From: Deltaproteobacteria bacterium
Lineage (GTDB): Bacteria; Desulfobacterota; GWC2-55-46
Direction: 5' to 3'
Assembly: GCA_016219015.1 (NCBI GenBank)
Contig: JACRCL010000031.1
Span: 22,159-86,158 of the forward strand
DNA length: 64,000 bases
Within the stretch, counting starts at the first letter, position 1; every line of letters begins with the position of its first letter. Under the pieces are notes generated by a model. The model saw nothing but the letters and a program-made list of their open reading frames with translations. It was not told the origin of the DNA and did no database searches. Below, piece by piece: positions 1 to 64,000 of the stretch. The position numbers and the translations under genes are program-made.

Positions 1-617
1 TTATGCCTACGGTCCCGAAAAGGATTATGAAGCCTATGACGAAGCTTATGAGCGGGTCAGCGGGATACCACCCGGTATAATAGATGACGGCCGCGCCCGC
101 TATCACGCCGATGGAGGCGGCCGCGTCCCCTATAACGTGGATAAAGGCGCTCTTGATGTTCAAGTCGCTCCCGGCGAACCTATGGAGCCAGAGCGCCACC
201 ACGATGTTCACCAGGAGCCCTATCACCGCCACGATTATCATGCCGATGCTCTCGACCGGCTCGGGCGAGAAGAACCTCTGGTAAGCCTTGTAGAATATGA
301 CGAAAGTTACGATGAACAGGACGAAGCTGTTGATGAACGAGACGAATACCTCGGCCCTGTGGAGGCCGTAGGTCCTTTTGTTCGTGGGAGGCATCTCCGA
401 GATGTATATGGCGAACCAGCTCAACGAGAGCGCGAGCACGTCCATGAAGACGTGCGCCGCGTCGCTCATGAGCGCGAGGCTGTTCGTCAGGTACCCGCCT
501 GCGAGCTCGGCGACAAAGATTATCGCCGTAAGGGTCACGGAAATCTTAAGCCGGCCCTTAAGCTCCCTGTCTATGTCAGCCGAATGGCTTTTCTCCTCCA
601 GCGCCCTATGGTCCATC
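1..617 (-). CDS. cation diffusion facilitator (CDF) family divalent-metal efflux transporter; the gene runs off the window start, so its C-terminus lies outside
   Basis: Absent from the ORF track. Minus-strand translation from the ATG (rc) at 615-617 gives MDHRALEEKSHSADIDRELKGRLKISVTLTAIIFVAELAGGYLTNSLALMSDAAHVFMDVLALSLSWFAIYISE..., with the CDF signature (LALxSDAxHxxxDxxA) and several TM helices. The listed plus-strand ORF 137..670 is antisense to it. Confidence 0.75.
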
Positions 618-683
618 AGCCTCTAACAAGAGTTGGCAGGCTGTCTTTCAACAGCCTGCTAAGAGTCTGAAAATGTTTATATT

Positions 684-1772
684 TCAGGGTATTACCCAGA
701 CATTCTCCCTTTTTAATGATACCCTGATACGCCTTCCGTTGGCAAGCCCTAACTTCCGGAGCACGAAGTTCGGCAGCTCTATCTTCAGGAGCGTATCTCC
801 CTTTCCAACCTTCAAAAAAAGTATCTGGGTCGAGCCCTTGCCGGTTGTATAGGCTATCTCGCCCTCGAGTATGTTGTCCTGCACCTTCGGGTCCACGGTC
901 CTGTCGGGCCGGATGACGAGTATCTCTTCGGGCCTGATACAGAAAGAGACCTCCTGCCCGGGCATGAGCCCTTCCGTCCTTATCGCCTTTACCGCGCCGA
1001 TATCCGGGCTCGATATCACGGTAGAGGGGCCGTCCGTTGAGACGACTGTCCCGTTAAAGATGTTCCTCGCGCCCATGAACCTCGCCACGTCCCTTGTCAC
1101 GGGCCTGTAGAAGACGTCCTCGCGCGTGCCGACCTGCTCGATCCTGCCGTTATTGACTACCGCGATCCTCCTGCCGAGCATGAAGGCCTCTTCGAGGTCG
1201 TGGGTTACGAGTATGGTGGTAATCGGGTACATGGCGTGGATATTGACGAGGTCGGCCCTCAACTTCTCCCTTACCTGGTAATCGAGGGCCGAGAAAGGCT
1301 CGTCGAGGAGAAGGAGCGACGGCTCCACCGCAAGGGTCCTGGCCAGGGCGCACCTCTGCTTCTGCCCGCCGGAGAGCTCATGCGGGTATCTGTTCTCAAG
1401 CCCCGCAAGCCGTGTCACGTTAATGAGCTCGCCGACCTTCTTCGTAACCGCCTCTTTTTCAAGCCCGCTTATCCCGTATGAGATGTTCCCGTACACGGTC
1501 ATGTGGGGGAAAAGGGCGTAGTCCTGGAAGAGGAAGCCGACCTTCCGCTCCCTTATCGGCACGTCTATCCCCCCGGCGGAATCAAAGACCTTCCTTGTGC
1601 CGATGGAGATGGACCCCTCGTCGGGCCTTATCATCCCGGATATCATCTTGAGTATCAGGGTCTTGCCCGCCCCGGACGGCCCGAAGAGCACGAGCATCTC
1701 GGAATCGAGCTGGAGTTTAACGTCTATCGAGAAACCGTCGAGGGCCTTTTTAAGGGACAGCTCCAGGTTCAT
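684..1772 (-). CDS. modC: molybdate/tungstate-type ABC transporter ATP-binding protein with C-terminal TOBE domain
   Basis: Walker A GPSGAGKT, signature LSGGQKQR, Walker B LLLDEP. The C-terminal ~120 aa form a TOBE-like transport-associated domain typical of ModC/CysA/WtpC. Confidence 0.8.
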   Translation of the reverse strand: MNLELSLKKALDGFSIDVKLQLDSEMLVLFGPSGAGKTLILKMISGMIRPDEGSISIGTRKVFDSAGGIDVPIRERKVGFLFQDYALFPHMTVYGNISYGISGLEKEAVTKKVGELINVTRLAGLENRYPHELSGGQKQRCALARTLAVEPSLLLLDEPFSALDYQVREKLRADLVNIHAMYPITTILVTHDLEEAFMLGRRIAVVNNGRIEQVGTREDVFYRPVTRDVARFMGARNIFNGTVVSTDGPSTVISSPDIGAVKAIRTEGLMPGQEVSFCIRPEEILVIRPDRTVDPKVQDNILEGEIAYTTGKGSTQILFLKVGKGDTLLKIELPNFVLRKLGLANGRRIRVSLKRENVWVIP

Positions 1773-2425
1773 AGCCTCCCCCTCGTGAACCTTGCGGCGG
1801 CGAAAAGGACAAGGAATGAAAAGAGCGTGATTATCCCGACGAGGATGTTCGCCGACAGGGTATCCCCGCTCTGCACCGCGTCGAATATGGCTATCGGGAG
1901 CGTCTGCGTCACGCCGGGGATATTACCCGCGACCATGAGGGTGGCGCCGAACTCGCCCGTGGCCCTCGCGAAGGCCATGACTATCCCGGCGGCTATGCCC
2001 CTCCAGGCCAGCGGCAGGGTTATGGTCTTGAATATCTGGAACTCGGTCTTGCCAAGGAGCCGCGCCGCGTCCTCGAGCTCGCGGCCGACCCCTTCAAGGG
2101 AAGCCCTCGCCGGCTTTACGAACAGCGGCAGGGACGACACCATCGACGCGATGACCGCCCCCTTCCAGGTAAAGACTATCTCTATGCCGAGCGAATCGAG
2201 GAAAGCCCCGAGCACGCTCGACCTGCCGAACAGGGAAAGCAGATAATACCCGAGCACCGTAGGCGGGATGACCAGCGGCTGCATTATGAGGACGTCGAGG
2301 ACGTTCTTTCCGAAGAAGTCCCTCTTGGCCATCGTCCACGCGAGGACGAGCCCGATCGAGGCCGTAAAGAATGTGGCGAAGAACGACACCTTTACCGTAA
2401 GGATGAGCGGGAATAGGTCGATCAC
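1769..2425 (-). CDS. modB: molybdate/tungstate ABC transporter permease
   Basis: Aligns to E. coli ModB (LKVS..., EAA-loop motif LEGVGRELEDAARLLGKTEFQIFKTITLPL). The ORF-track start at 2548 is an upstream extension. A GTG at 2423-2425 preceded by GGAGGG is the likely start. It overlaps modC by 4 nt. Confidence 0.75.
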   Translation of the reverse strand: MIDLFPLILTVKVSFFATFFTASIGLVLAWTMAKRDFFGKNVLDVLIMQPLVIPPTVLGYYLLSLFGRSSVLGAFLDSLGIEIVFTWKGAVIASMVSSLPLFVKPARASLEGVGRELEDAARLLGKTEFQIFKTITLPLAWRGIAAGIVMAFARATGEFGATLMVAGNIPGVTQTLPIAIFDAVQSGDTLSANILVGIITLFSFLVLFAAARFTRGRL

Positions 2426-2484
2426 CTGCCCTCCGGTATCCTGAAGCCGTTTTTTTTCATGATAGCCTTCGAACTTTGAAGCGC

Positions 2485-2512
2485 AAAAAAAAACCAACCC
2501 TGGAAAGGTTGG
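2485..2512 (-). terminator. intrinsic terminator-like hairpin between the histidine kinase gene and modB
   Basis: On the minus strand: CCAACCtttccagGGTTGG followed by a T9 run. Confidence 0.55.
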
Positions 2513-2638
2513 CTTGCGTGAGAATCTCCTTTCCAACAAGGGAGGCAAGGCCGTTTCCAGCGCGTGCCCTGACGGCCAAGCCCCTTAGGCGGTTCAAGCC
2601 CTTAGGGGTATTGGCTCGGAGATTGAATTAACAAGTCT

Positions 2639-4078
2639 TTAGATTAGCACGTTTCTGAGGCGCCCGTCAACCCCGGCCAGTGGAGCGTCTTTACTCGGTA
2701 TGATGAACTTGAAGGTGGCGCCCTTTTGCGCGGGCTCCACCCAGACCTTGCCGTGGTGCGCCTCCACGAAGGTCTTTACTATGCTGAGGCCCAGTCCGGC
2801 GCCGCCGGTCTTGATGCCTTCCTCGGTCTGATAGAACGCGTCGAATATCCGCTCCGCGTCAAGCGCGGAAATCCCCTTGCCGTCGTCCGCGACCGTCAGC
2901 TTGAGCCATTCGCCGCCTGACTCGACATCGACCCTCACCTCCGCCGAGGCGTACTTCATGGCGTTGCTCAAAAGGTTATAGATTATCCTCTTGAGCTTGT
3001 CCTCGTCCGCATGTATCTCCCTGTCCTCTATCGCGCCCTCGTGGTAAGGGGAGCCGTTAAGGATGAGCCTTTTGCCGGAGTGCTCGAAAGGCAGGAAGGC
3101 CTCCCTCAGCACCCTGGCGAGGCTCACCGTTGTCTTCTTGAGCGCCACCCTGCCCGACTGCGCCCGGCTGTAATCGAGTATGTCGGCGGCCATGCCGTCT
3201 ATCCTCTTCGAGGCGGAGAGAATGAGGTCGAACTTCCTCCTGTCCCTTTCCTGGAGCTCCGGGCCTATCCTGACGCGCAGGATATCGGCGTTGGCCATTA
3301 TCGTCGTAAGCGGGCCCCTTATATCATGGATAATGTGGTCGATGTAGAGCCTTCTTATCCTTTCGAGCTCCTTTTGCTTCGACATGTTGAAGGCGATCCC
3401 GAGGAAGTTCTTTATCTCGCCCCGGCCGTCCTTTATGGCGTTGATGGAAAGGAGCATGGGGACCTCGCGCCCGTCTTTGGCAAGGTTTATTATCTCGCCC
3501 TTCCAGAACCCCTTGTGCGGGTCGAGGATGTCCCTCCACATCTTCTCGTACAGCTCCTTAGTGGAGTGCTGGGACTTGAGCATCCGCGGGTTCTTTCCGA
3601 GGAGTTCCTCCCTCGTGTAGCCGTAGGTGTCGAGGAACGTCCTGTTGACGTCTATGATGTTGCCGTCCCTGTCGGTCACGGCCACGGCGTCGTTCGAGAA
3701 CCTGAATATCCTCTGGAACTCGTCCGAGAGTATCGCCGGTACTTCTTTATTGACCTCGGAGCTGAATGTGAGGATGAAGGAATAGACCTCTCCGCCGGGG
3801 CTCCTGAGCGGATAGATGGACAGGTATATATCGATGACCTCCCCGCCCTTTTTAAGCGCCTTTATCCTGCTGTTGTTTACGCCGTGGGAGGAGCGGGCGG
3901 AATCGATCAAGTACCTGTATTCATGAGCAAGACCGGGCGGGAAAAGGCGTGATACGTCCCTGCCTATGAGCTCTTCGGCCGAATAGCCGAGTATAAGCTC
4001 AAGGCCGAAGCCAAAGCGGATTATGGAGCCGCCCGTGCTGAGACTCAGGCTGCCCTCTTTTACTACGGGGTTCATCAA
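2639..4078 (-). CDS. PAS-domain sensor histidine kinase (two PAS domains, HisKA, HATPase_c)
   Basis: H-box HDIRGPLTTIMANADIL. N/G1/G2 boxes YNLLSNAMKY ... DDGKGI ... GGAGLGLSIV. Confidence 0.85.
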   Translation of the reverse strand: MMNPVVKEGSLSLSTGGSIIRFGFGLELILGYSAEELIGRDVSRLFPPGLAHEYRYLIDSARSSHGVNNSRIKALKKGGEVIDIYLSIYPLRSPGGEVYSFILTFSSEVNKEVPAILSDEFQRIFRFSNDAVAVTDRDGNIIDVNRTFLDTYGYTREELLGKNPRMLKSQHSTKELYEKMWRDILDPHKGFWKGEIINLAKDGREVPMLLSINAIKDGRGEIKNFLGIAFNMSKQKELERIRRLYIDHIIHDIRGPLTTIMANADILRVRIGPELQERDRRKFDLILSASKRIDGMAADILDYSRAQSGRVALKKTTVSLARVLREAFLPFEHSGKRLILNGSPYHEGAIEDREIHADEDKLKRIIYNLLSNAMKYASAEVRVDVESGGEWLKLTVADDGKGISALDAERIFDAFYQTEEGIKTGGAGLGLSIVKTFVEAHHGKVWVEPAQKGATFKFIIPSKDAPLAGVDGRLRNVLI

Positions 4079-4213
4079 TGCCTACTGCGAAAGATTAGTA
4101 ACTTATTTATTATTAGTCCTTCTCTATATTACCGTAAAGCTCCTTTTTAAGTCTATCCTTTTTTACTTCTTTTCAAAGGCCGGTACGGGCTTGCCTTCTT
4201 GACCTTACCTTCC

Positions 4214-5383
4214 TCACCCGGCGATCTCCTTCAGGAAAGACCTGCCGTTGCCTATCGGCCCCACCCCGAATATCCCGGCGAGCGTCTGTCCGAGGTCCGC
4301 GAAGGTCTCCCTCGTGCCGAGGCTGACCCTTTTAAGCCCCTTGCCGAAGGCCAGCAGAGGCACGTATTCGCGCGAGTGGTCTGTCGAGGGCGTCGTCGGG
4401 TCGCAGCCGTGGTCCGCGGTTATGAAGAGCACGTCATTTTCATTGAGCAGGGATACGGCCTCCGGCAACCTCCGGTCTATTACCTCAAGGGCCTTAGCGT
4501 AGCCCTTCGCGTCGTTCCTGTGCCCGTAAGAGGTGTCGAAGTCCACGAGGTTGGTGAATATCAGCCCCTCCTTGACCCTTTTAAGCGCATCGATGGTCTT
4601 GTCCATCCCGTCGCAGTCGCCCGTGGTGTGGACCTCCTCGGTGACCCCCTTGTGGACGAATATGTCGCCGATCTTGCCTATGCCGACCACTGGCAGGCCC
4701 TTAGCCTTTATCCTCTCTATGACGAGCTCTCCCGGAGGCTCCACGGGCCAGTCCTTCCGCCTGTCCGTGCGCTTGAACTCCCCCGGCCTTCCGATGAACG
4801 GGCGGGCTATGACCCTGCCGATATCGTACCCGTCGAGGAACCCCCTCGCTATCCTGCAGACCCTGTAAAGCTCCTCCACGGGCACGACCTCCTCGTGCGC
4901 CGCTATCTGGAAGACGCTGTCGGCCGAGGTGTAGACGATGAGCCTGCCGGTCTTCATGTGCTCGGCGCCGAACTCATCGAGGACCCCTATGCCCGAGGCG
5001 GGCATGCCCCCTAAGTACCCGTACCCGGTCTCCTTTTCAAACCTGTCCATCATCTTTTTCGGCAATCCGTTGGGAAAAGTGGCAAAGGGCTTTTTCAGAA
5101 TTATCCCGGCCATCTCCCAATGTCCCGTGGCCGTGTCTTTTCCGGGCGAGGCCTCTTTCATCCTGCCCCACGAGGCAAGGGGGGCCGCGGCCTTTTTTAC
5201 GGCGGTGACCCCTTCTATGAGCCCGAGGCCGAAGGACGAGAGGTTGGGCAGGTCTATCCCTCCTGCGGCGCGGATCATGTTATCGAGGGTGTCGCTCCCT
5301 TCGTCCTTATAGTCCCCCGCGTCGGGAAGCTCCCCGATACCCATGCCGTCGAAGACTATTATTACCGCCCTTTTCAATCCCAT
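4214..5383 (-). CDS. deoB: phosphopentomutase
   Basis: Full-length match to the DeoB / alkaline-phosphatase-like metalloenzyme family (VIIVFDGMGIGELPDAG..., ITADHGCDPT). Confidence 0.85.
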   Translation of the reverse strand: MGLKRAVIIVFDGMGIGELPDAGDYKDEGSDTLDNMIRAAGGIDLPNLSSFGLGLIEGVTAVKKAAAPLASWGRMKEASPGKDTATGHWEMAGIILKKPFATFPNGLPKKMMDRFEKETGYGYLGGMPASGIGVLDEFGAEHMKTGRLIVYTSADSVFQIAAHEEVVPVEELYRVCRIARGFLDGYDIGRVIARPFIGRPGEFKRTDRRKDWPVEPPGELVIERIKAKGLPVVGIGKIGDIFVHKGVTEEVHTTGDCDGMDKTIDALKRVKEGLIFTNLVDFDTSYGHRNDAKGYAKALEVIDRRLPEAVSLLNENDVLFITADHGCDPTTPSTDHSREYVPLLAFGKGLKRVSLGTRETFADLGQTLAGIFGVGPIGNGRSFLKEIAG

Positions 5384-5405
5384 CTGAAAGCGCCTCCGTG
5401 GGCGT

Positions 5406-6182
5406 CTATATGTTATAGCCCCTCGGCGTAATCATTTTGCCGTTGTCCGTGAACGTCGAGGAGTTGCCCACTATTATGATGCTGAGCATGTCGGTCTTAT
5501 GGGATAGCTCACCCAAATCCCCGAGGGTCGTAACAATCGCCTCCTCGCCTTCCCTTGTGGCGTTCCTGACAAACCCGGCGGGCGTCTTATCATTCCTGTG
5601 CCGCCTGATTATCTCTATCGCCTTTTTAAGCCCCTCTGCCCTCTTCGAGCTTTTGGGGTTATAGAGGACTATGACGAAGTCGGCCTTTGCGGCGGCCTCG
5701 ACCCGCTCTTCTATCTTCGCCCATTCCGTAAGGAGGTCCGATAAGGATATTGACGCGAAGTCGTGCATTAGCGGCGCTCCCAATAGCGCGGACGCGGCCA
5801 CGAACGCCGGGACTCCGGGTATCACGCTTACCTCAACCCGCCTGCCCTTTAACAGCTCAAGTATCAGCCCGGCCATGCCGTATATACCCGAGTCCCCGGA
5901 AGATACTACGGCTATGGTCCTGCCCGACAGGGCGGCCTCTATCGCCCATCTGCACCGCTCCGTCTCTTCGGTCATGCCGTTGGAGAAGATTTCCTTGCCC
6001 TCAAGCAAGGGCGCGACAAGGCCGATGTACCTCTTGTACCCCACGACGCAGTCGGCCTCCTGAAGCGCCTCTTTCGCCCTTGCTGTCAGGTGCTTTAACC
6101 CGCCGGGGCCTATGCCTACGACGTATATCCTGCCCTTGCCAGCGCTATCGTTATCTTCCCGAGCCTTTTTTTCCTTCTCCAT
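5406..6182 (-). CDS. cbiH: cobalt-precorrin-3 (cobalt-factor III) C17-methyltransferase
   Basis: Near-colinear with Salmonella CbiH (VVGYKRY, ISSGDSGIYGMAGLILEL, LLGAPLMHDFASISLSDLLT, VGNSSTF..GKMITPRGY). Its annotated start overlaps cbiG by 66 nt. Confidence 0.85.
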   Translation of the reverse strand: MEKEKKAREDNDSAGKGRIYVVGIGPGGLKHLTARAKEALQEADCVVGYKRYIGLVAPLLEGKEIFSNGMTEETERCRWAIEAALSGRTIAVVSSGDSGIYGMAGLILELLKGRRVEVSVIPGVPAFVAASALLGAPLMHDFASISLSDLLTEWAKIEERVEAAAKADFVIVLYNPKSSKRAEGLKKAIEIIRRHRNDKTPAGFVRNATREGEEAIVTTLGDLGELSHKTDMLSIIIVGNSSTFTDNGKMITPRGYNI

Positions 6183-7183
6183 AGCCTCTTTCCGCCTGAT
6201 GAAAGGAGCGCCGCGTTCTCACAGACCCCGGCCGCCCCGGTATTTTCCTTTACGAACCTTGATACGCCAGAGGGCGGCTTAATCTTATTCAGCTCGCCCG
6301 CCGAATAGAAGTCTATCGGAAGCCCCGCCTTCTTCGCGTAATCCAATAGCCCCTTCTCATGCCTCTTGATATCTATGGTGGCGAGGTTCCTTATCGAAAG
6401 CAACGACACCCCGGCCCCCTCCATCATTTTTCTTATCCCGGCCTCTATCTCCTTTTCGCCGACGCCTTTTTTGCACCCTATCCCGACGACGAACTCGCGG
6501 GGCCTCAATACAAGCGCCCTCCGCCTGTCCGCCGGCCTCAATAATTTGTCCGATATTATCGCAACCGCCTTGCGGGTGTCCTTGGGAAAGGAGGCCCTCA
6601 AGATGTAATGCCTTCCGTACGCGGCCTTTATGCGCCAGCGTCTTCCAAGGTACCTGTCAACGATAACGGCCTTATTGCCTTTAAGTATCTCCGAGTTTAT
6701 CCTTTTTATCGCTTCGGGGTTCTCTATCTTGAGCGCGAATTTCTCGCAGACATCCTCTATCGAAGGGAGATTCGAGATGTCGGTTGCCGTAGTGATAACT
6801 GGCGTGGCGTTAAAGAACGACGCAAGCTCTTTCGTGAGCCTGTTCGCCCCGCCCATATGGCCGGAGAGAAGGCTTACGGCAAACCTCCCCTTTTCATCCA
6901 TCAATACGATTGCCGGGTCAAGGTGCTTACCCTTGAGTAGCGGCGCTATCGCCCTTACGGCTATGCCCGAGGCGGATATGAAAAGCAGCGCCCTGGAGCC
7001 CTTGAACGCCGCCTTTACCTCGTGCTTAAGCCTTCCGTCCTTAAGGGCCGCTGGCCGGTGTATGACGACATCCCGGTACTTCTTTTCGAGCCTTCTGGCT
7101 AAAGCAAGACCCCTGTCCGTTATCGGGAATACGGTCAAAGGCGCGACGGGTGTGAACCTTTCAGCCATCTCAGGATTTTTCAA
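6116..7183 (-). CDS. cbiG: cobalt-precorrin-5A hydrolase
   Basis: CbiG N-, mid- and C-domain architecture. It sits between cbiF-side genes and cbiH, as in anaerobic cbi operons. Confidence 0.8.
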   Translation of the reverse strand: MKNPEMAERFTPVAPLTVFPITDRGLALARRLEKKYRDVVIHRPAALKDGRLKHEVKAAFKGSRALLFISASGIAVRAIAPLLKGKHLDPAIVLMDEKGRFAVSLLSGHMGGANRLTKELASFFNATPVITTATDISNLPSIEDVCEKFALKIENPEAIKRINSEILKGNKAVIVDRYLGRRWRIKAAYGRHYILRASFPKDTRKAVAIISDKLLRPADRRRALVLRPREFVVGIGCKKGVGEKEIEAGIRKMMEGAGVSLLSIRNLATIDIKRHEKGLLDYAKKAGLPIDFYSAGELNKIKPPSGVSRFVKENTGAAGVCENAALLSSGGKRLWRRKKRLGKITIALARAGYTS

Positions 7184-7886
7184 GCATGGTCACGACCCCT
7201 TCGAGCCTGCTGACCATCAGGTTAAAGAGGCGCTCGCCCTTCTCCACGCTCGCCTTGCCGGGGTCGCCCCAGACAGCGCCCTTCCAGTATTTCACCTTAT
7301 CCTTTACCACCATCGGCCTGGGGAATTCGGGGTATTCCTCCTTTGCCCTGCCATTGACTAACCTCGGGGCGAGGTACAATACCAAAGACGTCTCCATCTC
7401 CCCGGCGTGGGAGTCGTTCTTTGTCTCCGCTATCTCTTCGAGCTCCTTGCCGAGCACCTCGTATATCGAGAACGCCGCTATCTTAAGCCCCGGCAGCTCG
7501 CCGACCAGGTCCTCTGCCGCCTCCTTGAGCGCCGCCATGTGCAGGCCCCCGCCGTGGCCCGATACGAGGACGAAGTTCCTCAGGTCCTGCCTGAAGCCAT
7601 CCCTCACGATATCCTTAGCTATGTGCCTCAATGTCCCGGCCCTTATGCCTATGGTGCCGGGGTGCTGCGCGGTAGACGTGCATACGCCGTACTGCAGAGG
7701 CGGGGCCATGAATACCCTGTCGTTCCTTTCGGCCGTTTTTTTCACGACCTCCCTTATTATGAGGGTGTCGGTATTAAGAGGCAGGTGCGAGCCGTGCGCC
7801 TCTATTGTGCCGAAGGGGACAATCAGCGTCCGCGCCTTCCTTACGGACTTTTTGAACCCGTCCATCGTCTTCTCACCGAGTATCAT
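7170..7886 (-). CDS. creatininase (creatinine amidohydrolase) family protein
   Basis: Creatininase-fold metal-ligand pattern (FGTIEAHGSHLPLNTD, SGHGGG, HAGEMETS). Embedded in the cbi operon. Confidence 0.65.
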   Translation of the reverse strand: MILGEKTMDGFKKSVRKARTLIVPFGTIEAHGSHLPLNTDTLIIREVVKKTAERNDRVFMAPPLQYGVCTSTAQHPGTIGIRAGTLRHIAKDIVRDGFRQDLRNFVLVSGHGGGLHMAALKEAAEDLVGELPGLKIAAFSIYEVLGKELEEIAETKNDSHAGEMETSLVLYLAPRLVNGRAKEEYPEFPRPMVVKDKVKYWKGAVWGDPGKASVEKGERLFNLMVSRLEGVVTMLEKS

Positions 7887-8260
7887 CGAAGCGCCTCCTT
7901 TTTAATGAACCGGCTGAAAACAAACGCGCCGAAGAGCCCCCCGGCCCCGTTCGCTATCATGTCGAGGACCTCGGCGCTACGCTCAGGGATGAAGCTCTGC
8001 CAGACCTCCATCAAAAACCCGAAGATGAAGCTGAACGCAAAAGCGGAGATGACGATAACGCGCCTTTTGTCCGCGCCGCTGCCGAAGGCCGAGGCGATAG
8101 CCCTGCCCGAGAGCGCCCCCATCACCGCGTACGCGAGGAAATGGAAGACCTTATCGAGCCCGACGATATCCGCTTGCGGGGGCTCCGGGTCTATCGAGAG
8201 GTAGATTATTACGGCCGAATAGACGACGAGCGGCAGCCAGTATATGAACGCCTTTTTCAT
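7883..8260 (-). CDS. VanZ-like family membrane protein
   Basis: 125 aa, 4 TM, VanZ motifs (DKvfHFlaY, FiPeRsaevlDmiaNgaG). Confidence 0.55.
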   Translation of the reverse strand: MKKAFIYWLPLVVYSAVIIYLSIDPEPPQADIVGLDKVFHFLAYAVMGALSGRAIASAFGSGADKRRVIVISAFAFSFIFGFLMEVWQSFIPERSAEVLDMIANGAGGLFGAFVFSRFIKKEALR

Positions 8261-9024
8261 TTCCTGAACCCGTGTTTGAAGCCCTTGTCGTAAAGGAGCG
8301 ACGCCGCGTGTGTGTCCCCTATCGCCTCACCGGCCATTATGAGGGCGTGGTTAGTTATCCCGGCCTTCTTTGCCTTGGCCGCTATATCCTTGAGGGTGCC
8401 GGTTATCTTTTTCTCGTCTTCCCATGTCGCCCTGTAGACTATGGCCGCGGGGGTCTCGGGCGGGTAGCCCTTTAGAAGCTCTTCTATGACCTTGTCTATC
8501 ATCCCGGCGCTCAAGAAGACGCAGATGCTCGCCCTGTGGCTTGACAGCGAAGACAGGCCCTCGGAGGCGGGCACCGGGGTCCTGCCCTCGAGCCTCGTGA
8601 ATATGACCGTCTGGGTTACTCCCGGCTTGGTGAATTCCTTCTTTAGTGCCGCAATTGCCGCGAACGCGGAGGATACGCCGGGGACTATCTCGTAATCGAC
8701 GCCTTCCCTGTCGAGCGTGTCGGCCTGCTCGCGCATGGCGCTGTAGAGGGACGGGTCGCCGGTATGAAGCCGGGCGACGTGCTTCCCGGCTTTGGCCGCC
8801 TTTACCATCATATCGGTTATCTCCTCAAGGTGCATCGAGGCGCTGTTATGCGCCTCCACGCCTTTGCGGCAGTATTTGAGAATATTGTCCTTTACCAGCG
8901 ACCCCGTATAGATGACTATATCGGCCTTCTTAAGGAGCCGGGAGCCTTTTACCGTAATAAGCTCCGGGTCGCCGGGGCCCGCGCCGATGAAGTGTATTAG
9001 GGTTTTTTTTGGGGTTCTGGCCAT
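8257..9024 (-). CDS. cbiF: cobalt-precorrin-4 C11-methyltransferase
   Basis: Tetrapyrrole methylase family, GAGPGDPELIT. Strong CbiF/CobM-type similarity. Confidence 0.85.
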   Translation of the reverse strand: MARTPKKTLIHFIGAGPGDPELITVKGSRLLKKADIVIYTGSLVKDNILKYCRKGVEAHNSASMHLEEITDMMVKAAKAGKHVARLHTGDPSLYSAMREQADTLDREGVDYEIVPGVSSAFAAIAALKKEFTKPGVTQTVIFTRLEGRTPVPASEGLSSLSSHRASICVFLSAGMIDKVIEELLKGYPPETPAAIVYRATWEDEKKITGTLKDIAAKAKKAGITNHALIMAGEAIGDTHAASLLYDKGFKHGFRK

Positions 9025-9029
9025 CTTCC

Positions 9030-9764
9030 TTATACGGCGGAACGCGGGTTTCTGATAACGAGCGTTGAGAAGTAATCGAGCCTCTTGCCCTTGAGTTTTT
9101 TTATGTCAGTCACTATCTCTTCCCCCGGCCAGCCGACGCGGGAGGCGAGGAACGCGCTATTCTCAAGCCCGAGCTCGAAGAGCATATCGAGGACACTGTC
9201 GAAGGCCTTGTTCACCTTCATCAATACTATCGTATCGAACGACTTTATCGACTCCCTTATCTCGTCGAGCGAGTACGACGCAGGTATGATTATAACCTTC
9301 TCGTCCGATTCCGCAAGAGGCACAAGCGCGCGTGAAGCAGCGGCTGTAAAAGACACGACCCCCGGTATCACCCTTACCTCCACGCCGGGCAGCGCTTCCG
9401 TTACAAGGGGCAGAAGGTAGCTGAACGTCGAGTAGAGCATCGGGTCGCCGAGAGTTATGAAGGCCGCGTCCTTGCCCTCCTTCAGCCTCTCCGCTATCAT
9501 GAAGGCCGCCTCCTTCCTCGATGAATTCAAAACCGCCTTATCCTTTGTCATGGGGAAGAGCAGCTCAAGCAGCTCTTTGTCCTTGGTATCGACTATCTTT
9601 TTTACGACCGAAAGGGCCTGGCTCTGCCCGTCGGAGGAGGTGTCCTTCGACCTCGGCACCGCGATAACCGGGCAGGCCTCGAGGGTCTTCAACGCCTTTA
9701 TCGTAATAAGCTCCGGGTCGCCGGGGCCGACGCCTACGCCGTAGAATATGCCGGTCCTTTTCAT
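9030..9764 (-). CDS. cbiL: cobalt-precorrin-2 C20-methyltransferase
   Basis: Tetrapyrrole methylase, GVGPGDPELIT. CbiL/CobI-type length and order. Confidence 0.8.
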   Translation of the reverse strand: MKRTGIFYGVGVGPGDPELITIKALKTLEACPVIAVPRSKDTSSDGQSQALSVVKKIVDTKDKELLELLFPMTKDKAVLNSSRKEAAFMIAERLKEGKDAAFITLGDPMLYSTFSYLLPLVTEALPGVEVRVIPGVVSFTAAASRALVPLAESDEKVIIIPASYSLDEIRESIKSFDTIVLMKVNKAFDSVLDMLFELGLENSAFLASRVGWPGEEIVTDIKKLKGKRLDYFSTLVIRNPRSAV

Positions 9765-10981
9765 AGGGGCCTCGTCCCCGATATTATGAACACGGGGTTA
9801 TTCGCGGAAAGGAGGCTAAGCCTGCCGAGGTCTTTCGCCCTTGAAAGGCCCACCTGCAGAAGCTCCTTCTCCCATCCCTTTTTTTTGAAAAAATCGAACG
9901 CGGCATGCGCCGTTTCAATGGTGACGGCGTTCACCACGGCCCTTCCGCCGGGCCTTACCCTTCGCGCGCAGTACGAAAGTATGGCCCGAAGCCCGGCCCC
10001 GCCGCCGCCCACGAATATAGCGTCAGGGCGAGGGAGCTTTTTAAGGCATAGCGGCGCCAGACCCTCGACCACCTCGACCCCTTCCGCGTTGAAGCGGTTT
10101 CTATTCCTCTTTATCTGCGCCGCCCTTTTTTTGTCTTTTTCTATGGCGTAGACCGGGCCGAAGGTCATGAAAGAGGCCTCTATGGCCACGGAGCCGCACC
10201 CCGAGCCTATGTCCCAGACAACGCTGTTATTATTGATATTGAGCTTGGACAGTGCTATGACCCTCAGCTCCTCCTTTGTTATCATGCCTTTGGAGTGGCT
10301 GAAGAGCGCGTCCGGGATACCGAGCCTCTTTGCAGCGGCCGGTCTTGCTGGTCTTTTGCGGATGAGCACCATTATATTCAAAGGCCCGAAAGACCTCATT
10401 GCGGCTATTTCAGCGAGGCTGCCGCGTGTTATCTTTTCCTTTTTCGTCCCGAGCGATTCGCATACAAAGGCCCTGTAGCCCGTCATTCCTTTGTCTATGA
10501 GCGCGCGGGCTATCCTCGAAGGGGTGTTCGTAGAGTCCGTAAAGACGGCAGCCCTGTCATGCGGGGCCAATTCACCGCAGAGCTCTTCGGGGGTCTTATT
10601 CCTCCCGTGGGCGCTCAATACCTTGACCCCGTTCATGTCCTCCTTTATCTTAGCGAACGCCTCCTGTACGGTACTCACGTTAGGGATGACCTCGACGTTC
10701 CTCTTCCCGAACCTCTTTATGATGAAAGAGGCGGCCCCGAAAAGGAGCGGGTCTCCGGTTGCGAGCACGACGACGCTCCCTTTCCTTTTGACCTCTTGCC
10801 TTATCTCGGAGGCGAGCCAGTCGAGGTCCGGCCCAATGGCGAGCTTTTTTGCCCCGGAGTCCGGGAACTCGTCGAGGTGCCTCTTCCCCCCGGCTATGAG
10901 GGTAGCCCTCTTTATCAGCCCGAGGGGTCTTTTGCGGAGGCTTTCCCTGCCTTTAAGCCCTATCCCTATCACGTGTATCAT
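9761..10981 (-). CDS. cbiET: cobalt-precorrin-6B/7 C5,C15-methyltransferase (decarboxylating), CbiE-CbiT fusion
   Basis: The N-terminal half is CbiE-like tetrapyrrole methylase. The C-terminal half is a CbiT-like SAM-dependent methyltransferase (VWDIGSGCGSVAIE). Confidence 0.8.
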   Translation of the reverse strand: MIHVIGIGLKGRESLRKRPLGLIKRATLIAGGKRHLDEFPDSGAKKLAIGPDLDWLASEIRQEVKRKGSVVVLATGDPLLFGAASFIIKRFGKRNVEVIPNVSTVQEAFAKIKEDMNGVKVLSAHGRNKTPEELCGELAPHDRAAVFTDSTNTPSRIARALIDKGMTGYRAFVCESLGTKKEKITRGSLAEIAAMRSFGPLNIMVLIRKRPARPAAAKRLGIPDALFSHSKGMITKEELRVIALSKLNINNNSVVWDIGSGCGSVAIEASFMTFGPVYAIEKDKKRAAQIKRNRNRFNAEGVEVVEGLAPLCLKKLPRPDAIFVGGGGAGLRAILSYCARRVRPGGRAVVNAVTIETAHAAFDFFKKKGWEKELLQVGLSRAKDLGRLSLLSANNPVFIISGTRPL

Positions 10982-12072
10982 CAGCAGACGCAGACTATGT
11001 CGTTATCGTACCCGACGAGTATCGCCCTTACCTTGCAAGGGCCGTTTAAAAGCGAAAGGGCGTTCTTCTTGACCATGCCGCAGACCACTTTAAGGATACC
11101 GGGAAGCCCCCCGTCTTTCAACAGGTAAAATACCTCTCTCGCGGTATTCGCTGCCTCGACCCTTTTAATAAACCCTTCGCCCGCATTGAATTTCCCGCAA
11201 AGCTCCGCGAGAAAGCCGAACTCGACGCTTGAGTCCTCGCAGTGCGTCTCGAAATGGCCTGAGGCGAGCTTGGTGAACTTGCCGAACTGCCCGGCTATTG
11301 TTATTCTTTTGAGTCCCCTTTTGGCCGAGTCTTTTATGGCGAAGCCCATGTGGTCGCCGGTGAGTATGAAGGCCGCCTCCGGCAGCCTTAAATGCCTCTC
11401 CACGACCTTCTCGCTCGACCTGCCCGTGGAGAAGACGACCTCTTTGCAACCCTGCGCCGTCGCCACGTCCACCCCGCATGAGATGGAATGGGTATACGCC
11501 TTCAGCGACATCGGCTCCACTATGCCGCTTGTGCCGAGTATCGATATCCCGCCCGCTATCCCGAGGCGCGGGTTCATCGTCTTCCTGGCAAGGGCCCTGC
11601 CATCCGGCACGGAGATGGTCACCTCGACGGAGGGGACGACCCCCGCCTGCCTTGCGGCTTCGAGCACCGCCTTCCTTATCATCTTTAGGGGCACGGGGTT
11701 TATGGCGGGCCTGCCCGGTGGTATCTTAAGCCCCGGCTTTGTGACCAGCCCGACGCCCTCGCCGCCCCTGATAGTCACCCTCGGCCTTTTTTTATTCTCG
11801 CCCCTGTACTCCACCTCGGAGATTATCTCGGCCCCGTTAGTCACGTCCGGGTCGTCGCCCGCGTCCTTTATTATTACGGCACGCGCCATGTTGCCGGAAG
11901 TCTTTACCGATCCGACCTTGATCTTAATGGTTTTGCCCGAAGGGAGCGTAACGTCCACGGACTTTCTTCCGGCCGGACTGGCCCCAAAAAGCGACAGTGC
12001 CGCTGCCTTTGAACCGGCAGCGGCACATGTGCCCGTAGTAAAACCTCTTCTCAACTTCTTATTCCGCTTCAA
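10981..12072 (-). CDS. cbiD: cobalt-precorrin-5B C1-methyltransferase
   Basis: N-terminal RRGFTTGTCAAA motif and full CbiD length. Confidence 0.85.
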   Translation of the reverse strand: MKRNKKLRRGFTTGTCAAAGSKAAALSLFGASPAGRKSVDVTLPSGKTIKIKVGSVKTSGNMARAVIIKDAGDDPDVTNGAEIISEVEYRGENKKRPRVTIRGGEGVGLVTKPGLKIPPGRPAINPVPLKMIRKAVLEAARQAGVVPSVEVTISVPDGRALARKTMNPRLGIAGGISILGTSGIVEPMSLKAYTHSISCGVDVATAQGCKEVVFSTGRSSEKVVERHLRLPEAAFILTGDHMGFAIKDSAKRGLKRITIAGQFGKFTKLASGHFETHCEDSSVEFGFLAELCGKFNAGEGFIKRVEAANTAREVFYLLKDGGLPGILKVVCGMVKKNALSLLNGPCKVRAILVGYDNDIVCVC

Positions 12073-12478
12073 TAGTCCCCTTAAAACCGCTCTTCCAGAA
12101 AAGGCCCAGGACAGCCCCGAGGAGGACCGCCAACAAGAGCCCCTGCAACGCCTCGGGCGCGTTGAAATGGTACCTGCCCGGCTCCATCCCGGAAAGGACA
12201 GCCCCTCCCGCCCTCAGGACTATCCAGATGGAAGTCGATACGGCTATAGCCTTAAATACAACGCTCCTGAAAGGGATGAGGCGGGCAGCCGCGAACAGGA
12301 ACCCGGCGGACGCGACCCCGAAGACGGCCCCGCCTATCGTAAACGAGGCGAGCGCGCTCAAAAAACCCGCCTCCAGGGGGAAGACCCCCGTAAACGAGTT
12401 TACCGCAAGCGCCAGCCATCCCCAGATGATGCCGGATATGGCGCCTGCGGTAATTGAGTTGCTTAAAGACCTTTCCAT
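12059..12478 (-). CDS. small polytopic membrane protein, putative CbtA-like cobalt transporter subunit (short form)
   Basis: 139 aa, about 4 TM. Lies immediately downstream of cbtB inside the cbi operon. Assignment is by context only. Confidence 0.35.
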   Translation of the reverse strand: MERSLSNSITAGAISGIIWGWLALAVNSFTGVFPLEAGFLSALASFTIGGAVFGVASAGFLFAAARLIPFRSVVFKAIAVSTSIWIVLRAGGAVLSGMEPGRYHFNAPEALQGLLLAVLLGAVLGLFWKSGFKGTIEAE

Positions 12479-12490
12479 TTTCAGGTTGTT

Positions 12491-12664
12491 TTAATGGCAG
12501 CCCATGCCTATCGCGTGCCTGAAGTCATGGAACGCGTCGTGCACCCCGGGCGCCACCGAGTCCATCCCGTACGCGATAACGGCGAAAGTGAACGCAACTC
12601 CGACAAGGACGAGGGCCGTCACCACGGCCTTTTTCATCCCGGCGCTCTCGAGTATCCTTTCCAT
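12491..12664 (-). CDS. cbtB: CbtB, putative cobalt transporter small subunit
   Basis: Below the ORF-track size cutoff. Minus-strand ORF MERILESAGMKKAVVTALVLVGVAFTFAVIAYGMDSVAPGVHDAFHDFRHAIGMGCH, with the hallmark C-terminal HDxxHDxRHxxGxxCH metal-binding motif. AGGAGG RBS lies 5 nt upstream. Confidence 0.7.
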   Translation of the reverse strand: MERILESAGMKKAVVTALVLVGVAFTFAVIAYGMDSVAPGVHDAFHDFRHAIGMGCH

Positions 12665-12688
12665 TAAAGACCTCCTACAATTGTATTC

Positions 12689-13972
12689 TTAAAAGAAAGC
12701 CTGAAGCCTTATGCCGTATAAGAAAATCTTTGCGGCGTCCCTGTCCCCGCCGGCGTTTATGACGTACTGGAGGTCCGGGGAGATATGGAAGCCCCTGCCG
12801 GGGGTGCTGTCAGATACCGCGTAGCTGTAGTAAAGCTCCATGTAGTGCTCGGTGCCTGACTTGAAGCCGGGCGTGGACGATTCCTTAAAGTCCTTGTAGT
12901 CCTTGCCCATGAAGGTCGCGCCGTACGCGAACCCGACCGAGTCGTTCGGCCTGCCGTAGTTCTCACCCGTGTAACTGAACCCGCCGCTTACGTGCCTGTC
13001 GAACTGCGCCACCTTCTCCCTCTGGACGCCGGCCCTGAGCCATACGCCGAGGGTATCGGTTATGTACTGGTCGAAGCTAAGGCCGAAGCCGCTGTTCTCG
13101 GCCCTGGCGAGGTCCGGGTCGTTCGGGTTGGCTGTATTGGCCGCATCCGGCCTCCCCTGCCTGTTCCAGTAATAAAACCTGTAATTGCCGTCTTTGTCAA
13201 GTGGTTTGAGCTTAAAGTTCAATTCCGCCATTAAAAAAGGCTTGTCGAAGGTGTCCGTAAAGTCCCCGTCGCCCTCGAAGGCGCCGAGGCTTATATCGAC
13301 GTTCTCAACGGGCCACCAGGTAAGCCTCGCGCCGGGGCCGTAGAAATTCTCGCTCCCGCCGAACTCTATCGTCGGGTTGTTCACGAATGTCGTGGCCAGG
13401 AACTGGGTCCTTTCGCTGTTCGCGAATTCGTTCGCGTCGAAGTACCCGGTGATGTCGAGCTTGCCGACCGAGGCCACGAGGCCGGGGGTAATGTTATGCT
13501 CGTAATATACCTGGGTAAGGTGGACGCCGTCGTTATTGAACGACTCTATGTCCGCGTTATACCCCGTGGTGTTTGCGTTGGGTGCCGTAAAGAACGCGGG
13601 CAGGTTCTGTATCCCGGCCCCCTGGACGTAATCGAGGACGACCACGGCCCTGCCGTCCCTGCCTACCGGGGACTCTATCGCGATATCGGCCGACATGGCC
13701 GCCGCGCCCTTCTGCCTCAGGTCGCCCTTGATGCGGTTAACTCCGTGGGCCGAGACGGTGAGGTCCCCGCTCACCTTGAGCCCGTAGAGGCTGTGGATCG
13801 GGTGGAGCTTGTGGCCGAGCTCATCGACCACCTCGGAGTCCTTCACCCTCTTTTCCAGCTCGTCGAGCCTTGACCTGATCTCATCTATCTCTTTTTTATC
13901 ATCAGCCGCCGTAGCGCTTTGACACATGAACACGAACAACAAGGCAAAGACCGAACTCAACAGCTTCTTCAT
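12689..13972 (-). CDS. outer-membrane beta-barrel porin (OprB-like/carbohydrate-selective porin-like) with N-terminal coiled coil
   Basis: Signal peptide MKKLLSSVFALLFVFMCQSATA. Coiled-coil segment, alternating beta-strand pattern and C-terminal aromatic residue (…RLQAFF). The likely start at 13972 has an AAGGAGA RBS. The ORF-track start 14044 is an extension. Confidence 0.55.
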   Translation of the reverse strand: MKKLLSSVFALLFVFMCQSATAADDKKEIDEIRSRLDELEKRVKDSEVVDELGHKLHPIHSLYGLKVSGDLTVSAHGVNRIKGDLRQKGAAAMSADIAIESPVGRDGRAVVVLDYVQGAGIQNLPAFFTAPNANTTGYNADIESFNNDGVHLTQVYYEHNITPGLVASVGKLDITGYFDANEFANSERTQFLATTFVNNPTIEFGGSENFYGPGARLTWWPVENVDISLGAFEGDGDFTDTFDKPFLMAELNFKLKPLDKDGNYRFYYWNRQGRPDAANTANPNDPDLARAENSGFGLSFDQYITDTLGVWLRAGVQREKVAQFDRHVSGGFSYTGENYGRPNDSVGFAYGATFMGKDYKDFKESSTPGFKSGTEHYMELYYSYAVSDSTPGRGFHISPDLQYVINAGGDRDAAKIFLYGIRLQAFF

Positions 13973-14009
13973 CTCCTTTTCGCCCTCCGTGGTATGTTTT
14001 TCATTCCAT

Positions 14010-14822
14010 TTACTCGTGCTCGTCATGGGTCGAGTACGGCCCATGGCTGTGCCTGTGGGTCAAACCCCCGTGCCTGTGCGTATGCTCGTGTATTATGTTC
14101 GCCCTCAAAAGCAGGTCCTTGTCACTCAAGACCTTCGGCGTCGCAGCGTCAGCGGCTATCGCGTGGGACTCGTCGAGCAATATCACCCGCCCGGCGAAGT
14201 CCTCGACGAGGCTCAAGTCGTGGGTGGCAATTATGAAGGTCTTCTTAAGCTCCTTCAGCCCCTGCATTATCTCAAAGAGCCAGACCTGGGTCCTCGGGTC
14301 GAGCCCGTTCGTGGGCTCATCGAGCAAAAGCACGTCCGGGTTTATCGAGAGGACCGACGCTATCGCCACCTTCTTCTTCTCCCCGGAGCTTAGCGTGTAC
14401 GGCGGCCTGTCCCGTAGATTCGAAAGCCCGAGCATCTCTAAAAGACCCTCGACCCTCTCCTTAAGCCCGTCCTTCGATAGATTGAGCTGTAGCGGCCCGA
14501 AGGCGACCTCGTCGAACACGGTCGGGCAGAAGAGCTGGACGTCCGGCTCGGGGAAGACGAAGCCGACCCTCTCCCTGAAGCACTTGAGGAAGCCGCCCTT
14601 GAGGGTCTCCTCCTTAAGCTCGCTGCCCATGAACCGGACAACGCCCTCGCTCGGGAAGACAAGCCCGTCGAGCATCTTAAGGAGCGTGGACTTCCCGCTC
14701 CCGTTCGCCCCGAGTATGGCTACGCTCTCTCCGGCCTTGACCGTAAGGCTTATGCCTCTGAGGGCGAACGACCCGTTGTACGCGAAGCCCGCGCCCTCGA
14801 GCGTGAATATTTCTTTTTCCAT
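14010..14822 (-). CDS. cbiO: cobalt ECF/ABC transporter ATP-binding protein with His-rich C-terminal tail
   Basis: Walker A GANGSGKST, signature LSSGEKKKV, Walker B LLLDEP. C-terminal tail HEHTHRHGGLTHRHSHGPYSTHDEHE. Start taken at the internal MEKEIFTLEG. Confidence 0.75.
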   Translation of the reverse strand: MEKEIFTLEGAGFAYNGSFALRGISLTVKAGESVAILGANGSGKSTLLKMLDGLVFPSEGVVRFMGSELKEETLKGGFLKCFRERVGFVFPEPDVQLFCPTVFDEVAFGPLQLNLSKDGLKERVEGLLEMLGLSNLRDRPPYTLSSGEKKKVAIASVLSINPDVLLLDEPTNGLDPRTQVWLFEIMQGLKELKKTFIIATHDLSLVEDFAGRVILLDESHAIAADAATPKVLSDKDLLLRANIIHEHTHRHGGLTHRHSHGPYSTHDEHE

Positions 14823-14842
14823 GGCCTTGGCCAGCCCCTCAG

Positions 14843-15718
14843 TTAAAGTCCCAACGACAGGAAGAAGACGAACCACGCAAGCCCTACCCAGAGGAGGTCT
14901 TTCTTCCCCATCCGCGCCGGGCCTATCGCGTCGAGTTTCCCGTTAAAGCCCCGGGAGGCCATAGCCATACTGACCTCTTCGGCGGTAGATAATGATTTCT
15001 TTAATATTAACGCTATCCTGGAGGCGAACCAGTCCTGGGATTCCCTGAGGCTCCCTTTGGCAAAGGTCCTCGATTTGCGCGCCAGTGTGGAGTCCTCGGC
15101 CACCTTTAAAAGGACGAATATGTACCTGAACGTCATGAAGAGCGTTGTTACGAAGAACGCGGGCAGGAACTGCCTCAAGCCCCTGAAAAAATCCGTCTGC
15201 CTCGTGGTAAGCAGGAGTAGCATCACGAGCGAGGCCATGAGGCTCACCCTTGAGATGAAAAAAAACGCAGTCCCCGCGCCCTGCCGGGTAACGTAGATAC
15301 CCATAAAACCAGCTATTGGCTCGCCCGGCGTCACGAAGCTGAAAAATACCGGCAGCAAGAGCACGGAAGTGAAAAGGAAAGAGGGCAAGACCCTTTTTAT
15401 GAGCGCGCTTAAACCCACCTTTGATAGCAGGGCTATCGCTAATGTTACGAGGAATACCCCGCTGAGCGCGACAACCCCGGAGGCGGCCACGCAGGCGAGG
15501 ACGAGCGCGAGGACGCCGAGTATCCGGGCCCTCGGCTCGACGGCCTGCAGCAGGCCTTTTTTAGAAGCATAGCCCTCGAAGTAGACCATCTTGCCGAAGA
15601 AAGAGGCGATGCCTTCGAGGTTCTTCTCCAGGAACCCCGGCGCGGAGTCCTTGCCGTCCGCAAGGCAGGGCGCGTCCCTTGCCTCCTTGAGCCATGCGGG
15701 GAGTTTTACTTCGGCCAT
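14843..15718 (-). CDS. cbiQ: cobalt ECF transporter transmembrane (T) component
   Basis: CbiQ-like polytopic protein. Start taken at MAEVKL (15718). The ORF-track start 15994 overlaps cbiMN and is likely spurious. Confidence 0.7.
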   Translation of the reverse strand: MAEVKLPAWLKEARDAPCLADGKDSAPGFLEKNLEGIASFFGKMVYFEGYASKKGLLQAVEPRARILGVLALVLACVAASGVVALSGVFLVTLAIALLSKVGLSALIKRVLPSFLFTSVLLLPVFFSFVTPGEPIAGFMGIYVTRQGAGTAFFFISRVSLMASLVMLLLLTTRQTDFFRGLRQFLPAFFVTTLFMTFRYIFVLLKVAEDSTLARKSRTFAKGSLRESQDWFASRIALILKKSLSTAEEVSMAMASRGFNGKLDAIGPARMGKKDLLWVGLAWFVFFLSLGL

Positions 15719-16680
15719 AGCCTGCCCCAGAGATATACTATCAGCACTATCATTCCGCTCCCTATGGCCGCGGATAAGACATAGAATAAAGCGGAGGCGC
15801 CCCTCCCGGCCCCATAAAACGTAAACGTATAGCCGGGCAGCAACCCTTTCCACACCCCGCCAAGGACCTCCATGCCCGCGGGCACATAGCCGATGAGTTC
15901 CTTTATGCCGGAACTCCCCCACTCGCCCCACGGCGTCACGGCGGCGATAAGCCCGAGAGGGGTCAATACGATGAGGAATATCAAGACGGCCCACAGGGGC
16001 TTTAAGCCCTCCCGCCTTTTTATAAGCCCCTCGTCAGTCTTATATATGTAAGATATTATGAGCGCGGTCCCGAGCGCCTCTACCGGGCCGAAGAATAAGA
16101 GGTGCGGGAGCATCATGGCTGGTATCGCGATGGAAAGTGGATACGGCGCGTAAAGGGGCCTGCCGTCAGCCCCGTGGGCTATCGCAGGCTGGATGCCGAG
16201 CTCGACGGCCACAAACAGCGCCGCGAGGTTCAGGGCTATATAAGCGGCAAGGGCTGAAGCGAAGCCCCTCCTGGGCCTCCCCGGGCTTCTTCCGGCGAGC
16301 GCGCCGTAGATATAATAGCCGCTAAAGCTCATCACGAGCGCCATGTTGAAGGAGTTCGCCCCGAGGGTCGTTATCCCGCCGTCGGCGAAGATGAAGGCCT
16401 GCAGCGTAAGGGCTATCGTAAGAGCTATCACCCCGGCCCAGGGGCCGAGCGCGACAGATACTACAACGGCCCCCACCATGTGGCCCGATGAGCCGCCCGG
16501 TATGGGGATATTGAGCATCATCACCACGAAGGCGAAGGACGCGCCGAGGGCGAGCAGCGGTATCTCTTTGAGCTTTAGCTCTTTTTCTACTTTACGGGAC
16601 GAGACGTACCATGCGGGGAGCATCAATGCGTAGAAAAAGGCGCAGGTCCTGGGGCTCAGGTATCCGTCAGGTATGTGCAT
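15706..16680 (-). CDS. cbiMN: cobalt ECF transporter substrate-capture component, CbiM-CbiN fusion
   Basis: Begins MHIPDGYL, the essential CbiM N-terminus. 324 aa with a C-terminal CbiN-like 2-TM extension. Confidence 0.8.
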   Translation of the reverse strand: MHIPDGYLSPRTCAFFYALMLPAWYVSSRKVEKELKLKEIPLLALGASFAFVVMMLNIPIPGGSSGHMVGAVVVSVALGPWAGVIALTIALTLQAFIFADGGITTLGANSFNMALVMSFSGYYIYGALAGRSPGRPRRGFASALAAYIALNLAALFVAVELGIQPAIAHGADGRPLYAPYPLSIAIPAMMLPHLLFFGPVEALGTALIISYIYKTDEGLIKRREGLKPLWAVLIFLIVLTPLGLIAAVTPWGEWGSSGIKELIGYVPAGMEVLGGVWKGLLPGYTFTFYGAGRGASALFYVLSAAIGSGMIVLIVYLWGRLWPK

Positions 16681-16694
16681 AGGCCCTTAGCAGA

Positions 16695-16744
16695 CTTCAA
16701 ATACCTCCATCCGCTTCGTTGGCTTCAAACGTCATTGCAACGTA
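16695..16744 (+). repeat. short interspersed repeat, family E copy 1
   Basis: CTTCAAATAccTCCatCcGCTTCGTTGGCtTC...GTCATtgcAACGTA. About 85% identical to 20796-20843. Confidence 0.7.
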
Positions 16745-16758
16745 CTTTCACATTCACC

Positions 16759-16800
16759 GATAACCGATAACTGATAACCGATAACTGATAACTGATAACC
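16759..16800. repeat. heptanucleotide tandem array, 6 units of GATAAC(C/T) (rc (A/G)GTTATC)
   Basis: gataaccgataactgataaccgataactgataactgataacc. Lies between the cbiXC stop and the cbiMN start. Confidence 0.9.
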
Positions 16801-16803
16801 GTC

Positions 16804-17832
16804 CTATATCCGCGCGCCCGCCTTCTCGGCGGCATTCGCGGCCTCTATCGCCAGAGCGTTGACAATCGCCACGGCCACGGTGCTCCCGCCCTTCCTCCCG
16901 GAGGAGGCTATGAATTCGAGCCCGCTTTTCATAAGCTCTTCCTTTGCCTCGGCCGCGCCCACGAAGCCCACAGGCACGCCGATTATGAGCGCGGGGCGCG
17001 GCGCTCCGGCCCTTATGAGCCTCAGTAGCTCGAATAACGCCGTAGGGGCGTTGCCTATGGCCACGACCGAGCCGTTCAGGAGCCTTACGGCCTTCCTCAT
17101 CGAGGCCGCCGTCTTCGTGATATTCTCCATCCTTGCCGTAAGCTCCACATCCTTGTCCGATGAGAAGCAATATACCTTCGCGCCGAACGGGTCGAGCCTG
17201 TACTTCATTACCCCGGCCTCCACCATCCTTACATCGGTTATTACCGGGCGGCCGGCCCTTATGGCCTCTATGCCGGCCTCGACCGCGCCGGGGCTGAAGC
17301 GAAGCAACTCCCTGAACTCGAAGTCCGCTGTTGTATGTATGACCCTTTTAACTATCGGCAGCTCGATCGGGGATATACCTCTTTCATCGAGTTCGCCCCC
17401 TATTATCCTGAAGCTCTCCTCCTCTATCGGGTGCCGCCCGAGGGGCGCTTCCACTGCCTTGACCTGTGTTTCCGCGAGCCTCTCAAGGGTTATGTCTATG
17501 AGCTTATCGTGGAAGCCGAGCCATTTCGCGTAGGTGATCTTGAGCCCCTGGTGGGCTGAGAGCGCCTTTTCTATCTCGGCCGGAATGTCCTGCGTCACAT
17601 GGAGGCCGGGGTAGAGGAAGTAAGGCATGACGACAATATCGTTAAAGCCCTTTGCTACAAGGCTGTTTACGCCTTCCTGAAAATCTGGATCTGCCAGCTG
17701 GAGGAAGGCGGGCAATACCTCGCCGTAGCCCCCGGCCCTTTTTACGGCAACGGCGACCTTCTTCAAGGTCTCGTTCGCCTCTTTCGCCTTGCTGCCGTGG
17801 CCGAGGAGCAGTATCGCCTTATCAGTGTCCAT
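16804..17832 (-). CDS. cbiXC: sirohydrochlorin cobaltochelatase (small CbiX type) fused to cobalt-precorrin-8 methylmutase (CbiC)
   Basis: The N-terminal ~120 aa are CbiX-small (ILLLGHGSK..., VVMPYFLYPGLHV). The C-terminal ~210 aa are CbiC/CobH (VIHTTADFEF, GNAPTALFELL, GVPVGFVGAAEAKEEL). Start ATG at 17832 has a GGGAAAGGG RBS. Confidence 0.8.
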   Translation of the reverse strand: MDTDKAILLLGHGSKAKEANETLKKVAVAVKRAGGYGEVLPAFLQLADPDFQEGVNSLVAKGFNDIVVMPYFLYPGLHVTQDIPAEIEKALSAHQGLKITYAKWLGFHDKLIDITLERLAETQVKAVEAPLGRHPIEEESFRIIGGELDERGISPIELPIVKRVIHTTADFEFRELLRFSPGAVEAGIEAIRAGRPVITDVRMVEAGVMKYRLDPFGAKVYCFSSDKDVELTARMENITKTAASMRKAVRLLNGSVVAIGNAPTALFELLRLIRAGAPRPALIIGVPVGFVGAAEAKEELMKSGLEFIASSGRKGGSTVAVAIVNALAIEAANAAEKAGARI

Positions 17833-17897
17833 CGTGTACGCCCTTTCCCTTAAACCGGTTTCTACCCTTAACAAGCTGCTGAAAAACTATTTTAGTC

Positions 17898-17988
17898 TGT
17901 CATTCTGAGCGGAGCGAAGAATCTCGGGGCTGATTGAATCAACAAGTTACGGGATTCTTTCGTCGCCTTCGGCTCCTCAGAATGACAA
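17898..17988. repeat. MITE-like imperfect inverted-repeat element, family A copy (TGTCATTCTGAGCGGAGCGAAGAATC ... GATTCTTTCGTCGCCTTCGGCTCCTCAGAATGACA)
   Basis: Terminal inverted repeats of about 26-35 nt around a 20-nt core. Inserted between the riboswitch terminator and the cbiXC start. A second copy lies at 37212-37300. Confidence 0.8.
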
Positions 17989-18000
17989 CTTCGTGGATTT

Positions 18001-18250
18001 AAATAAAAAAACCCCGCCTTCGTATGAAGGTAGGGCTCCCCAAAAAATATACCAGCCCTCACCTTCTTTACCTTCGAAGAGCCTCGTGAGGATTATCCGG
18101 GCAGGTATCCTGACTTACGGCTTCGTCCTAATCTCCGCGCCTTCCCGGCTTGAGGCCAGTGGCGGTTTGCGGATTTCGTAGCCGATTACAGTGGCGGGTC
18201 CGTTCCCGAATCTCTGCTCAAGCAGACCACGGGATTCCCTTTTAGCCCCT
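18001..18250 (-). promoter_or_regulatory. cobalamin (AdoCbl) riboswitch with terminator-type expression platform, heading the cbi operon
   Basis: The minus strand reads AAAAGGGAATCCCGTGG...GACCCGCCACTGTAA...GCCACTGGCCTCAAGCCGGGAAGGCG. This matches the B12-box and conserved GGGAA/GCCACTG core. A hairpin plus T7 run follows at about 18001-18040. Confidence 0.8.
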
Positions 18251-18357
18251 TGGCGGGCCACCCGGACAAGCTGTTAAATGATTACATTTCAGTGCAGGCA
18301 AGTCAATACAAATCAAAATGGCGGGACCCCCGGTCCCGCCATCTAATAGCATATATG

Positions 18358-18465
18358 GGTATGCCGGCCTTGACCCGCCGCTTTAGCGGCGGGTCAAGGC
18401 CGGCAAATAAAAATGATTTTCCATACCATCAAATTCTCCGTCATTTATAGCGGAGAATTTTCATC
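18358..18465 (+). repeat. interspersed repeat family B copy 1 (contains an 18-bp perfect hairpin CCGGCCTTGACCCGCCGC/GCGGCGGGTCAAGGCCGG and a terminator-like stem-TTTTCAT)
   Basis: Shares about 110 nt with 23452-23563 (GGGTATGCC...CAAGGCCGGCAAATAAAAATGA..TTCC.TACCATCAAA.TTCTCCG.CATTTAT.GCGGAGAATTTTCAT). Confidence 0.8.
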
Positions 18466-18478
18466 AACCCCGTCTTTT

Positions 18479-19387
18479 CTACGCCCCCTTTGCCCCATTC
18501 TCCACGGCCATTCCGGGCCTTTCCATCTCAAGCAGGACCTTGCCCTGCCTGAATATCCTTATTATGCCGGTCGACCCGGAGATGGTCACGGCTATGGCGT
18601 CGGTCACGTCGGTTATCCCCGCCGCGGCCATGTGCCTGCACCCGAGCCCGGGCATGTGCCCCTCTTCCTCCAGCGCCGCGTCGAGGTGGACCCCGGCGGC
18701 CATCACTATGCCGTCCTCCCTTATCAGGAAGGCGCCGTCGAGGAGGGCGAACTCCTTAATCGTTTCGTGCACCGCCTCGTCGAGGATGTTACGCGTCTCT
18801 TCGGGGTACCCCTTGAAGGGGTTCATTATGAGGGGCCGGGAGAGCTTCGATACCTTTTCGTTGTCCCCTATGACGAAGGTCGTGCCCACGGCCCTGCCTT
18901 CCCTGCCCTCGCTCGACAGGCCCAGCGCTATGGAAAGTACCGCCTCTATCACCGCAGGCTTTACCTTCTTAAGGAGGTCCCTGGAGATGCCCATTGTGGT
19001 GAAGACCTCGGTCTCGCTCTTCAGGTCAAGGACCATGATGGTGTCGAGCGAGCCGCTCGACGGCACGCCCGTAAGGCAGACGACCTTATCCGAGCTGTCT
19101 ATGACCCCCTCGGTTATGCACATGATGGTGGCGAGCTTTATCTGGGCGAGCCTTGAGAGCCTCACCATCGGGAGCCTTACCACGGCCTTCACGTCTTTCC
19201 TGTAAGGCTCGAGCGCCTTTTCGGTCTCGGCCTTCTGGGTAACGAGGATGAGCCTTTTCCCGCTCCGCGAGCCTTTCCAGAACCTCCAGTCGTCCACCGC
19301 GTCGAGGAATACGACGAGCGCGGAGGCCTTGACGTCCCTCAAGACCCCGAGCGCGCTGCCCATCATCGACCTGCTAAGCTCCGGCAT
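18479..19387 (-). CDS. diadenylate cyclase (c-di-AMP synthase), DacZ-type with N-terminal pyruvate-kinase-C-like domain
   Basis: The C-terminal DAC domain carries the DGA and RHxAA motifs (LDGAFLIREDG, LGCRHMAAAGITDVTDAIAVTISGSTGIIRIF). Confidence 0.7.
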   Translation of the reverse strand: MPELSRSMMGSALGVLRDVKASALVVFLDAVDDWRFWKGSRSGKRLILVTQKAETEKALEPYRKDVKAVVRLPMVRLSRLAQIKLATIMCITEGVIDSSDKVVCLTGVPSSGSLDTIMVLDLKSETEVFTTMGISRDLLKKVKPAVIEAVLSIALGLSSEGREGRAVGTTFVIGDNEKVSKLSRPLIMNPFKGYPEETRNILDEAVHETIKEFALLDGAFLIREDGIVMAAGVHLDAALEEEGHMPGLGCRHMAAAGITDVTDAIAVTISGSTGIIRIFRQGKVLLEMERPGMAVENGAKGA

Positions 19388-20147
19388 CTTCCCCGCCTCC
19401 CCTATTCTCTATCTGGGTGAATATGCCGCGGAGCATGTTTATCTCCTTCTGCATCAACCCGGTCCTGCCGAAGAGCCTTTTAAAGCTCCTCAATATCGTC
19501 TCGATCAGGTGCTCTCCCCCCTGCTCCCCGTAGCCCAAAGAGCGGAGCGCGGCCTCCATGTGGACGTACATCCTTTCAAGCTCGTCCCTCGGCGCCGCCT
19601 TCACCACGTTTGCCGCGGGGTTCTCGGCCATGAAGAGCGCGTGGCAGACGATGAATACCGCGTGGGATAGGTTCAGGGAGGGGTACTCCGGCGAGGTCGG
19701 CACCTCCACGAGCATGTCGCAGACGGGGACCTCGTCGTTCTCGAGCCCCCTGTCCTCCCTGCCGAAAAGTATGAATACCTTGTTGGTGGACGCAAGCTCC
19801 AGTATCTTCGGGACCGATTCGGCGAGGGTGGCTACAGGGTACCTTATCCTGCCCTTTCTCCTCGTCGTGCCGACAACGGCCCCGGCATTTTTAACGCAGT
19901 CGCCGAGGGTCTCGTAGACCACGGCGTCCCTCAAGACCTTGTCCGCCTTGCAGGCCATCGAGTACGAATCATTATTCAGGTAATCGCAGGGGTTTACGAG
20001 GACAAGGCTGGAAAAGCCGGTATTCCTCATCGCGCGCGCCACGCTCCCGACGTTCCCGGGGCTCTGCGGCTCGACCAGCGCTATGGAGATGTTACGCGCC
20101 TTTTCATCGCGGGGCTTTGACGGCTTTTTGACTCTTACGCGGCCCAA
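19374..20147 (-). CDS. SpoU/TrmH-family RNA 2'-O-methyltransferase (TrmJ-like)
   Basis: SPOUT fold motifs (ALVEPQSPGNVGSVARAMRNTGF, LFGREDRGL, LNLSHAVFIVCHAL). Confidence 0.7.
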   Translation of the reverse strand: MGRVRVKKPSKPRDEKARNISIALVEPQSPGNVGSVARAMRNTGFSSLVLVNPCDYLNNDSYSMACKADKVLRDAVVYETLGDCVKNAGAVVGTTRRKGRIRYPVATLAESVPKILELASTNKVFILFGREDRGLENDEVPVCDMLVEVPTSPEYPSLNLSHAVFIVCHALFMAENPAANVVKAAPRDELERMYVHMEAALRSLGYGEQGGEHLIETILRSFKRLFGRTGLMQKEINMLRGIFTQIENRGGGEDAGA

Positions 20148-20192
20148 ATCGGACTCTCCTTATTTTTACAGTATAACAAAAGAGAGTTAGAC

Positions 20193-20220
20193 TTGGAACA
20201 GCTTAAATCGCTGATATAAT
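20193..20220 (+). promoter_or_regulatory. putative sigma70 promoter of cobO (TTGGAA-N16-TATAAT). The -10 ends 6 nt before the ATG, with no SD, so the mRNA may be leaderless.
   Basis: acTTGGAAcagcttaaatcgctgaTATAATttaagaATGG. Confidence 0.4.
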
Positions 20221-20226
20221 TTAAGA

Positions 20227-20790
20227 ATGGAGACTGAAGTAAAACACCTCGAACCCGTAAAAAAGACCGGGCTTACTGTCGTCATAACCGGCAACGGTAA
20301 AGGGAAGACCACGTCCGCGCTCGGCATCGCTCTAAGGGCCGTGGGCCACGGCATGAAGGTATGCTTCATACAGTTCATGAAGGGGGACATCCACTCCGGC
20401 GAGCTCGACTCGATAAAGAGGCTCGCCCCCGAGGCCGAGATGCACGTCATGGGCAAGGGCTTCTGCGGCATAATGGGCGACCCGTACAAATTCAGCGAGC
20501 ACAGGGAGGACGCGCAGAAGGCGATAGCCCTTGCGAAGGAGAAGATAACATCGGGCGCATACGGCGTGGTCATCCTCGACGAGATAAACAACTCCCTGAA
20601 GTTGAAGCTCGTTGACCTCCCGCAGGTCCTCGACCTCATCGACGGCAAGCCGCCACTCCTGCACCTCGTCCTCACGGGCAGGGACGCGCACCCCGAGGTA
20701 AAGAAAAGGGCCGATACGGTATCCGAGATAGTCGAGATCAAGCACGCCTTCCAGCAGGGCATTGAGCCGCAGAAGGGGATAGACTACTGA
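20227..20790 (+). CDS. cobO: cob(I)yrinic acid a,c-diamide adenosyltransferase
   Basis: P-loop GNGKGKTTSALG. Full CobA/CobO/BtuR family length. Confidence 0.85.
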   Translation: METEVKHLEPVKKTGLTVVITGNGKGKTTSALGIALRAVGHGMKVCFIQFMKGDIHSGELDSIKRLAPEAEMHVMGKGFCGIMGDPYKFSEHREDAQKAIALAKEKITSGAYGVVILDEINNSLKLKLVDLPQVLDLIDGKPPLLHLVLTGRDAHPEVKKRADTVSEIVEIKHAFQQGIEPQKGIDY

Positions 20791-20795
20791 GCAGG

Positions 20796-20843
20796 CTTCA
20801 AATAAGTCCGTCTGCTTCGTTGGCATCGTCTTGTCATAACGTA
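20796..20843 (+). repeat. short interspersed repeat, family E copy 2
   Basis: CTTCAAATAagTCCgtCtGCTTCGTTGGCaTC...GTCATAACGTA. Homologous to 16695-16744. Confidence 0.7.
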
Positions 20844-20941
20844 AGGTGAGTACGTCTCATTCCTAAGCTCCTTGCCGCCTCGCATCCGGGGCTTTTTGAG
20901 CAGCCTGAACACGCACAGCGCACTGAAGAGAACAAAATAAA

Positions 20942-20972
20942 AGGGGGGAGGCTTTTTAAGCCTCCCCCCTTT
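20942..20972. terminator. bidirectional intrinsic terminator between convergent cobO and the sigma factor gene
   Basis: GGGGGGAGGCtttttaaGCCTCCCCCC. It is flanked by an A-run upstream and a T-run downstream. Confidence 0.75.
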
Positions 20973-20998
20973 TATAGCGGGATATTTTTCATCAGCCC

Positions 20999-21973
20999 CT
21001 ACACTATGTCCGTGAACTCAAGCTCGCTCTCCTCGACCAGCCTTTTAAGCTTCGCGAGCGCCTTTGCCTCTATCTGCCTTACCCTCTCCCTCGTTATGCC
21101 GAACCTTTTCCCCACCGTCTCAAGGGTCTGGGGCTCGCCGTCGTCGAGCCCGAACCTGAGCCTTATTATCGTCCTCTCGTTCTCCTCAAGGTGCTCGATC
21201 CATGCGTTTATGAGCGCCCCCCTTATTTCGGAGTCCGCGTGGTCCATGGGCGAGGGGACCTTCTCGTCCTCGAGCACGTCCATGAGGGACTGCTCGCTAT
21301 CGTCCGAAATGGTCGCCTCCAGCGAGTAGCTCTTCTTGTTTATGGTATGGAGCTTTTTCACGTACCTGCCCGAAAGCCCGGATTTTTCCGCCAGTTCCCT
21401 CACGTCGGGCTCGCGGCTCAATTCCGCCGTAAGCTCCCTTTCGGCCCTGGAGAGCTTCGATAAGTCCGTGGTTATGTGTATCGGCAGCCGTATGGTATTC
21501 GCCTGGTTGGCTATCGCCCTGTCTATCGCCTGCTTTATCCAGTAAGTCGCGTATGTGGAGAACTTGCAGCCCTTCGCCGTTTTGAACCTCTCGACGGATT
21601 TTATGAGCCCGATGTTGCCCTCCTCGATGAGGTCCTGCAGCGGCAGGCCCCTGTTCACGTACCTCTTGGCGATATTGATGACGAGGCGGAGGTTGGACTC
21701 TATCATTTTTCTCCGGGCCTCGTTATCGCCTTTCGATATCCTCCTGGCCAAGACCCTTTCCTCCTTGTAGTCGAGGAGCGATATCTTCTTTATGCTGTTG
21801 AAGTAGATGTTTATCGAGTCGGCGGCGAAGGCTTCGCTCTTTTTTTCCTTATGGAGCGGCTTGTCCCCGTGGTCCCCGAAAGAGGCCCTCGCGGCCTCTT
21901 TTGCCGCCTCCGGGGCCCTCCATTGCGTCCCGGGCATCTTGCCCGCTTTATGATGAAGACCGCTGTGAAGCAT
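20999..21973 (-). CDS. RNA polymerase sigma factor, sigma-70 family (group 2, RpoS/RpoD-like; regions 2, 3 and 4 present)
   Basis: Region 2 LRLVINIAKRYVNRGLPLQDLIEEGNIGLIKSVERF...TYATYWIKQAI. Region 4 TLETVGKRFGITRERVRQIEAKALAKLK. The true start may be internal. Confidence 0.8.
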   Translation of the reverse strand: MLHSGLHHKAGKMPGTQWRAPEAAKEAARASFGDHGDKPLHKEKKSEAFAADSINIYFNSIKKISLLDYKEERVLARRISKGDNEARRKMIESNLRLVINIAKRYVNRGLPLQDLIEEGNIGLIKSVERFKTAKGCKFSTYATYWIKQAIDRAIANQANTIRLPIHITTDLSKLSRAERELTAELSREPDVRELAEKSGLSGRYVKKLHTINKKSYSLEATISDDSEQSLMDVLEDEKVPSPMDHADSEIRGALINAWIEHLEENERTIIRLRFGLDDGEPQTLETVGKRFGITRERVRQIEAKALAKLKRLVEESELEFTDIV

Positions 21974-21996
21974 CTTGGTTGCCTCCCTTCAGATCC

Positions 21997-22593
21997 TTAA
22001 AAGTGCGCCTGGGCGTACTCCTCCAAACCGGCCTTGTCAGGCTTCATGCCCTCTTCCCCCTTCTGCCAGTTGACCGGGCAGACCTCGCCGTACTTTTCGT
22101 TGAACTGTATCGCGTCGAGCACCCTCAAGACCTCGTCCACGTTCCTGCCAAGCGGGAGGTCGTTGATGGTGATGTGGCGGAGCTTGCCTTCCCTGTCGAT
22201 TATGAAAAGCCCGCGTAGCGCTATCCCCGGCTTTTCAACGAGCACGCCGTACTTCCTGCTTATGGATTTATCGAGGTCCGACACGAGCGGGTAGTTCACC
22301 TCCCCGATGCCGCCCTGCTTCCTCGGGGTGTTCCTCCATGCCATGTGGGAGAAGTGGCTGTCCACGGAGACGCCGATGACCTGCGCGTTCCTCACCTCGA
22401 ACTCCTCAACCCTGTCGCTCAAGGCTATTATCTCGGTCGGGCAGACGAACGTGAAATCGAGCGGATAGAAGAAGAGCACAACGTATTTTCCCCTGTAATC
22501 GGAGAGCTTTATTTCACTGACCGTCCCGTCCCCGGCAACCGCCTGCGCCCTGAAGTCCGGCGCCTCGTTCTGTACAGTAGCGATATCCTGCAT
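21997..22593 (-). CDS. ahpC: 2-Cys peroxiredoxin (AhpC/Tsa family)
   Basis: FTFVCPTEI peroxidatic Cys motif and resolving Cys near the C-terminus (EVCPVNW). Start MQDIATV at 22593 has an AAGGAGG RBS. The ORF-track start 22635 is likely an extension. Confidence 0.85.
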
Positions 22594-22609
22594 TGCATTT
22601 CCTCCTTTT

Positions 22610-23026
22610 TCATTCCCTGCAGTTCTTGCAGACACCGTAGAAGTCCACGTGGTTTCCTGTCACCGTGTATTCCTTCGTTATATTTTCAGGAAGCCCCAGC
22701 CTCAAGGCCTCCGAGTAGTCGACGAAGATGTCCCCCAGCTTCTTGCACTTCGAGCAGATTATGTGGTGGTGCGGCGTAGGGTTTGGGTCGAAGTGCTTCC
22801 TTTCGGGGTCTATGGTAATCTCGAGTATCTCTCCCCTTTCCCTCAGGGCCTCGACGGTGTTATATACCGTGGCAAAAGAGACGGTAGGGTACTTCTTCTT
22901 GATCTCCACATAGATATCCTCTGCCGTGGGGTGATTGGTGTTGCCCTCAAGGAATTTCAGTATCGCCAGCCTCTGGGGCGTGAGCTTGAAGCCTTTTCCT
23001 TTGTATTTCTTAATTATCTGTTCCAT
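22610..23026 (-). CDS. perR: Fur-family transcriptional regulator, PerR-like (peroxide sensor; adjacent to ahpC)
   Basis: Fur-family DNA-binding helix ([14 protein letters not shown]). Metal sites HHHIIC ... CKKLGD ... CKNC. Start MEQIIKK (23026) has an AAGGAGA RBS. Confidence 0.75.
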
Positions 23027-23029
23027 CCC

Positions 23030-23330
23030 GTCTCCTTTTGATGATATCCTTAGTTGTTTGTAAATAATATGTACAATTTGGAACAATTCTATCTTAATAC
23101 GTGCTTTCTAACTTTAGAATAATTCTATTATAGAACATATTCCTATTTTGTCAAGTGATATCCATCATACTTCGCAAAAAAATATCTAACGCATTTAACT
23201 ATTTGATTTTGTTGATTATTTTATAAAAGGGAGGGCTCTTTTGAGGTGAATAAACAAGAACGGTTGTAATATAGTGCTTTTAATGCACAATAGAAAAGAA
23301 GCACCTTGCCTGCAACCCGTAATTAACCCG
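23030..23330 (-). promoter_or_regulatory. AT-rich perR-ahpC control region with Fur/PerR-box-like 7-1-7 inverted repeats
   Basis: Locally about 30% GC. TTAGAATaATTCTAt and neighbouring TAGAACAtATTCCTA/GGAACAATTCT half-sites resemble the PerR box consensus TTATAATnATTATAA. Confidence 0.4.
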
Positions 23331-23336
23331 TATAAT

Positions 23337-23450
23337 TGAACACGCACAGCGAGCGCATTCCCCGCTGCTTGCGGCGGGGTTTAGCGAGCGAATCGAAATT
23401 TTTTCCTTTTGTGTCGAAGATTCCCCGCAGCTTGCTGCGGGGAGATTCAA
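23337..23450 (+). repeat. family C two-hairpin element copy 1 (sense orientation, 207 nt upstream of the CopD/HemJ-like gene)
   Basis: TGAACACGCACAGCGAGCGCATTCCCCGCTGCTTGCGGCGGGGTTTAGCGAGCGAATCGAAATTTTTTCCTTTTGTGTCGAAGATTCCCCGCAGCTTGCTGCGGGGAGATTCA. It is the exact reverse complement of 24698-24810. Confidence 0.9.
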
Positions 23451-23451
23451 T

Positions 23452-23563
23452 GGGTATGCCAGCCGCAATCCCGTCGCTTTAGCGCCCAAGTCAAGGCCGG
23501 CAAATAAAAATGACCTTCCGTACCATCAAAATTCTCCGCCATTTATGCGGAGAATTTTCATTA
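23452..23563 (+). repeat. interspersed repeat family B copy 2
   Basis: Homologous to 18358-18465. Ends in TTCTCCGCcatttatGCGGAGAATTTTCAT (stem plus T-run). Confidence 0.8.
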
Positions 23564-23656
23564 TTGATTTCCGTCATTTTAAAGGTAAGATTTTCATGTG
23601 ATATTCTATAAGTTCAAACGCCTGAAAAAGACTTCCGAAAATACAGGAGGGAACGG

Positions 23657-24151
23657 ATGTTATTCTATTTGATGCACATAGTGCATCTTCTGACGGTGAT
23701 ACTCTGGATAGGGGGGCTTGCCTTCGTCACGATGATAGTGCTCCCAATGGCGATAAAGACCCCGGACGCGTTGCAGAAGGTACTGCTCTTCCAGAGGGTC
23801 GAGCACAGGTTCGCGAAGGTCGCGAGGGGCTATAACCTCGTCACAGGCGCATCGGGCATTATAATGATGCTCCTGATGGGCTGGCATAAGCTCCTCTTTA
23901 CAAGGGCCGGGATACCCCTTACCGTCATGACGCTCGTCTGGGTCTTCTGGTTCGTCATGCTCTTCGGGCTGGAGCCCTTCATAATAAAGAAGATGCTCGA
24001 CAGGATGGCCAAAGGCGGGGCGCAGATGGACATAGACGCCGTCTTTACGCGGCTGAACAGGATGCATTACTTCATGGTAGCCATCTCCCTTGCGGCCGCG
24101 GCCGCCGGGGCGCTTACAGCCCACGGCCCGTTCTCGGCCTATCTCGGCTGA
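23657..24151 (+). CDS. polytopic membrane protein, CopD/HemJ-like (DUF-type) hypothetical
   Basis: 164 aa, 4-5 TM, conserved His in TM1 (MHIVHLLTVILWIGGLAF). AGGAGGG RBS. Confidence 0.5.
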   Translation: MLFYLMHIVHLLTVILWIGGLAFVTMIVLPMAIKTPDALQKVLLFQRVEHRFAKVARGYNLVTGASGIIMMLLMGWHKLLFTRAGIPLTVMTLVWVFWFVMLFGLEPFIIKKMLDRMAKGGAQMDIDAVFTRLNRMHYFMVAISLAAAAAGALTAHGPFSAYLG

Positions 24152-24693
24152 GTCCGGGGGGTGGAGGTTTGCCGGGTGGCTTTAAGAGAGCTATTGCCCT
24201 CTACCGCGAGGAGCGCCTTTTTTATCCCGACCCCGCCGGTATAGCCGCCGAGCCCGCCGTCGCCTTTGACGACCCTGTGGCACGGCACGATTACCGGCGC
24301 CGGGTTGGCGCCGCAGGCGTTGCCCACGGCCCTTGCGCCATGCGGTTTCCCAATTTGCCCGGCTATCCAGCCATAGCTCTTAACCGAGCCCCACGGTATG
24401 GACCTGATCGCCTCCCATACCTTTTTTTGAAAAGGGGACCCTGAAAGGGCCAGGGGCAGGTCGAACTCCACGGGCCTGCCCTTGAAATACTCATCGAGCG
24501 TCTTGAACGCCTTATTGAAGAAGGCTTTGTCCTCTTGCGGCAGGGCCCCGTACCTGGCCTTTGTCCTTCTTAAAAAGCCCTTTTCATCGCCTATCGAGAC
24601 TTCCGCTATCTTCCCGTCTATAGCCAAAATAAAGACCCTGCCTATGGGGGCGCGGTAGCAGGCGAACGATATCATGCAAGTTTTTTTCTTCAT
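24139..24693 (-). CDS. ogt: methylated-DNA--protein-cysteine S-methyltransferase
   Basis: Active-site motif VPCHRVV and HTH GKPHGARAVGNACGANP. The ORF-track start 24738 (MCRRFPAACCGEIQR) translates the family-C repeat. The likely start is MKKK at 24693. Confidence 0.8.
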   Translation of the reverse strand: MKKKTCMISFACYRAPIGRVFILAIDGKIAEVSIGDEKGFLRRTKARYGALPQEDKAFFNKAFKTLDEYFKGRPVEFDLPLALSGSPFQKKVWEAIRSIPWGSVKSYGWIAGQIGKPHGARAVGNACGANPAPVIVPCHRVVKGDGGLGGYTGGVGIKKALLAVEGNSSLKATRQTSTPRTQPR

Positions 24694-24697
24694 CCTT

Positions 24698-24810
24698 TGA
24701 ATCTCCCCGCAGCAAGCTGCGGGGAATCTTCGACACAAAAGGAAAAAATTTCGATTCGCTCGCTAAACCCCGCCGCAAGCAGCGGGGAATGCGCTCGCTG
24801 TGCGTGTTCA
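24698..24810 (-). repeat. family C two-hairpin element copy 2 (sense strand is minus; abuts the ogt start)
   Basis: Identical (as reverse complement) to 23337-23450. Its 3' end, ...GGGGAGATTCAAAGG, runs into the ogt ATG. Confidence 0.9.
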
Positions 24811-24905
24811 TGATAAACCGGGAGCGCCCCGGAAGGCAAACCCTTTGTCCTTTGACTTATCTTTTTGATTCTGATATTTTGGAAAAAGCAACCCTAACCA
24901 CTGCC

Positions 24906-25412
24906 ATGAAGAAAGTAATCTACATATTAAATGACCTTGTTAAAAAAGGTATTGTCGAGAGATACGCCATCGGCGGAGCTGTGGCGGTTATTTTCTATGC
25001 GGAAACCCTGAACACCAAGGATGTTGATGTTTTTGTAACCACTCACGTAACAAGGTCGAAAACAGGTATTGTCCATCTCGGTTCCATATACGAGCACCTA
25101 AAAAAAGCCGGCTACAAGATGGAAGGCCAGTATTTTATCATTGATGGTGTTCCCGTTGACTTCATAGCCGCTTATGACGAACTTACCCTTGAGGCAGTAG
25201 ATGACGCTGTAGGTAGATTATATGATAAAATTAAAGTGAAGGTTTTCCGGCCTGAATATCTCATAGCTATAGCCTTACAGACAGGAAGGCCGCAGGATTT
25301 AAGAAAGATTGATCTGTTGACGACCGAAACTAAGCTTGACGGAAAACTTTTGAAGGATATTTTGAAGCGTCACGGCTTAATTGAAAAATGGAGAAGTTAT
25401 AACAATGGATAA
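24906..25412 (+). CDS. minimal nucleotidyltransferase-fold protein (pol-beta superfamily, hG[GS]...DxD), hypothetical; within a low-GC island
   Basis: YAIGGAVAVIFYAETLNTKDVDVFV (GG...DVD) plus the downstream acidic FIIDGVPVDF. Putative TTGACT-N17-TATTTT promoter at 24853-24881. Locally about 38% GC. Confidence 0.5.
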   Translation: MKKVIYILNDLVKKGIVERYAIGGAVAVIFYAETLNTKDVDVFVTTHVTRSKTGIVHLGSIYEHLKKAGYKMEGQYFIIDGVPVDFIAAYDELTLEAVDDAVGRLYDKIKVKVFRPEYLIAIALQTGRPQDLRKIDLLTTETKLDGKLLKDILKRHGLIEKWRSYNNG

Positions 25413-25599
25413 GGAAAGATATTTCAAAGAAGCTAAAAAATTTAATGCGAAGGTTTTTGCGTCAAAAGAAAAGATGCGAAAGACCTGGGCAAAAAAGGCT
25501 GTAAAGGAAAAAATCAAGGAACTTGTGAAACTCCATGAGATGACTGCGGCTCTACATCCAGAATTGAGGAAAATTATCCCTTGGAGATTAAAAAAGTAA
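25405..25599 (+). CDS. small lysine-rich protein, translationally coupled to the nucleotidyltransferase-fold gene (ATGGATAA overlap)
   Basis: 64 aa, MDKERYFKEAKKFNAKVFASKEKMRKTWAKKAVKEKIKELVKLHEMTAALHPELRKIIPWRLKK. Its start codon overlaps the upstream stop. No HEPN Rx4-6H motif. Confidence 0.4.
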   Translation: MDKERYFKEAKKFNAKVFASKEKMRKTWAKKAVKEKIKELVKLHEMTAALHPELRKIIPWRLKK

Positions 25600-25815
25600 A
25601 TTTACATGAGTTATTCGTCGTAGAACTTGATGAACTTTATTGAGGGAATATTACAATCAGAAAACCAAGTTAGAATGTTTAGGTTTTGGTAAAAAGTTTA
25701 AACAAAATAAGGGGTGATGAAAATATGCCGTCTGAAATCTCAGGGTTGGCTGTAGAATTGTTAGAAGCAGAAGGTTTCACAATTCACGTGCGGCATAATC
25801 CTGCAAAATATCAAA

Positions 25816-25854
25816 AGAGATAGAAACCCTGTAAGGTTTATCTCTTTATTTTTT
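25816..25854 (+). terminator. intrinsic terminator at the end of the low-GC island
   Basis: AGAGATAGAAACCctgtaaGGTTTATCTCT followed by TTATTTTTT. Confidence 0.7.
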
Positions 25855-25928
25855 AGGGCAAAACGGGAAACCAAGCCATAAATCAAGGGGTTAAGTTTTT
25901 ATTATAAAACCACTTTCACGGAGGTAAC

Positions 25929-26318
25929 ATGAGAAAGATTTCAGCCGCTTCCTGTGCGCTTTTAGCGGCCCTGCTCCTCTTTGCCTTTTCTCCCGCCTTT
26001 GCCGGCGGCGGGCATACGGTGATAACAGGGCCCGAGCTTGAGACGATGATGAAGGACGGCAAGCCCGTCGTTGTAGTCGATGTGAGGGAGCCGGAGCTCT
26101 TCGCGAAAGGCCATGTACCCGGCGCCATAAACATCCCGTACGAGACCGCGCGCGGCAGGATATTGAAGGAGCTCTCGCCGAAAGACAGGATAGTATTTAT
26201 CTGCCACGGCGGGCCGATGGGCGACGAGCTCGGAGAGGTGCTCACGAACAACGGCTACGGGAGCGTCTATAACGTAAAGGGCGGGATGAGGAAGTGGTCC
26301 GGGCCTCTGGCCAAATAA
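25929..26318 (+). CDS. secreted single-domain rhodanese (sulfurtransferase)
   Basis: Signal peptide. Catalytic Cys loop ICHGGPMG. HVPGAINIP. Confidence 0.8.
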   Translation: MRKISAASCALLAALLLFAFSPAFAGGGHTVITGPELETMMKDGKPVVVVDVREPELFAKGHVPGAINIPYETARGRILKELSPKDRIVFICHGGPMGDELGEVLTNNGYGSVYNVKGGMRKWSGPLAK

Positions 26319-26713
26319 TGAACTTCAAGCTCATATTCATATTCTGGGCCGTGATGGTCGTGATAGCGATTGTAAACGGGTACTTCGGGCAGGCGGTCGT
26401 GTCAAAGGCCCTCGGCGATTACGGCTCACACCTCTACAGGACGTTCTTCATAATAGCCGTGATATTCGTATTCTCGAACGTCTACATCCGCAAGACCGGC
26501 CTTGGCGGGGAGCTTACGCCCGCCCTCCTTACCGGCCTTTCCTGGCTGGCGCTCAGCATTACCTTCGAGTTCGGGTTCGGCCATTTCGTCTTCGGCTTCC
26601 CGTGGGAGAAGATAACCGGCGAGTACCGCTTGAGCGAGGGGAGGCTCTGGGCGCTGGTGCTCGCCTCCGAGGTGATAGCCCCTGTCGTGAACTCCTTTAT
26701 CCTCAGGCCTTGA
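26318..26713 (+). CDS. hypothetical 4-TM membrane protein
   Basis: The ATG overlaps the rhodanese stop (TAATG). Hydrophobic profile only. Confidence 0.45.
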   Translation: MNFKLIFIFWAVMVVIAIVNGYFGQAVVSKALGDYGSHLYRTFFIIAVIFVFSNVYIRKTGLGGELTPALLTGLSWLALSITFEFGFGHFVFGFPWEKITGEYRLSEGRLWALVLASEVIAPVVNSFILRP

Positions 26714-26760
26714 GACCAAAGACCCATCCCAAAGTGACTCACGCCAAAGGGGTTGCCGTG

Positions 26761-27297
26761 TCAACGCTGGTAGACCCCTATTGTCTTCGCCTCCGCCAGT
26801 ATGTGCCCTTTCATCGCCCTCTCCACCTCGTTCTTACGCGCCCCGTTGGGTACGCCGAGCGTCGGGACATCGAGGGCCCGCAGGGTAAAGACATACCTGT
26901 GACGGCCATGCCCTTTGGGCGGGCACGGCCCTCCGTAGCGCGCCTGCCCGAAATCGGTAAGGCCCTGCTTTAGGCTGTCCTTTAGCCCCTCGGTCCCCGC
27001 GCCCCTCTCCAGCCCCTGCAGGTTTGAAGGGAGGTCATAGACGACCCAATGGACGAACGTCCCCATCGGGGCGTCCGGGTCCTCCACCGTGAGGACGAAA
27101 CTCTTTGTGCCTGACGGGGGGTTCTCCCATACAAGCTGAGGTGACAGCCCCTCGCCCTCGCAGCTGAACTTCTTTGGTATCACCTCTCCCTCCTTGAAGT
27201 CCTGACTTCCAAGCCTGAAGCCCATGCCCTCACCCCCTTTAGAATAGGTAGCCGCACAGAGCAATATACATAAAGCGGCAATTGATATTTTCAACAT
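26761..27297 (-). CDS. YbhB/YbcL-family (PEBP / Raf-kinase-inhibitor-like) protein, secreted
   Basis: PEBP motifs (LTVEDPDAPMGTFVHWVVYDLP, GGPCPPKGHGRHRYVFTLRALD). Start MLKISIAAL has a signal peptide. The ORF-track N-terminal extension translates the family-C repeat. Confidence 0.8.
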   Translation of the reverse strand: MLKISIAALCILLCAATYSKGGEGMGFRLGSQDFKEGEVIPKKFSCEGEGLSPQLVWENPPSGTKSFVLTVEDPDAPMGTFVHWVVYDLPSNLQGLERGAGTEGLKDSLKQGLTDFGQARYGGPCPPKGHGRHRYVFTLRALDVPTLGVPNGARKNEVERAMKGHILAEAKTIGVYQR

Positions 27298-27413
27298 GAA
27301 TCTCCCCGCGGCAAGCCGCGGGGAATCTTCGACACATAAGGAAAAATTCGATTTCGATTCGCTCGCTAAACCCCGCTGCTTGCAGCGGGAAATGCGCCCG
27401 CCATGCGTGTTCA
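27297..27413 (-). repeat. family C two-hairpin element copy 3 (about 90% identity), with its 3' end overlapping the PEBP start codon
   Basis: TGAATCTCCCCGCGGCAAGCCGCGGGGAATCTTCGACACATAAGGAAAAATTCGATTTCGATTCGCTCGCTAAACCCCGCTGCTTGCAGCGGGAAATGCGCCCGCCATGCGTGTTCA. Confidence 0.85.
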
Positions 27414-27597
27414 TGCCGGCCTCAAAAGAAAAGCAATTTTTATCATGCCTGTAATTGTAAGTTTATCCCATATCAAGGCTTTTGCAACCTGTACTTTAGT
27501 ACGTGTGTGTACGGAGCACTCACACGCTTCATAACGTTTGACTTGAAAAAGGGGCTGAAATCATATACCAATAACAGTGAAGCTAAGGAGGCCCTTT

Positions 27598-28482
27598 TTG
27601 AAAGTCCGTTTTATAATAAACCCGGCGGCAGGCGGCAGGAAGAAGGCGGCCGCCGTCTCGGAGGCCGCTTCCCGGCTGCTTAAATCCGAAGAAGGCGTCT
27701 TCGAGGTCAAGGTAACGAAAGCGCGGGGCGACGGCAGGGCCCTGTCGGCCGAGGCTGTAAGGAAAGGGTACGACATAGTCTTCGCCTGCGGGGGCGACGG
27801 CACGGTCAACGAGGTCGCCACCCCTCTCGTGGGCACGGAGACGGCCCTCGGCATAATACCGGCGGGCTCCGGCAACGCGCTCGCTCGCTCGCTCGGGATA
27901 CCTGAGGGTATCGATCAGGCAATCGGCCTTATCAAGGGATCGCGCTTCAGGAAGATAGACGCCGGGGTCATATGCGGCAGGCACTTCTTCTCTACGGCGG
28001 GGGCGGGCTTCGACGCCTTCCTCAGCAAAAAATACAACGAGGGGTACGTCTGCAGGAGGCTCCGCGGGCTGCTGCCCTATTTCCCCCTGGCGGCCTTCGA
28101 ATACCTGAGGTACAGGCCCGTGCCGATGACCGTAAAGTCCGGGGGCCTCGTCCGTGACGTCGCCCCTTTCATCCTTACAGCCGCCAATACGGAGCGGTAC
28201 GGCGGGGGCGCGGTCATCGCGCCGGGCGCAAGCCTTGACGACGGGCTCCTCGACCTCTGCATCATAACCGACATGAACATCCTCCGGGCCGCCGGCCTCG
28301 CTTTTAAGCTCTTCTCGGGGAAGGCCGACAGAAGCAGGGGCTTTACGAGGATAATGACCGACAGGGTCGGGATAGAGGCTTGCGGGCCGATAATAGCGCA
28401 CGCGGACGGCGAGCCGTTCGAGTGGAGGGGCGATATCTCGATAGAGGCCCTGCCCGGAGCGCTCAAGGTCCTCGTACCATGA
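27598..28482 (+). CDS. diacylglycerol kinase catalytic-domain family lipid kinase (YegS/DagK-like)
   Basis: FIINPAAGG ... ACGGDGTVNEV ... GIIPAGSGNALARSLG. TTG start at 27598, 8 nt after AAGGAGG. The ORF-track GTG 27577 contains the RBS. Confidence 0.8.
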   Translation: MKVRFIINPAAGGRKKAAAVSEAASRLLKSEEGVFEVKVTKARGDGRALSAEAVRKGYDIVFACGGDGTVNEVATPLVGTETALGIIPAGSGNALARSLGIPEGIDQAIGLIKGSRFRKIDAGVICGRHFFSTAGAGFDAFLSKKYNEGYVCRRLRGLLPYFPLAAFEYLRYRPVPMTVKSGGLVRDVAPFILTAANTERYGGGAVIAPGASLDDGLLDLCIITDMNILRAAGLAFKLFSGKADRSRGFTRIMTDRVGIEACGPIIAHADGEPFEWRGDISIEALPGALKVLVP

Positions 28483-28524
28483 CTTGGCTTGAACAAACGC
28501 CCGTTTTAAGGTATCATATGGCGC

Positions 28525-29793
28525 ATGGGCAGCACCTTGGATAACATAGGGGCGAACAGGTTATCCGGCCATACCGCTGGGATCAACGTCAAAGACCGGG
28601 CCTTCCAGGAACTCTCCTCAAAAGAAAAGCTCGAAACGGCCTATAAGCACCTCGAGGACCTCCGGCAGCTTAACGGCGGCTACATAGCCTCCGACTACTG
28701 CGGCGACAAGGGCGGGGACAATTACAACGTCTTCTGGCTCAGGGACATCATGCTCGCCACGAACGCGAACGAGTACGTCGGCGCGTACGACAAGATGATA
28801 GAGAGCTACAGGCTCATCATCCGGATATTCCAGAAATACCACCACAAGATAATACGCGGGGCGCGCAAGCGCCATTACCTCGGCAGCTGCGCCGGAGAGG
28901 TGATACACGCGAGGATACACCCCGTGACCCTCGAAGAGATAACGAACGAGTGGGGCCACCACCAGCTCGACATATTCGGGCTTTTCCTCTACAAGACCGG
29001 CGACCTCATGAAAAAGGGGCATAACGTCATATCCACGGACAAGGCCGAGACGCTTATCCTGCTCAGGGACATCGTCCTATACCTTACGACCGTCCGCTGG
29101 CACTCCGACCCCGATTTCGGGGTATGGGAGGAGGGGCCTGAGATCCATTCATCGAGCGTCGGCGCCGTGCTCGCCGGGCTTACGATGTGGCACGACGACG
29201 GCTACTACCACCACAAGTACAGGAACCAGACCCCGCTGCACAGCCACCTCCCGATACCGCAGGAGTTCATTGAGCGGGGGCGGGAGGCGCTGAACAGGCT
29301 CCTTCCGAACGAATCGGCCTCCCGGCCCTACGACCTCGCGCAGCTCAGCCTCATATGGCCTTATTCGATCATAACCGATTCACAGGCGGCCCAGATACTC
29401 GGCAACATAGAAAATAACCTCGTGAGGAAGTGGGGTGTCATAAGGTACCCCGGCGACCTTTATTACAACGGGGACAGGTCGAGGCCCCAAGGCAACGAGG
29501 CGCAGTGGCCGCTCGGCTTCGCGTGGCTGAGCATCATATATTCCCAGATGGCCGTGAGGGCGATAGAGTCCGGCGCGGTCTTCAGCCCCCTTACAGAGCT
29601 GATAGAGAAGTCCGGGATGTACCTCAAAAGGCTTGAGTCCGTGATGACCGCGGACGGCAAGGTCCCGGAGCTTTACACCGCGGGCAAGACGAACTCCAAC
29701 GTGCCCCTCGCGTGGGCGCAGGGCTTCTATATAGTGGCCCGCCAGAACCTTGACCGGGTCTGCGAGAAACTCAATATCCGCAAGATAGCCTGA
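28525..29793 (+). CDS. glycoside hydrolase family 15-like protein (glucoamylase / glucodextranase-related, (alpha/alpha)6 barrel)
   Basis: Conserved GH15-type segments (NVFWLRDIML..., DIFGLFLY, VWEEGPEIHSSSVGAV, WGVIRYPGDLYYNG ... NEAQWPLGFAWLS). Confidence 0.65.
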   Translation: MGSTLDNIGANRLSGHTAGINVKDRAFQELSSKEKLETAYKHLEDLRQLNGGYIASDYCGDKGGDNYNVFWLRDIMLATNANEYVGAYDKMIESYRLIIRIFQKYHHKIIRGARKRHYLGSCAGEVIHARIHPVTLEEITNEWGHHQLDIFGLFLYKTGDLMKKGHNVISTDKAETLILLRDIVLYLTTVRWHSDPDFGVWEEGPEIHSSSVGAVLAGLTMWHDDGYYHHKYRNQTPLHSHLPIPQEFIERGREALNRLLPNESASRPYDLAQLSLIWPYSIITDSQAAQILGNIENNLVRKWGVIRYPGDLYYNGDRSRPQGNEAQWPLGFAWLSIIYSQMAVRAIESGAVFSPLTELIEKSGMYLKRLESVMTADGKVPELYTAGKTNSNVPLAWAQGFYIVARQNLDRVCEKLNIRKIA

Positions 29794-29928
29794 AGCGCCT
29801 TTGTTCTCCATCCGAACCGGAAAAATTCCAGCCCTCTGATATATTTAAATAATGGACTGAAGCCCTGCCCCGCCCTGCCGGCGGCGGCACGCAAACATGC
29901 AAAGGCGCGGCGGCCTTACGGTCAGATT

Positions 29929-30780
29929 ATGAACCCTATAGCGTTCAGGGCCACCCTCATAAACATAATCGGGAACACATCCCTTTTCGCTCTTAAATTG
30001 ACGGCCGGGCTCCTCTCCGGCAGCATCGCGCTCATTTCCGACGCCCTCAACTCTTTCAACGACATAGCCGCGGCCATAGCCACCTTCATCTGCGTAAAGA
30101 TATCCGACAAGGCGGCGGACGAGGGACACCCCTTCGGCCATAACAGGGCCGAGCCTATCGCCGGGCTCATAATAGCGGTACTCGCCGGCATACTCGGGTT
30201 CGAGATGATAAGGGAGGCGATAGAGCGGATCCTCATGGGCACGAAGGCCGAGATCAGCTTATTTACCCTCCTCGTCCCCGTGGTCACCATGGTGACGAAA
30301 GGGCTCATGTCCTGGCACTTCCGCAGGGTCGGCAGGATGTTCAACAGCCCCGCCCTTACGGCGACGGCCCTCGACTCCCTGATGGACGTGCTCGTGGCCG
30401 TGGCGGTGCTCGTCGGCATCGCTGGGGTGAGGCTCGGGTGGGGCTTCCTGGACCCGATGGCGGCGTTCGTGATAAGCCTCTGGATAATCTATACGGGCTA
30501 CAGGATAGGGCTGGAGAACATAGCTTATCTGATGGGGCAGGCGCCTTCGCCCGAGATGCTCGAAGAGATACGGAGGGCGGCCCTGGACGTGAATGGAGTA
30601 AAGGCCCTTGATAAGGTCAAGGCCCATTATGTCGGGAACTTCATCCACGTGGAAATACATATAGAGGTGAATAAGGACCTCTCCACCCTCGAATCCCACG
30701 CCATAGGCGAGGAGGTCGAAAGGAGGGTTGAGAGCATCGGGCTCATAGATAAATCATTCGTCCATATAAACCCGGCCTGA
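29929..30780 (+). CDS. cation diffusion facilitator family transporter (FieF-like)
   Basis: LALISDALNSFND ... HPFGHNRAEPIAGL. 6 TM plus a cytoplasmic C-terminal domain. Confidence 0.85.
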   Translation: MNPIAFRATLINIIGNTSLFALKLTAGLLSGSIALISDALNSFNDIAAAIATFICVKISDKAADEGHPFGHNRAEPIAGLIIAVLAGILGFEMIREAIERILMGTKAEISLFTLLVPVVTMVTKGLMSWHFRRVGRMFNSPALTATALDSLMDVLVAVAVLVGIAGVRLGWGFLDPMAAFVISLWIIYTGYRIGLENIAYLMGQAPSPEMLEEIRRAALDVNGVKALDKVKAHYVGNFIHVEIHIEVNKDLSTLESHAIGEEVERRVESIGLIDKSFVHINPA

Positions 30781-30792
30781 TGGATTTACGAC

Positions 30793-32427
30793 ATGGAAAA
30801 TCTCCTTGAAGGGCTCGATAGAGAACAACGCGAGGCCGTATCCTCAAGCTCGAAGCGCCTCCTCGTAGCCGCCCCTCCGGGCAGCGGCAAGACAAGGGTG
30901 CTATCCCTGAGGTTCGCCCGGCTTATAAAAGACGGCGTTGACCCGTCCACGCTCCTTGCCGTCACTTTTACGAACAGGGCCTCTATCGAGATGAGGGAGC
31001 GGATCTCGGCGCTCCTTCCCATAGACCCGGCGCTCCTTAATATCGGCACATTCCACAGCTCCTGCCTGAAGCTCCTTAAAAAAAAGACGCCCCTGCCGGT
31101 ACTCTACGGGAGGGAGGAGCAGAGGAAGGTATTGGCCTCCCTCGGGGCAAAGAGGATCGACACCCTTCTGGAGAGGTTCTCCTCTTTCAAGAATTCCGGC
31201 GTCCCCCTCTCCGAAGAAGAGCAAGCGGCCTTTCACGCCTATCGTGAAGCCCTCGGCTCGCAAGGCGCCCTCGACCTCGACGACCTCGTCCCCGAAGCTA
31301 TAAGCCTCATTGAAAAAGAACCGGGTATATCCCCTTTCCTCCATCTCCTCGTTGACGAGTATCAGGACATAAACCCCGTGCAGGCAAGGCTCGTAAGGCT
31401 CCTGGCGAAAGAGTCCGTATTCGCCATAGGCGACCCCGACCAGGCGATATATTCATTCCGGGGCTCGAGCGTCAGGGCCTTTACGGGCTTTACGAACGAT
31501 TACCCCGGCTGCGAGGTGATAAACCTCAAGAGGAACTACCGCTCTTTTGCTTCGATTGTGAACGCCTCCTCGGCCCTGATAGCGCATAACACCGACAGGA
31601 TTGAAAATACAGCCCAGGCTTTGAAGGAAGGCGGGGAGATAACAGCCGTGGAGTGCGGCTGCGAAAGGGCGGAGGCCGGCTTCATCATAAAGGAGATAGA
31701 GGCCATGATGGGAGGGCTCAGCAGCCTCACCGTAAAAGACCACGGTGACCTAAAGTTCTCGGACTTCGCCGTGCTCTTCCGCACGAACAGGCAGGGGGAA
31801 GCCCTGGCAGAGGCGTTCGGCAGGTCGCCCCTGCCCTACCACTACGCGGGGCCTCCGGGGGGCGGTTTTTATGGGTTCATGGAGGCCCTCAGGGCCTCCG
31901 AGATAAAAGACGATATATCGCTTCCCGGCCTGATAGAGGCTACGGGCAAGGCCATCGCGGCGGATAGATACCTTTCAGGCCTTTTCCTCCACTCCGCGAA
32001 AGCCTTCGGCAGCCGCCCGGCGAAAGATGTCTTGCCGCAATTCCTCGACGAGATGCTCCTGAGCGGCCCTTCCGACAACCTCGATATAAAGGCCGACAAG
32101 GTAAACTTACTAACGCTCCATTCTGCAAAGGGGCTCGAGTTCAGGGTCGTATTCATAGCGGGGTTCGAGGACGGCCTGATCCCGTTCACCCCGAAATGGA
32201 ATGAGGCGGATATAGAGGAGGAAAGAAGGCTGCTCTACGTGGCCATCACCCGCTCAAAAGAAAGGCTTTACCTCGTCTCTTCGGACAAGAGGAAGGTCTT
32301 CGGAGAGGAGATACGCCCCGAGCGCTCGCGCTTTTTAAAAGAGCTGCCCCCGGCGCTTTTAAAGAAAAGGACCATCGAGCAAAAAAAGTTAGTAAGAAAG
32401 CCCGTGCAGAAGGGGCTGTTTGAATAA
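30793..32427 (+). CDS. UvrD/Rep/PcrA-family ATP-dependent DNA helicase (short, 544 aa)
   Basis: Motif I AAPPGSGKTRV, motif II VDEYQDINP, FRGSSVRAF. Motif VI-like TLHSAKGLEF ... LLYVAITRSK. Confidence 0.8.
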   Translation: MENLLEGLDREQREAVSSSSKRLLVAAPPGSGKTRVLSLRFARLIKDGVDPSTLLAVTFTNRASIEMRERISALLPIDPALLNIGTFHSSCLKLLKKKTPLPVLYGREEQRKVLASLGAKRIDTLLERFSSFKNSGVPLSEEEQAAFHAYREALGSQGALDLDDLVPEAISLIEKEPGISPFLHLLVDEYQDINPVQARLVRLLAKESVFAIGDPDQAIYSFRGSSVRAFTGFTNDYPGCEVINLKRNYRSFASIVNASSALIAHNTDRIENTAQALKEGGEITAVECGCERAEAGFIIKEIEAMMGGLSSLTVKDHGDLKFSDFAVLFRTNRQGEALAEAFGRSPLPYHYAGPPGGGFYGFMEALRASEIKDDISLPGLIEATGKAIAADRYLSGLFLHSAKAFGSRPAKDVLPQFLDEMLLSGPSDNLDIKADKVNLLTLHSAKGLEFRVVFIAGFEDGLIPFTPKWNEADIEEERRLLYVAITRSKERLYLVSSDKRKVFGEEIRPERSRFLKELPPALLKKRTIEQKKLVRKPVQKGLFE

Positions 32428-32630
32428 TAGCAGTTAATGTCTTAAACCAAACCCCCTATCCCTCCATCCCTTTTTCTCCCGAACCTGACAAATGTCATAT
32501 TTAACCCCTCTATTTTATTCACTTTTTTTGGGTTTACCTCTAACCTGCCCTTAATCTCTATGTAGTATAATGGAATCAAGATAAGAACGAAAAACGAACT
32601 CTAACGATTTAGCTTACAGGAGGTGGAAAG

Positions 32631-32735
32631 ATGGAAAGGGACAAGAAGATAGCGAACGCGATATATGTCGGTGTAGCGGTTCTCTTTACGACGATAATGC
32701 TCGCCGGGGCCTCGCTTCCCGGATACTGGGCGTAA
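32631..32735 (+). CDS. micropeptide 1 of a tandem paralogous trio (34 aa, single TM)
   Basis: MERDKKIANAIYVGVAVLFTTIMLAGASLPGYWA. GGAGGTGGAAAG-ATG RBS. TATAAT -10 at 32569-32574. Not in the ORF track (below the 60 aa cutoff). Confidence 0.5.
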   Translation: MERDKKIANAIYVGVAVLFTTIMLAGASLPGYWA

Positions 32736-32912
32736 CCTTAAAGCTACCTCTAAAAATTGTTCTTTTTCCTGATCTCTGTGTCAGGGCAAAAATAAAAATG
32801 CTCACATATTACCATATATGCTCCGCTTTTTATTTCCGCCCTTCCTTGACCTCAGAAAAAATTCCTAATTTTTAGAGGCACCCTTAAAAAAACTTTAACG
32901 GAGGATAAAAAA

Positions 32913-33017
32913 ATGGAAAAGGAAATAAAGATAGCCAACGGGTTCTACGTGGGAGTGACGGCGTTCCTTACCGCGGTCATGCTCTTCTCAGGCAATATCA
33001 CCGGGTACCTGGCGTAA
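32913..33017 (+). CDS. micropeptide 2 (34 aa, single TM)
   Basis: MEKEIKIANGFYVGVTAFLTAVMLFSGNITGYLA. RBS GGAGGATAAAAAA-ATG. Confidence 0.5.
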   Translation: MEKEIKIANGFYVGVTAFLTAVMLFSGNITGYLA

Positions 33018-33042
33018 GGTTTTTTTCAAGGAGGTGATTGGA

Positions 33043-33162
33043 ATGGACAGGGAAAAGAAGATAGCCAACGCGTTATACATCGGGATAGCGGCCCTTTTGA
33101 CCACGGCGATGCTCGCGGGAGCGCTCCTGCTGCCGCGCATGCCTCAGGGGTTCTTCGCGTAG
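33043..33162 (+). CDS. micropeptide 3 (39 aa, single TM)
   Basis: MDREKKIANALYIGIAALLTTAMLAGALLLPRMPQGFFA. RBS GGAGGTGATTGGA-ATG, 25 nt after peptide 2. Confidence 0.5.
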   Translation: MDREKKIANALYIGIAALLTTAMLAGALLLPRMPQGFFA

Positions 33163-33175
33163 GCTTTAAAAAGTA

Positions 33176-33213
33176 AAAAGGAGGGCGGCTTTTAGCCTCC
33201 CTCCTTTTTTTTT
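33176..33213. terminator. strong bidirectional intrinsic terminator closing the micropeptide locus and the convergent DJ-1 gene
   Basis: AAAAAGGAGGGCGGCttttaGCCTCCCTCCTTTTTTTTTT. Confidence 0.8.
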
Positions 33214-33223
33214 ATTTTAAAAT

Positions 33224-33772
33224 TTACACCTTCGCCAATACCCCCTTATTCACCTCTCTTGCCTTTTCCTGCCCGAAGAGCGCCTCCACAAGCCTGAACG
33301 CGAACTCCATCGCGGTACCCGGCCCCTGGCTCGTGATCATGTTACCGTCCACCACGACCCTTTCGTCAGAGACCCGTTCATTCCTCAACTCGTCCCTTAC
33401 GGACGGATGGCTCGTTATCCTCCGCCCCTCTATCGCCCCCATGGCCGAGAGTACCGTCGGGGCGGCGCATATCGCCGTCACAAGCCCCTTCTTCTTTATA
33501 AGGCCCTCAATCACTTTCCTTACGCTGGCGTCCTTCTTGAGGTTCTCCGCCCCCACCGCCCCGCCGGGCAGGACTATCATGTCGAAGTCCGTGCCCGCGA
33601 CCTCGTCCATCAGCCCGTCCGTCAGGACCTTTATCCTGCTCCGGCCCTCCACAGGGCCCTGGACGGTCCCTGCCACGACGACCTCGGCCCCCGCCCTCCT
33701 TAATATATCAACGACCGTCAGCGCCTCTATCTCCTCGAAACCGGGCGCAAGCGGCACCAGGACCTTCTTCAT
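33224..33772 (-). CDS. DJ-1/PfpI family protein (class I glutamine amidotransferase-like)
   Basis: Nucleophile elbow AICAAP. Start MKKVLVP has an AAGGAGG RBS. The ORF-track extension MCRRFPFKGGL translates the repeat. Confidence 0.85.
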   Translation of the reverse strand: MKKVLVPLAPGFEEIEALTVVDILRRAGAEVVVAGTVQGPVEGRSRIKVLTDGLMDEVAGTDFDMIVLPGGAVGAENLKKDASVRKVIEGLIKKKGLVTAICAAPTVLSAMGAIEGRRITSHPSVRDELRNERVSDERVVVDGNMITSQGPGTAMEFAFRLVEALFGQEKAREVNKGVLAKV

Positions 33773-33783
33773 AAGACCTCCTT

Positions 33784-33877
33784 TGAATGGGAATCTTCGA
33801 CACAAAAGGAAAAAATTTCGATTCGCTCGCTAAACCCCGCCGCAAGCAGCGGGGAATGCGCTCGCTGTGCGTGTTCA
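33784..33877 (-). repeat. family C element copy 4 (lacks the promoter-distal... actually gene-proximal hairpin; the 3' end supplies the AAGGAGG RBS context of the DJ-1 gene)
   Basis: TGAATGGGAATCTTCGACACAAAAGGAAAAAATTTCGATTCGCTCGCTAAACCCCGCCGCAAGCAGCGGGGAATGCGCTCGCTGTGCGTGTTCA. Identical to copy 2 except for a 20-nt hairpin deletion. Confidence 0.85.
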
Positions 33878-34056
33878 AGGCATAATCCCCCGAGATTAAT
33901 GGATTATACAGCCTTTTTACCCCTTGTCAAAGACCGCCGCCTGACTTGCGCACCCGTGATTTTAGGTCTAAGATTAAATAGCAGATAAGCGGTCCCGCGA
34001 ACGCTTAGGAATGGCTTTAGACAAGACTGCACAACTAATTAATAAGGAGCGCTGTC

Positions 34057-35853
34057 ATGCCAAGAGAATCCGCCAACCACCTCAAAGGGGAGAAGAGCCC
34101 ATACCTCCGGCAGCACGCGTTGAACCCGGTTGACTGGTACCCGTGGTCTGAGGAGGCGCTACGGAGGGCGAAGGAAGAGGACAGGCCCATTATCCTGAGC
34201 ATCGGGTACTCGACCTGCCACTGGTGCCACGTTATGGAAAGTGAGTCTTTTGAGGACGATGAGGTGGCCAGGATAATGAACGAGAATTTCATCAATATAA
34301 AGGTGGACAGGGAGGAAAGGCCCGACCTCGACAGCCTGTACATGAAGGCGGTCCAGGCGATGACAGGGCACGGGGGCTGGCCGCTTACGGTATTTACCAC
34401 CCCCGAAGGCGCGCCCTTCTACGGGGGGTCGTACTTCCCGCCGGAGGACAGCTTCGGCCTGCCTTCCTTCAAGAAGGTACTCCTTGCCGTGAGCCTCGCC
34501 TACAAGAAGAACAAGAAGCAGATAAGCGCGGTAACGGGCGACATAGAGCAGGTCCTCAAGCAGAGGACGGTTATCTCCCCCATAGAGCTGAAGGCCGGCA
34601 TTTCGGACGCGGCGTACGACGCGGCGCGGCTCTTCTTCGACCCGGTAAACGGCGGCTTCGGCCGCGGCACGAAGTTCCCGCACTCGATGTTCCTCATGTT
34701 CCTCCTCAAATACAGCAGGCGCACCGGGCAGGAAGAGGCGATGGCCATATTGAGGAAGACCCTTTCCAACATGGCGGCCGGGGGGATATACGACCATATC
34801 GGCGGCGGGTTCCACAGGTACTCGGTCGATGAGCGCTGGGAGATACCGCACTTCGAGAAGATGCTCTACGACAACGCCCTGCTGGCAGACCTGTATACCC
34901 GCGCGTACGAGAGGACGGGCGTAGAGTTCTACAGGGAGGTGGCCCTGGAGACCCTGGCCTATATGCTCACGGACCTGAGGGACGGGGACGGCGGGTTCTA
35001 CTCGGCGCAGGACGCCGACGTGCGGGGCGAGGAAGGCGTATATTACCTCTGGGGCTATGACGAGATAAAATCCGCCCTCGGCGCGGATGCCGGAGGGTTC
35101 CTGAAATACTTCTCGGTGACCGAGGACGGCAATTACGAAAACAGGAACATGCTGAGGATAAACCCCGCGCAGAAGGGCCCCGAGGCTTCAGTCTCGCCCG
35201 AGATGAAAAAACTGAAGGAAACGCTCCTGAAGATAAGGCGTGAAAGGACGCCCCCTGACACGGACCGTAAGATAATAACGGCATGGAACGGCCTCGCGGT
35301 CTCGGCCCTCTGCCGGGCGGGCAAGGCGTTCAAGAGGCCCGACCTTATCGAAGAGGCGAAAAGGTGCGCCGGGTTCCTGCTGAGCGAGAACAGGGACGGC
35401 TCGGGGAGGTGGCTCCGGTATTCGCTTGACGGCAGGGCCGACGTGAAGGCGACCCTCGAGGACTACGGCCTTCTCGGAGCCGCGCTCGTCTCTCTCCACG
35501 AGGCCGCTAAAGAGGGGACCTGGCTCGATGAGGCCAAAAACATAACCGACGGGATGATAGAGCTTTTCTACGACGACCCGGAGGGGCTCTTCTTCGACAC
35601 CGGCAAAGACCAGGAAAAACTCTTCGTAAGGGAGCGGGACCTATTCGATAACGACATACCTTCCGGCAATTCGGCGGCCGCCGGACTGCTCCTTGATGCT
35701 TCAAGGCTTGCCGATAACAGGCGCTACAGGGAACTCTCCGAAGGCATCATCCGCTCGGTTGAGGGGATAACCGACGAGCCTCTCTACTACGGGAACTTCC
35801 TGAGCGTGCTTGAGTCCTTCCTGAGGGAAGGAGAGGCGGCGGACAGGCACTGA
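34057..35853 (+). CDS. thioredoxin-domain protein YyaL/DUF255 family (N-terminal thioredoxin-like domain plus (alpha/alpha)6 N-acylglucosamine-2-epimerase-like domain)
   Basis: [15 protein letters not shown] (CxxC) and the C-terminal six-hairpin glycosidase-like fold. Confidence 0.8.
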
Positions 35854-35894
35854 AAAGACTGCCGGGCCGCCTGCCGCAGTCCGGCTTATCCATT

Positions 35895-37118
35895 CTACGC
35901 CTTCGCCGTCTCCATATTGTCCTCCTCCACGGCCGCCTTCAACCTTTCGAGCACGCCGGGTATGGCGGATATGACCCTGTTCCAGTTCGGTATTAGGGGC
36001 GCGCCCAGCGGGTTGTCCATGATGGCCTTTGCCGCGGCCGATATGGCGTTGGTGAAGGCGTCTACGGTCATCGCCTCCTCGTGCCTGTCAAACCTCAGCC
36101 CGTTTATGGCCGCGTCCCCCTCGTACCTCATTATCGTGTCCTCCGCGAACCTCAAGTAAGCCACCACGAGCGTTTTGAAGAACGCCTCGGAGAAGACCAG
36201 CCCTTCGGACGAAAGGGTCCTGAAAAGGGTCTTGGCTATGTCTATGCTCATCTTCATGAGCCCCGTGGAAGGGTCTTCAGCGGACAGCGCCTGGTGCTTG
36301 TGCTCATAGTTCTCCGAGATGTCTACCTGGCAGACCCGCTTGGCCGAGTAGTTCCTGTAGACCTCGCTCAGGACGCCCACCTCGAGCCCCCAGTCCCACG
36401 GAATGCGGTTGACCCTGGCGAGGTCTATGACCATGCTGAACTCGCCGGACAACGGGTACCTGAAGCTGTCGAGGAACTCAAGGAAAGCGTGGCCTCCGAC
36501 CATCTTCTGCAAGGCCCGCACTATAGGCGTGAGGAATAGCCTCGTGACCCTGCCGTGGAGCTTGTCCGTGACCCGAGCGTAGTAGCCCTTGCAGAAGACG
36601 TAATCGAGCGTGGGGTTCGCGACCGGGTAGCAGAGCCTGCCGAGGAGGTCGAGGTCGTAATTCATGATGTCGCAGTCGTGGAGGGCTATTATGCTGGACT
36701 TCCCGCTGGCGAGCACGTACCCGTAGGACGTCCAGGCCGACCTCCCTTTGCCGTCCTGCCCGGCGCTCACGCCGTTTTCCTCGAACGTCCTGTATATCTC
36801 CTGAAGCCTCCTGCCCTTCGTGTGTATTATCTTAACGTCCTGCGGGAGCGCGGACATTATCTCCTTCACGTGGCGGAACTCGTCATTCGTTGCGGGCCCA
36901 AGCGCGAGGACGACCTCGTTTATGAACCGGGCCCCTTTAAGCCTTTCGATTATCCCCTCCATGGCCTCGCTTACGACGTCCGGGTAGAGCGCCGGGAGTA
37001 TGAGCGCTATGGGCCGCACCCTGCCGTAGAGCTCCAGCTCGGCGATGAGCTTTTCCGTCTTTGGCCTGCCGAGCCTGTGGAGCGTGGCGACCATCGCCGG
37101 ATGATAGAAGTCAGCCAT
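35895..37118 (-). CDS. retaining GT-A glycosyltransferase of the mannosylglycerate / glucosyl-3-phosphoglycerate synthase type (GT78/GT81-like)
   Basis: Pattern GKGRSAWTSYGYVL...IIALHDCDIMNY (like GKGDGM...FYDADITSF of MgS/GpgS). GRVTRLFLTPIVRAL. PLSGEFSM (like PLGGELLM). Architecture-level match, recalled from memory. Confidence 0.55.
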   Translation of the reverse strand: MADFYHPAMVATLHRLGRPKTEKLIAELELYGRVRPIALILPALYPDVVSEAMEGIIERLKGARFINEVVLALGPATNDEFRHVKEIMSALPQDVKIIHTKGRRLQEIYRTFEENGVSAGQDGKGRSAWTSYGYVLASGKSSIIALHDCDIMNYDLDLLGRLCYPVANPTLDYVFCKGYYARVTDKLHGRVTRLFLTPIVRALQKMVGGHAFLEFLDSFRYPLSGEFSMVIDLARVNRIPWDWGLEVGVLSEVYRNYSAKRVCQVDISENYEHKHQALSAEDPSTGLMKMSIDIAKTLFRTLSSEGLVFSEAFFKTLVVAYLRFAEDTIMRYEGDAAINGLRFDRHEEAMTVDAFTNAISAAAKAIMDNPLGAPLIPNWNRVISAIPGVLERLKAAVEEDNMETAKA

Positions 37119-37211
37119 GGATAGCCTCTCTGCGCGGGCCTGTGAAATCGTCCAAAAGCCGCTGACGGGCTTTTACAAACTTTAGGGAAGCTCTGATTAA
37201 TTATGTTTCCT

Positions 37212-37300
37212 TGTCATTCTGAGGGAGCTTTAGCGACCGAAGAATCCCGTGACTTCTGATTTGTCTATATGCGAGATTCTTCGCTGCGCTCAGAATGACA
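37212..37300. repeat. MITE-like inverted-repeat element family A copy 2
   Basis: TGTCATTCTGAGGGAGCTTTAGCGACCGAAGAATC...GATTCTTCGCTGCGCTCAGAATGACA. Lies in the mscS-GT intergenic region. Confidence 0.8.
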
Positions 37301-37423
37301 CGCGGTTATGAATTAACCAGAGGTTACTTGGAGATACTTTTAGAGGATAATTGGGATATCGCGGGCTGTCAAGCCGGGGGGCTAAGCGGGAGGCTGATTT
37401 TGATCTATGCCGAAATTGCGAGC

Positions 37424-37462
37424 GACGAAGACAACGAAGCAGATGGACTTTTTGGGCAGCCT
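37424..37462 (+). repeat. repeat family D copy 1 (GACGAAGACAACgAAGCAGATGGACTTTTTgggCAGCCT)
   Basis: 92% identical to 50201-50239. Related 30-nt motif ACGCAGATGGGCGTTTTTCAGCATAAAA at 62768 and 62925. Confidence 0.75.
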
Positions 37463-38506
37463 CTAATCCCTTATCTGGACTGTCTTTATTGGGAAGGGTA
37501 TCTCCATCCCTTCCTGCCTGAACCTCTTGAAGATGCGTTTGATCAGCTCGTTCTGGACAGGGGCGCGGTCCGTGTACCCGGCAACATGGCATACCAGCGT
37601 GAACTCGAGCCACGCGTCGCCGATGCTGAAGATAACGCCCGGGGCCGGCTCGGAAAGGAGCCCCTTCACGGCGCCGGAGGCCCTTACGGCCTCGTCCTTC
37701 AATACGGACTCCACCCTGTCAGGGTCGGCGTCTATCCCGGCCCTCACCTTGACAACGGCCGTGGTGCGCCTCTCGGGCATGCAGTAGTTGGTTATTATGG
37801 ACTGCGAGAGCTTGTTGTTGGGGACTATTATCAGGTTGTTCGAAAGCTCCCGTATCTTCGTCGTCCTCCAGCCGATATCGGCCACGTGCCCCTCCTCGCC
37901 GGAGGCGAGTTTTATGTAGTCGCCGAGCCTTATCGATTTTTCCGCCAGTATATGCATGCCCGAAAATAAGTTTGAAAGTGTGTCCTGCAGCGCGAGGGCC
38001 ACGGCGAGGCCGCCCACGCCCAGGGCCGTCAATAGCGGGGTTATGGATATGCCGAGGCTGTTCAAGACTATGAGGAACCCTATCGCGAAGATGACGGCCT
38101 TCATCACTGTGCGCGACAGGCCCGTAAGAGGGGCGCTCATGGTGGACTTCTCCACCGCGCCCTGCACGGCCCTCGATCTTATGTTCGCGGCCGCCAGAGT
38201 TACCGAAAGGATTATGAGCACGTAGAGGACCGACAGGCCGTAATTGACGTACTTCGCCGGGAAGGGGGAGGTGTCGAGCGCGATATAAAGGCCTACGGCA
38301 AGCGCCCAGAATATGGACGGGTGCTTGAGGGACTCGATTATTATGTCGTCGAGCTGCGTTTCCGTCTTCTTCGCCCACCTGTGGAAATAGCCGAAGGCCG
38401 CCTTCCTCGCTATGAGGAGGACTATGGACGAGCCTATGAATACGGCTGAGAAGATCAGATAGGCCTTGATGGTATCGGCGTCCGCGTGGATCGATATGCC
38501 CTGCAT
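37463..38506 (-). CDS. mscS: small-conductance mechanosensitive channel (MscS family)
   Basis: MscS core (pore-lining TM3 GVGGLAVALALQDTLSNLFSG, beta-domain GDYIKL...GHVADIGWRTTKIREL...NNLIIVPNSKL-like). Confidence 0.85.
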   Translation of the reverse strand: MQGISIHADADTIKAYLIFSAVFIGSSIVLLIARKAAFGYFHRWAKKTETQLDDIIIESLKHPSIFWALAVGLYIALDTSPFPAKYVNYGLSVLYVLIILSVTLAAANIRSRAVQGAVEKSTMSAPLTGLSRTVMKAVIFAIGFLIVLNSLGISITPLLTALGVGGLAVALALQDTLSNLFSGMHILAEKSIRLGDYIKLASGEEGHVADIGWRTTKIRELSNNLIIVPNNKLSQSIITNYCMPERRTTAVVKVRAGIDADPDRVESVLKDEAVRASGAVKGLLSEPAPGVIFSIGDAWLEFTLVCHVAGYTDRAPVQNELIKRIFKRFRQEGMEIPFPIKTVQIRD

Positions 38507-38577
38507 TTCTCCGCCTTCGGGATAAGATTATACTGCCCCGGAATTATATACTTTACGGGCGCGCGAATCAACCCGCA

Positions 38578-39282
38578 TCAGAGCATGTCTATCGTATCCT
38601 TCGTATCCTTCTCGCGCTTCCTCTTTACGAGGTATTCTATCAGCTCCCTCGCGGAGTCCCTCGCACCGAGCCCGAACGCGAGCGCGAGGGCCAGGGCTAT
38701 CGCGCCGAAGGCTATGGAGAAGGCGGCGAAGACTATCCTCGGGGCTATGGAGAGCTGTTCGAGGGCCATCGCGGTAATGAGTATGAGGAGCATCAATCTT
38801 ACGGATGATGCTACGAGCCTCGATGACTGGACCCCGGCGTTTACCGCGGCCAGCAGGGCGGCCCTTGCGAGGAAGCCCGCGAAGAAGTACCCGAAGACGA
38901 GGAGCAGGAGCGCCGAGAAGAACCTCGGCAGGTACATGAAGAATATCTCTATCAGCCTGTTGGCGGTCTCGATCCCGAGCGAGCCGAGCCCGGCCATGAA
39001 AAACATCAATATCACCAGCCAGTAGGTGAAAAGGATTATGAACTCACCCGGAGGGGTCCATATCCCGCTTATGCGGAAGGCTGATGAAAGCCCCACCTCC
39101 TCGCTCCAGCTTTCAAATTTTATCGCCCTGAAGACCCTTCGGAGCAGGAACTTTACAATGGAGGCGAGTATGAAGCCCAGCCCCGCTATTATGAGCATCA
39201 CGAGCAGACCCGGTATGAAGCCCGTCGCCTTCCCGTAGAATACCTTAAGGTGCTCCATTATCTCGCCAGCAAGCCTGTCCAT
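38578..39282 (-). CDS. membrane protein with conserved-TM-helix repeats (MscS-associated TM_helix family), hypothetical
   Basis: 234 aa with repeated amphipathic/TM helices. Adjacent to mscS. Weak family assignment. Confidence 0.45.
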   Translation of the reverse strand: MDRLAGEIMEHLKVFYGKATGFIPGLLVMLIIAGLGFILASIVKFLLRRVFRAIKFESWSEEVGLSSAFRISGIWTPPGEFIILFTYWLVILMFFMAGLGSLGIETANRLIEIFFMYLPRFFSALLLLVFGYFFAGFLARAALLAAVNAGVQSSRLVASSVRLMLLILITAMALEQLSIAPRIVFAAFSIAFGAIALALALAFGLGARDSARELIEYLVKRKREKDTKDTIDML

Positions 39283-39298
39283 AAGCTCACCCCCTTTT

Positions 39299-40564
39299 TT
39301 ACCAGCGCTCCAGAAGATATCCCTTCTGCCTTTCGTATTCCTCGCACACCCTCTCGACCTCGTCCTCGGCCTCGTCGTCGCTCATCTCGGCGACCTCGAG
39401 GAAGAACGACGCCGTCCTGCCGAAATACAGCGGCAGGAGCGACTTAAGGAGGTGCTCTTCCGGCAATTTCCTGTGGCAAGAGGCGAGGATGAAGTCGTAC
39501 ACTATCCGTGCCCAGAGGGCCTTCGGGAACCTGAACCCGTGGGTATCCTTTTGGGATATCTCCTCAAGCGCGTCTATGATATCCCTTGCGATGAACCGCT
39601 CCCAGACCTCCTTCAGGTTGGACACCCCCACCCTGAAGTCCGCGAGCATCCTCCCCATGTCAGCCTTTACGGGCACGACCCCGACCGAGTATTTGAACCC
39701 GAAGGTCGGCACGTCGGAGGCGTCCCTTATCTCCTTCCACTCCCTGTAATGTTTCTCGGTTAGGGAGAAGAGCGACCCCACGACCTGGACGAACATCTCC
39801 CTCAGGTCCGCCCCCGGGTCCTTGGGGTCGTGTATCTTGGCGCCGAGGTAAGACTGGCAGACCTTGAACCTGTTAGCGAGCGCCTCGGTCGTCATCCAGA
39901 TGTCTATCCCGAACCGGGCCACGTCCGTCTGCCAGACGTCCTGGGCGAGGTAGAACCCGGCCATCCTGCCGGAGAACCCGAACTCTCCGCCTATGGGCTG
40001 GCGTATCTTCCTGCCGTACAGGGCCCTTGTCACGGGGTATATGATGGAGTTGGTTATGGTGCCGTCGTACCTGTGCCTCGAATAGAGCGGGGCGACGAAG
40101 TCGAACCCTTCGTTCAGCACCGGGGCTATCAAGAGCTCTATCCATTCCGGGGTTATGGACCGGAGGTCCGCGTCGACGACGCAGCAGGCCTTTGCCCCGA
40201 GCGAGAGGGCGGAGCTGAATATGGCCCGAAACGCGCTGCCTTTTCCGGGTATGCCGTGGTATGGGGTCGAGATGCGGTTTATGGCCGTGAGCCTGTGTGG
40301 CAGGAATATGGCCTTGTGGTCGAGCGTGGCCTTCAGTACCGCGTCCGGGGTGCTGTCCGTGGAGCCCCCGTCCGAGTTTATAATGACCGACCTCTCGCGC
40401 GGGAAGTATTTGCCGAGCCCTGCGTCGACCGCGTTCACCACGTGGCCTATGGTCTTTGAGTTGTTGTAGCTCGCTATCCCGACTATTATGTCCGCCTGGC
40501 CCTGGGGAGCCCTCTTCGCCCCCGCCTCGCCGGAAGCTGCCGGAGTCTGATGCATTTGGGTCAT
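39299..40564 (-). CDS. GT-A (GT2/GT81-like) glycosyltransferase, glucosyl-3-phosphoglycerate-synthase-related
   Basis: IVGIASYNNSKTIGHVV, SDGGSTDST, GKGSAF...CVVDADL, GGEFGFS. Start taken at MTQMHQT (40564) to avoid a 96-nt overlap with the HAD phosphatase gene. Confidence 0.6.
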   Translation of the reverse strand: MTQMHQTPAASGEAGAKRAPQGQADIIVGIASYNNSKTIGHVVNAVDAGLGKYFPRERSVIINSDGGSTDSTPDAVLKATLDHKAIFLPHRLTAINRISTPYHGIPGKGSAFRAIFSSALSLGAKACCVVDADLRSITPEWIELLIAPVLNEGFDFVAPLYSRHRYDGTITNSIIYPVTRALYGRKIRQPIGGEFGFSGRMAGFYLAQDVWQTDVARFGIDIWMTTEALANRFKVCQSYLGAKIHDPKDPGADLREMFVQVVGSLFSLTEKHYREWKEIRDASDVPTFGFKYSVGVVPVKADMGRMLADFRVGVSNLKEVWERFIARDIIDALEEISQKDTHGFRFPKALWARIVYDFILASCHRKLPEEHLLKSLLPLYFGRTASFFLEVAEMSDDEAEDEVERVCEEYERQKGYLLERW

Positions 40565-40590
40565 CCCCGCCTTTTTTGGACCGGCCCGGC

Positions 40591-41421
40591 TCAGCAGGCG
40601 CGCCTTATCGAGGCGTTTATCGAATCGAGTATGCCGTTTACGGCCTTGCCCCACCCTTCGGGGCCGACGCCGTCGGCCCTTATGCACTCGACTGACGTAA
40701 TCTCCTCGAAGCTCCCGTCCTCCTTCTTTACCAGCACCGGGTAGTCCGCCTCCCTGAAAAGGGGCTCGTCATTGAGGTCATTCCCGACGGCTATGAAGAC
40801 AACGTCCGCGTAAAGGGCCCTGTAGTACCTCTTCAGCACCCTTGCGGCCGCGCCCTTGTCGTGCCTGCCGAGGATGTGGTAGAACCTGCCCCTGGTCCAG
40901 TTAAACCCCTTCTCCTCGATAAGCCTCAGAAGCTCCTCCTTTACTCCCGCCTCTTCCTTTACGCCCTCGAACACGAAAGGCTCGTCGAAGTCCCTCTTCT
41001 TGGCAAACTCCGCCTCTTCGAGGCTCAGGCCCGTAAGCCCGGCTATCTCAAAGGCGTCCATGTCGCCGAAGCCTTTTACCCTTGCATTGAGGCTCGCGCG
41101 GATATCGATGAGCGCGGCCCTGACCTCTTCGTAGGGCCTGCCGAGGCTTATCACCTCGTAGCCTTCGGCCCTCATCCTCGTCCCCGCGTGGAAATAACCC
41201 GCTGGGATGAAGATGCCCCCGCCGTTCTCCGAGATGAAGGGGTGGTTGTTGCCGAGCTTCCGCCTTATGGGCTCTATCTCCGCCCGTGTCCTGCTCGAAG
41301 TTATCACGAGCGGGACGCCCTCTGCCCTGACCCTGTCAAGCGCCCCCCTCGCCGCCTCGAAGGAGTAGTCCCTCGGGTGCAGCAGCGTGCCGTCGAGGTC
41401 CGTGAATATAACGGCCTTCAT
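40591..41421 (-). CDS. HAD-IIB phosphatase, mannosyl-/glucosyl-3-phosphoglycerate phosphatase (MpgP/YedP) family
   Basis: MKAVIFTDLDGTLL at the N-terminus, GNDLNDEPLF motif IV and the Cof/YedP cap architecture. Confidence 0.7.
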   Translation of the reverse strand: MKAVIFTDLDGTLLHPRDYSFEAARGALDRVRAEGVPLVITSSRTRAEIEPIRRKLGNNHPFISENGGGIFIPAGYFHAGTRMRAEGYEVISLGRPYEEVRAALIDIRASLNARVKGFGDMDAFEIAGLTGLSLEEAEFAKKRDFDEPFVFEGVKEEAGVKEELLRLIEEKGFNWTRGRFYHILGRHDKGAAARVLKRYYRALYADVVFIAVGNDLNDEPLFREADYPVLVKKEDGSFEEITSVECIRADGVGPEGWGKAVNGILDSINASIRRAC

Positions 41422-42419
41422 GAGCGCTCCCTTGAAAGGAAATAGACGTTCAGCGCGCCGAGCGCGAGTATCGCGAGAGAACCCCACCCGAACCTCAGGA
41501 AGGCCCTTTTTCCGGGACGGCTTATGATGCCTATGAGCGCAACAGACGTCATGAGTATCGCCATGAGCCCCGTGACCGCGTGGGCCCCGGAGATATTTGA
41601 AAGGAGCGGGCCCTTCAGGAAGAATACGTCGTCTACTGCAAGGAGCGCCATGTTGAACATGTTGCTCCCGAGGAGGTTGCCGATAGCGAGGTCGTGGGCG
41701 CCTATGCGGATTGCCGAAAAGGACACCGCCATCTCCGGCAGTGTCGTGACTAACGCCACGAATACCGTACCCATGAAGGTCTTCCCCAGACCGGAGGCGT
41801 CCGACAGGCCAGAGGCCAGGAACGGCAATATCGAGGCCGCCCCGATGACGGCCAGGGCGTTCAGGGAGTACATGAAAACCGCCTTTTTCGCGGATACGTG
41901 CGGGTACAGGACTTTTTCAACATCCGCCGCAAATTTTTTAAGGACATTTTTCTCATACAGATAAACGAGCCTTACGCCAAATATATAGACATATATAATC
42001 AGGGGCGTATAAAGGCCGATATGATAAACCGACGGGATAACCGGCCCTGCCATTATGGAGACGGACGCCTTTCCCAATAGCGCTATCCCGAAAGCCGAGG
42101 AAAGGAGGTGCGATTGTCCGGCCTTCCGGAATACCGGGCTGCCTTTGTCCATGGGGTCGAGGAGCGCGAGCGTAATAAGGTTGAATACGCACGCGCCCAT
42201 GAGGTCCCCTGCCGCGATGTCCGGCGCGCCGGCGATAGTGACGGAGCTTATCCCGTTTACGAATTCCGGCAGGGAGGTCACCGTTGCCAGTAACACCATC
42301 CCTGTCCAGGCCCTGCCGAGGCCGGCCTTCTCCGCTATGACGTCGCCGTACCTCGAAAGGCCGATGCCGGCGGCTATTATCACCACGGCACACAATATGA
42401 ACCCGGACAGAAGTAGCAC
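41418..42419 (-). CDS. Ca2+/Na+ antiporter, CaCA family (YrbG-like)
   Basis: Two alpha-repeats with GSSLPEL-like motifs (ATVTSLPEFVNG ... LVTTLPEMAVS). Confidence 0.8.
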   Translation of the reverse strand: MLLLSGFILCAVVIIAAGIGLSRYGDVIAEKAGLGRAWTGMVLLATVTSLPEFVNGISSVTIAGAPDIAAGDLMGACVFNLITLALLDPMDKGSPVFRKAGQSHLLSSAFGIALLGKASVSIMAGPVIPSVYHIGLYTPLIIYVYIFGVRLVYLYEKNVLKKFAADVEKVLYPHVSAKKAVFMYSLNALAVIGAASILPFLASGLSDASGLGKTFMGTVFVALVTTLPEMAVSFSAIRIGAHDLAIGNLLGSNMFNMALLAVDDVFFLKGPLLSNISGAHAVTGLMAILMTSVALIGIISRPGKRAFLRFGWGSLAILALGALNVYFLSRERS

Positions 42420-42514
42420 TCTCGCCCTCGTTACACCCTATAACTATAAATATGGCATAAGATTACGGGGTGTCAATAACGCCGCGGTTGACTTACGGCC
42501 CGGTTGAAATTAAA

Positions 42515-43354
42515 ATGTGTGGGATGGCAAGTACCTTTAGATATATCCTGACGCTGTCTTTCATCGCCTGCCTTTCCGTATGCCTTCCCGGCCGCGCGGC
42601 GGCCTTCGCGGTCAACGGGCCGGAGGACGTGCCCGGCTATGTAGTGGTTATCGACGCGGGCCACGGGGGAGACGATAAGGGCGCCATAGGGCCTGACGGC
42701 ATGGAAGAGAAGGACGTCACACTGAGCCTCGCCATGAAGCTCGCGGAGGCTCTAAGGCCATCAGGCTTCCACGTCCTCCTTACAAGGACCGAAGACGTCT
42801 TTACCCCTCTTGAGGAGAGGACGGCCTTCGCCAACAGGAACGGGGCTGACCTGTTCGTGAGCATCCACGCCAACGCCGCGGTCTCAAGGGAGGCGAACGG
42901 CATAGAGACGTTCTTCCTGAACTTCGAGTCCACGGACGAGGACGCCCGGAGGGTGGCGGCCTTCGAGAACAACGCGCCCCTGATGGTAAGGAACGCCTCG
43001 GAGGGAGACGGCGACCTCAAGGACATACTGCTCGACCTGGAAAATACCGAGGCCCACCATGAAAGTTCGAGGCTCGCCGAGGCCGTGCACACAAACATGC
43101 TCAAGTTTTCCGCCGGCAGCGAGAACAGGGGCATAAAGCAGGCGCCGTTTACCGTACTCGTGGGAGCGACGATGCCCGCGATACTCGTGGAGGCGGGGTT
43201 CATCTCGAACCCGAAGGAGGAAAAGCGGCTTGCCTCGAGGAAGTGGCAGGAGAAGATGGCCGCCGCGATAGCCGAAGGGATACTCGGATATAAAAAATCT
43301 TTTGATGGAGGAGGCAGCTTTGTCGGCGTCAAGGAAAGCGTTCACAAGAACTGA
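42515..43354 (+). CDS. N-acetylmuramoyl-L-alanine amidase (Amidase_3, AmiC-like) with signal peptide
   Basis: [16 protein letters not shown] ... [10 protein letters not shown] ... ETFFLN. The start among the three in-frame ATGs 42470/42515/42524 is ambiguous. Confidence 0.8.
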
Positions 43355-44060
43355 CGGGAGGGCGCTCGATGACCTCCGCCCGGTGGCGATAAAGAGGGAC
43401 TTTTTGAAGTTCGCCGAAGGCTCGGTCCTCATAGCGATGGGGGACACGAAGGTAATATGCGCGGCCACGGTCGAGGAGAAGGTGCCGCCCTTCCTGCAGG
43501 GCACCGGCAGGGGCTGGCTCACGGCCGAATACTCGATGCTCCCGAGGTCCTCGAAGAAACGGGTGCAGAGGGAGGCGGCCTCCGGGAAGATAGGCGGAAG
43601 GACGCACGAGATACAGAGGCTCATAGGCAGGAGCCTCCGGGCGGTAGCGGACCTGTCGGCCCTCGGCGAAAGGACCGTCTATATCGACTGCGACGTGATA
43701 CAGGCCGACGGGGGCACGAGGACGGCCTCGATAACCGGCGCGTTCGTGGCCGTCTACGACACGCTCGACCTGTTGATCTCCGAGGGGGCCATAACCTCGA
43801 TGCCCCTTCTCGATTCCGTCGCCGCGGTAAGCGTGGGCGTCATAGACGGCAGGCCCATGCTGGACCTGTCCTACGAGGAGGACTCCAGGGCCGGCGTGGA
43901 CATGAACGTCATAATGACCGGGAGCGGGAAGTTCGTGGAGGTCCAGGGCACGGCCGAGCTTGCCGCCTTCTCAAGGGAGGAGATGTCGTCCATGCTCGAC
44001 CTCGCGGCAAAGGGCATAGGCGAGCTCATAAAGATACAGAAAGGCGCGCTCAAGCCCTGA
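43302..44060 (+). CDS. rph: ribonuclease PH
   Basis: Near-colinear with E. coli Rph ([71 protein letters not shown]). Alternative TTG start at 43320 after GGAGGAGG. Confidence 0.9.
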
Positions 44061-44650
44061 TGGCGCTTAAGGTCGTAATAGCCACCAGGAACAGGGGAAA
44101 GATATCCGAGATAAAGACCATCCTCAAAGACCTCTCTTTGGAGCTCCTTTCGCTCGACGACTTCCCGCAGATAAAGCTCCCTCCCGAGGAAGGTAATACC
44201 TTCGAGGAGAACGCTTTGGCCAAGGCCCGTTATGTCGCGTCCATCACGGACCTGCCCGCCCTTGCCGACGATTCGGGGCTCGAGGTAGACGCGTTGAACG
44301 GCAGGCCCGGCGTCTGCTCCGCGCGGTACGCCGGGGAGGGCTCGACCGACAGGGAAAACTATTTGAAACTATTATCAGAGCTCAAGGGGATAGGGGACAG
44401 GCGCGCGCGTTTCAGGTGCGTCATAGCCTTCGTTGACCCCCGGAAAGGGGACAGGACCTTCGAGGGCGTTTTCGAAGGCGTCGTAGCCGAAGCCCCGCGA
44501 GGCCACAGGGGCTTCGGCTACGACCCCGTCTTTTTAGTGCCGCACAAGAACAGGACCGTAGCCGAGCTGACCGACGGGGAGAAGAACTCGATAAGCCACC
44601 GCGCCGGGGCCCTTAAGAGGTTCAGGGAGTGGATGGAGGGCGCGGGATAG
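44060..44650 (+). CDS. rdgB: dITP/XTP pyrophosphatase (RdgB/Ham1)
   Basis: [19 protein letters not shown] ... ADDSGLEVDALNGRPGVCSARYAG ... FGYDPVF. The ATG overlaps the rph stop (TGATG). The ORF-track ORF 43457..44650 is an in-frame upstream run-on lacking a stop. Confidence 0.9.
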   Translation: MALKVVIATRNRGKISEIKTILKDLSLELLSLDDFPQIKLPPEEGNTFEENALAKARYVASITDLPALADDSGLEVDALNGRPGVCSARYAGEGSTDRENYLKLLSELKGIGDRRARFRCVIAFVDPRKGDRTFEGVFEGVVAEAPRGHRGFGYDPVFLVPHKNRTVAELTDGEKNSISHRAGALKRFREWMEGAG

Positions 44651-44809
44651 GTCCTCTTTGTTATTTCAATTTTGCAAACCGAACCCGCATGTCGCGTTTT
44701 TCTTTTACTTAGAATCAGTTTTAGGGCCTCTCAAAACAGACCCGTCCGCATGTCCCGCCTGACCGCCTCTTCCACTAAAATTTTTAGAAAATTTTTTCCC
44801 CAAAACGGC

Positions 44810-44838
44810 TTGACAACAATAAAATCGTCCATTAGACT
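44810..44838 (+). promoter_or_regulatory. putative sigma70 promoter of cspA (TTGACA-N17-TAGACT) with an ~105-nt 5' UTR
   Basis: ggcTTGACAacaataaaatcgtccatTAGACTtact. A long leader is typical for cold-shock genes. Confidence 0.45.
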
Positions 44839-44946
44839 TACTCAATAAATAAGTTAGTAGACGGGTTTGTACGCGAGGTAATATCGACCTGAAGTGCACA
44901 ACCCCTATGACTTATGAAAATTCTTAAGAAAGGAGGTTGTGCGCAC

Positions 44947-45147
44947 ATGCCTTCCGGAAAAGTCAAATGGTTCAACGAGTCAAAGGGTTTCGGCTTCATC
45001 GAGCAGGATTCTGGCGAGGACGTATTCGTCCACTACAGCTCGATTCAGGGCTCCGGCTTCAAGACCCTGAGAGAAGGACAGAGGGTAGACTTCGAGGTCA
45101 CAAAAGGCCCCAAGGGCTTAAAGGCCGAAAACGTAAACCCCGTCTAA
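44947..45147 (+). CDS. cspA: cold-shock protein (CspA family, S1-like cold-shock domain)
   Basis: [33 protein letters not shown] (RNP1/RNP2 motifs). AAAGGAGG RBS. The ORF-track start 44914 is upstream of the RBS. Confidence 0.85.
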
Positions 45148-45172
45148 CGGAAAAACTAAAAATCGATCTTAC

Positions 45173-45211
45173 AAAAGGCCCCTCATCGGAACCGATGGGG
45201 GGCCTTTTTTT
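45173..45211 (+). terminator. intrinsic terminator after cspA
   Basis: AAAAGGCCCCTCATCGGaaCCGATGGGGGGCC followed by TTTTTTT. Confidence 0.8.
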
Positions 45212-45315
45212 ATGACGGCCCATGTCGCTGAAAGACTCAATTAATCATGCAAAACGCCAAAAAAGATGGTATGCTGATTTAAATACGCATCTTAATGAAC
45301 CTATAGAGACAACCT

Positions 45316-46467
45316 ATGGAAGAAAGACTTATCATGGATGTCGTGCCGGGCCTCGAGGGCATACCCGCGGCCGAGTCCGCCATCAGCTTTATCGACGGCG
45401 AGGAGGGCGTGCTCGAATACCGGGGGATACCCGTTGAGATATTGGCGGAGAAGAGCACGTTCCTTGAGGTCGCCTACCTCCTCATTTTCGGTCATCTGCC
45501 CGCGAAGGCCGAGCTCGAAAAGTTCACCACCGACATAACCTACCATACAAGGCTCAAGCTGAAGATTTTGAGGATGATGGAGTACCTGCCCGAGGGCGGC
45601 CACCCCATGCACTACCTCCAGGCCGTCACGTCGGCCATGGGCATGTATTATCCGGCGCGCGACACGCTCGACGCGGAGGTCCGCTACTCCTCGATTATAA
45701 GGCTCATAGCGAAGCTCCCCACTATAGTGGCGGCCTGCCACAGGCTCAAGCACGGGGACTCCCCGATACAGCCGAGGAACGACCTTTCTTTCGCCGCCAA
45801 CTTCTATTACATGCTCTTCGAGTGCGAGCCGTCCCCGTTATTCGAGAAGATAATCGACGTGATGCTCATACTCCACGCCGACCATACGATGAACGCCTCG
45901 ACCTTCAGCGCGAGGGTAGTCGGCTCGACCCTTGCCGACCCGTACACGGTCGTCTCCAGCGCGATAGGGACGCTTTCGGGGCCGCTCCACGGCGGGGCTA
46001 ACGAGGAAGTGGTGCGCATGCTCCGGGAGATAGGCGGAAAAGAGAACGTGCGCGCTTACATAGAAGACAAGCTCGCGAAGAAGGAAAGGATAATGGGAGT
46101 CGGGCACAGGGTATACAGGACCCGCGACCCGAGGGGGGACGTATTGAAGGGCTACATAGGCCAGCTCCTGAGCCACAGGGACGTCGACTACGGGATGATA
46201 GAGGTCTCGCAGGAGGTCGAGAGGGTCGTCATGGAAAAACTCGGCCCCAAGCACCTCCACCCCAACATAGACTTCTATTCGGGCATAGTCTTCACGGGCA
46301 TAGGCATACCCCCGGAGCTTTTCACCCCCGTATTCGCGATGGGCAGGGTGGCCGGGTGGCTCGCGCACTGGTTCGAACAGCTGAAGACCAACCGCATCTA
46401 CCGCCCCACCCAGAAATACACGGGCTTGAGACGCCAGAGCTATGTCCCCATTGAAAAAAGGGGCTGA
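45316..46467 (+). CDS. gltA: citrate synthase (short, archaeal/Gram-positive type) or 2-methylcitrate synthase
   Basis: Catalytic His/Asp motifs (MILHADHTMNASTF, GPLHGGANEEV, VMGVGHRVYRTRDPR, LHPNIDFYSG). Confidence 0.85.
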   Translation: MEERLIMDVVPGLEGIPAAESAISFIDGEEGVLEYRGIPVEILAEKSTFLEVAYLLIFGHLPAKAELEKFTTDITYHTRLKLKILRMMEYLPEGGHPMHYLQAVTSAMGMYYPARDTLDAEVRYSSIIRLIAKLPTIVAACHRLKHGDSPIQPRNDLSFAANFYYMLFECEPSPLFEKIIDVMLILHADHTMNASTFSARVVGSTLADPYTVVSSAIGTLSGPLHGGANEEVVRMLREIGGKENVRAYIEDKLAKKERIMGVGHRVYRTRDPRGDVLKGYIGQLLSHRDVDYGMIEVSQEVERVVMEKLGPKHLHPNIDFYSGIVFTGIGIPPELFTPVFAMGRVAGWLAHWFEQLKTNRIYRPTQKYTGLRRQSYVPIEKRG

Positions 46468-46513
46468 AGACCCCGCACCCCGCCACTCAGGAAAAATCTG
46501 TTAGACTTGAATT

Positions 46514-47374
46514 ATGGGAGACACAATCGCTAAATACCTTTTCAAGCGGGCGGGGCTTTTCTTCGTTTGCGCCCTCCTGCTCGCCTCCGCGTACGGCTGC
46601 AGGGAGCCCCGTTTCATAAAGGCTTCCGATATGTCCGAGGCCGGGCTGCCCCAGGTGCTCGATGAGGCGAAGAAGGCGGACCTCGTCTTCGTCGGCGAGC
46701 TCCACAGCTCGCAGGCCCACCATGAGCTCCAGCTCGGCGTCATCAAGGCCCTCAGGCAGGCGGGCGGGCCGGTGGCCATAGGCCTTGAGATGTTCAAGGC
46801 CGAGGACCAGGATGAACTCGACAAATGGACCTCCGGCAGGATGGACGAGCGGGAGTTCAAGCAGGTCTATAACAGGAACTGGCAGATACCGTGGGAAAAA
46901 TACGAGGACATCTTCAGGTACGCGAGGGACAATCACGTCCCGCTCATAGGCCTTAACATCTCGCGCAAGATCATACACCAGGTATTCCAGAACGGGTTCG
47001 CCTCGCTGACGCCGGACGAGCTGAGGGAGGTGCCCGGGGTCATGTGCGACGTGGACGCCGAGTACGAGGAGTTCATAAGAAGGGCCATGAAAGAGCACGA
47101 CATCAAGGGGGCGTCGTTCCTCAACTTCTGCGAGGCCCAGATGGTCTGGGACACGGCGATGGCGCAAAACGCCGTTGATTTCCTTAAGAAGAACCCGGGC
47201 GTGAAGATGATAGTGCTGGCCGGGGGCGGGCACTCGTGGAAGCGCGGCATACCGGAGCAGGTAAAAAGAAGGTCGAACTACGCCTCCCTCGTGATACTCC
47301 CGGAGATGCCTGACGACAAGCTCGTGGCTGAGGAGATAAACGACAACGACGCGGACTACATCTGGGTGGAATGA
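46514..47374 (+). CDS. ChaN-family (haem-binding uptake / Tiki-TraB superfamily) lipoprotein
   Basis: Lipobox LLASAYGC. FVGELHSSQAHHEL ... GLEMF motif typical of ChaN/PF04187. Confidence 0.65.
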   Translation: MGDTIAKYLFKRAGLFFVCALLLASAYGCREPRFIKASDMSEAGLPQVLDEAKKADLVFVGELHSSQAHHELQLGVIKALRQAGGPVAIGLEMFKAEDQDELDKWTSGRMDEREFKQVYNRNWQIPWEKYEDIFRYARDNHVPLIGLNISRKIIHQVFQNGFASLTPDELREVPGVMCDVDAEYEEFIRRAMKEHDIKGASFLNFCEAQMVWDTAMAQNAVDFLKKNPGVKMIVLAGGGHSWKRGIPEQVKRRSNYASLVILPEMPDDKLVAEEINDNDADYIWVE

Positions 47375-47375
47375 C

Positions 47376-48503
47376 TCAGAACGGGGCCTTGCTGAGCTCC
47401 CTGAACTCCTCCTGGTTCTCGTCGAACAGCCTCCTGAACTCCTCGGCGCAGTCCTGGAAGGCCCTGAAAACGGCCGGGTCGAAATGATCCGTCTTGCCTT
47501 CGATTATCCCGCACGCCGTTGAATGTGGGAACGCCTCCTTGTAGGGCCGCTTGCTCCTTATCGCGTCGTAGATATCCACGATATTGACTATCCTGCCCGC
47601 AAGGGGTATCTCCTCGCCTTTGAGCGCCCTCGGGTACCCCTTCCCGTCCCAGGTCTCGTGGTGTGAAAGCGCTATCTCCTGCGCGGTCTTCAATATCTCG
47701 GAATCAGAGTCCTTGAGTATGTTCGCCCCGATGACCGTGTGGGTCTTCATTATCTCGAACTCAGCGGCGGTATGGCGCCCCTCCTTCAGGAGTATCGAGT
47801 CCGGGATGCCGATCTTGCCCACGTCGTGCATGGGGCTCGCGAAGAATATCGCCTCCACCTTCTGCTCATTGAGGCCCAGGTACCGGGCCATGAGCTGCGA
47901 ATACAGGCTTATCCTCCTTATGTGCCCGCCCGTTTCCTTGTCCCTGTACTCTGCGGCCAGCGTGAGGCGGTAGACCGTCTCTATGTAGCCGTGCCTTATC
48001 TTGTCGAAGGCCTTTTCAAGCTGGAAGCTCTTGTCCATGACCTCGCCCTCGAGCTTGCGGCCGTGCTCGACGAGGTAGTCCTCGTAGCCCTTTATCTTAA
48101 GGAGGTTTTTGAGCCGAAGCCTGAACTCGGCCTCGTCGATCGGCTTTGACAGAAGCTCGTCGGCCCCGAACTCGAGGCCCCTGACCTTCGACTCCCTGTC
48201 GGAAAGGGACGTGACGATAAGGACAGGCAGGTGCATCGTGACAGGGTCCTGCTTGAGCCTCCTTGTCACCTCGAACCCGCTCATCCCGGGCATCACCACG
48301 TCGATTATAAGGATATCAGGCTGGTAGGCCGCGGCCTTTTCAATGGCCTCGAGCCCGTTGTTCACGGTGATGCTTTCGTGGCCGAGCTCGGCTATAAGGT
48401 CGGAGAATATCTTCAGGTAGAGCCTGTCGTCGTCGGCTACAAGGATGCGGGCCTTTTTTTCCTTATAACAGGGTCCGGCCATGAACTTTTCGGCTGCCTC
48501 CAT
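47376..48503 (-). CDS. two-component response regulator with HD-GYP phosphodiesterase output domain (RpfG-like)
   Basis: Receiver domain (ILVADDD...phospho-Asp DILIIDVVMPGMSG...K). HD-GYP signature (HDVGKIGIP ... HHETWDGKGYP). Confidence 0.8.
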   Translation of the reverse strand: MEAAEKFMAGPCYKEKKARILVADDDRLYLKIFSDLIAELGHESITVNNGLEAIEKAAAYQPDILIIDVVMPGMSGFEVTRRLKQDPVTMHLPVLIVTSLSDRESKVRGLEFGADELLSKPIDEAEFRLRLKNLLKIKGYEDYLVEHGRKLEGEVMDKSFQLEKAFDKIRHGYIETVYRLTLAAEYRDKETGGHIRRISLYSQLMARYLGLNEQKVEAIFFASPMHDVGKIGIPDSILLKEGRHTAAEFEIMKTHTVIGANILKDSDSEILKTAQEIALSHHETWDGKGYPRALKGEEIPLAGRIVNIVDIYDAIRSKRPYKEAFPHSTACGIIEGKTDHFDPAVFRAFQDCAEEFRRLFDENQEEFRELSKAPF

Positions 48504-48603
48504 AAGCCTGCTTTTCCGCCTGTTTCGTAAGATTACTGCTAACAATCTATTACAAAAATGGCTCCGCAGTCAAGCGGAGAGACTTAAAAGATAAAACTAA
48601 TCC

Positions 48604-48632
48604 TTGACAACAAAAAAATATTCAAATAATAT
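48604..48632 (+). promoter_or_regulatory. putative sigma70 promoter of the M23 peptidase gene (TTGACA-N17-TAATAT)
   Basis: tccTTGACAacaaaaaaatattcaaaTAATATgtcc. Near-consensus. Confidence 0.5.
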
Positions 48633-48748
48633 GTCCGGGAACCTCTCCCGGAGGGGTCCCCGGAATGAAAGGCCTTTTTTCCATTCGGCGGTTTTCCCTG
48701 TTGTCACGGTTGCGAGTTTTCAAATTCTACCCGAGGTAATGAATAGAA

Positions 48749-50068
48749 TTGAGTGACCTTTCTGGCGGAACACCCTCCAGCCGCGTAAGGCCGGCGCTCA
48801 TAGCGGCGCTGACCGGCATCTCTTTTTTCCTGACATTATCGTTCATTTTCAGCCCGGAGGCCTCGTCTGACAAGCCCGGGCCCGGCGTTGCGCCGTCTTC
48901 CGCCCCCGTTGCCTCGCAAGAGCTCCCGGAGAACATACGCGCCTCAAGGTACGATTTCCGGCTCTCGGAGAGCGACACCTTCTACCACATAATGTCCGTA
49001 TTGAACGTGCCCGGCCCGGAGATAAAAGAGATAATAGACCTGTCGAGGCCCGTGTACGACTTGAAGCAGCTCAGGAAGGACAGCGTGCTGCGCGCTTTTA
49101 CGAAGGATGAAAGGCTGGAGCGGATAGAGTACAGGTTCAGCGACTACGAGACCCTGATAGCCGAAAGGGATGATAGCGGCTCTTTCAGGGCGTTCAAGTC
49201 CGAGCTGCCCCACGAAATAAAAGAAACGCTCGTCACGGGCACCATAGAGAACTCGCTCTTTTCCGACGGCCTAAAGGCCGGGGCCGACGCCCAGGCCATG
49301 ATGGAGCTTTCCGACATATTCGCGTGGGACATAGACTTCGCCTCCGACATAAGGAAGGGCGACACCTTCAAGATAGTCTCGCAGGTCCTCTACGTCGAAG
49401 GGGCCCCTGTAAGGACCGGGCGGGTGCTCGGCGCGGAGATGACGAACGGCGGCAGGAAATACTCGGCGGTCTACTTCGAGGGCAGGGACGGCGGGAGCTA
49501 CTACGACGCGGACGGGAGGTCGCTCAGGAGGACGCTTTTGAAATCCCCGCTGCGCTTCAGGAGGATAACGAGCTACTTCAGCAATGGGCGCTTCCACCCG
49601 ATATTGAGGCAGTACAGGCCACACCACGGCATAGACTACGGCGCCCCCTCAGGGACGCCTGTCGAGTCCGCGGGCAGCGGGCGCGTCGTCTTCGCGGGCT
49701 GGAAGAACGGGTACGGGAACTTCATAGAGATAAAGCATAACAACGACTACTCCACGGGCTACGGCCACCTGTCGCGCATAGCAAAAGGCATCAGGAAGGG
49801 CGCGAAGGTCGACCAGGGCGACGTCATCGGCAACGTCGGCTCCACCGGCCTGTCCACGGGCCCGCACCTCCATTACGAGGTAAAGCTCGCCAGCAGGCTC
49901 ATAAACCCCCTCAGCATAAAGGCCGTCCCGGACAGGGCCGTATCAAAGAGTGAAAGCCAGAGGTTCGCCGCCGTCAGGGAAGATATCGAAAGAAAGCTCT
50001 CCGGCGAGATGAGCGTAGCAGTGAACCCCGCCCCCTCCAATACCCCGCAAGGCGTCGCCCGCAGATAG
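48749..50068 (+). CDS. M23-family metallopeptidase (LytM/NlpD/EnvC-like) with N-terminal TM anchor
   Basis: HxxxD and HxH zinc motifs (HHGIDYGAPSGTPV ... GNVGSTGLSTGPHLHYEV). Confidence 0.8.
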   Translation: MSDLSGGTPSSRVRPALIAALTGISFFLTLSFIFSPEASSDKPGPGVAPSSAPVASQELPENIRASRYDFRLSESDTFYHIMSVLNVPGPEIKEIIDLSRPVYDLKQLRKDSVLRAFTKDERLERIEYRFSDYETLIAERDDSGSFRAFKSELPHEIKETLVTGTIENSLFSDGLKAGADAQAMMELSDIFAWDIDFASDIRKGDTFKIVSQVLYVEGAPVRTGRVLGAEMTNGGRKYSAVYFEGRDGGSYYDADGRSLRRTLLKSPLRFRRITSYFSNGRFHPILRQYRPHHGIDYGAPSGTPVESAGSGRVVFAGWKNGYGNFIEIKHNNDYSTGYGHLSRIAKGIRKGAKVDQGDVIGNVGSTGLSTGPHLHYEVKLASRLINPLSIKAVPDRAVSKSESQRFAAVREDIERKLSGEMSVAVNPAPSNTPQGVARR

Positions 50069-50200
50069 ACCTAAACAGGCCGCTCAAAAAATCCAAATTA
50101 AGCCCAAATTTGATTCAGGCTGCTCAAAATCGAGTGAGCGAGGCCCCTATTGAACTTAGGGGAGCTTAGGAATGGGCGTACTCGCCTTTCGTTATGACAA

Positions 50201-50239
50201 GACGAAGACAACAAAGCAGATGGACTTTTTCAGCAGCCT
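50201..50239 (+). repeat. repeat family D copy 2
   Basis: GACGAAGACAACaAAGCAGATGGACTTTTTcagCAGCCT. Upstream flank similarity (CAAAATCGAGTGAGCGA ~ GAAATTGCGAGCGACGA) extends the element to about 100 nt. Confidence 0.75.
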
Positions 50240-50240
50240 G

Positions 50241-51119
50241 CTACTTCAGGATATTCTCAGGAGAGATAAGGTGTCTGGACAGGCCCATCTCCTCGGGGCT
50301 TAAGTCCAGGGCCAGGCCCACGAGCTGGGCAAGATGGAATACAGGCATCGATATGTTCGCCCCGGACTTCTTCTCGGCGAGCCTCTGGTAGTTGTCGAGG
50401 TTTATGTGGCAGAACGGGCATGGCGTCACGAAGCAGTCCGCGCCCCTGCCCTTGCCGTCAAGCAGCCTCGCGGCGGTCATGAGCTCGGCGGTCTCTTCGG
50501 CCACAAGGTCCACCTGGAAGCCGCAGCATTTCGTCTTGCCCCTGTACTGTACGGCTTGAGCGCCGAGGGCCGTGATGGTCGCTTCCAATGACCACGGCTT
50601 TTCCGGGTCGTCGAAGCCGAGGGCCGAGGAGGGCCTCAGGCTGTGGCACCCGTAGAAGGGCGCCACCTTAAGCCAGTTAAGGGGCTTTACGACCTGCTTT
50701 TCAAGTCTGTCGAGGCCGTAATCGCCGGCCAGCACCCAGAGGAGCTGCTTTACCTCGATATTGCCGCTGTAATGGAGGCCCGCTCTTGCGAGCGTGGAGT
50801 TCGTTCTTTCGAGCAGCTTCGGGTCGTTCTTCAGGTCCCTGTTAGCCGTTGACATGACCATCAGGCAGGTCGAGCATATGGTCATGATGTCCATGCCCAT
50901 CTCCTCGGCCTCGGCGAATATGCGGGCGTTGAGCGTTATATAGAGGTCGTAGTCGTAATCGGTCAATAACCCGGCCCCGCAGCAGTTCGCCTTCGGCATG
51001 TCGTGGAGCTCTATGCCGAGCCTTTCGGAGATGATCCGAGTGGTCTCGTTCGCCTCTTTCGTGATGGCCTGGGAGGCGCAGCCCGGATAGTACGCGTATC
51101 TTAAGGTCTTGTCCATCAT
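50241..51119 (-). CDS. succinate dehydrogenase/fumarate reductase HdrB-like subunit with two CCG domains (SdhE/TfrB-type)
   Basis: Two Cx31-39CCGx35-39CxxC modules (PGCASQ...NCCGAG...CSTC; YGCHSL...KCCGFQ...CPFC). Lies downstream of sdhA-sdhB. Confidence 0.75.
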   Translation of the reverse strand: MMDKTLRYAYYPGCASQAITKEANETTRIISERLGIELHDMPKANCCGAGLLTDYDYDLYITLNARIFAEAEEMGMDIMTICSTCLMVMSTANRDLKNDPKLLERTNSTLARAGLHYSGNIEVKQLLWVLAGDYGLDRLEKQVVKPLNWLKVAPFYGCHSLRPSSALGFDDPEKPWSLEATITALGAQAVQYRGKTKCCGFQVDLVAEETAELMTAARLLDGKGRGADCFVTPCPFCHINLDNYQRLAEKKSGANISMPVFHLAQLVGLALDLSPEEMGLSRHLISPENILK

Positions 51120-51123
51120 CCCA

Positions 51124-52083
51124 TCAGCCCTTCTTTTTCTTCAGCGCCCGCTCGAACTCCTCGTATATCTTTTTCACCTCTTCGATCTTCTCTATCTGCG
51201 GGAAGATATGCGGCAGGGGCATCTTGCCGTGCCGTTCCATCTTGAGCCCGAACGGTATCATGCCGAGCGAACGCAGGAACCCGAGCGTCTTGAAGGTCAT
51301 CGCGGCCTCGTCGAGCCTGCCAATCTTCTTGACCGAATCGGCCATCGCCTCGACGTGCCTCGCCCCGGGGTTGTCGAGCACCCCGGCCTTCATTGCGCGC
51401 GAACGGAGCATCTCTATCTGCTTCAGCGGCATGACGTCCTTGGGGCAGTGCTGGGTGCAGTGGACGCACCGGACGCAGTCCCACATACCGTGTTCTTCAC
51501 TGAGTCTTTCGAGTCTTTTGGCACTGTGCCCCTCCCTCACGTCCCCGACGAACCTCCACGCCTTGGCCAGCGCCGCGGGGGCGATGAAGCGCTCGTCTAT
51601 TTCCAGGGAGTTGCACATGCCGTTGCAGCACCCGCACATGATGCACCTCTGGCTCCTGTCTATGGCGGCCTCGGCCTCGGCGGTAACGACGGCCTCGGAG
51701 GTCTTTTTCGTCGGGGTGAGGTACGGGGTCACCTTGTCGATCTTCCGCCAGAATGGAGTAAAGTCCACAATCAGGTCCTTTAACGGCCTGTGGTTCGAGA
51801 GCGGCTCTATGAGCATGTCGCCCATCTTTTTGTATTCAGGTATCACCTGGGTATTGCAGGCGAGCTTTGAGGTGCCGTTTATGTTCATCGCGCACGAGCC
51901 GCATATAGCCGACCTGCAGGACTTCCTGAAGGAAAGGGCCGGGTCCTGCTCGTCGGCAATTTTAAGGAGGGCCTCCAGCACGGTCATCCCCTCCTCGGCC
52001 TCCACGTTAAAGACCTGCGCGTAAGGTTCGCACGCCTCCTTGCCAGCCGGGTTGCACCTTCTTATCCTGAATTTTATCTTCAT
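51124..52083 (-). CDS. sdhB: succinate dehydrogenase/fumarate reductase iron-sulfur subunit
   Basis: 2Fe-2S CRSAICGSC. 4Fe-4S CIMCGCCNGMC. 3Fe/4Fe CVRCVHCTQHCP. Confidence 0.85.
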   Translation of the reverse strand: MKIKFRIRRCNPAGKEACEPYAQVFNVEAEEGMTVLEALLKIADEQDPALSFRKSCRSAICGSCAMNINGTSKLACNTQVIPEYKKMGDMLIEPLSNHRPLKDLIVDFTPFWRKIDKVTPYLTPTKKTSEAVVTAEAEAAIDRSQRCIMCGCCNGMCNSLEIDERFIAPAALAKAWRFVGDVREGHSAKRLERLSEEHGMWDCVRCVHCTQHCPKDVMPLKQIEMLRSRAMKAGVLDNPGARHVEAMADSVKKIGRLDEAAMTFKTLGFLRSLGMIPFGLKMERHGKMPLPHIFPQIEKIEEVKKIYEEFERALKKKKG

Positions 52084-52174
52084 GGGTTTTTAAAAATCAT
52101 GACTTAAGCGGTTTTTTAAAAAAACCTTTTGCGCACTGCCGTGCGCTTCCGGGCATAGGGCTCAAAAAACGATA

Positions 52175-53800
52175 TCAATACTTCCTCTCCTCCGGCTTGA
52201 ACTTCGTAATATTAACGTCCCTGTACCTTATCTTGAGCGCCCCGGCGTCTTTGTATACGAGCGTGTGCTTGAGCCAGTCGTTGTCGTTACGCGCCGGGAA
52301 ATCGGTCCTGAAATGCGACCCCCTCGATTCCTGCCTGTTAAGGGCCCCGAGCACTATCGCCTCCGAGACCGTGAGCATCTTGCCGAGCTCGAGGACATAG
52401 AGCAGCTCGTTGTTGAAAAACTCCCCTTTGTCGGAAAGGGCGACCCTTCCGTACCTCTGCTTCAGCTCCCTTACCTTATCGAGGCACTTCGTGAGCCGCT
52501 CCCTGTTCCTGAATATGCCGCAGTTCTCCTCCATCAGGGCGTTCAACTCGTTCCTTATAATGTGCTGGGCCTCCCCGTCGTCCCTTTTCATGATATCGGC
52601 GACCTCATGCGCCGCGTCCCTGAGCGCGCTGTCCGGGAAGTCCGGCAAAGGCGACCCCTTCGCGAACTCCGCGGCCTTCTTCCCGGCCCTCCTGCCGAAC
52701 ACGATAGTCTCAAGGAGCGAGTTGCCGCCGAGCCTGTTGGCGCCGTGTACGCTCACGCAGGCGGACTCACCCGCGGCAAACAGGCCCGCTATCCTCGTGG
52801 CCCCGTCCACGCCCGCGGCTATCCCGCCCATGGAGTAATGCGCGCCCGGCTTTACGGGCACCGGTTCCTTCACGGGGTCCACGCCCGCGAAGTTGACGGC
52901 GAGCTCCCTTATCTGGGAGAGCCTCTCGTTTATCTTCTCCTCCCCGAGGTGCCGGAGGTCAAGCAGCACGCAGCCGTCCACGCCCCTTCCCTCCTCTATC
53001 TCGGTCTGCTCGGCGCGGCTTACCACGTCCCGGCTGGCGAGCTCGAGCACCTTCGGGGCGTACTTCGACATGAACCGCTCGCCCTTCGAGTTAAGGAGGT
53101 AGCCGCCTTCGCCGCGCGCGCCCTCGGTCATGAGTATGCCGGTCCTTTTCAATACCGTAGGGTGGAACTGGACGAACTCCATGTCCATCAGCTCGGCCCC
53201 GGCATCGAGGGCAAGGGCCATCCCGTCGCCCGTGGAAGTAAGGGCGTTGGTGGTGGTCCCGTAGACCCTCCCGTAGCCGCCGGTGGCGATTATCGTAGCC
53301 TTTGAGTGGAGGCGGTGGAGCTTGCCAGTGTCGAACTCGACGGCTATTATCCCCCGCGCGACGTTGTCCTCCACCACGAGCTTCACGACGTGCCATTCGT
53401 CATATAGGTAGGCCCCGTACTTGAGCATCTGCTCGTACATGACGTGCAGCATGCCGTGGCCGGTCCTGTCCGCGAGGTAGCAGGTCCTCGGGTACCCCGC
53501 GCCCCCGAATGGCCTCTGGGCTATGCGGCCCGCCTTGTCGCGGGAAAATACCGCGCCCATCTTCTCAAGCTCGAGGATGTCCTGGGGCGCTTCCCTGCAC
53601 ATTATCTCTATGGCGTCCTGGTCGCCGAGGTAGTCCGACCCCTTTACCGTGTCGAACATGTGCGCCTCCCAGGAGTCGGTCTCCTTGAGCGCGGCGTTTA
53701 TCCCGCCCTGGGCGGCCACCGAGTGGCTCCTTACGGGATAGACCTTCGTGACGACGGCCACGTTGAGGCCTGCCTTCGCGGCCTCTATGGCCGCGCGCAT
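52175..53800 (-). CDS. sdhA: succinate dehydrogenase/fumarate reductase flavoprotein subunit
   Basis: FAD motifs ([12 protein letters not shown] ... covalent-FAD His; [11 protein letters not shown]; [20 protein letters not shown]; [10 protein letters not shown]). Confidence 0.9.
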
Positions 53801-53923
53801 GCCTGCAAGGCCCGCGCCGACGATTATGATATCGTGGGTTACCAGACGGACATCTCCTTTGATGGGATGACAGGTTTCAGCTTACCAGCAGTGCGGGGAT
53901 TAGTCAATCGCGGGAGATACGGA

Positions 53924-53965
53924 GGAAAAAAGGAAGGCCGGCCCCCCTCTGGAGGGGGGCCGGCC
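53924..53965 (-). terminator. intrinsic terminator after the 2-oxoacid:Fd oxidoreductase gamma gene
   Basis: 14-bp palindrome GGCCGGCCCCCCTC/GAGGGGGGCCGGCC, followed on the minus strand by TTCCTTTTTTCC. Confidence 0.75.
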
Positions 53966-53975
53966 AAGAGAAATC

Positions 53976-54521
53976 CTACTTGAGGGTCTTTGCCTTTTCA
54001 AAGCCTATCTGAAGGGCCTTTTTGTTGAGTTCGAGGAACGCGGGAGGGACCCTTGAAAGCACCGCCTTCTCTATGGCCTCGTGCGTCACTACACCCGTAA
54101 GCTCCGCTATCATGCCGAGCGAGATGATGTTGGCGACGATAGTCTTACCCAGCTCCTCCCGAGCGGTATTTATTATCGGGAACTTCAAGAGCCTGAACTT
54201 GCCCTGGGGGAACTCTTTCACCTCGTCCGAGTCCACGAGGAGTATGCCGCCTTCCTTGATGTCCTTATGGTACTTCGTGCACGCCTCCTGCGTCATGGCG
54301 AGCATGCAGTCTATGGCGGTTGCCTTGGGGTAGTCTATGGGCTGGCTGCTTATTATCACCTCGGCCTTGCTCGCCCCCCCGCGGGACTCGGGGCCGTACG
54401 ACTGGCTCTGGACGGCGTTCTTATCTCCGTAGATGGCCGCGGCCTCTGCCATGATTATGCCCGCCAGTATCATCCCCTGCCCGCCTGAGCCGCTGAAGCG
54501 GATCTCGTACCTGCTGCTCAT
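53976..54521 (-). CDS. korC: 2-oxoacid:ferredoxin oxidoreductase gamma subunit (likely 2-oxoglutarate, given the sucCD neighbours)
   Basis: IRFSGSGGQGMILAGIIMAEAAA ... GPESRGGASKAEVIIS. Substrate specificity inferred from context only. Confidence 0.65.
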   Translation of the reverse strand: MSSRYEIRFSGSGGQGMILAGIIMAEAAAIYGDKNAVQSQSYGPESRGGASKAEVIISSQPIDYPKATAIDCMLAMTQEACTKYHKDIKEGGILLVDSDEVKEFPQGKFRLLKFPIINTAREELGKTIVANIISLGMIAELTGVVTHEAIEKAVLSRVPPAFLELNKKALQIGFEKAKTLK

Positions 54522-54582
54522 ATTTCAATGCCTCCGGTTAAACCGTTATGAAGACCCCCCTGCGCTTGCCGCCGGGGGGATG

Positions 54583-55446
54583 CTACTTTGCCTTTGCCTT
54601 TTCCATTATGAGGCTCGCGTACTGCTCGCAGTACTCAGGCCTTTCGTCCTTGTGGAGGACGCCCCTCAGGAACTTGCCCTGCACCTTTTCGGGCGGGAGC
54701 TTATCGACCTGCTTAACGGAGACCGTCCCGTCCTTTTCGAGCACCTCCATCATGTGCGTGGCGCTCTTGTACTTGTTCATCCTGCCGAAGTACGTCGGGC
54801 AGGCGTCGATTATGTCCACGACCGAGGTCCCCTTGTGCATTATCGCCTCGTGGATGGTCTTTTCGAGCTCAAGCGTGTGGTAGGCCGTGCCCCTGGCCAC
54901 GAAGGACGCGCCCGAGGCCTTGGCCATCTCGCACGCGTCAAAGGGCTTCTCTATCGACCCGTAGCGGCTGGTCGTGGCCTGCGAACCCATTGGCGTGGTC
55001 GGGGAATACTGCCCGCCCGTCATGCCGTATATGGCGTTGGTGAATACGAGCACGGTCAGGTCTATGTTCCTTCTGCAGGTGTGGATGAAGTGGTTGCCGC
55101 CGATGGCCAGCGCGTCGCCGTCGCCCGTGACCACTATCACCTTCAACTCCGGCTTCGCCAGCTTTATCCCGGTCGCGAAGGAGAGCGCCCTCCCGTGGAG
55201 GGTATGGAGGGTATTGAAGTCCACGTAGCCCGGCGTGCGGCTCGAACAGCCTATGCCGGAGACCACGCATATCTGGTCCTTTGAAAACCCTGATTTGTCT
55301 ATGGCCCTCAGCATGGCCTTCAAGACTATGCCGTGCCCGCATCCAGGGCACCAGATGTGCGGGAGCTTATTGGGCCTCAGGTACTTGTTGTAGTCGAAAG
55401 GCACGCTTATCTTTTCTTTTTTCTCAGGAGCGGCAGGCGCCGACAT
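54583..55446 (-). CDS. korB: 2-oxoacid:ferredoxin oxidoreductase beta subunit (TPP-binding)
   Basis: WCPGCGHG ... GIGCSS ... TPP motif GDGDALAIGGNHFIH. Confidence 0.7.
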   Translation of the reverse strand: MSAPAAPEKKEKISVPFDYNKYLRPNKLPHIWCPGCGHGIVLKAMLRAIDKSGFSKDQICVVSGIGCSSRTPGYVDFNTLHTLHGRALSFATGIKLAKPELKVIVVTGDGDALAIGGNHFIHTCRRNIDLTVLVFTNAIYGMTGGQYSPTTPMGSQATTSRYGSIEKPFDACEMAKASGASFVARGTAYHTLELEKTIHEAIMHKGTSVVDIIDACPTYFGRMNKYKSATHMMEVLEKDGTVSVKQVDKLPPEKVQGKFLRGVLHKDERPEYCEQYASLIMEKAKAK

Positions 55447-55487
55447 GGAAACCTCCAGGACCAGGCCGCCATCGGGCGGCCGATCGC

Positions 55488-56621
55488 TTATTTGTATTTC
55501 CTTATTACCTCTAATATCTGAGCCGGGGTTATCGGCTCTCCGTCAACCCTGTGTATGCCCTCGACCTTCGTTGCGCCGCGGCTGCACCGCTCGACCTCCA
55601 GGACCATCTGTCCGAGGTTAAGCTCGGGGACTATTATCGCCTTCACTTTCTTCGCGAGCTCGGCTACCGCCCTGTCCGGGAACGGCCATATCGTAAGGGG
55701 CCGCAGCAACCCGGCCTTTATTCCGGCCTTACGCGCCTCGTTCACCGCGTAGCGGGCGCTACGGGCCGTGGAGCCGATGGTAAAGACGGCCACCTCGGCG
55801 TCGTCGAGGAAGGTCTCCTCGTTCTTCCAGATGTCTTCCTTGTGGTTCTCTATCTTCCTCATTATCCGCTCGTTGTTCTCGCGGATTATCTTCGGGTCGT
55901 TCGTCGGGAAGCCGTCCTGCTTGTGATTGAGCCCTGTCACGTGGAACCTGTAGCCCGTCCCGAAAGGCGCGAGCGGCGCCACCTCGTATTTATCGTCGTA
56001 GGGGAAGTATTCCTCGGGCTTGCAGGTGACCTTCGCCCTGTCCACGACCTCGATCTCCCCTGGCGCCGGCATGGTTATCGGCTCCCTCATATGGCCGACT
56101 ATCTCGTCGTAAAGCACGACCACCGGGGTCCTGTACTTCTCGGCGAGGTTAAAGGCCCTTACCGTCTCCGTGAGTATCTCCTGGACGTAGGCCGGGGTAA
56201 CCGATATGGCGGGGTGGTCGCCGTGGGTGCCCCACTTCGCCTGCATGATATCGGCCTGCGACGGGCCGGTAGGGTAGCCGGTCGAGGGGCCGCCCCTCAT
56301 CACGTTAATCACCACGCACGGTATCTCGGCGAGGCAGGCGTACCCGATCGCCTCCTGCTTTAGCGAAAACCCCGGGCCGGATGTGGCGGTAAGGGTCTTC
56401 AGCCCGGCAAGCGACGCGCCGATGATGGCGGCCATCGAGGCTATCTCGTCCTCCATCTGGATGAACTTGCCTCCGAGCTTCGGCAGCCTGACGGACATAC
56501 CCTCGGCTATCTCGGTGGAGGGCGTTATCGGATAGCCCGCGTAAAACCTGCACCCGGCGTATAGAGCCCCTTCGACGCAAGCCTCGTTGCCCTGAAGGAG
56601 CTTTTTCTTTTTTTCAGCCAT
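55488..56621 (-). CDS. korA: 2-oxoacid:ferredoxin oxidoreductase alpha subunit
   Basis: YAGYPITPSTEI ... TATSGPGFSLKQE ... domain I/II architecture. Confidence 0.7.
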   Translation of the reverse strand: MAEKKKKLLQGNEACVEGALYAGCRFYAGYPITPSTEIAEGMSVRLPKLGGKFIQMEDEIASMAAIIGASLAGLKTLTATSGPGFSLKQEAIGYACLAEIPCVVINVMRGGPSTGYPTGPSQADIMQAKWGTHGDHPAISVTPAYVQEILTETVRAFNLAEKYRTPVVVLYDEIVGHMREPITMPAPGEIEVVDRAKVTCKPEEYFPYDDKYEVAPLAPFGTGYRFHVTGLNHKQDGFPTNDPKIIRENNERIMRKIENHKEDIWKNEETFLDDAEVAVFTIGSTARSARYAVNEARKAGIKAGLLRPLTIWPFPDRAVAELAKKVKAIIVPELNLGQMVLEVERCSRGATKVEGIHRVDGEPITPAQILEVIRKYK

Positions 56622-56691
56622 TTTTTATTCCCCTTGAACCCGCCTCTCGGGGATTCGCCCGGCGGCGGGTTTAAAATCGTCTTTAGATTTT

Positions 56692-56898
56692 TTAATCAAA
56701 GACCTGTATGGCGAAGTCCGGGCACCGCAGATCGCATAGCTGGCACCTCGTGCACGCGGCGAGGTCCTTTACCGCCACCACGGAGCCCCTTATCTCAAGG
56801 ACGTTCGTCGGGCAGAAGTCCACGCATATGCTGCAGCCTTTGCAGAGCCTCTCGTTTATTACTATATTCGGCAGTTTCTTTGCCGCGGCCTCGGCCAT
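56692..56898 (-). CDS. korD: 2-oxoacid:ferredoxin oxidoreductase delta subunit (2x[4Fe-4S] ferredoxin)
   Basis: CKGCSICVDFCP and CTRCQLCDLRCP. Start taken at the internal MAEAAAKK. Confidence 0.7.
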   Translation of the reverse strand: MAEAAAKKLPNIVINERLCKGCSICVDFCPTNVLEIRGSVVAVKDLAACTRCQLCDLRCPDFAIQVFD

Positions 56899-57020
56899 AT
56901 AAACCTCCAGGCCGTCCTTCCGATAGACCAAACCGAAAGAGGGACGGCGTTCATATTTTACGGAAAAACCCTTTTACCACAGGGCCTTAAGTTCGTCAAT
57001 ATCTTATATTATCACAATTA

Positions 57021-57896
57021 TCACACTTTTTCGAGCACTTCCAATACGGTTTTACCTATCTCGGCGGTAGACCTCGTAACCCGTATCCCGGCCGCCTCCA
57101 TCGCCTTCATCTTCTCGTCCGCCGTCCCCTTGCCGCCTGAGATTATCGCCCCGGCGTGGCCCATCCTCTTGCCCTTGGGCGCGGTCACCCCGGCTATGTA
57201 GCCCACGACCGGCTTCGTGACCTTCTTTTTTATGAACTCCGCCGCGTCCTCCTCGGCCGAGCCGCCTATCTCGCCTATCATCACGATGGCAGAGGTGCCG
57301 GGGTCCTCCTGGAACATGCCGAGGACGTCGACGAAGTTCGTCCCGTTCACGGGGTCTCCCCCGATGCCGACGCAGGTAGACTGCCCGAGCCCGAGCCTCG
57401 TAAGCTGGTCAACCGCCTCGTAGGTGAGGGTCCCGCTCCTCGATACCACCCCTACTGAGCCGGGCTTGTGTATGTGGCCGGGCATGATGCCTATCTTGCA
57501 CTCGCCCGGGGTTATGACGCCGGGGCAGTTGGGCCCCACAAGCCTTGAGGGTTTGCCCTTCATGAAGGTCCTGACCTTCACCATGTCGAGTACCGGAATG
57601 CCCTCTGTTATGCAGATGACGAGGCGGATATCGGCGTCCACCGCCTCCATTATGGCGTCCGCCGCGAAAGGGGCCGGGACGTATATGACGGTCGCGTCCG
57701 CGCCGGTATTCTTTACCGCCTGCTCGACCGTGTCGAATACCGGGATGTTATCGACCTTTGTCCCGCCCTTGCCGGGGGTGACGCCTCCGACCATCCTTGT
57801 GCCGTAGGCGACCATCTGCCGGGTGTGGAAGGTGCCCTGCTCGCCGGTTATGCCCTGGCAGATGACTTTCGTGTTTTTATTTACGAGTATGCTCAT
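57021..57896 (-). CDS. sucD: succinyl-CoA synthetase alpha subunit
   Basis: Phospho-His loop [14 protein letters not shown]. CoA-binding [12 protein letters not shown]. Confidence 0.9.
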
Positions 57897-57927
57897 CTAT
57901 CGAAAACCTCCGGGGGGTTTTTCTCTG

Positions 57928-59106
57928 TCATTTCTTCTTCGCGGCGGCCACTACCTTTTGGGCGGCCTCGTCCATCCGCTCGGCCGTTATGATATTGAGG
58001 TTGGAATCGGCCAAAAGCTTCCTGCCCTGCTCCACGTTCGTTCCCTGGAGCCTCACCACGAGCGGGACCTTTATGCCCACGTCCTTTGCGGCGGCTATGA
58101 TGCCCTCGGCGATGATGTCGCACCTCATGATGCCGCCGAATATATTGACGAGCACCGCCTTTACGTTCGGGTCGGACATTATTATCTTGAACGCGGCAGT
58201 GACCTGCTCCTTGTTCGCGCCGCCTCCGACGTCGAGGAAGTTCGCCGGGGCCCCGCCTGAGAGCTTTATCATGTCCATCGTGGCCATGGCGAGCCCGGCT
58301 CCGTTGACCATGCAGCCTATCGAGCCGTCGAGAGAGACGTAGTTGAGGCTAAAGCGGGACGCCTCGACCTCTTTCGGGTCCTCCTCGTCAAGGTCCCTCA
58401 TGCCCTCTATCTCCTTGTGCCTGAAAAGGGCGTTGTCGTCGAAGGATATCTTGGCGTCGAGGGCGATAATGTCGCCGCCCTTCGTGATGACGAGCGGGTT
58501 TATCTCGGCCATCGAGCAGTCGCAGGAGGTAAAGGCGTTATAAAGGCCCGTCATGAACTTCACAACCTTGTTTACGAGGGATTTGTCTATGCCGAGGGCG
58601 AACGCGAGCTTTCTTGCCTGGAAGGGGATGAGGCCGGTAGCGGGGTCAACGAACTCTTTTAATATCTTTTCCGGGCTTCTGGCCGCCACCTCCTCTATCT
58701 CAACCCCGCCTTCGGAGGAGGCCATTATGGCGACCTTGTGGGTGGCCCTGTCAACGACCATCCCGAGGTAAAGCTCCCTGTCTATCTGGCAGCCTTCCTC
58801 TATCAATACCTTTTTTACTTCCTTGCCCGCGGGGCCCGTCTGGTGGGTGACGAGTATTTTTCCGAGGAGGTCCGTTGCGAACTTCCTGACGTCTTCCCTT
58901 GATTTCGCGAGCTTGACTCCCCCGGCCTTGCCCCTGCCGCCTGCGTGTATCTGGGCCTTTACGACGCAGACGCCGCCTTTGCCTTCGCCGAGGAACTCCT
59001 TTGATACCTCTTCAGCCTCGTCAGGCGTAAAGGCGATCTTGCCTTTGGGCACCGCGACGCCGAATTTGCCGAGTATCTGCTTTGCCTGATATTCGTGGAT
59101 GTTCAT
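57928..59106 (-). CDS. sucC: succinyl-CoA synthetase beta subunit (ATP-grasp)
   Basis: [13 protein letters not shown]-terminus. Full-length match. Confidence 0.9.
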
Positions 59107-59129
59107 CTGAAGCCGCCTCCAGGTTATTT

Positions 59130-59167
59130 AAAAAAAACCGCAAGGCGGGGCAAACGCCCCGCCTTGG
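59130..59167 (-). terminator. terminator-like hairpin plus T8 located 25 nt upstream of the sucC start (may end the upstream operon or act as an attenuator)
   Basis: Minus strand: AAGGCGGGGCgtttgCCCCGCCTTG CGGTTTTTTTT. Candidate promoter TTGCCT-N17-TAAAAT at about 59184-59216 (minus). Confidence 0.5.
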
Positions 59168-59227
59168 GCTTGATTTCCGGGAAACATATTTTTACAATAA
59201 AACGGCTTATCAGGCAACCGGTTTTTT

Positions 59228-60895
59228 TCAGCCTACCTGCCTTTCCCTCACATGGTCCGGCGCGTAGTCGGGCAGAAGGATCGGGCTTACCCCCGGGTCC
59301 TTTATCCCTGCATTGTCAATTTCCTTATTGAAATCATCTACATGACTGAGCGTGGCCTTGCCGCCCATCTTGTGGTTTTTCGCGTACTCGGACGCCTTCA
59401 GCCCGGCCCTCCTGCCGAACACGAGCACATCGAGGAGCGAGTTGCCCATGAGCCTGTTCCTGCCGTGGACGCCGCCAGCCACCTCTCCGGCGCTAAATAA
59501 CCCCTCGATGCTCGTCTCCGCCCATTCGTCTATCAGTATCCCTCCGTTCTGGTAATGGAGGGTCGGGTAGATGAGCATCGGCTCCCTGCTTATGTCGATT
59601 TCGTAGCGCTTGAACTGTATGTACTTCGCGGGCAGCTCCTTCCTTACTGTCCCCTCGCCGTGGAGGAGGTCTATCATGGGGGAGTCGAGCCATACCCCGA
59701 GCCTGCCGGTCGGCGTTACGACGCCTTTTCCGGCCTCAAGGCACTCCCTTATTACGCAGGCTGACTCAACGTCCCTCGGCTCGAGCGGGAAGCAGAACTG
59801 CTCGCCATCGGTATTAAGTATCTGCGCCCCAAGCCCCCTCACCTTCTCGGTTATAAGGAGGCCCACGTTCTGCTCCGGGTATATCGCGCCGGTCGGGTGG
59901 TACTGGGTGGAGTCGATGTCCTGCAATTTGACCCCCGCCCTGTAGGCCATCACGATGCCGTCGGCCGTCGCGCCGTAATGGTTCGTCGTGGGGAAGCCCT
60001 GTATGTGGAGCCTGCCGAAACCGCCCGTGGCTATGAGGACGGACTTCGCCCTCACGTTATAGTATTCCTTTGTCTCGAGGTTATAAAGGACCGCCCCGGC
60101 GGCATGGCCCTTCTCGTCGAGCAGTATCTCGACGGCCGGGGAGAACTCCAGCACTTTTATGTCGTTGTCACGGTTCCGTGCCTCGTCCCTCAGCACCCTC
60201 ATTATCTCCGCGCCGGTCATGTCGCCCGATGAGTGCATCCTCTTCCTGCAGGTGCCTCCCCCGTGCCTTACCTTCATCCTGCCGTCCGGGAGCTTGTCGA
60301 ACATCATCCCGAGCCCTTCGAGCCAGTGGATGATGAGCGGCGCGTCGTTCGTAAGCGCGGCCACGAGCCCGGGCTGGTTGGAGAAGTGCCCGCCGCCGAT
60401 GACGTCGAGGTAGTGGAAGTAGGGCGAGTCCCCTTCCTGGGTCGCGCCCTGTATGCCGCCCTCGGCCATGACGGTATTCGAGTCCCCGTGGCGGAGCTTT
60501 GTGGATACTATCACCTTGAGCCCGGCCTCCTGCGCGGCAAGGGCCGCGGCGGTGCCCGCGCCGCCCGCGCCTATCACAAGGAGGTCGGCCGTATAATCGG
60601 TCCTCGAAAGGTCGATGGATTTGGTATCGAGCCTGCTCTTCGACTCAAGGAGCCTTGCGACCTCTTCGGGCAGCTCGAGCCCCTTGTTCGGGCCGACCTT
60701 GAGTTTCCGCCTGCCGTCCTTTTTATAGTCAGGGTGGTATTTCCTGAGCCACTCCTGCCGCTCCTCCATTGTAAGCGCCGGGAAGTGCTCGCCTTTGCGC
60801 GCCTTCTCGACCCTCGCGGCCCTCGTGGCCTCGACCCTCTTTATCAGTTCCTTCAGTGCCGGGGTATATCCGCTCATCTCTTTTTCCCCTTTCAA
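59228..60895 (-). CDS. divergent SdhA/FrdA-family FAD flavoprotein (fumarate reductase / succinate dehydrogenase flavoprotein-like) with N-terminal extension
   Basis: Dinucleotide fold LLVIGAGGAGTAAALAA. FAD_binding_2 segments (RHGGGTCRKR, HYGATADG, HPTGAIYPE, LFSAGEVAGGVHGRNRLMGNSL). Confidence 0.65.
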   Translation of the reverse strand: MKGEKEMSGYTPALKELIKRVEATRAARVEKARKGEHFPALTMEERQEWLRKYHPDYKKDGRRKLKVGPNKGLELPEEVARLLESKSRLDTKSIDLSRTDYTADLLVIGAGGAGTAAALAAQEAGLKVIVSTKLRHGDSNTVMAEGGIQGATQEGDSPYFHYLDVIGGGHFSNQPGLVAALTNDAPLIIHWLEGLGMMFDKLPDGRMKVRHGGGTCRKRMHSSGDMTGAEIMRVLRDEARNRDNDIKVLEFSPAVEILLDEKGHAAGAVLYNLETKEYYNVRAKSVLIATGGFGRLHIQGFPTTNHYGATADGIVMAYRAGVKLQDIDSTQYHPTGAIYPEQNVGLLITEKVRGLGAQILNTDGEQFCFPLEPRDVESACVIRECLEAGKGVVTPTGRLGVWLDSPMIDLLHGEGTVRKELPAKYIQFKRYEIDISREPMLIYPTLHYQNGGILIDEWAETSIEGLFSAGEVAGGVHGRNRLMGNSLLDVLVFGRRAGLKASEYAKNHKMGGKATLSHVDDFNKEIDNAGIKDPGVSPILLPDYAPDHVRERQVG

Positions 60896-60929
60896 AAACC
60901 CTTCACGAATGAAAAGGCGTCAAACGCCC

Positions 60930-61715
60930 CTACAGGTTATTCGTCTCTTTCGGCATCCACTTGCCGGGCTCGGCCAGGTCCGGCTCCCTCTCGCGCTCGA
61001 CGTAGAGCTTCTTTACGTCCTCCTGCTTCATGGCCATAAGCCCGTCCAGCAGCTTTTCGTACTTGCCGCTCTTTACCTCTTCCACCCTCTTCTCTAAGTG
61101 TCCGGCCTTCGGGAGGATGTACTTGCCGTAGGCCCTCCTTACGAACTGGGCGGCCATGAACTGCGTTATCTGCGCCGGGCAGCGCGAGGCGCAAAGCCCG
61201 CACATCACGCAGTCGAAACTCTTCAATGCAGCGCCCTTCAGGTCGCCGCGCTTCATGAGGGCTATGTAGTCCATCACGTCTATGTCCATTGGGCAGGTCC
61301 TGGTGCAGGTGCCGCAGCCCACGCATTTGAAGACCTCGGGGTAGAGCCTGCGGAGCTCCTCGTGCGGGCTCCCGGTAAAGTCGTCGAGGTCGTACCCCGG
61401 CCTGTTGGCCGGGAAGAACGGGAGCTGCATTATGACCATGTTCGGCTCGGCCACGGTCTGGCAGGCGAGCCCCGACCGTAATCTATAGTCCCCGATGTAG
61501 CGGTAGAAGGTGCCGCAGGCGCCGCATATGCCGCCCCTGCACCCGCACCCGCGCACGTAGGAATATCCGGCGTACTCGACGGCCTTCATGATGGTCAGCG
61601 TCTCCGGGACCATGTACTCCCTGCCCATGATGTATATGGCTATCATCTTCGCGCCTTCGGGCGGGATGGTCCTGTCGCCTGTAGTCAGGGTCTTGTGCTT
61701 TTTATCGTCCGCCAT
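60930..61715 (-). CDS. SdhB/FrdB-like iron-sulfur protein (2Fe-2S plus 2 cubane clusters), partner of the divergent flavoprotein
   Basis: CGCRGGICGACG. CVGCGTCTRTCP. CVMCGLCASRCP. Confidence 0.65.
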   Translation of the reverse strand: MADDKKHKTLTTGDRTIPPEGAKMIAIYIMGREYMVPETLTIMKAVEYAGYSYVRGCGCRGGICGACGTFYRYIGDYRLRSGLACQTVAEPNMVIMQLPFFPANRPGYDLDDFTGSPHEELRRLYPEVFKCVGCGTCTRTCPMDIDVMDYIALMKRGDLKGAALKSFDCVMCGLCASRCPAQITQFMAAQFVRRAYGKYILPKAGHLEKRVEEVKSGKYEKLLDGLMAMKQEDVKKLYVEREREPDLAEPGKWMPKETNNL

Positions 61716-61749
61716 CGTCTCTTCTCCGCTTCATTCCATTATAACTTGA

Positions 61750-62589
61750 TTAGAAATCGCCGTACATCCTCTTTATTTCCGCGGCCGTGTAGACAGGGCC
61801 TTCCTTGCATACGTAAACGTCGCCGACGTTGCACCTGCCGCATTTGCCCACCCCGCACTTCATCTTGTTCTCAAGGGTGGTATAGACGCTGTTCTCGTCA
61901 AACCCGAGCTTAAGAAGCGCATTAAGGACGAACTTTATCATTATCGGCGGCCCGCATGTGACAGCTACCGAGTTGGCCGCCGAAGGCGCAGCCTCCTCTA
62001 ATATCGTAGGCACGAACCCGACCTTCCCCTTCCAGTCCGGGGTCTGGCCGCCGGGGTCCACGGTCTGGACGAGCTTCACGTCCCTTCTATCCTCCCAGTG
62101 GGCGAGCTCGTTCTTGTAGACGAGGTCGGCCACGGTCTTGGCGCCGTAGACGACGGTGATATCGCCGAAGTCCTCGCGCCTGTCGAGCACGTTCCAGATG
62201 ACCGAGCGCACCGGCGGCAGCCCTATGCCCCCGGCTATGAATACGATGTTCTTCCCTTTCCATTCGTCAATGGGGAAGAAATTCCCGTAAGGCCCCCTGA
62301 AGCCCATCGTGTCGCCTATGGACAGCCCCGCGAGCCCGCCCGTGACCCTGCCGGTCCTTCTGAAGGTGCACTGTATGTAGCCCTTCCGGGTCGGGGCCGA
62401 GGCTATGCAGAAGGTCGATTCGCCCAGGCCGAAGGCCGAGTAGAGCCCGAACTGGCCGGCCTTGAAGTCGAACGAATCGCGCACGGCCGGGTCCTTGAAT
62501 ACCAACCTGAAGCTCCTTACGTCCGGCGCCTCTTCGTATATGTCCTCTATGGTTACGAGGTGGGGGAGATAAATGTTGTTCATACTCAA
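61750..62589 (-). CDS. FAD/NAD(P)-binding oxidoreductase subunit with C-terminal [2Fe-2S] (PyrK / sulfhydrogenase-gamma HydG / AsrB family)
   Basis: Ferredoxin-reductase fold (RSFRL...GQFGLY, FIAGGIGLPP). C-terminal CGVGKCGRC. Confidence 0.75.
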   Translation of the reverse strand: MSMNNIYLPHLVTIEDIYEEAPDVRSFRLVFKDPAVRDSFDFKAGQFGLYSAFGLGESTFCIASAPTRKGYIQCTFRRTGRVTGGLAGLSIGDTMGFRGPYGNFFPIDEWKGKNIVFIAGGIGLPPVRSVIWNVLDRREDFGDITVVYGAKTVADLVYKNELAHWEDRRDVKLVQTVDPGGQTPDWKGKVGFVPTILEEAAPSAANSVAVTCGPPIMIKFVLNALLKLGFDENSVYTTLENKMKCGVGKCGRCNVGDVYVCKEGPVYTAAEIKRMYGDF

Positions 62590-62618
62590 TCCTTATTTTC
62601 CATGCTAAGGGAAGCACA

Positions 62619-62737
62619 AGTTATCAGTTATCAGTTATCGGTTAACAGTTATCGGTTATCGGTTATCAGTTAACAGTTATCGGTTATCGGTTATCAGTTA
62701 ACAGTTATCAGTTAACGGTTATCAGTTATCAGTTAAC
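62619..62737. repeat. heptanucleotide tandem array, 17 units of (A/G)GTTA(T/A)C, with a 28-nt higher-order repeat
   Basis: agttatc x3, ggttaac, then [agttatc ggttatc ggttatc agttaac] x2, and so on. It lies directly upstream of the PyrK-like gene start (62589) and is the reverse-orientation counterpart of the array at 16759-16800. Confidence 0.9.
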
Positions 62738-62745
62738 GGTGGCCC

Positions 62746-62759
62746 CTCAGAATGACAAC
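62746..62759. repeat. solo right-arm fragment of MITE family A (CTCAGAATGACAAC)
   Basis: Matches the right terminal repeat of 17898-17988 including the flanking ACTTCG. Confidence 0.6.
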
Positions 62760-62765
62760 TTCGCC

Positions 62766-62795
62766 CAACGCAGATGGGCGTTTTTCAGCATAAAA
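62766..62795 (+). repeat. 30-nt direct repeat copy 1 (CAACGCAGATGGGCGTTTTTCAGCATAAAA); includes the hairpin CGCCCAacgcagaTGGGCG followed by T5
   Basis: Repeated at 62923-62952, flanking a 127-nt AT-richer segment. Confidence 0.8.
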
Positions 62796-62922
62796 ATAAA
62801 CCACTTTTATTTATTCCAAAACCCTTTTTTTATGCTCAAAAATGTCCAGATGCGAGGAATGACAAGGGATTGAACCGGAGCATACTTTTTCAGTATGTGA
62901 GGATTCAAGCCCGCAGTCATGA

Positions 62923-62952
62923 CAACGCAGATGGGCGTTTTTCAGCATAAAA
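62923..62952 (+). repeat. 30-nt direct repeat copy 2
   Basis: Identical 30-mer to copy 1. Ends 4 nt before the stop of the HydB-like gene. Confidence 0.8.
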
Positions 62953-62956
62953 TAAT

Positions 62957-63967
62957 CTACTTCGACATCTCCTCCATCACTTCGGTAATATCCAGCCTCA
63001 CCGGGCAGACCCTTATGCACCTGCCGCACCCGACGCAGCCCTTTGACGAGAACTTGTCCGGGTAGATGTTGAACTTGCACATGAAGCGGTTCCTCCACCT
63101 CTTGTACTGGAACTCCCTCGGGTTATGCCCGCTGGCGTGGAGCGTGAAGGTGTCGTACTGGCACGAGTCCCAGTTCTTCCTCCTCTCGCCGCCGAAGGCC
63201 ATGCCCTCGTCCGTTATATCGAAGCAGTGGCAGGTGGGGCAGACGAACGTGCAGGCCCCGCACCCTATGCACTTCCTCGTAAGCCGTGCCCAGACAGGGT
63301 CGTCGTAGTGCTCCTTTTTCGAAAGCCTCTCGGCTATCCTGGCAAGGTCTATGCCCGCTATCTTCTCCGGCATGAAGAGCTTTTTCGTCTTCGTGTCCTT
63401 CGCGTCCTCGAAAGCGGCCGCGTGCTCTTCGATAAACGCCCTGCCCCTGTCCGTGATTGCTTTGGCGATGTAGTCCCCGCCCTCGGTCTCCTTCAGATAT
63501 ACGTCGCTCCCCGAGGTCGATTCAGGCGAAAGCCCGACAGTGGTGCAGAAGCAGGCCTCGTCGCCTTTTGTGCAGGCCACGGTCAATACTACCGTCTTAT
63601 CCTCCCGCTGCGTGTAGAACTCGTCTATGAAGTCCCACGTGAAGACCGCCCTCAGGGCCGAGAGGCTCTCGGCCTCGCAGGGGCGCGCCCCGAAGATGAC
63701 CGTGGTGGAGGGCTCGACGTCCCTCCCCTGCAGGTCTATCCCATCCTTATGGACGGTAAAGTCAGCTATGACCTCGGTCTGCGGGAAGAGGTACTCCTTG
63801 TACGAGTTCCGAGCGAGTATATGATCGAAAGATATCTCCTCCGCCTTTTTTACGGCCTTGAACACCACCTGGCGGGCATCAAGCGAAGGCGCTATGAACC
63901 TCCCGCCCCTGTTGACGACGGAGCCTATGAGCTTGTCGAAATTTACTTTTCTTAAAAGTTTATCCAT
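62957..63967 (-). CDS. HydB/AsrA-family iron-sulfur protein (sulfhydrogenase beta / anaerobic sulfite reductase subunit A-like, multiple [4Fe-4S])
   Basis: Cys clusters CEAESLSALR...CTKGDEACFCTT, CIGCGACTFVCPTCHCFD and CVGCGRCIRVCP. First gene of a 4-gene minus-strand operon. Confidence 0.7.
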   Translation of the reverse strand: MDKLLRKVNFDKLIGSVVNRGGRFIAPSLDARQVVFKAVKKAEEISFDHILARNSYKEYLFPQTEVIADFTVHKDGIDLQGRDVEPSTTVIFGARPCEAESLSALRAVFTWDFIDEFYTQREDKTVVLTVACTKGDEACFCTTVGLSPESTSGSDVYLKETEGGDYIAKAITDRGRAFIEEHAAAFEDAKDTKTKKLFMPEKIAGIDLARIAERLSKKEHYDDPVWARLTRKCIGCGACTFVCPTCHCFDITDEGMAFGGERRKNWDSCQYDTFTLHASGHNPREFQYKRWRNRFMCKFNIYPDKFSSKGCVGCGRCIRVCPVRLDITEVMEEMSK

Positions 63968-64000
63968 ATCGCAGTTTATTTGTCACTCGTATAACCGCAG

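Follow-up and report, generated by a model that had tools for sequence, protein, structure and literature searches.

We found that three short genes in tandem on the plus strand, here called p1, p2 and p3, encode paralogous peptides that each appear to carry a single transmembrane segment and that seem to fall outside all named families. Together they make up a self-contained transcription unit (positions 32482-33213 of the window, i.e. of the whole stretch of 64,000 nucleotides that was analysed), with a promoter at the head, three cistrons and, at the end, a bidirectional terminator. The comparison with related loci (designated by L numbers) thus supports the core of the original prediction, which had described tandem single-TM micropeptide genes with their own signals. 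The features of the locus are listed in the table.

Table. Features of the micropeptide locus; positions are those of the window.
Feature	Position	Strand	Remarks
Perfect palindrome TGACAAATGTCA	32486-32497	+	At the left end of the conserved cassette; may bind a regulator
Direct repeats CTCTAACC and CCTTAATC, 11 bp apart	32538-32556	+	In the position of the -35 box
-10 box TATAAT with conserved GG discriminator	32566-32573	+	Invariant in alignments of divergent loci
A-rich unstructured 5' leader	32578-32630	+	Contains SD GGAGG (32619-32623)
p1	32631-32735	+	34 aa, MERDKKIANAIYVGVAVLFTTIMLAGASLPGYWA
MITE-like insertion	32744-32880		Terminal inverted repeats 32738-32758 / 32867-32887; flanked by CCTTAAA repeats
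p2	32913-33017	+	34 aa, MEKEIKIANGFYVGVTAFLTAVMLFSGNITGYLA; SD 32900-32904
p3	33043-33162	+	39 aa, MDREKKIANALYIGIAALLTTAMLAGALLLPRMPQGFFA; SD 33030-33034
Bidirectional intrinsic terminator	33175-33213	both	Common to the p1-p3 unit and the convergent DJ-1/PfpI gene
DJ-1/PfpI gene	33224-33805	-	Convergent with the peptide unit

The three ORFs and their translations were recovered exactly as predicted. All are independent frames of less than 50 codons with their own translation signals, the predicted GGAGG-type ribosome-binding sites being found 7, 8 and 8 nt upstream of the ATG of p1, p2 and p3, respectively. For p3 the ORF lister had chosen a GTG at 33034, which we rejected in favour of the ATG at 33043 because the GTG lies inside the Shine-Dalgarno (SD) sequence and every homologue begins with M-D/E. 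A 45-aa minus-strand ORF (32442-32579), present as a gene call in one public assembly, was rejected as well, since it overlaps with the promoter and lies in a region that L002 does not conserve. The locus had been described as looking empty in the ORF track. Some public pipelines do call the ORFs (e.g. a protein identical to p1 in a Logan assembly and a close relative of p2, P0002, in ENA), but no source gives the genes a name.

The paralogy of p1, p2 and p3 is far above chance. In tblastn searches within the window, p1 matched p3 with E=1e-10 (69% over 29 aa) and p2 with E=1e-7 (47%), and p2 matched p3 with E=6e-6; no fourth copy turned up anywhere in the 64 kb, and the best of the remaining matches had an E-value of about 0.2-0.8. 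Comparison with orthologues indicated strong constraint on the encoded proteins. The L008 orthologue of p1 shares 97% identity with it, four of the five differences falling at codon position 3, and has a dN/dS of 0.07, and the corresponding dN/dS for p2 is 0.16, while p3 gave 0.17 against L002/L011 and 0.31 against L012. Overall, dN/dS was about 0.07-0.31 for orthologous and 0.2-0.6 for paralogous pairs, and substitutions were biased towards the third position, in line with the predicted conservation at the protein level accompanied by synonymous divergence. Frame-breaking indels in orthologous loci, for which the original prediction had proposed to look, did not turn up: the reading frames are unbroken in all 32 loci, and homologues retain frame, start codon and GGAGG box down to about 45% amino-acid identity. 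Judged by these substitution patterns, p1, p2 and p3 are real protein-coding genes under purifying selection. It is extremely improbable that what is conserved here is an untranslated element, either a non-coding RNA or a repeat. The ORFs are short and are passed over by many annotation pipelines, but the third-position substitutions with dN/dS well under 1 and the retention of frames, starts and ribosome-binding sites argue against such an explanation, as do the lack of significant structure in the mRNA besides the terminator and the MITE-like insertion and the lack of an Rfam family (nothing reached the gathering threshold in the window and ten related loci, and at E <= 1 the locus gave sub-threshold matches on the terminator hairpin only).

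Relatives of the peptides were found in about 28 clusters among 5.8e9 proteins and as 13 representatives (E <= 1e-3) among 1.84e9 proteins. The homologues are 33-39 aa long, apart from one over-extended gene call of 60 aa, and all of them come from MAGs labelled uncultured "Deltaproteobacteria bacterium" (Thermodesulfobacteriota). There are one to three tandem copies per locus and several loci per genome; for instance, the MAG that contains L002 carries two additional family loci. A metagenome scan yielded only two further loci, of a lineage already known. Scans of viral contigs and tblastn searches of plasmids and phages returned no relatives, hence there is no sign of a cargo gene of mobile elements. 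Searches with the three peptides and three distant members gave no match in Pfam-A and NCBIfam (E <= 10) or in the PADLOC HMMs, a PDB profile search returned noise alone (E > 2), and the PHROG matches were weak (E >= 0.001) and pointed, for each peptide, to a different unknown family. A literature search by accession numbers yielded no relevant match. The statement that the peptides fit no named small-protein family thus held across Pfam, NCBIfam, PADLOC, PDB and Rfam, and the family is, as far as these sequence searches reach, rare, unnamed and confined to one uncultured clade.

We also found a conserved promoter module upstream of the genes. Nine independent lineages or copies share the arrangement TAAY-N7-TAAT-N10-TATAATGG, and when it was used as a search pattern on 285 kb of DNA, all 26 matches were located upstream of family genes and none elsewhere (in the window, one match was found against 0 expected). 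The peptide genes and the module are inherited together. The repeats have a period of 11 bp (10 bp in L011) and end 10 nt before the TATAAT (11 nt in L013/L031); L017 retains TATAATGG but lacks the direct repeats. A TATAAT box indeed heads the unit, at 32566-32571 rather than at 32569-32574, where it had been placed with an offset of 3 nt, and transcription probably starts at about 32578, at a conserved CA. The claim that the unit has its own promoter stands as far as the conservation of the promoter is concerned, but it is not a plain sigma-70 promoter: no TTGACA-like -35 hexamer is found 16-18 nt from the TATAAT, which explains why it escaped a simple sigma-70 scan, and the direct-repeat module takes its place. 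The half-sites are one helical turn apart and replace the -35 box, a geometry of the OmpR/PhoB type, and we infer that the direct repeats are the operator of a response-regulator-type activator with such a geometry. More generally, the conservation of a module that lacks a -35 box suggests that a dedicated activator is involved. There is no conserved gene for a DNA-binding regulator nearby, the response regulator encoded next to L025 being of the receiver-only type, without a DNA-binding domain. In L013, the terminator of the upstream gene lies just before the module, so that the cassette needs a promoter of its own.

With no mismatch allowed, the palindrome TGACAAATGTCA is found a single time in the window, and it is kept in L008, L002 and L011, despite the different genomic site of the cassette in L002/L011. 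A similar element, TGAC-N4-GTCA, is present upstream in L013/L031, but the palindrome is absent from L028 and L012 and therefore not universal. At the other end of the unit, the predicted strong bidirectional terminator was confirmed by folding on both strands (-26.6 kcal/mol on the plus strand and -25.4 kcal/mol on the minus strand, z about -3.8). The stem is followed by U9 on the plus strand and preceded by an A-run, and L008, L002 and L011 preserve the structure through compensatory changes. A simple scan missed the terminator of the window because its stem contains one C/U mismatch; the orthologous terminator of L008, which has a perfect stem, was flagged on both strands.

The long spacer of 177 nt between p1 and p2 is accounted for by a MITE-like insertion. 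Its inverted-repeat arms are 21 nt long and 86% complementary, it folds as a long hairpin (-38.6 kcal/mol, z = -7.2), and the orthologous spacer of L008 represents the empty site. Copies that are 89% identical are present in the distant lineages L017-L020 and L024, and a footprint remains in L023. The element thus shows the inverted repeats, the flanking duplication, the empty site and the multiple copies that characterize a MITE; a transposase partner was not found. The original prediction had listed the spacers among the diverging positions, a description that does not apply to this long spacer, which is an insertion missing from L008.

The peptides begin with a charged motif (M-D/E-R-E-x-K-I-A-N), followed by one hydrophobic segment with a 19-residue Kyte-Doolittle mean of 1.7-2.6 and a summed Hessa-scale energy near or below 0 for the core of 17-18 residues. 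For p3, AlphaFold2 predicts that residues 3-32 form a single helix (pLDDT 89.8). Hydrophobicity, the Hessa scale and AlphaFold2 all predict a helix that spans the bilayer, and with two to four K+R in the N-terminal flank versus none or one in the C-terminal flank a single-pass peptide with an N-in/C-out orientation is predicted. The charged motif and the TM core are the best-conserved parts; Y12 and M23 are invariant and T20, L24 and G26 near-invariant in the helix. These residues do not mark out a significant helix face (conservation moment 0.06, equalled in 37% of shuffles), and a helix-helix interface is therefore not positively indicated. Cys is absent from the peptides, as are leader and cleavage motifs, and their net charge is near neutral (about 0 to +2).

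The gene neighbourhood indicates that the cassette, to judge from a comparison of its sites, has moved and that its neighbours are not conserved. It is located between uvrD and the DJ-1 gene in the window and in L008, and between a DUF255 thioredoxin gene and a gene encoding a 407-aa protein in L002/L011, with no remnant found at the alternative genomic site, and the more distant members have unrelated neighbours. This bears on the possibility that, like KdpF, CydX, CcoM or PetN, the peptides serve a membrane complex encoded elsewhere as constitutive supernumerary subunits or assembly factors, the paralogs belonging to different isoforms of it. Their length and topology are like those of known small subunits, the conservation of Y12, M23, T20, L24 and G26 suggests specific packing, and two contexts that are unrelated in other respects have cation-efflux (CDF) genes close to the peptides (29929-30780 in the window, and L013/L031). 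Known small subunits, however, are nearly always encoded within the operon of their complex, whereas the present genes stand alone, are mobile, occur one to three per locus without a constant neighbour, and have a specialised, apparently activator-dependent promoter instead of being co-transcribed with a complex. Since HMM similarity to KdpF, CydX or similar families is lacking too, we consider a role as subunits unlikely.

Tandem short paralogs also resemble the loci of multi-peptide leaderless bacteriocins, and in L028 a family copy (3313-3420) directly follows a gene for a B12-binding radical SAM protein, which could point to a multi-peptide set of exported leaderless bacteriocins or RiPP precursors. 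We regard such a function as very unlikely in view of about 10 contexts that have no transporter, immunity gene or modifying enzyme in common beside the peptides, of the missing Cys, leader and cleavage motif and the near-neutral charge, and of a conservation that peaks at the N-terminal charged motif and the TM core and not at a C-terminal core peptide.

The folding of the 5' leader is relevant for the distinction from toxins. Together with the start region it gave a z-score of -0.35 in the window and of -1.19, +0.76 and +1.38 in three other lineages, and the centroid structures of all four leave the SD unpaired; with a fold so near to background the SD is not sequestered. Type I toxin mRNAs typically require processing or refolding before translation (PMC12648545), and no mRNA fold that blocks the SD or makes translation dependent on processing was found in the four lineages. 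We consider it rather unlikely that the peptides are membrane-damaging dormancy peptides of the type I toxin kind (like TisB, Hok, Ldr, Ibs or YohP), which would form oligomers, depolarise the membrane and hold back growth under stress, in which case restraint may come mainly from tight transcriptional control or from an undetected trans-acting RNA. In favour of it, the peptides have 34-39 aa with one hydrophobic helix, are encoded in multiple, tandemly duplicated copies dispersed in one genome, a pattern typical of the ldr, ibs, hok and zor families, lie in a stand-alone cassette with its own promoter and terminator in an unconserved neighbourhood, and are restricted to a narrow clade. Against it speak, besides the unstructured leaders with open SDs (z -1.2 to +1.4), the lack of an antisense promoter-like site conserved across lineages, the spacers of 25-32 nt (p2-p3, and p1-p2 in L008) that leave no room for separate regulatory RNAs, the absence of an Rfam match and of plasmid or phage copies, and a charge that is N-terminal and about 0 to +2 in net terms. 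The type I toxin-like option that had been suggested for the locus is thus not supported, p2 and p3 being packed like genes of an ordinary operon.

The reading that we put forward, and that we hold to be evenly poised between right and wrong, is that the genes encode signal-induced single-pass membrane peptides, made from an activator-dependent promoter, that modulate a larger membrane protein or each other. A dedicated activator would bind the TAAY/TAAT repeats; if these are an activator operator, a specific signal would induce production of the peptides. Leaders that are A-rich and open, along with strong SDs, would allow efficient translation, and the peptides would then insert in the cytoplasmic membrane with the charged N-terminus in the cytoplasm and the short aromatic C-tail outside. 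There they might act without catalysis, by binding a sensor kinase, a transporter, a channel or each other, in a way that may be likened to that of MgrB, MgtS, PmrR and AcrZ. Against this reading, the gene neighbourhood implies no partner, with contexts that are unconserved, the conserved residues do not gather on one helix face, a search for a cognate regulator gene found none, L017 lacks the direct repeats, and multicopy, fast-duplicating hydrophobic peptides are typical of toxins as well. Most of the characterised bacterial single-TM proteins of less than 50 aa act as stress-induced modulators of some larger membrane protein or as membrane toxins (PMC12648545). That the promoter-peptide-terminator cassettes are a dispersed clade-specific regulon of depolarising dormancy or defence peptides, with a copy number that changes quickly through tandem duplication and relocation, controlled by transcription only through one dedicated activator of the TAAY-N7-TAAT module and lacking an RNA antitoxin, seems quite unlikely to us.

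The analysis adds a well-supported, unnamed family of small membrane proteins from an uncultured clade of groundwater and sediment Thermodesulfobacteriota, a group in which small proteins are, to our knowledge, essentially unexplored. It overturns no current concept, but provides a concrete example of how annotation leaves such loci nameless. The promoter module, exclusive to family members, offers a clean regulatory handle and, combined with the variation in copy number and position, makes the family a tractable case for studying how small membrane proteins originate, duplicate and are wired into regulons.

Of the known systems, MgrB, MgtS, PmrR, SafA and AcrZ share with the present peptides a size below 50 aa, one TM helix and the lack of an enzymatic domain; they are encoded by stand-alone genes with their own regulated promoters and bind larger membrane proteins (PMC12648545). 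There is no sequence similarity to any of them, and unlike these enterobacterial modulators, the genes described here are tandemly amplified, occur in several dispersed copies per genome and belong to uncultured Thermodesulfobacteriota. The promoter resembles those subject to class II activation of the OmpR/PhoB type, in that 11-bp direct repeats replace the -35 box. TisB, Hok, Ldr, Ibs, Zor and the non-TA depolariser YohP are likewise short hydrophobic peptides of a single helix, and the type I toxin families are also multicopy or tandem, narrow in taxonomic range and often stress-controlled at the promoter; the present unit differs by having no detectable signal of an antisense or nearby small RNA, an exposed SD and three cistrons in one operon. 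KdpF, CydX/CydS and CcoM are comparable in size, in their single TM helix and in having conserved intramembrane residues, whereas the peptides found here are not in an operon with a complex, vary in copy number and position and match none of the HMMs. Finally, like the uncharacterised small-protein families known from metagenomes, the present family is restricted to one lineage, has no name, has a predicted transmembrane segment and came to notice only by its conservation and the purifying selection on it, but in this case a precise family-specific promoter module and the mobility of the cassette are documented in addition.

The three small ORFs predicted in tandem on the plus strand at 32560-33215 (p1, p2 and p3, encoding peptides of 34, 34 and 39 aa) were present exactly as described, and each is indeed preceded by a GGAGG Shine-Dalgarno (SD) motif at a spacing of 7-8 nt. 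For p3 we chose the ATG and rejected the GTG at 33034 that was picked by the ORF lister, because the latter codon lies inside the SD motif and all relatives begin with M-D/E. Within the 64-kb window the peptides matched only one another (p1/p3 with E=1e-10, p1/p2 with E=1e-7 and p2/p3 with E=6e-6; next-best E 0.2-0.8) and there were no further copies. A 45-aa minus-strand ORF with a TTG start (32442-32579), which a public Logan assembly annotates as a gene (at L001 3252-3389), is probably spurious: it overlaps the promoter region, is not hydrophobic and lies in a region that is not conserved in the related locus L002.

Coordinates of the peptide genes, their signals and the inserted element, with two riboswitches found elsewhere in the window
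Feature	Position	Strand	Remark
p1	32631-32735	+	ORF
p2	32913-33017	+	ORF
p3	33043-33162	+	ORF
Palindrome TGACAAATGTCA	32486-32497		perfect; left edge of relocated unit; conserved in L008, L002, L011
Module, TAAC	32541	+	first direct repeat
Module, TAAT	32552	+	second direct repeat
-10 box TATAAT	32566-32571	+
Predicted transcription start	near 32578	+
MITE-like element	32744-32880		inverted ends of 21 nt, 32738-32758 / 32867-32887
MITE-like copy, L017	4995-5131
MITE-like copy, L024	~343-548
MITE-like footprint, L023	273-291
Bidirectional terminator	33175-33213	both	-26.6 (+) and -25.4 (-) kcal/mol, z ~ -3.8
Moco/tungsten riboswitch	2510-2633	-	66 bits
Cobalamin riboswitch	18083-18280	-	106 bits

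A profile of p1-p3 found relatives solely among very short proteins, with 13 matches at E <= 1e-3 when 1.84 billion representatives were searched exhaustively with HMMER and 28 clusters at 90% identity in a search of 5.8 billion proteins; the relatives are 33-39 aa long, the sole exception being one 60-aa call that reads through the leader. Frames, ATG and GGAGG were intact in all 32 related loci fetched, and in none of them had indels broken a frame while nucleotide identity was kept. Conservation at the protein level with synonymous divergence, as originally predicted, was apparent from the Nei-Gojobori estimates of dN/dS, which were 0.07-0.31 among orthologues (p1 0.07 and p2 0.16 versus the closest orthologous locus, L008; p3 0.17 versus L002/L011 and 0.31 versus L012) and 0.2-0.6 among paralogs, and from nucleotide differences concentrated at third codon positions. 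We consider it highly probable that p1-p3 are genuine protein-coding genes and extremely improbable that the locus is a non-coding element. In another related locus, L023, a divergent 62-aa paralog (344-532) sits directly downstream of a 36-aa family gene; it has kept the Y-I-G-V...TM core and ends in a polar C-terminal extension of 30 residues.

The family consensus is M-D/E-R-E-x-K-I-A-N-x-x-Y-I-x-V-x-V-x-L-T-T-x-M-L-x-G-A-...-P-x-S-F-F/Y-A, in which M1, Y12 and M23 are invariant and E4, A8, T20, L24, G26 and P34 are 83-93% conserved; the conserved positions did not cluster on one helix face. The hydrophobic core spans approximately residues 10-30 (Kyte-Doolittle 19-residue mean 1.7-2.6), and the bias of Lys/Arg towards the N-flank (2-4, versus 0-1 in the C-flank) predicts, by the positive-inside rule, an N-in/C-out topology. 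AlphaFold2 with the family alignment returned a single continuous helix (residues 3-32, mean pLDDT 89.8). As had been noted, the family could not be named: profile searches of Pfam, NCBIfam, PADLOC and PDB were empty, PHROGs gave only weak, mutually inconsistent matches, and no source held a name for any member beyond 'hypothetical protein'. Relatives were found in no viral contigs, phage records or plasmids, and an exported bacteriocin or RiPP precursor is a very improbable identity for the peptides.

The TATAAT box indeed heads the unit, 3 nt upstream of its predicted position. When sequences upstream of independent copies were aligned on this box, a shared module emerged, tcTAAy-N7-cCTTAAT-N10-TATAATGG, followed after 4-6 nt by a conserved CA that is likely the transcription start. 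The two direct repeats, 11 bp apart, occupy the place of the -35 box, where there is no TTGACA-like hexamer. A permissive regular expression for the module gave 26 matches on both strands of 285 kb of sequence, all directly upstream of a family gene, and one in the window (versus 0 expected by chance). In L013 the intrinsic terminator of the upstream gene immediately precedes the module, which must therefore act as a promoter; its layout leads us to infer that it depends on an activator, with a geometry of the OmpR/PhoB type. The L017 lineage (L017 5925-6000; also L018-L020, L026 and L027), with an intergenic region compressed to ~74 nt, is a natural variant that has kept TATAATGG and lost the TAAY/TAAT repeats. 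Further upstream, the palindrome TGACAAATGTCA is not universal among family loci (L013/L031 have a related TGAC-N4-GTCA); it may represent another regulator site or belong to an upstream promoter, CTGACA-N18-TCTATT.

The strong bidirectional terminator that was predicted to close the unit was confirmed. U/A runs flank its hairpin at either end, with the DJ-1/PfpI gene converging on it and ending at 33224. A simple terminator scan missed the hairpin because of one stem mismatch; the orthologous hairpin in L008 is perfect and was flagged on both strands. The likeness to type I toxins proposed earlier found no such backing. Hallmarks of type I systems are an RNA antitoxin that pairs with the toxin mRNA and an mRNA that needs processing or refolding for translation (PMC12648545), and neither was found at the peptide loci: the A-rich leaders were no more structured than shuffled controls in four lineages (z -0.35, -1.19, +0.76 and +1.38) and left the SD free, no antisense promoter-like site recurred across lineages, the gaps between cistrons span 25-32 nt where uninterrupted, and no Rfam match appeared even at E <= 1, save noise on the terminator. 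A trans-acting RNA could still be encoded at another place in the genome. A toxin-type membrane depolariser is rather unlikely.

The long gap between p1 and p2 (177 nt, versus 32 nt in L008) reflects not spacer divergence but an insertion of ~145 nt that is absent from L008, of which 137 nt match other copies of a MITE-like element. CCTTAAA flanks the element on both sides, and its predicted hairpin has a folding energy of -38.6 kcal/mol (z = -7.2). Sequences 89% identical to it are present in L017-L020 and L024, which are distant lineages, and L023 retains a footprint. A copy is situated <1 kb from a family peptide gene in three lineages, which may mean that the element prefers the AT-rich flanks of these cassettes. 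No U-run follows the hairpin, so transcriptional read-through to p2 and p3 is plausible.

Copy number per locus varied from three peptide genes (window, L008) to two (L002, L011, L013, L031) and one (L012, L017, L021, L025). The MAG GCA_040961615.1 carries, besides the pair in L002, two copies on another contig (L028 3313-3420 and 5001-5120), each with its own promoter module and with an arginase gene between them; the first of the two immediately follows a B12-binding radical SAM gene. The cassette has moved: in the window and L008 it is flanked by uvrD and DJ-1, and in L002/L011 it is found 2.5 kb away, flanked by a gene for a DUF255 thioredoxin-like protein and one encoding 407 aa, with the unit conserved from palindrome to terminator; no remnant was found at the alternative site. 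Distant members have unrelated neighbours (among them UbiE-type methyltransferase and CDF transporter, OprO/P porin, YfhO, response-regulator proteins, Mrp/ApbC ATPase), and the neighbourhood therefore yields no functional partner; that the peptides serve as structural subunits in a complex with its genes elsewhere we regard as unlikely.

CDF cation-efflux genes lie near peptide genes in two otherwise unrelated contexts (window 29929-30780; L013 6462-7079/L031 4203-4820), which may be coincidence. Between uvrD and the cassette, L008 carries a GC-rich segment of ~700 nt (6855-7520) that is absent from the window, and the spacer between uvrD and DJ-1 in L002 contains a related GC-rich segment, GGGCGAGCGGGGCGGAAGG...GGCTCGCCCGG...GGAGGCTGTAGGGAGCC (4900-5050); neither had an Rfam match.

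The SucC encoded in the window matches with full identity an NCBI protein labelled 'MAG: Deltaproteobacteria bacterium'. Labels among its nearest relatives include Deltaproteobacteria bacterium GWA2_54_12, GWC2_56_8 and GWC2_55_46, and Thermodesulfobacteriota bacterium, and the two family loci among species-representative genomes are both in 'Deltaproteobacteria bacterium' MAGs, one from groundwater. The family is clade-restricted, dispersed and fast-duplicating.

Overall, the original structural interpretation was correct and the finding is real. As to mechanism, the best-supported explanation, to which we give roughly even odds, is that a signal induces an operon for three paralogous small membrane proteins of N-in/C-out topology, which would probably act as non-enzymatic membrane modulators. 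The family belongs to the bacterial small membrane proteins and is distinguished above all by a conserved promoter module of its own and by the mobility of the cassette.

Follow-up and report, generated by a model that had tools for sequence, protein, structure and literature searches.

A deltaproteobacterial glycosyl-glycerate locus with two candidate synthase routes and a conserved membrane partner

The 64,000-nucleotide stretch of an uncultured deltaproteobacterial MAG analyzed here (the window) carried, on its minus strand between positions 35895 and 42419, a probable glycosyl-glycerate compatible-solute or stress-protection locus, a known kind of locus to which a conserved membrane partner was added. 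All six ORFs reported in the original prediction were present, and the identity given to each was backed by a significant family match. The prediction of a locus for glycosyl-glycerate solutes was also supported, as GpgS-type, MGS/Ggs-type, and MPGP-family enzymes were found together, and relatives of the locus lay beside trehalose, ADP-glucose, glycerate-kinase, and K+/cation-transport genes. A single anionic compatible solute, most likely alpha-glucosylglycerate (GG), is probably made by two parallel routes encoded at the locus and would serve under osmotic or nitrogen stress. In the first route, the glycosyltransferase GT1 (GpgS) would join NDP-glucose to 3-phosphoglycerate, and the MPGP-family phosphatase (GpgP) would remove the phosphate; in the second, the glycosyltransferase GT2 would join an NDP-sugar, probably ADP-glucose, to free D-glycerate in a single step. 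GT2 would be made together with the PF05552 membrane protein, an MscS channel would release the solute on osmotic downshift, and a CaCA antiporter would balance cations around the negatively charged solute.

The three enzyme types have a counterpart in Persephonella marina, in which ggs, gpgS, and gpgP are reportedly clustered. The likening of GT2 to Ggs was made through the annotations of its relatives, and differences were evident: here, the set was interleaved with the PF05552 protein, MscS, and CaCA, with gpgS behind a 344-nt spacer, and P. marina is a thermophile, whereas the host here was a mesophilic-looking deltaproteobacterial MAG. According to PMC3736172, ADP-glucose and D-glycerate are the substrates that GgS joins, and GG is made in P. 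marina by dual pathways, one with a single step and one with two.

By its sequence, GT1 (35895 to 37118, minus strand, 407 aa) was classed as a GpgS-type enzyme, a full-length homologue of the archaeal, Methanococcoides/Persephonella-type glucosyl-3-phosphoglycerate synthases. It scored 352.5 bits (E 2.7e-105) against the GpgS_Meth model NF040724, with model positions 6 to 401 of 402 aligned. This is half of the equivalog cut-off of 700 bits, under which the L089 relative likewise fell (330), implying that GT1 belongs to another clade, as a homologue and not as a certified orthologue or equivalog; thus, relative to the two-step GpgS/GpgP pathway of Methanococcoides burtonii, GT1 aligned end to end and an MPGP-family phosphatase was present in the same locus, but the clade differed. 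Many GT1 relatives at 63 to 76% identity were named GpgS by JGI, and the top PDB sequence matches of the GT1 family profile were GT81 GpgS enzymes. Alignment to M. hassiacum GpgS placed the DXD motif HDCD (D148 and D150), G189-R-V-T192, and P222-L-S-G-E226, of which the GRVT loop binds the acceptor carboxylate and PLSGE discriminates against mannose (PMC2581804).

The candidate GpgP was the HAD-IIB phosphatase (40591 to 41421, minus strand, approximately 276 aa), whose ORF spanned 41487 to 40591 and whose likely start was the ATG at 41421, giving a product that begins MKAVIFTDLDGT. It scored 218.4 bits against the MPGP family model TIGR01486 (cut-off, 164.75) and 202 bits against the MpgP equivalog TIGR02461, under the cut-off of 244. 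The nucleophile motif FTDLDGT was present, and relatives of the phosphatase were 272 to 273 aa long. No source of free D-glycerate was encoded within the window. A glycerate 2-kinase gene was found in 21 of 80 related loci, and in Gallionellaceae, an MPGP-type HAD domain was fused to glycerate 2-kinase; as a secondary possibility, such fusions may mark an unrecognized route that supplies or recycles the free D-glycerate for GT2.

GT2 (39299 to 40564, minus strand, 421 aa) was most likely a single-step MGS/Ggs-type synthase, a placement made from its predicted MGS fold, its residues, and the names of its relatives. Its ORF extended up to 40687 and ended at 39299, and the real start was taken as the ATG at 40564 or 40555. 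In a Foldseek search with the AF2 model of GT2 (pLDDT, 84), the best PDB match was the single-step mannosylglycerate synthase (MGS) of Rhodothermus marinus (2y4k_A; E 8e-15, 412 columns, TM 0.69/0.76), which covered the full length, including the helical C-terminal domain (CAZy GT78; PDB 2BO4 and 2Y4K); the next family, GT81 GpgS, reached a TM of 0.40. The GT2 family profile also matched the MGS sequence (E 6e-6). Residues K109, D132xD134, R164, D168, and I171-T172 of GT2 corresponded to K76, D100xD102, R131, D135, and I138-T139 of MGS, and QPIGGE, GID222, and H246 corresponded to QPLGGE, GID192, and H217. This shared set includes the DXD motif, the metal-binding His, the Lys, the Ile-Thr/Arg acceptor residues, and the P-[LI]-G-G-E loop; among 49 family members, all of the listed positions through I171-T172, together with D222 and H246, were invariant or nearly so. 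GT2 itself did not match the Pfam MGS_GT family PF21969 even at E values up to 10, whereas its relative P0023 scored 30.3 against a threshold of 27, and by these sequence comparisons the GT2 family was a distant sister of MGS outside the Pfam seed clade. Two relatives, P0023 (70% identity) and P0484 (34% identity), carried the submitter name "Glucosylglycerate synthase".

The assignment of GT2 and/or GT1 to cell-envelope or exopolysaccharide synthesis, with an unrelated phosphatase, appeared highly improbable. It would account for the generic JGI label "involved in cell wall biosynthesis" on some GT2 relatives, for a weak match of GT2 to PF00535 (E 2.7e-5), and for an N-acetylmuramoyl-L-alanine amidase gene that adjoins the locus in divergent orientation. 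However, both glycosyltransferases lacked TM segments and domains of the lipid-carrier type, GT1 was a full-length GpgS match, and the GT2 model matched ArnC, GtrB, and DPMS poorly (TM of approximately 0.38, versus 0.69 for MGS). In addition, other envelope-polysaccharide genes were linked to the family in none of the 80 loci.

The donor sugar of GT2 is probably glucose, in which it would differ from R. marinus MGS. It is doubtful, although conceivable, that GT2 is a mannosyl transferase, acting either as MGS on GDP-mannose and D-glycerate or, in the manner of MpgS, on 3-PGA with the MPGP phosphatase, so that the locus would make mannosylglycerate too. Among proteins of solved structure, MGS is closest to GT2 in both fold and sequence, and the PIGGE loop of GT2 resembles the PLGGE of MGS and not the Ser-containing PLSGE of glucose-specific GpgS, which leaves mannose among the candidate donor sugars; Gly in a loop of this type, as in MGS, has been linked to mannose tolerance (PMC2581804). 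The MPGP-family phosphatase gene directly upstream and the fusion of His_Phos_1 to a GT2-like domain in P0490 would also fit a mannosyl enzyme. Against it, identity to MGS was only about 20%, MGS R218 and Y220 were replaced in GT2, and submitters chose the name Ggs, not MGS. Furthermore, GlgC-like ADP-glucose pyrophosphorylase genes lay directly upstream of GT2 in 7 of the 80 loci, and no GDP-mannose genes were seen.

The original prediction took the two synthase-like glycosyltransferases as a hint of a disaccharide-glycerate product. In such a pathway, GpgS would make GPG, GT2 would attach a further hexose to it or to GG, and the phosphatase would act last, yielding mannosylglucosyl- or glucosylglucosylglycerate through a GT-A enzyme nonhomologous to MggA. 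P. marina reportedly accumulates a glucosylglucosylglycerate, and the operon order of phosphatase followed by GT2 would suit this scheme. Three architectures (P0365, P0366, and P0388) joined GT2-like domains to genuine GT81 GpgS, with both domain orders represented, and enzyme fusions join sequential steps more often than parallel ones. Taken with the phosphatase gene directly upstream of GT2 and the P0490 fusion, these architectures suggest that GT2 might use or produce a phosphorylated compound. Nonetheless, the scheme was judged unlikely, and the hint found no support. The mannosylglucosylglycerate (MGG) pathway known from Petrotoga mobilis and Rhodopirellula baltica (GpgS, MggA, MggB, and MggS) resembles the present set in having GpgS first and a phosphatase last, but PMC3736172 describes its MggA and MggS as GT4 (GT-B) enzymes of approximately 530 aa and MggB of R. 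baltica as a distinct hydrolase; GT1 and GT2 are both GT-A, and no GT4 ORF was found in the 35.8- to 42.5-kb region. GT2, a full-length MGS match, keeps the MGS residues that position the carboxylate of free glycerate (PMC2581804), and family members labeled for a glycosyl-glycerate product carry the Ggs label and no other. Moreover, in about 45% of related loci, neither GpgS nor the phosphatase lay within 5 kb of GT2 and its partner. By analogy with P. marina, parallel routes that both yield one monoglycoside would be the better reading.

The comparison set for gene context comprised the 80 related loci, drawn from many phyla but not including P. marina, with linkage within 5 kb counted over 44 loci and partner adjacency over 74. 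GpgS lay within 5 kb of GT2 in 24 of the 44, and GpgS and the phosphatase both did so in 21. Where GT2 and its partner lacked these neighbors, they often stood behind TreY/GlgC instead; TreY was found in 16 of the 80 loci. Trehalose genes and Kef-like and P-type cation transporters recurred near GT2 relatives, TrkH-TrkA lay upstream of GT2 in a relative at 34% identity, and GT2-like domains were also fused to TrkA_N and Usp domains. These associations, together with MscS, occurred in varied arrangements and point to turgor and ion homeostasis.

The gene most consistently linked to GT2 encoded the PF05552 "conserved TM helix" membrane protein (38578 to 39282, minus strand, 234 aa, approximately five TM helices), which matched PF05552 over two repeats (35 bits; cut-off, 22). 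In 71 of the 74 related loci with room for it, its gene immediately followed GT2 in the same orientation, and the linkage was kept even beside a GT2 of only 34% identity; unlike MscS and CaCA, this protein, which the original prediction named without remark, is a truly conserved companion of GT2. Members of a dozen phyla or more carried the two-gene unit, which in this lineage had a canonical MscS gene as its neighbor. The AF2 model of the partner (pLDDT, 87) was all-helical and had no significant match among PDB folds, the best MscS match covering 93 columns (E 9.7). The protein consisted of PF05552 repeats only, with neither the pore-lining TM3 nor the cytoplasmic beta-domain of MscS, and its best 120 homologues were all approximately 230 to 235 aa long and annotated "hypothetical". 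No such pairing with a membrane protein is known for MGS. The partner may tether or regulate GT2 or handle its product. More tentatively, GT2 and its partner might form a two-component unit in which the partner senses tension or turgor and switches the synthase, or else conducts the anionic solute; a tension or turgor switch would tie the making of compatible solutes to membrane mechanics directly, at the posttranslational level.

The MscS-family mechanosensitive channel (37463 to 38506, minus strand, 347 aa) exceeded the cut-offs of PF21088 (33.4), PF00924 (71.4), and PF21082 (27.8), which represent TM2/3, the beta-domain, and the C-terminal domain, respectively. The YrbG-like CaCA-family cation/Ca2+ antiporter (41418 to 42419, minus strand, 333 aa) matched PF01699 over two repeats (E 1e-20) and scored 77 bits against NF008005, under the equivalog cut-off. 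Within 5 kb of GT2, MscS occurred in 4 and CaCA in 5 of the 44 loci, implying that both are clade-specific accessories; CaCA homologues occurred in 13 of the 80 loci at differing positions, and within the module only these two genes were variably present (loci L001 to L003 versus L004 to L006). These low counts lend little weight to the proposal of a module for synthesis plus emergency release. Ectoine biosynthetic clusters, such as that of Nitrosopumilus maritimus, reportedly include mscS. They offer a parallel in which an operon for a compatible solute and the gene for an MscS-type safety valve are tied together by position, but the solute and enzymes differ, and here the MscS linkage was confined to about 10% of related loci.

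The same low linkage would be expected if the channel and antiporter were incidental and the same enzymes had a nonosmotic role, with GG serving as a nitrogen-limitation solute, a carbon store, or a polysaccharide primer. Some microbes build up GG when deprived of nitrogen (PMC5381378), and in mycobacteria it is the MGLP primer (PMC2674218). The carriers of the locus were mostly groundwater or freshwater MAGs, and salt stress may therefore not be the trigger. A purely nonosmotic role nevertheless seemed quite unlikely, given the recurrent linkage to trehalose, ion-transport, Usp, TrkA_N, and MscS genes or domains and given that no methyltransferase, acyltransferase, or elongating glycosyltransferase genes were found nearby.

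The gene junctions were compatible with coexpression of the first four genes, with the antiporter gene at the head of the likely operon. The CaCA stop overlapped the phosphatase start (ATGA at 41421 to 41418), and the spacers that followed were 26 nt between the phosphatase and GT2, 16 nt between GT2 and the PF05552 partner, 71 nt between the partner and MscS, and 344 nt between MscS and GT1. A promoter-like site 5' of the antiporter gene (42449 to 42476, minus strand) matched 10 of 12 sigma-70 consensus positions and had a TG extension, a pattern match that by itself says nothing of function. Further promoter-like sites, likewise consensus matches only, preceded MscS (38571 to 38543) and GT1 (37372 to 37344).

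The locus had also been described as an island, a label that its setting did not support. A mobile genomic island was rejected because the GC content of the locus (0.576 to 0.596) was unremarkable against approximately 0.57 to 0.60 across most of the window and because the flanks held housekeeping genes (the amidase, RNase PH, Ham1, and citrate synthase on one side and DsbH-like, DJ-1/PfpI, and UvrD genes on the other) in an order that was the same in related MAGs. The MscS-GT1 spacer contained a palindromic REP/MITE-like element (37213 to 37299, no strand assigned) with the arms GTCATTCTGAG.../...CTCAGAATGAC and a predicted RNA fold of -36.8 kcal/mol (z = -4.9), which may serve to delimit or stabilize a transcript. 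A second full copy of this element was located at 17899 to 17986.

An ORF search of the window found six minus-strand ORFs in a row across positions 35895 to 42419, and the six-gene set of the original prediction was borne out, with every ORF present and a family match for each. In transcription order, these were a CaCA antiporter gene at 42419 to 41418 (PF01699; E 1e-20); a HAD-IIB phosphatase gene with a likely start at 41421 and its end at 40591 (TIGR01486, "mannosyl-3-phosphoglycerate phosphatase family," 218 bits against a cutoff of 165); the GT-A glycosyltransferase gene GT2, starting at 40564 or 40555 and ending at 39299; the gene for its partner, a PF05552 "conserved TM helix" protein of 234 amino acids (39282 to 38578); an MscS channel gene with three MscS Pfam domains (38506 to 37463); and, beyond a 344-nt spacer, GT1, encoding a second GT-A enzyme (37118 to 35895). 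As initially called, the phosphatase and GT2 ORFs had long starts that extended into the preceding genes; the lengths of relatives (272 to 273 and 417 to 421 amino acids, respectively) and visible ribosome-binding sites indicated true starts at 41421 and 40564. Because the antiporter stop and the phosphatase start overlap in ATGA, and gaps of only 26 nt and 16 nt follow the phosphatase and GT2 genes, the first four genes look like a single operon. Pattern matching placed putative promoters 5' of the antiporter, MscS, and GT1 genes, and an Rfam search of the whole window detected no RNA element in the locus. The amidase ORF at 42470 to 43354 (+) was listed with a GTG start and 294 amino acids, about 22 to 26 more than the 268 to 272 of its relatives; its true start probably lies 3' of the one listed, in which case the divergent promoter region common to the amidase and antiporter genes would be wider.

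The sequence of GT1 is most consistent with a glucose-specific GpgS. It matched the NCBIfam model NF040724 (GpgS, Methanococcoides type) end to end (E 2.7e-105), with a score that was half of the equivalog cutoff, and many relatives at 63 to 76% identity were labeled glucosyl-3-phosphoglycerate synthase by JGI. The best solved relatives of a 30-member GT1 family profile were GT81 GpgS structures, with the G-R-V-T and P-L-S-G-E loops aligned. In Mycobacterium tuberculosis GpgS, the acceptor carboxylate is bound by Val186/Thr187, and the Ser of PLSGE has been argued to disfavor mannose (PMC2581804).

GT2 was only 22% identical to GT1 across the GT-A core. The AlphaFold model of GT2 (pLDDT 84) matched the Rhodothermus mannosylglycerate synthase (MGS) fold from end to end, with the helical C-terminal domain covered by the alignment (E 8e-15; TM 0.69/0.76), and matched GpgS structures in the GT-A core only (TM 0.40). 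The GT2 family profile (49 sequences) also matched the MGS sequence (E 6e-6), and MGS residues K76, D100xD102, R131, D135, I138-T139, QPLGGE, GID192, and H217 aligned to invariant or nearly invariant family positions. MGS is the archetypal enzyme for synthesis in one step from free D-glycerate. Two GT2-family members, 70% and 34% identical to GT2, bear the submitter name "Glucosylglycerate synthase"; when the names of ten distant cluster representatives were looked up, only two such labels were seen. The name most plausibly derives from likeness to the characterized P. marina enzyme (Ggs), and GT2, likened to that enzyme through the names of its relatives, is a candidate Ggs. The GT2 loop PIGGE resembles the PLGGE of MGS and leaves mannose possible; a mannosyl product is a rival reading of low probability. 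The GgS reaction joins ADP-glucose to D-glycerate, two pathways to glucosylglycerate (GG) coexist in P. marina (GpgS accession ABX75857), and MggA/MggS of the mannosylglucosylglycerate pathway are GT4 enzymes (PMC3736172). Homology thus does not make GT2 an analogue of MggA; an MggA-like function was rejected as requiring a different fold, and the earlier hint of a disaccharide-glycerate product, drawn from the presence of two synthase-like glycosyltransferases, lost its main support. The corrected annotation for the window is one of parallel routes and not of a disaccharide pathway. A cell-wall role for the glycosyltransferases is very unlikely and was rejected because neither fold nor context fits.

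One scan of species-representative genomes returned at least 596 GT2 relatives, and the family comprised 690 clusters at 50% clustering (E <= 1e-30). The best 80 of these relatives were 54 to 80% identical and spanned phyla, including Thermodesulfobacteriota/Deltaproteobacteria, Nitrospirota, Nitrospira, Gallionellaceae, Sulfuricella, Acidobacteriota, Ignavibacteria, Zixibacteria, and others; Persephonella and Petrotoga were absent among these best 80 of at least 596. For counts of gene context, the window proteins were compared by BLAST with the six-frame ORFs from the best 80 loci. The partner gene lay directly 3' of GT2 on the same strand at 71 of the 74 loci with room for it, and this near-obligate, tightly spaced place behind GT2 is the most distinctive result. 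Sulfuricella and Nitrospira isolates are examples of cultured organisms with the pair. At the 44 loci having 5 kb of sequence on either side of GT2, GpgS was found within 5 kb at 24, the phosphatase at 21 (each time with GpgS), CaCA at 5, and MscS at 4.

The partner combines about five predicted TM helices with a charged tail, and its AF2 model was confident and all-helical (pLDDT 87). A fold search against the PDB gave no significant match, local resemblance to MscS TM helices being nonsignificant; a complete MscS channel was rejected, as the MscS pore helix and beta-domain are missing. The best 120 homologues were all unannotated proteins of 230 to 235 amino acids. A literature search turned up no description of the PF05552 partner, and no specific reports emerged on glucosylglycerate in connection with mechanosensitive channels or with Nitrospira, Gallionella, and comparable taxa.

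Two gene contexts recurred. The first was (glycerate 2-kinase and/or phosphatase)-GT2-partner-GpgS; in the second, GT2-partner came after TreZ/GlgB-like, GH57, and TreY genes and a pair of GlgC-like genes. P-type cation ATPases were encoded at 10 loci, and a few had Na+/H+ exchangers. On this evidence, GT2 is linked to the metabolism of glycosyl-glycerates, the supply of ADP-glucose, further compatible-solute genes, and K+/cation homeostasis, as would be expected for an anionic osmolyte. Within the 64-kb window itself, tblastn found no match to glycerate kinase, GlgC, TreY, TrkA/H, or P-type ATPase.

An example of the second context is locus L025 (1956 to 11934), with similar arrangements at L035, L036, L053, L055, L062, and L083: GH57/DUF3536, TreY (maltooligosyl-trehalose synthase; 1459 bits in L025), and two GlgC-like genes lie directly 5' of the Ggs-like gene, which together with its partner occurs there without GpgS or phosphatase, suggesting one operon for both trehalose and glycosyl-glycerate, supplied with ADP-glucose. 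In a Gallionella MAG (L029, 7601 to 9763), a single polypeptide, encoded directly 5' of the Ggs-like gene, contains both an MPGP-family HAD phosphatase (TIGR01486, 235 bits) and a DUF4147/MOFRL glycerate 2-kinase domain. This arrangement occurs in Gallionellaceae, and the same architecture was found at L016, L039, L045, L048, L054, L056, L060, and L075; such a fusion around glycerate is unusual and may bear on D-glycerate supply or recycling. A distant version of the module in the Thermoanaerobaculia MAG GCA_022071945 (L089, 5304 to 15964), with GT2 and partner each 34% identical to those of the window, has TrkH-TrkA 5' of the pair; also present are genes for a CLC channel, an MPGP phosphatase, a GpgS-like protein in convergent orientation, a TreS-like protein, and a sucrose-phosphorylase-like GH13 protein that may be a glucosylglycerate phosphorylase. 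The Ggs/MGS-like domain was also seen in natural fusions (proteins P0365, P0366, P0388, P0397, P0490, and P0361; loci L091 and L094). Three architectures join it to a bona fide GT81 GpgS (NF010496, 397 to 437 bits against a cutoff of 262), in both domain orders and in one case with a Usp domain in between; others contain a TrkA_N domain, a histidine-phosphatase domain, or three tandem copies of the GT2-like domain itself. The phosphatase gene next to GT2 and the fusions with phosphatase or GpgS would also be compatible with a substrate or product that is phosphorylated, or with GT2 acting in sequence; a diglycosyl-glycerate product made in sequence is a rival reading of low probability.

With moderate confidence, we propose a mechanism of dual GG routes, for which the analysis established the gene identities, folds, conserved residues, and linkages, and for which we infer the substrates, stress signal, and partner role. 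GT1 and the phosphatase would make GG via glucosyl-3-phosphoglycerate, and GT2 would make the same or a closely related glycosyl-glycerate straight from free D-glycerate; the partner would anchor or regulate GT2 or handle its product, MscS would provide release on downshock, and the antiporter would aid cation balance. The trigger may be other than salt, because most carriers of the locus are MAGs from groundwater or freshwater and because GG is also a solute of nitrogen limitation (PMC5381378).

The enzymology is already known from the Persephonella-type dual GG pathway, MGS-like synthases, and MPGP phosphatases. The presence of an mscS gene beside genes for solute synthesis has a precedent in ectoine clusters, as reportedly described by Widderich et al. 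in 2016. Setting this locus type apart are the conserved GT2-PF05552 pair and the set of transporter and kinase associations. Few cultured organisms are known to synthesize GG; since the Ggs-type family is so widespread, occurring in at least 596 species representatives, bacteria of groundwater and sediment may commonly use anionic glycosyl-glycerates as stress solutes. The almost invariant pairing is a concrete lead on single-step synthase regulation and the source of free D-glycerate, and further such leads come from the repeated association with glycerate 2-kinase, phosphatases, GlgC, and K+/cation transporters.

The view of the locus as an island did not hold. Its GC content equals that of the rest of the window, and the housekeeping flanks (amidase, RNase PH, Ham1, and citrate synthase on one side; DsbH-like, DJ-1/PfpI, and UvrD on the other) keep the same order in related deltaproteobacterial MAGs, so a mobile island was rejected on composition and synteny. 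The same neighborhood at L001 to L003 retains phosphatase-GT2-partner-GT1 without antiporter and MscS, which are therefore accessory genes. The MscS-gpgS spacer contains a palindromic REP/MITE-like element at 37213 to 37299, with arms GTCATTCTGAGCG...GAAGAATC / GATTCTTC...CTCAGAATGAC and a predicted fold of -36.8 kcal/mol (z = -4.9); a second full copy lies at 17899 to 17986 and a partial copy at 62744 to 62756, and a search of the window gave 7 matches at <=2 mismatches against 1.3 expected. Unrelated to the GG locus are a cobalamin riboswitch at 18083 to 18280 (-) (106 bits) and a Moco/Tuco riboswitch at 2510 to 2633 (-) (66 bits), both above the Rfam gathering score. Low-GC stretches at 22001 to 26000 and 32001 to 34000 (0.47 to 0.51 versus the usual 0.57 to 0.60) are possibly foreign or intergenic-rich DNA.
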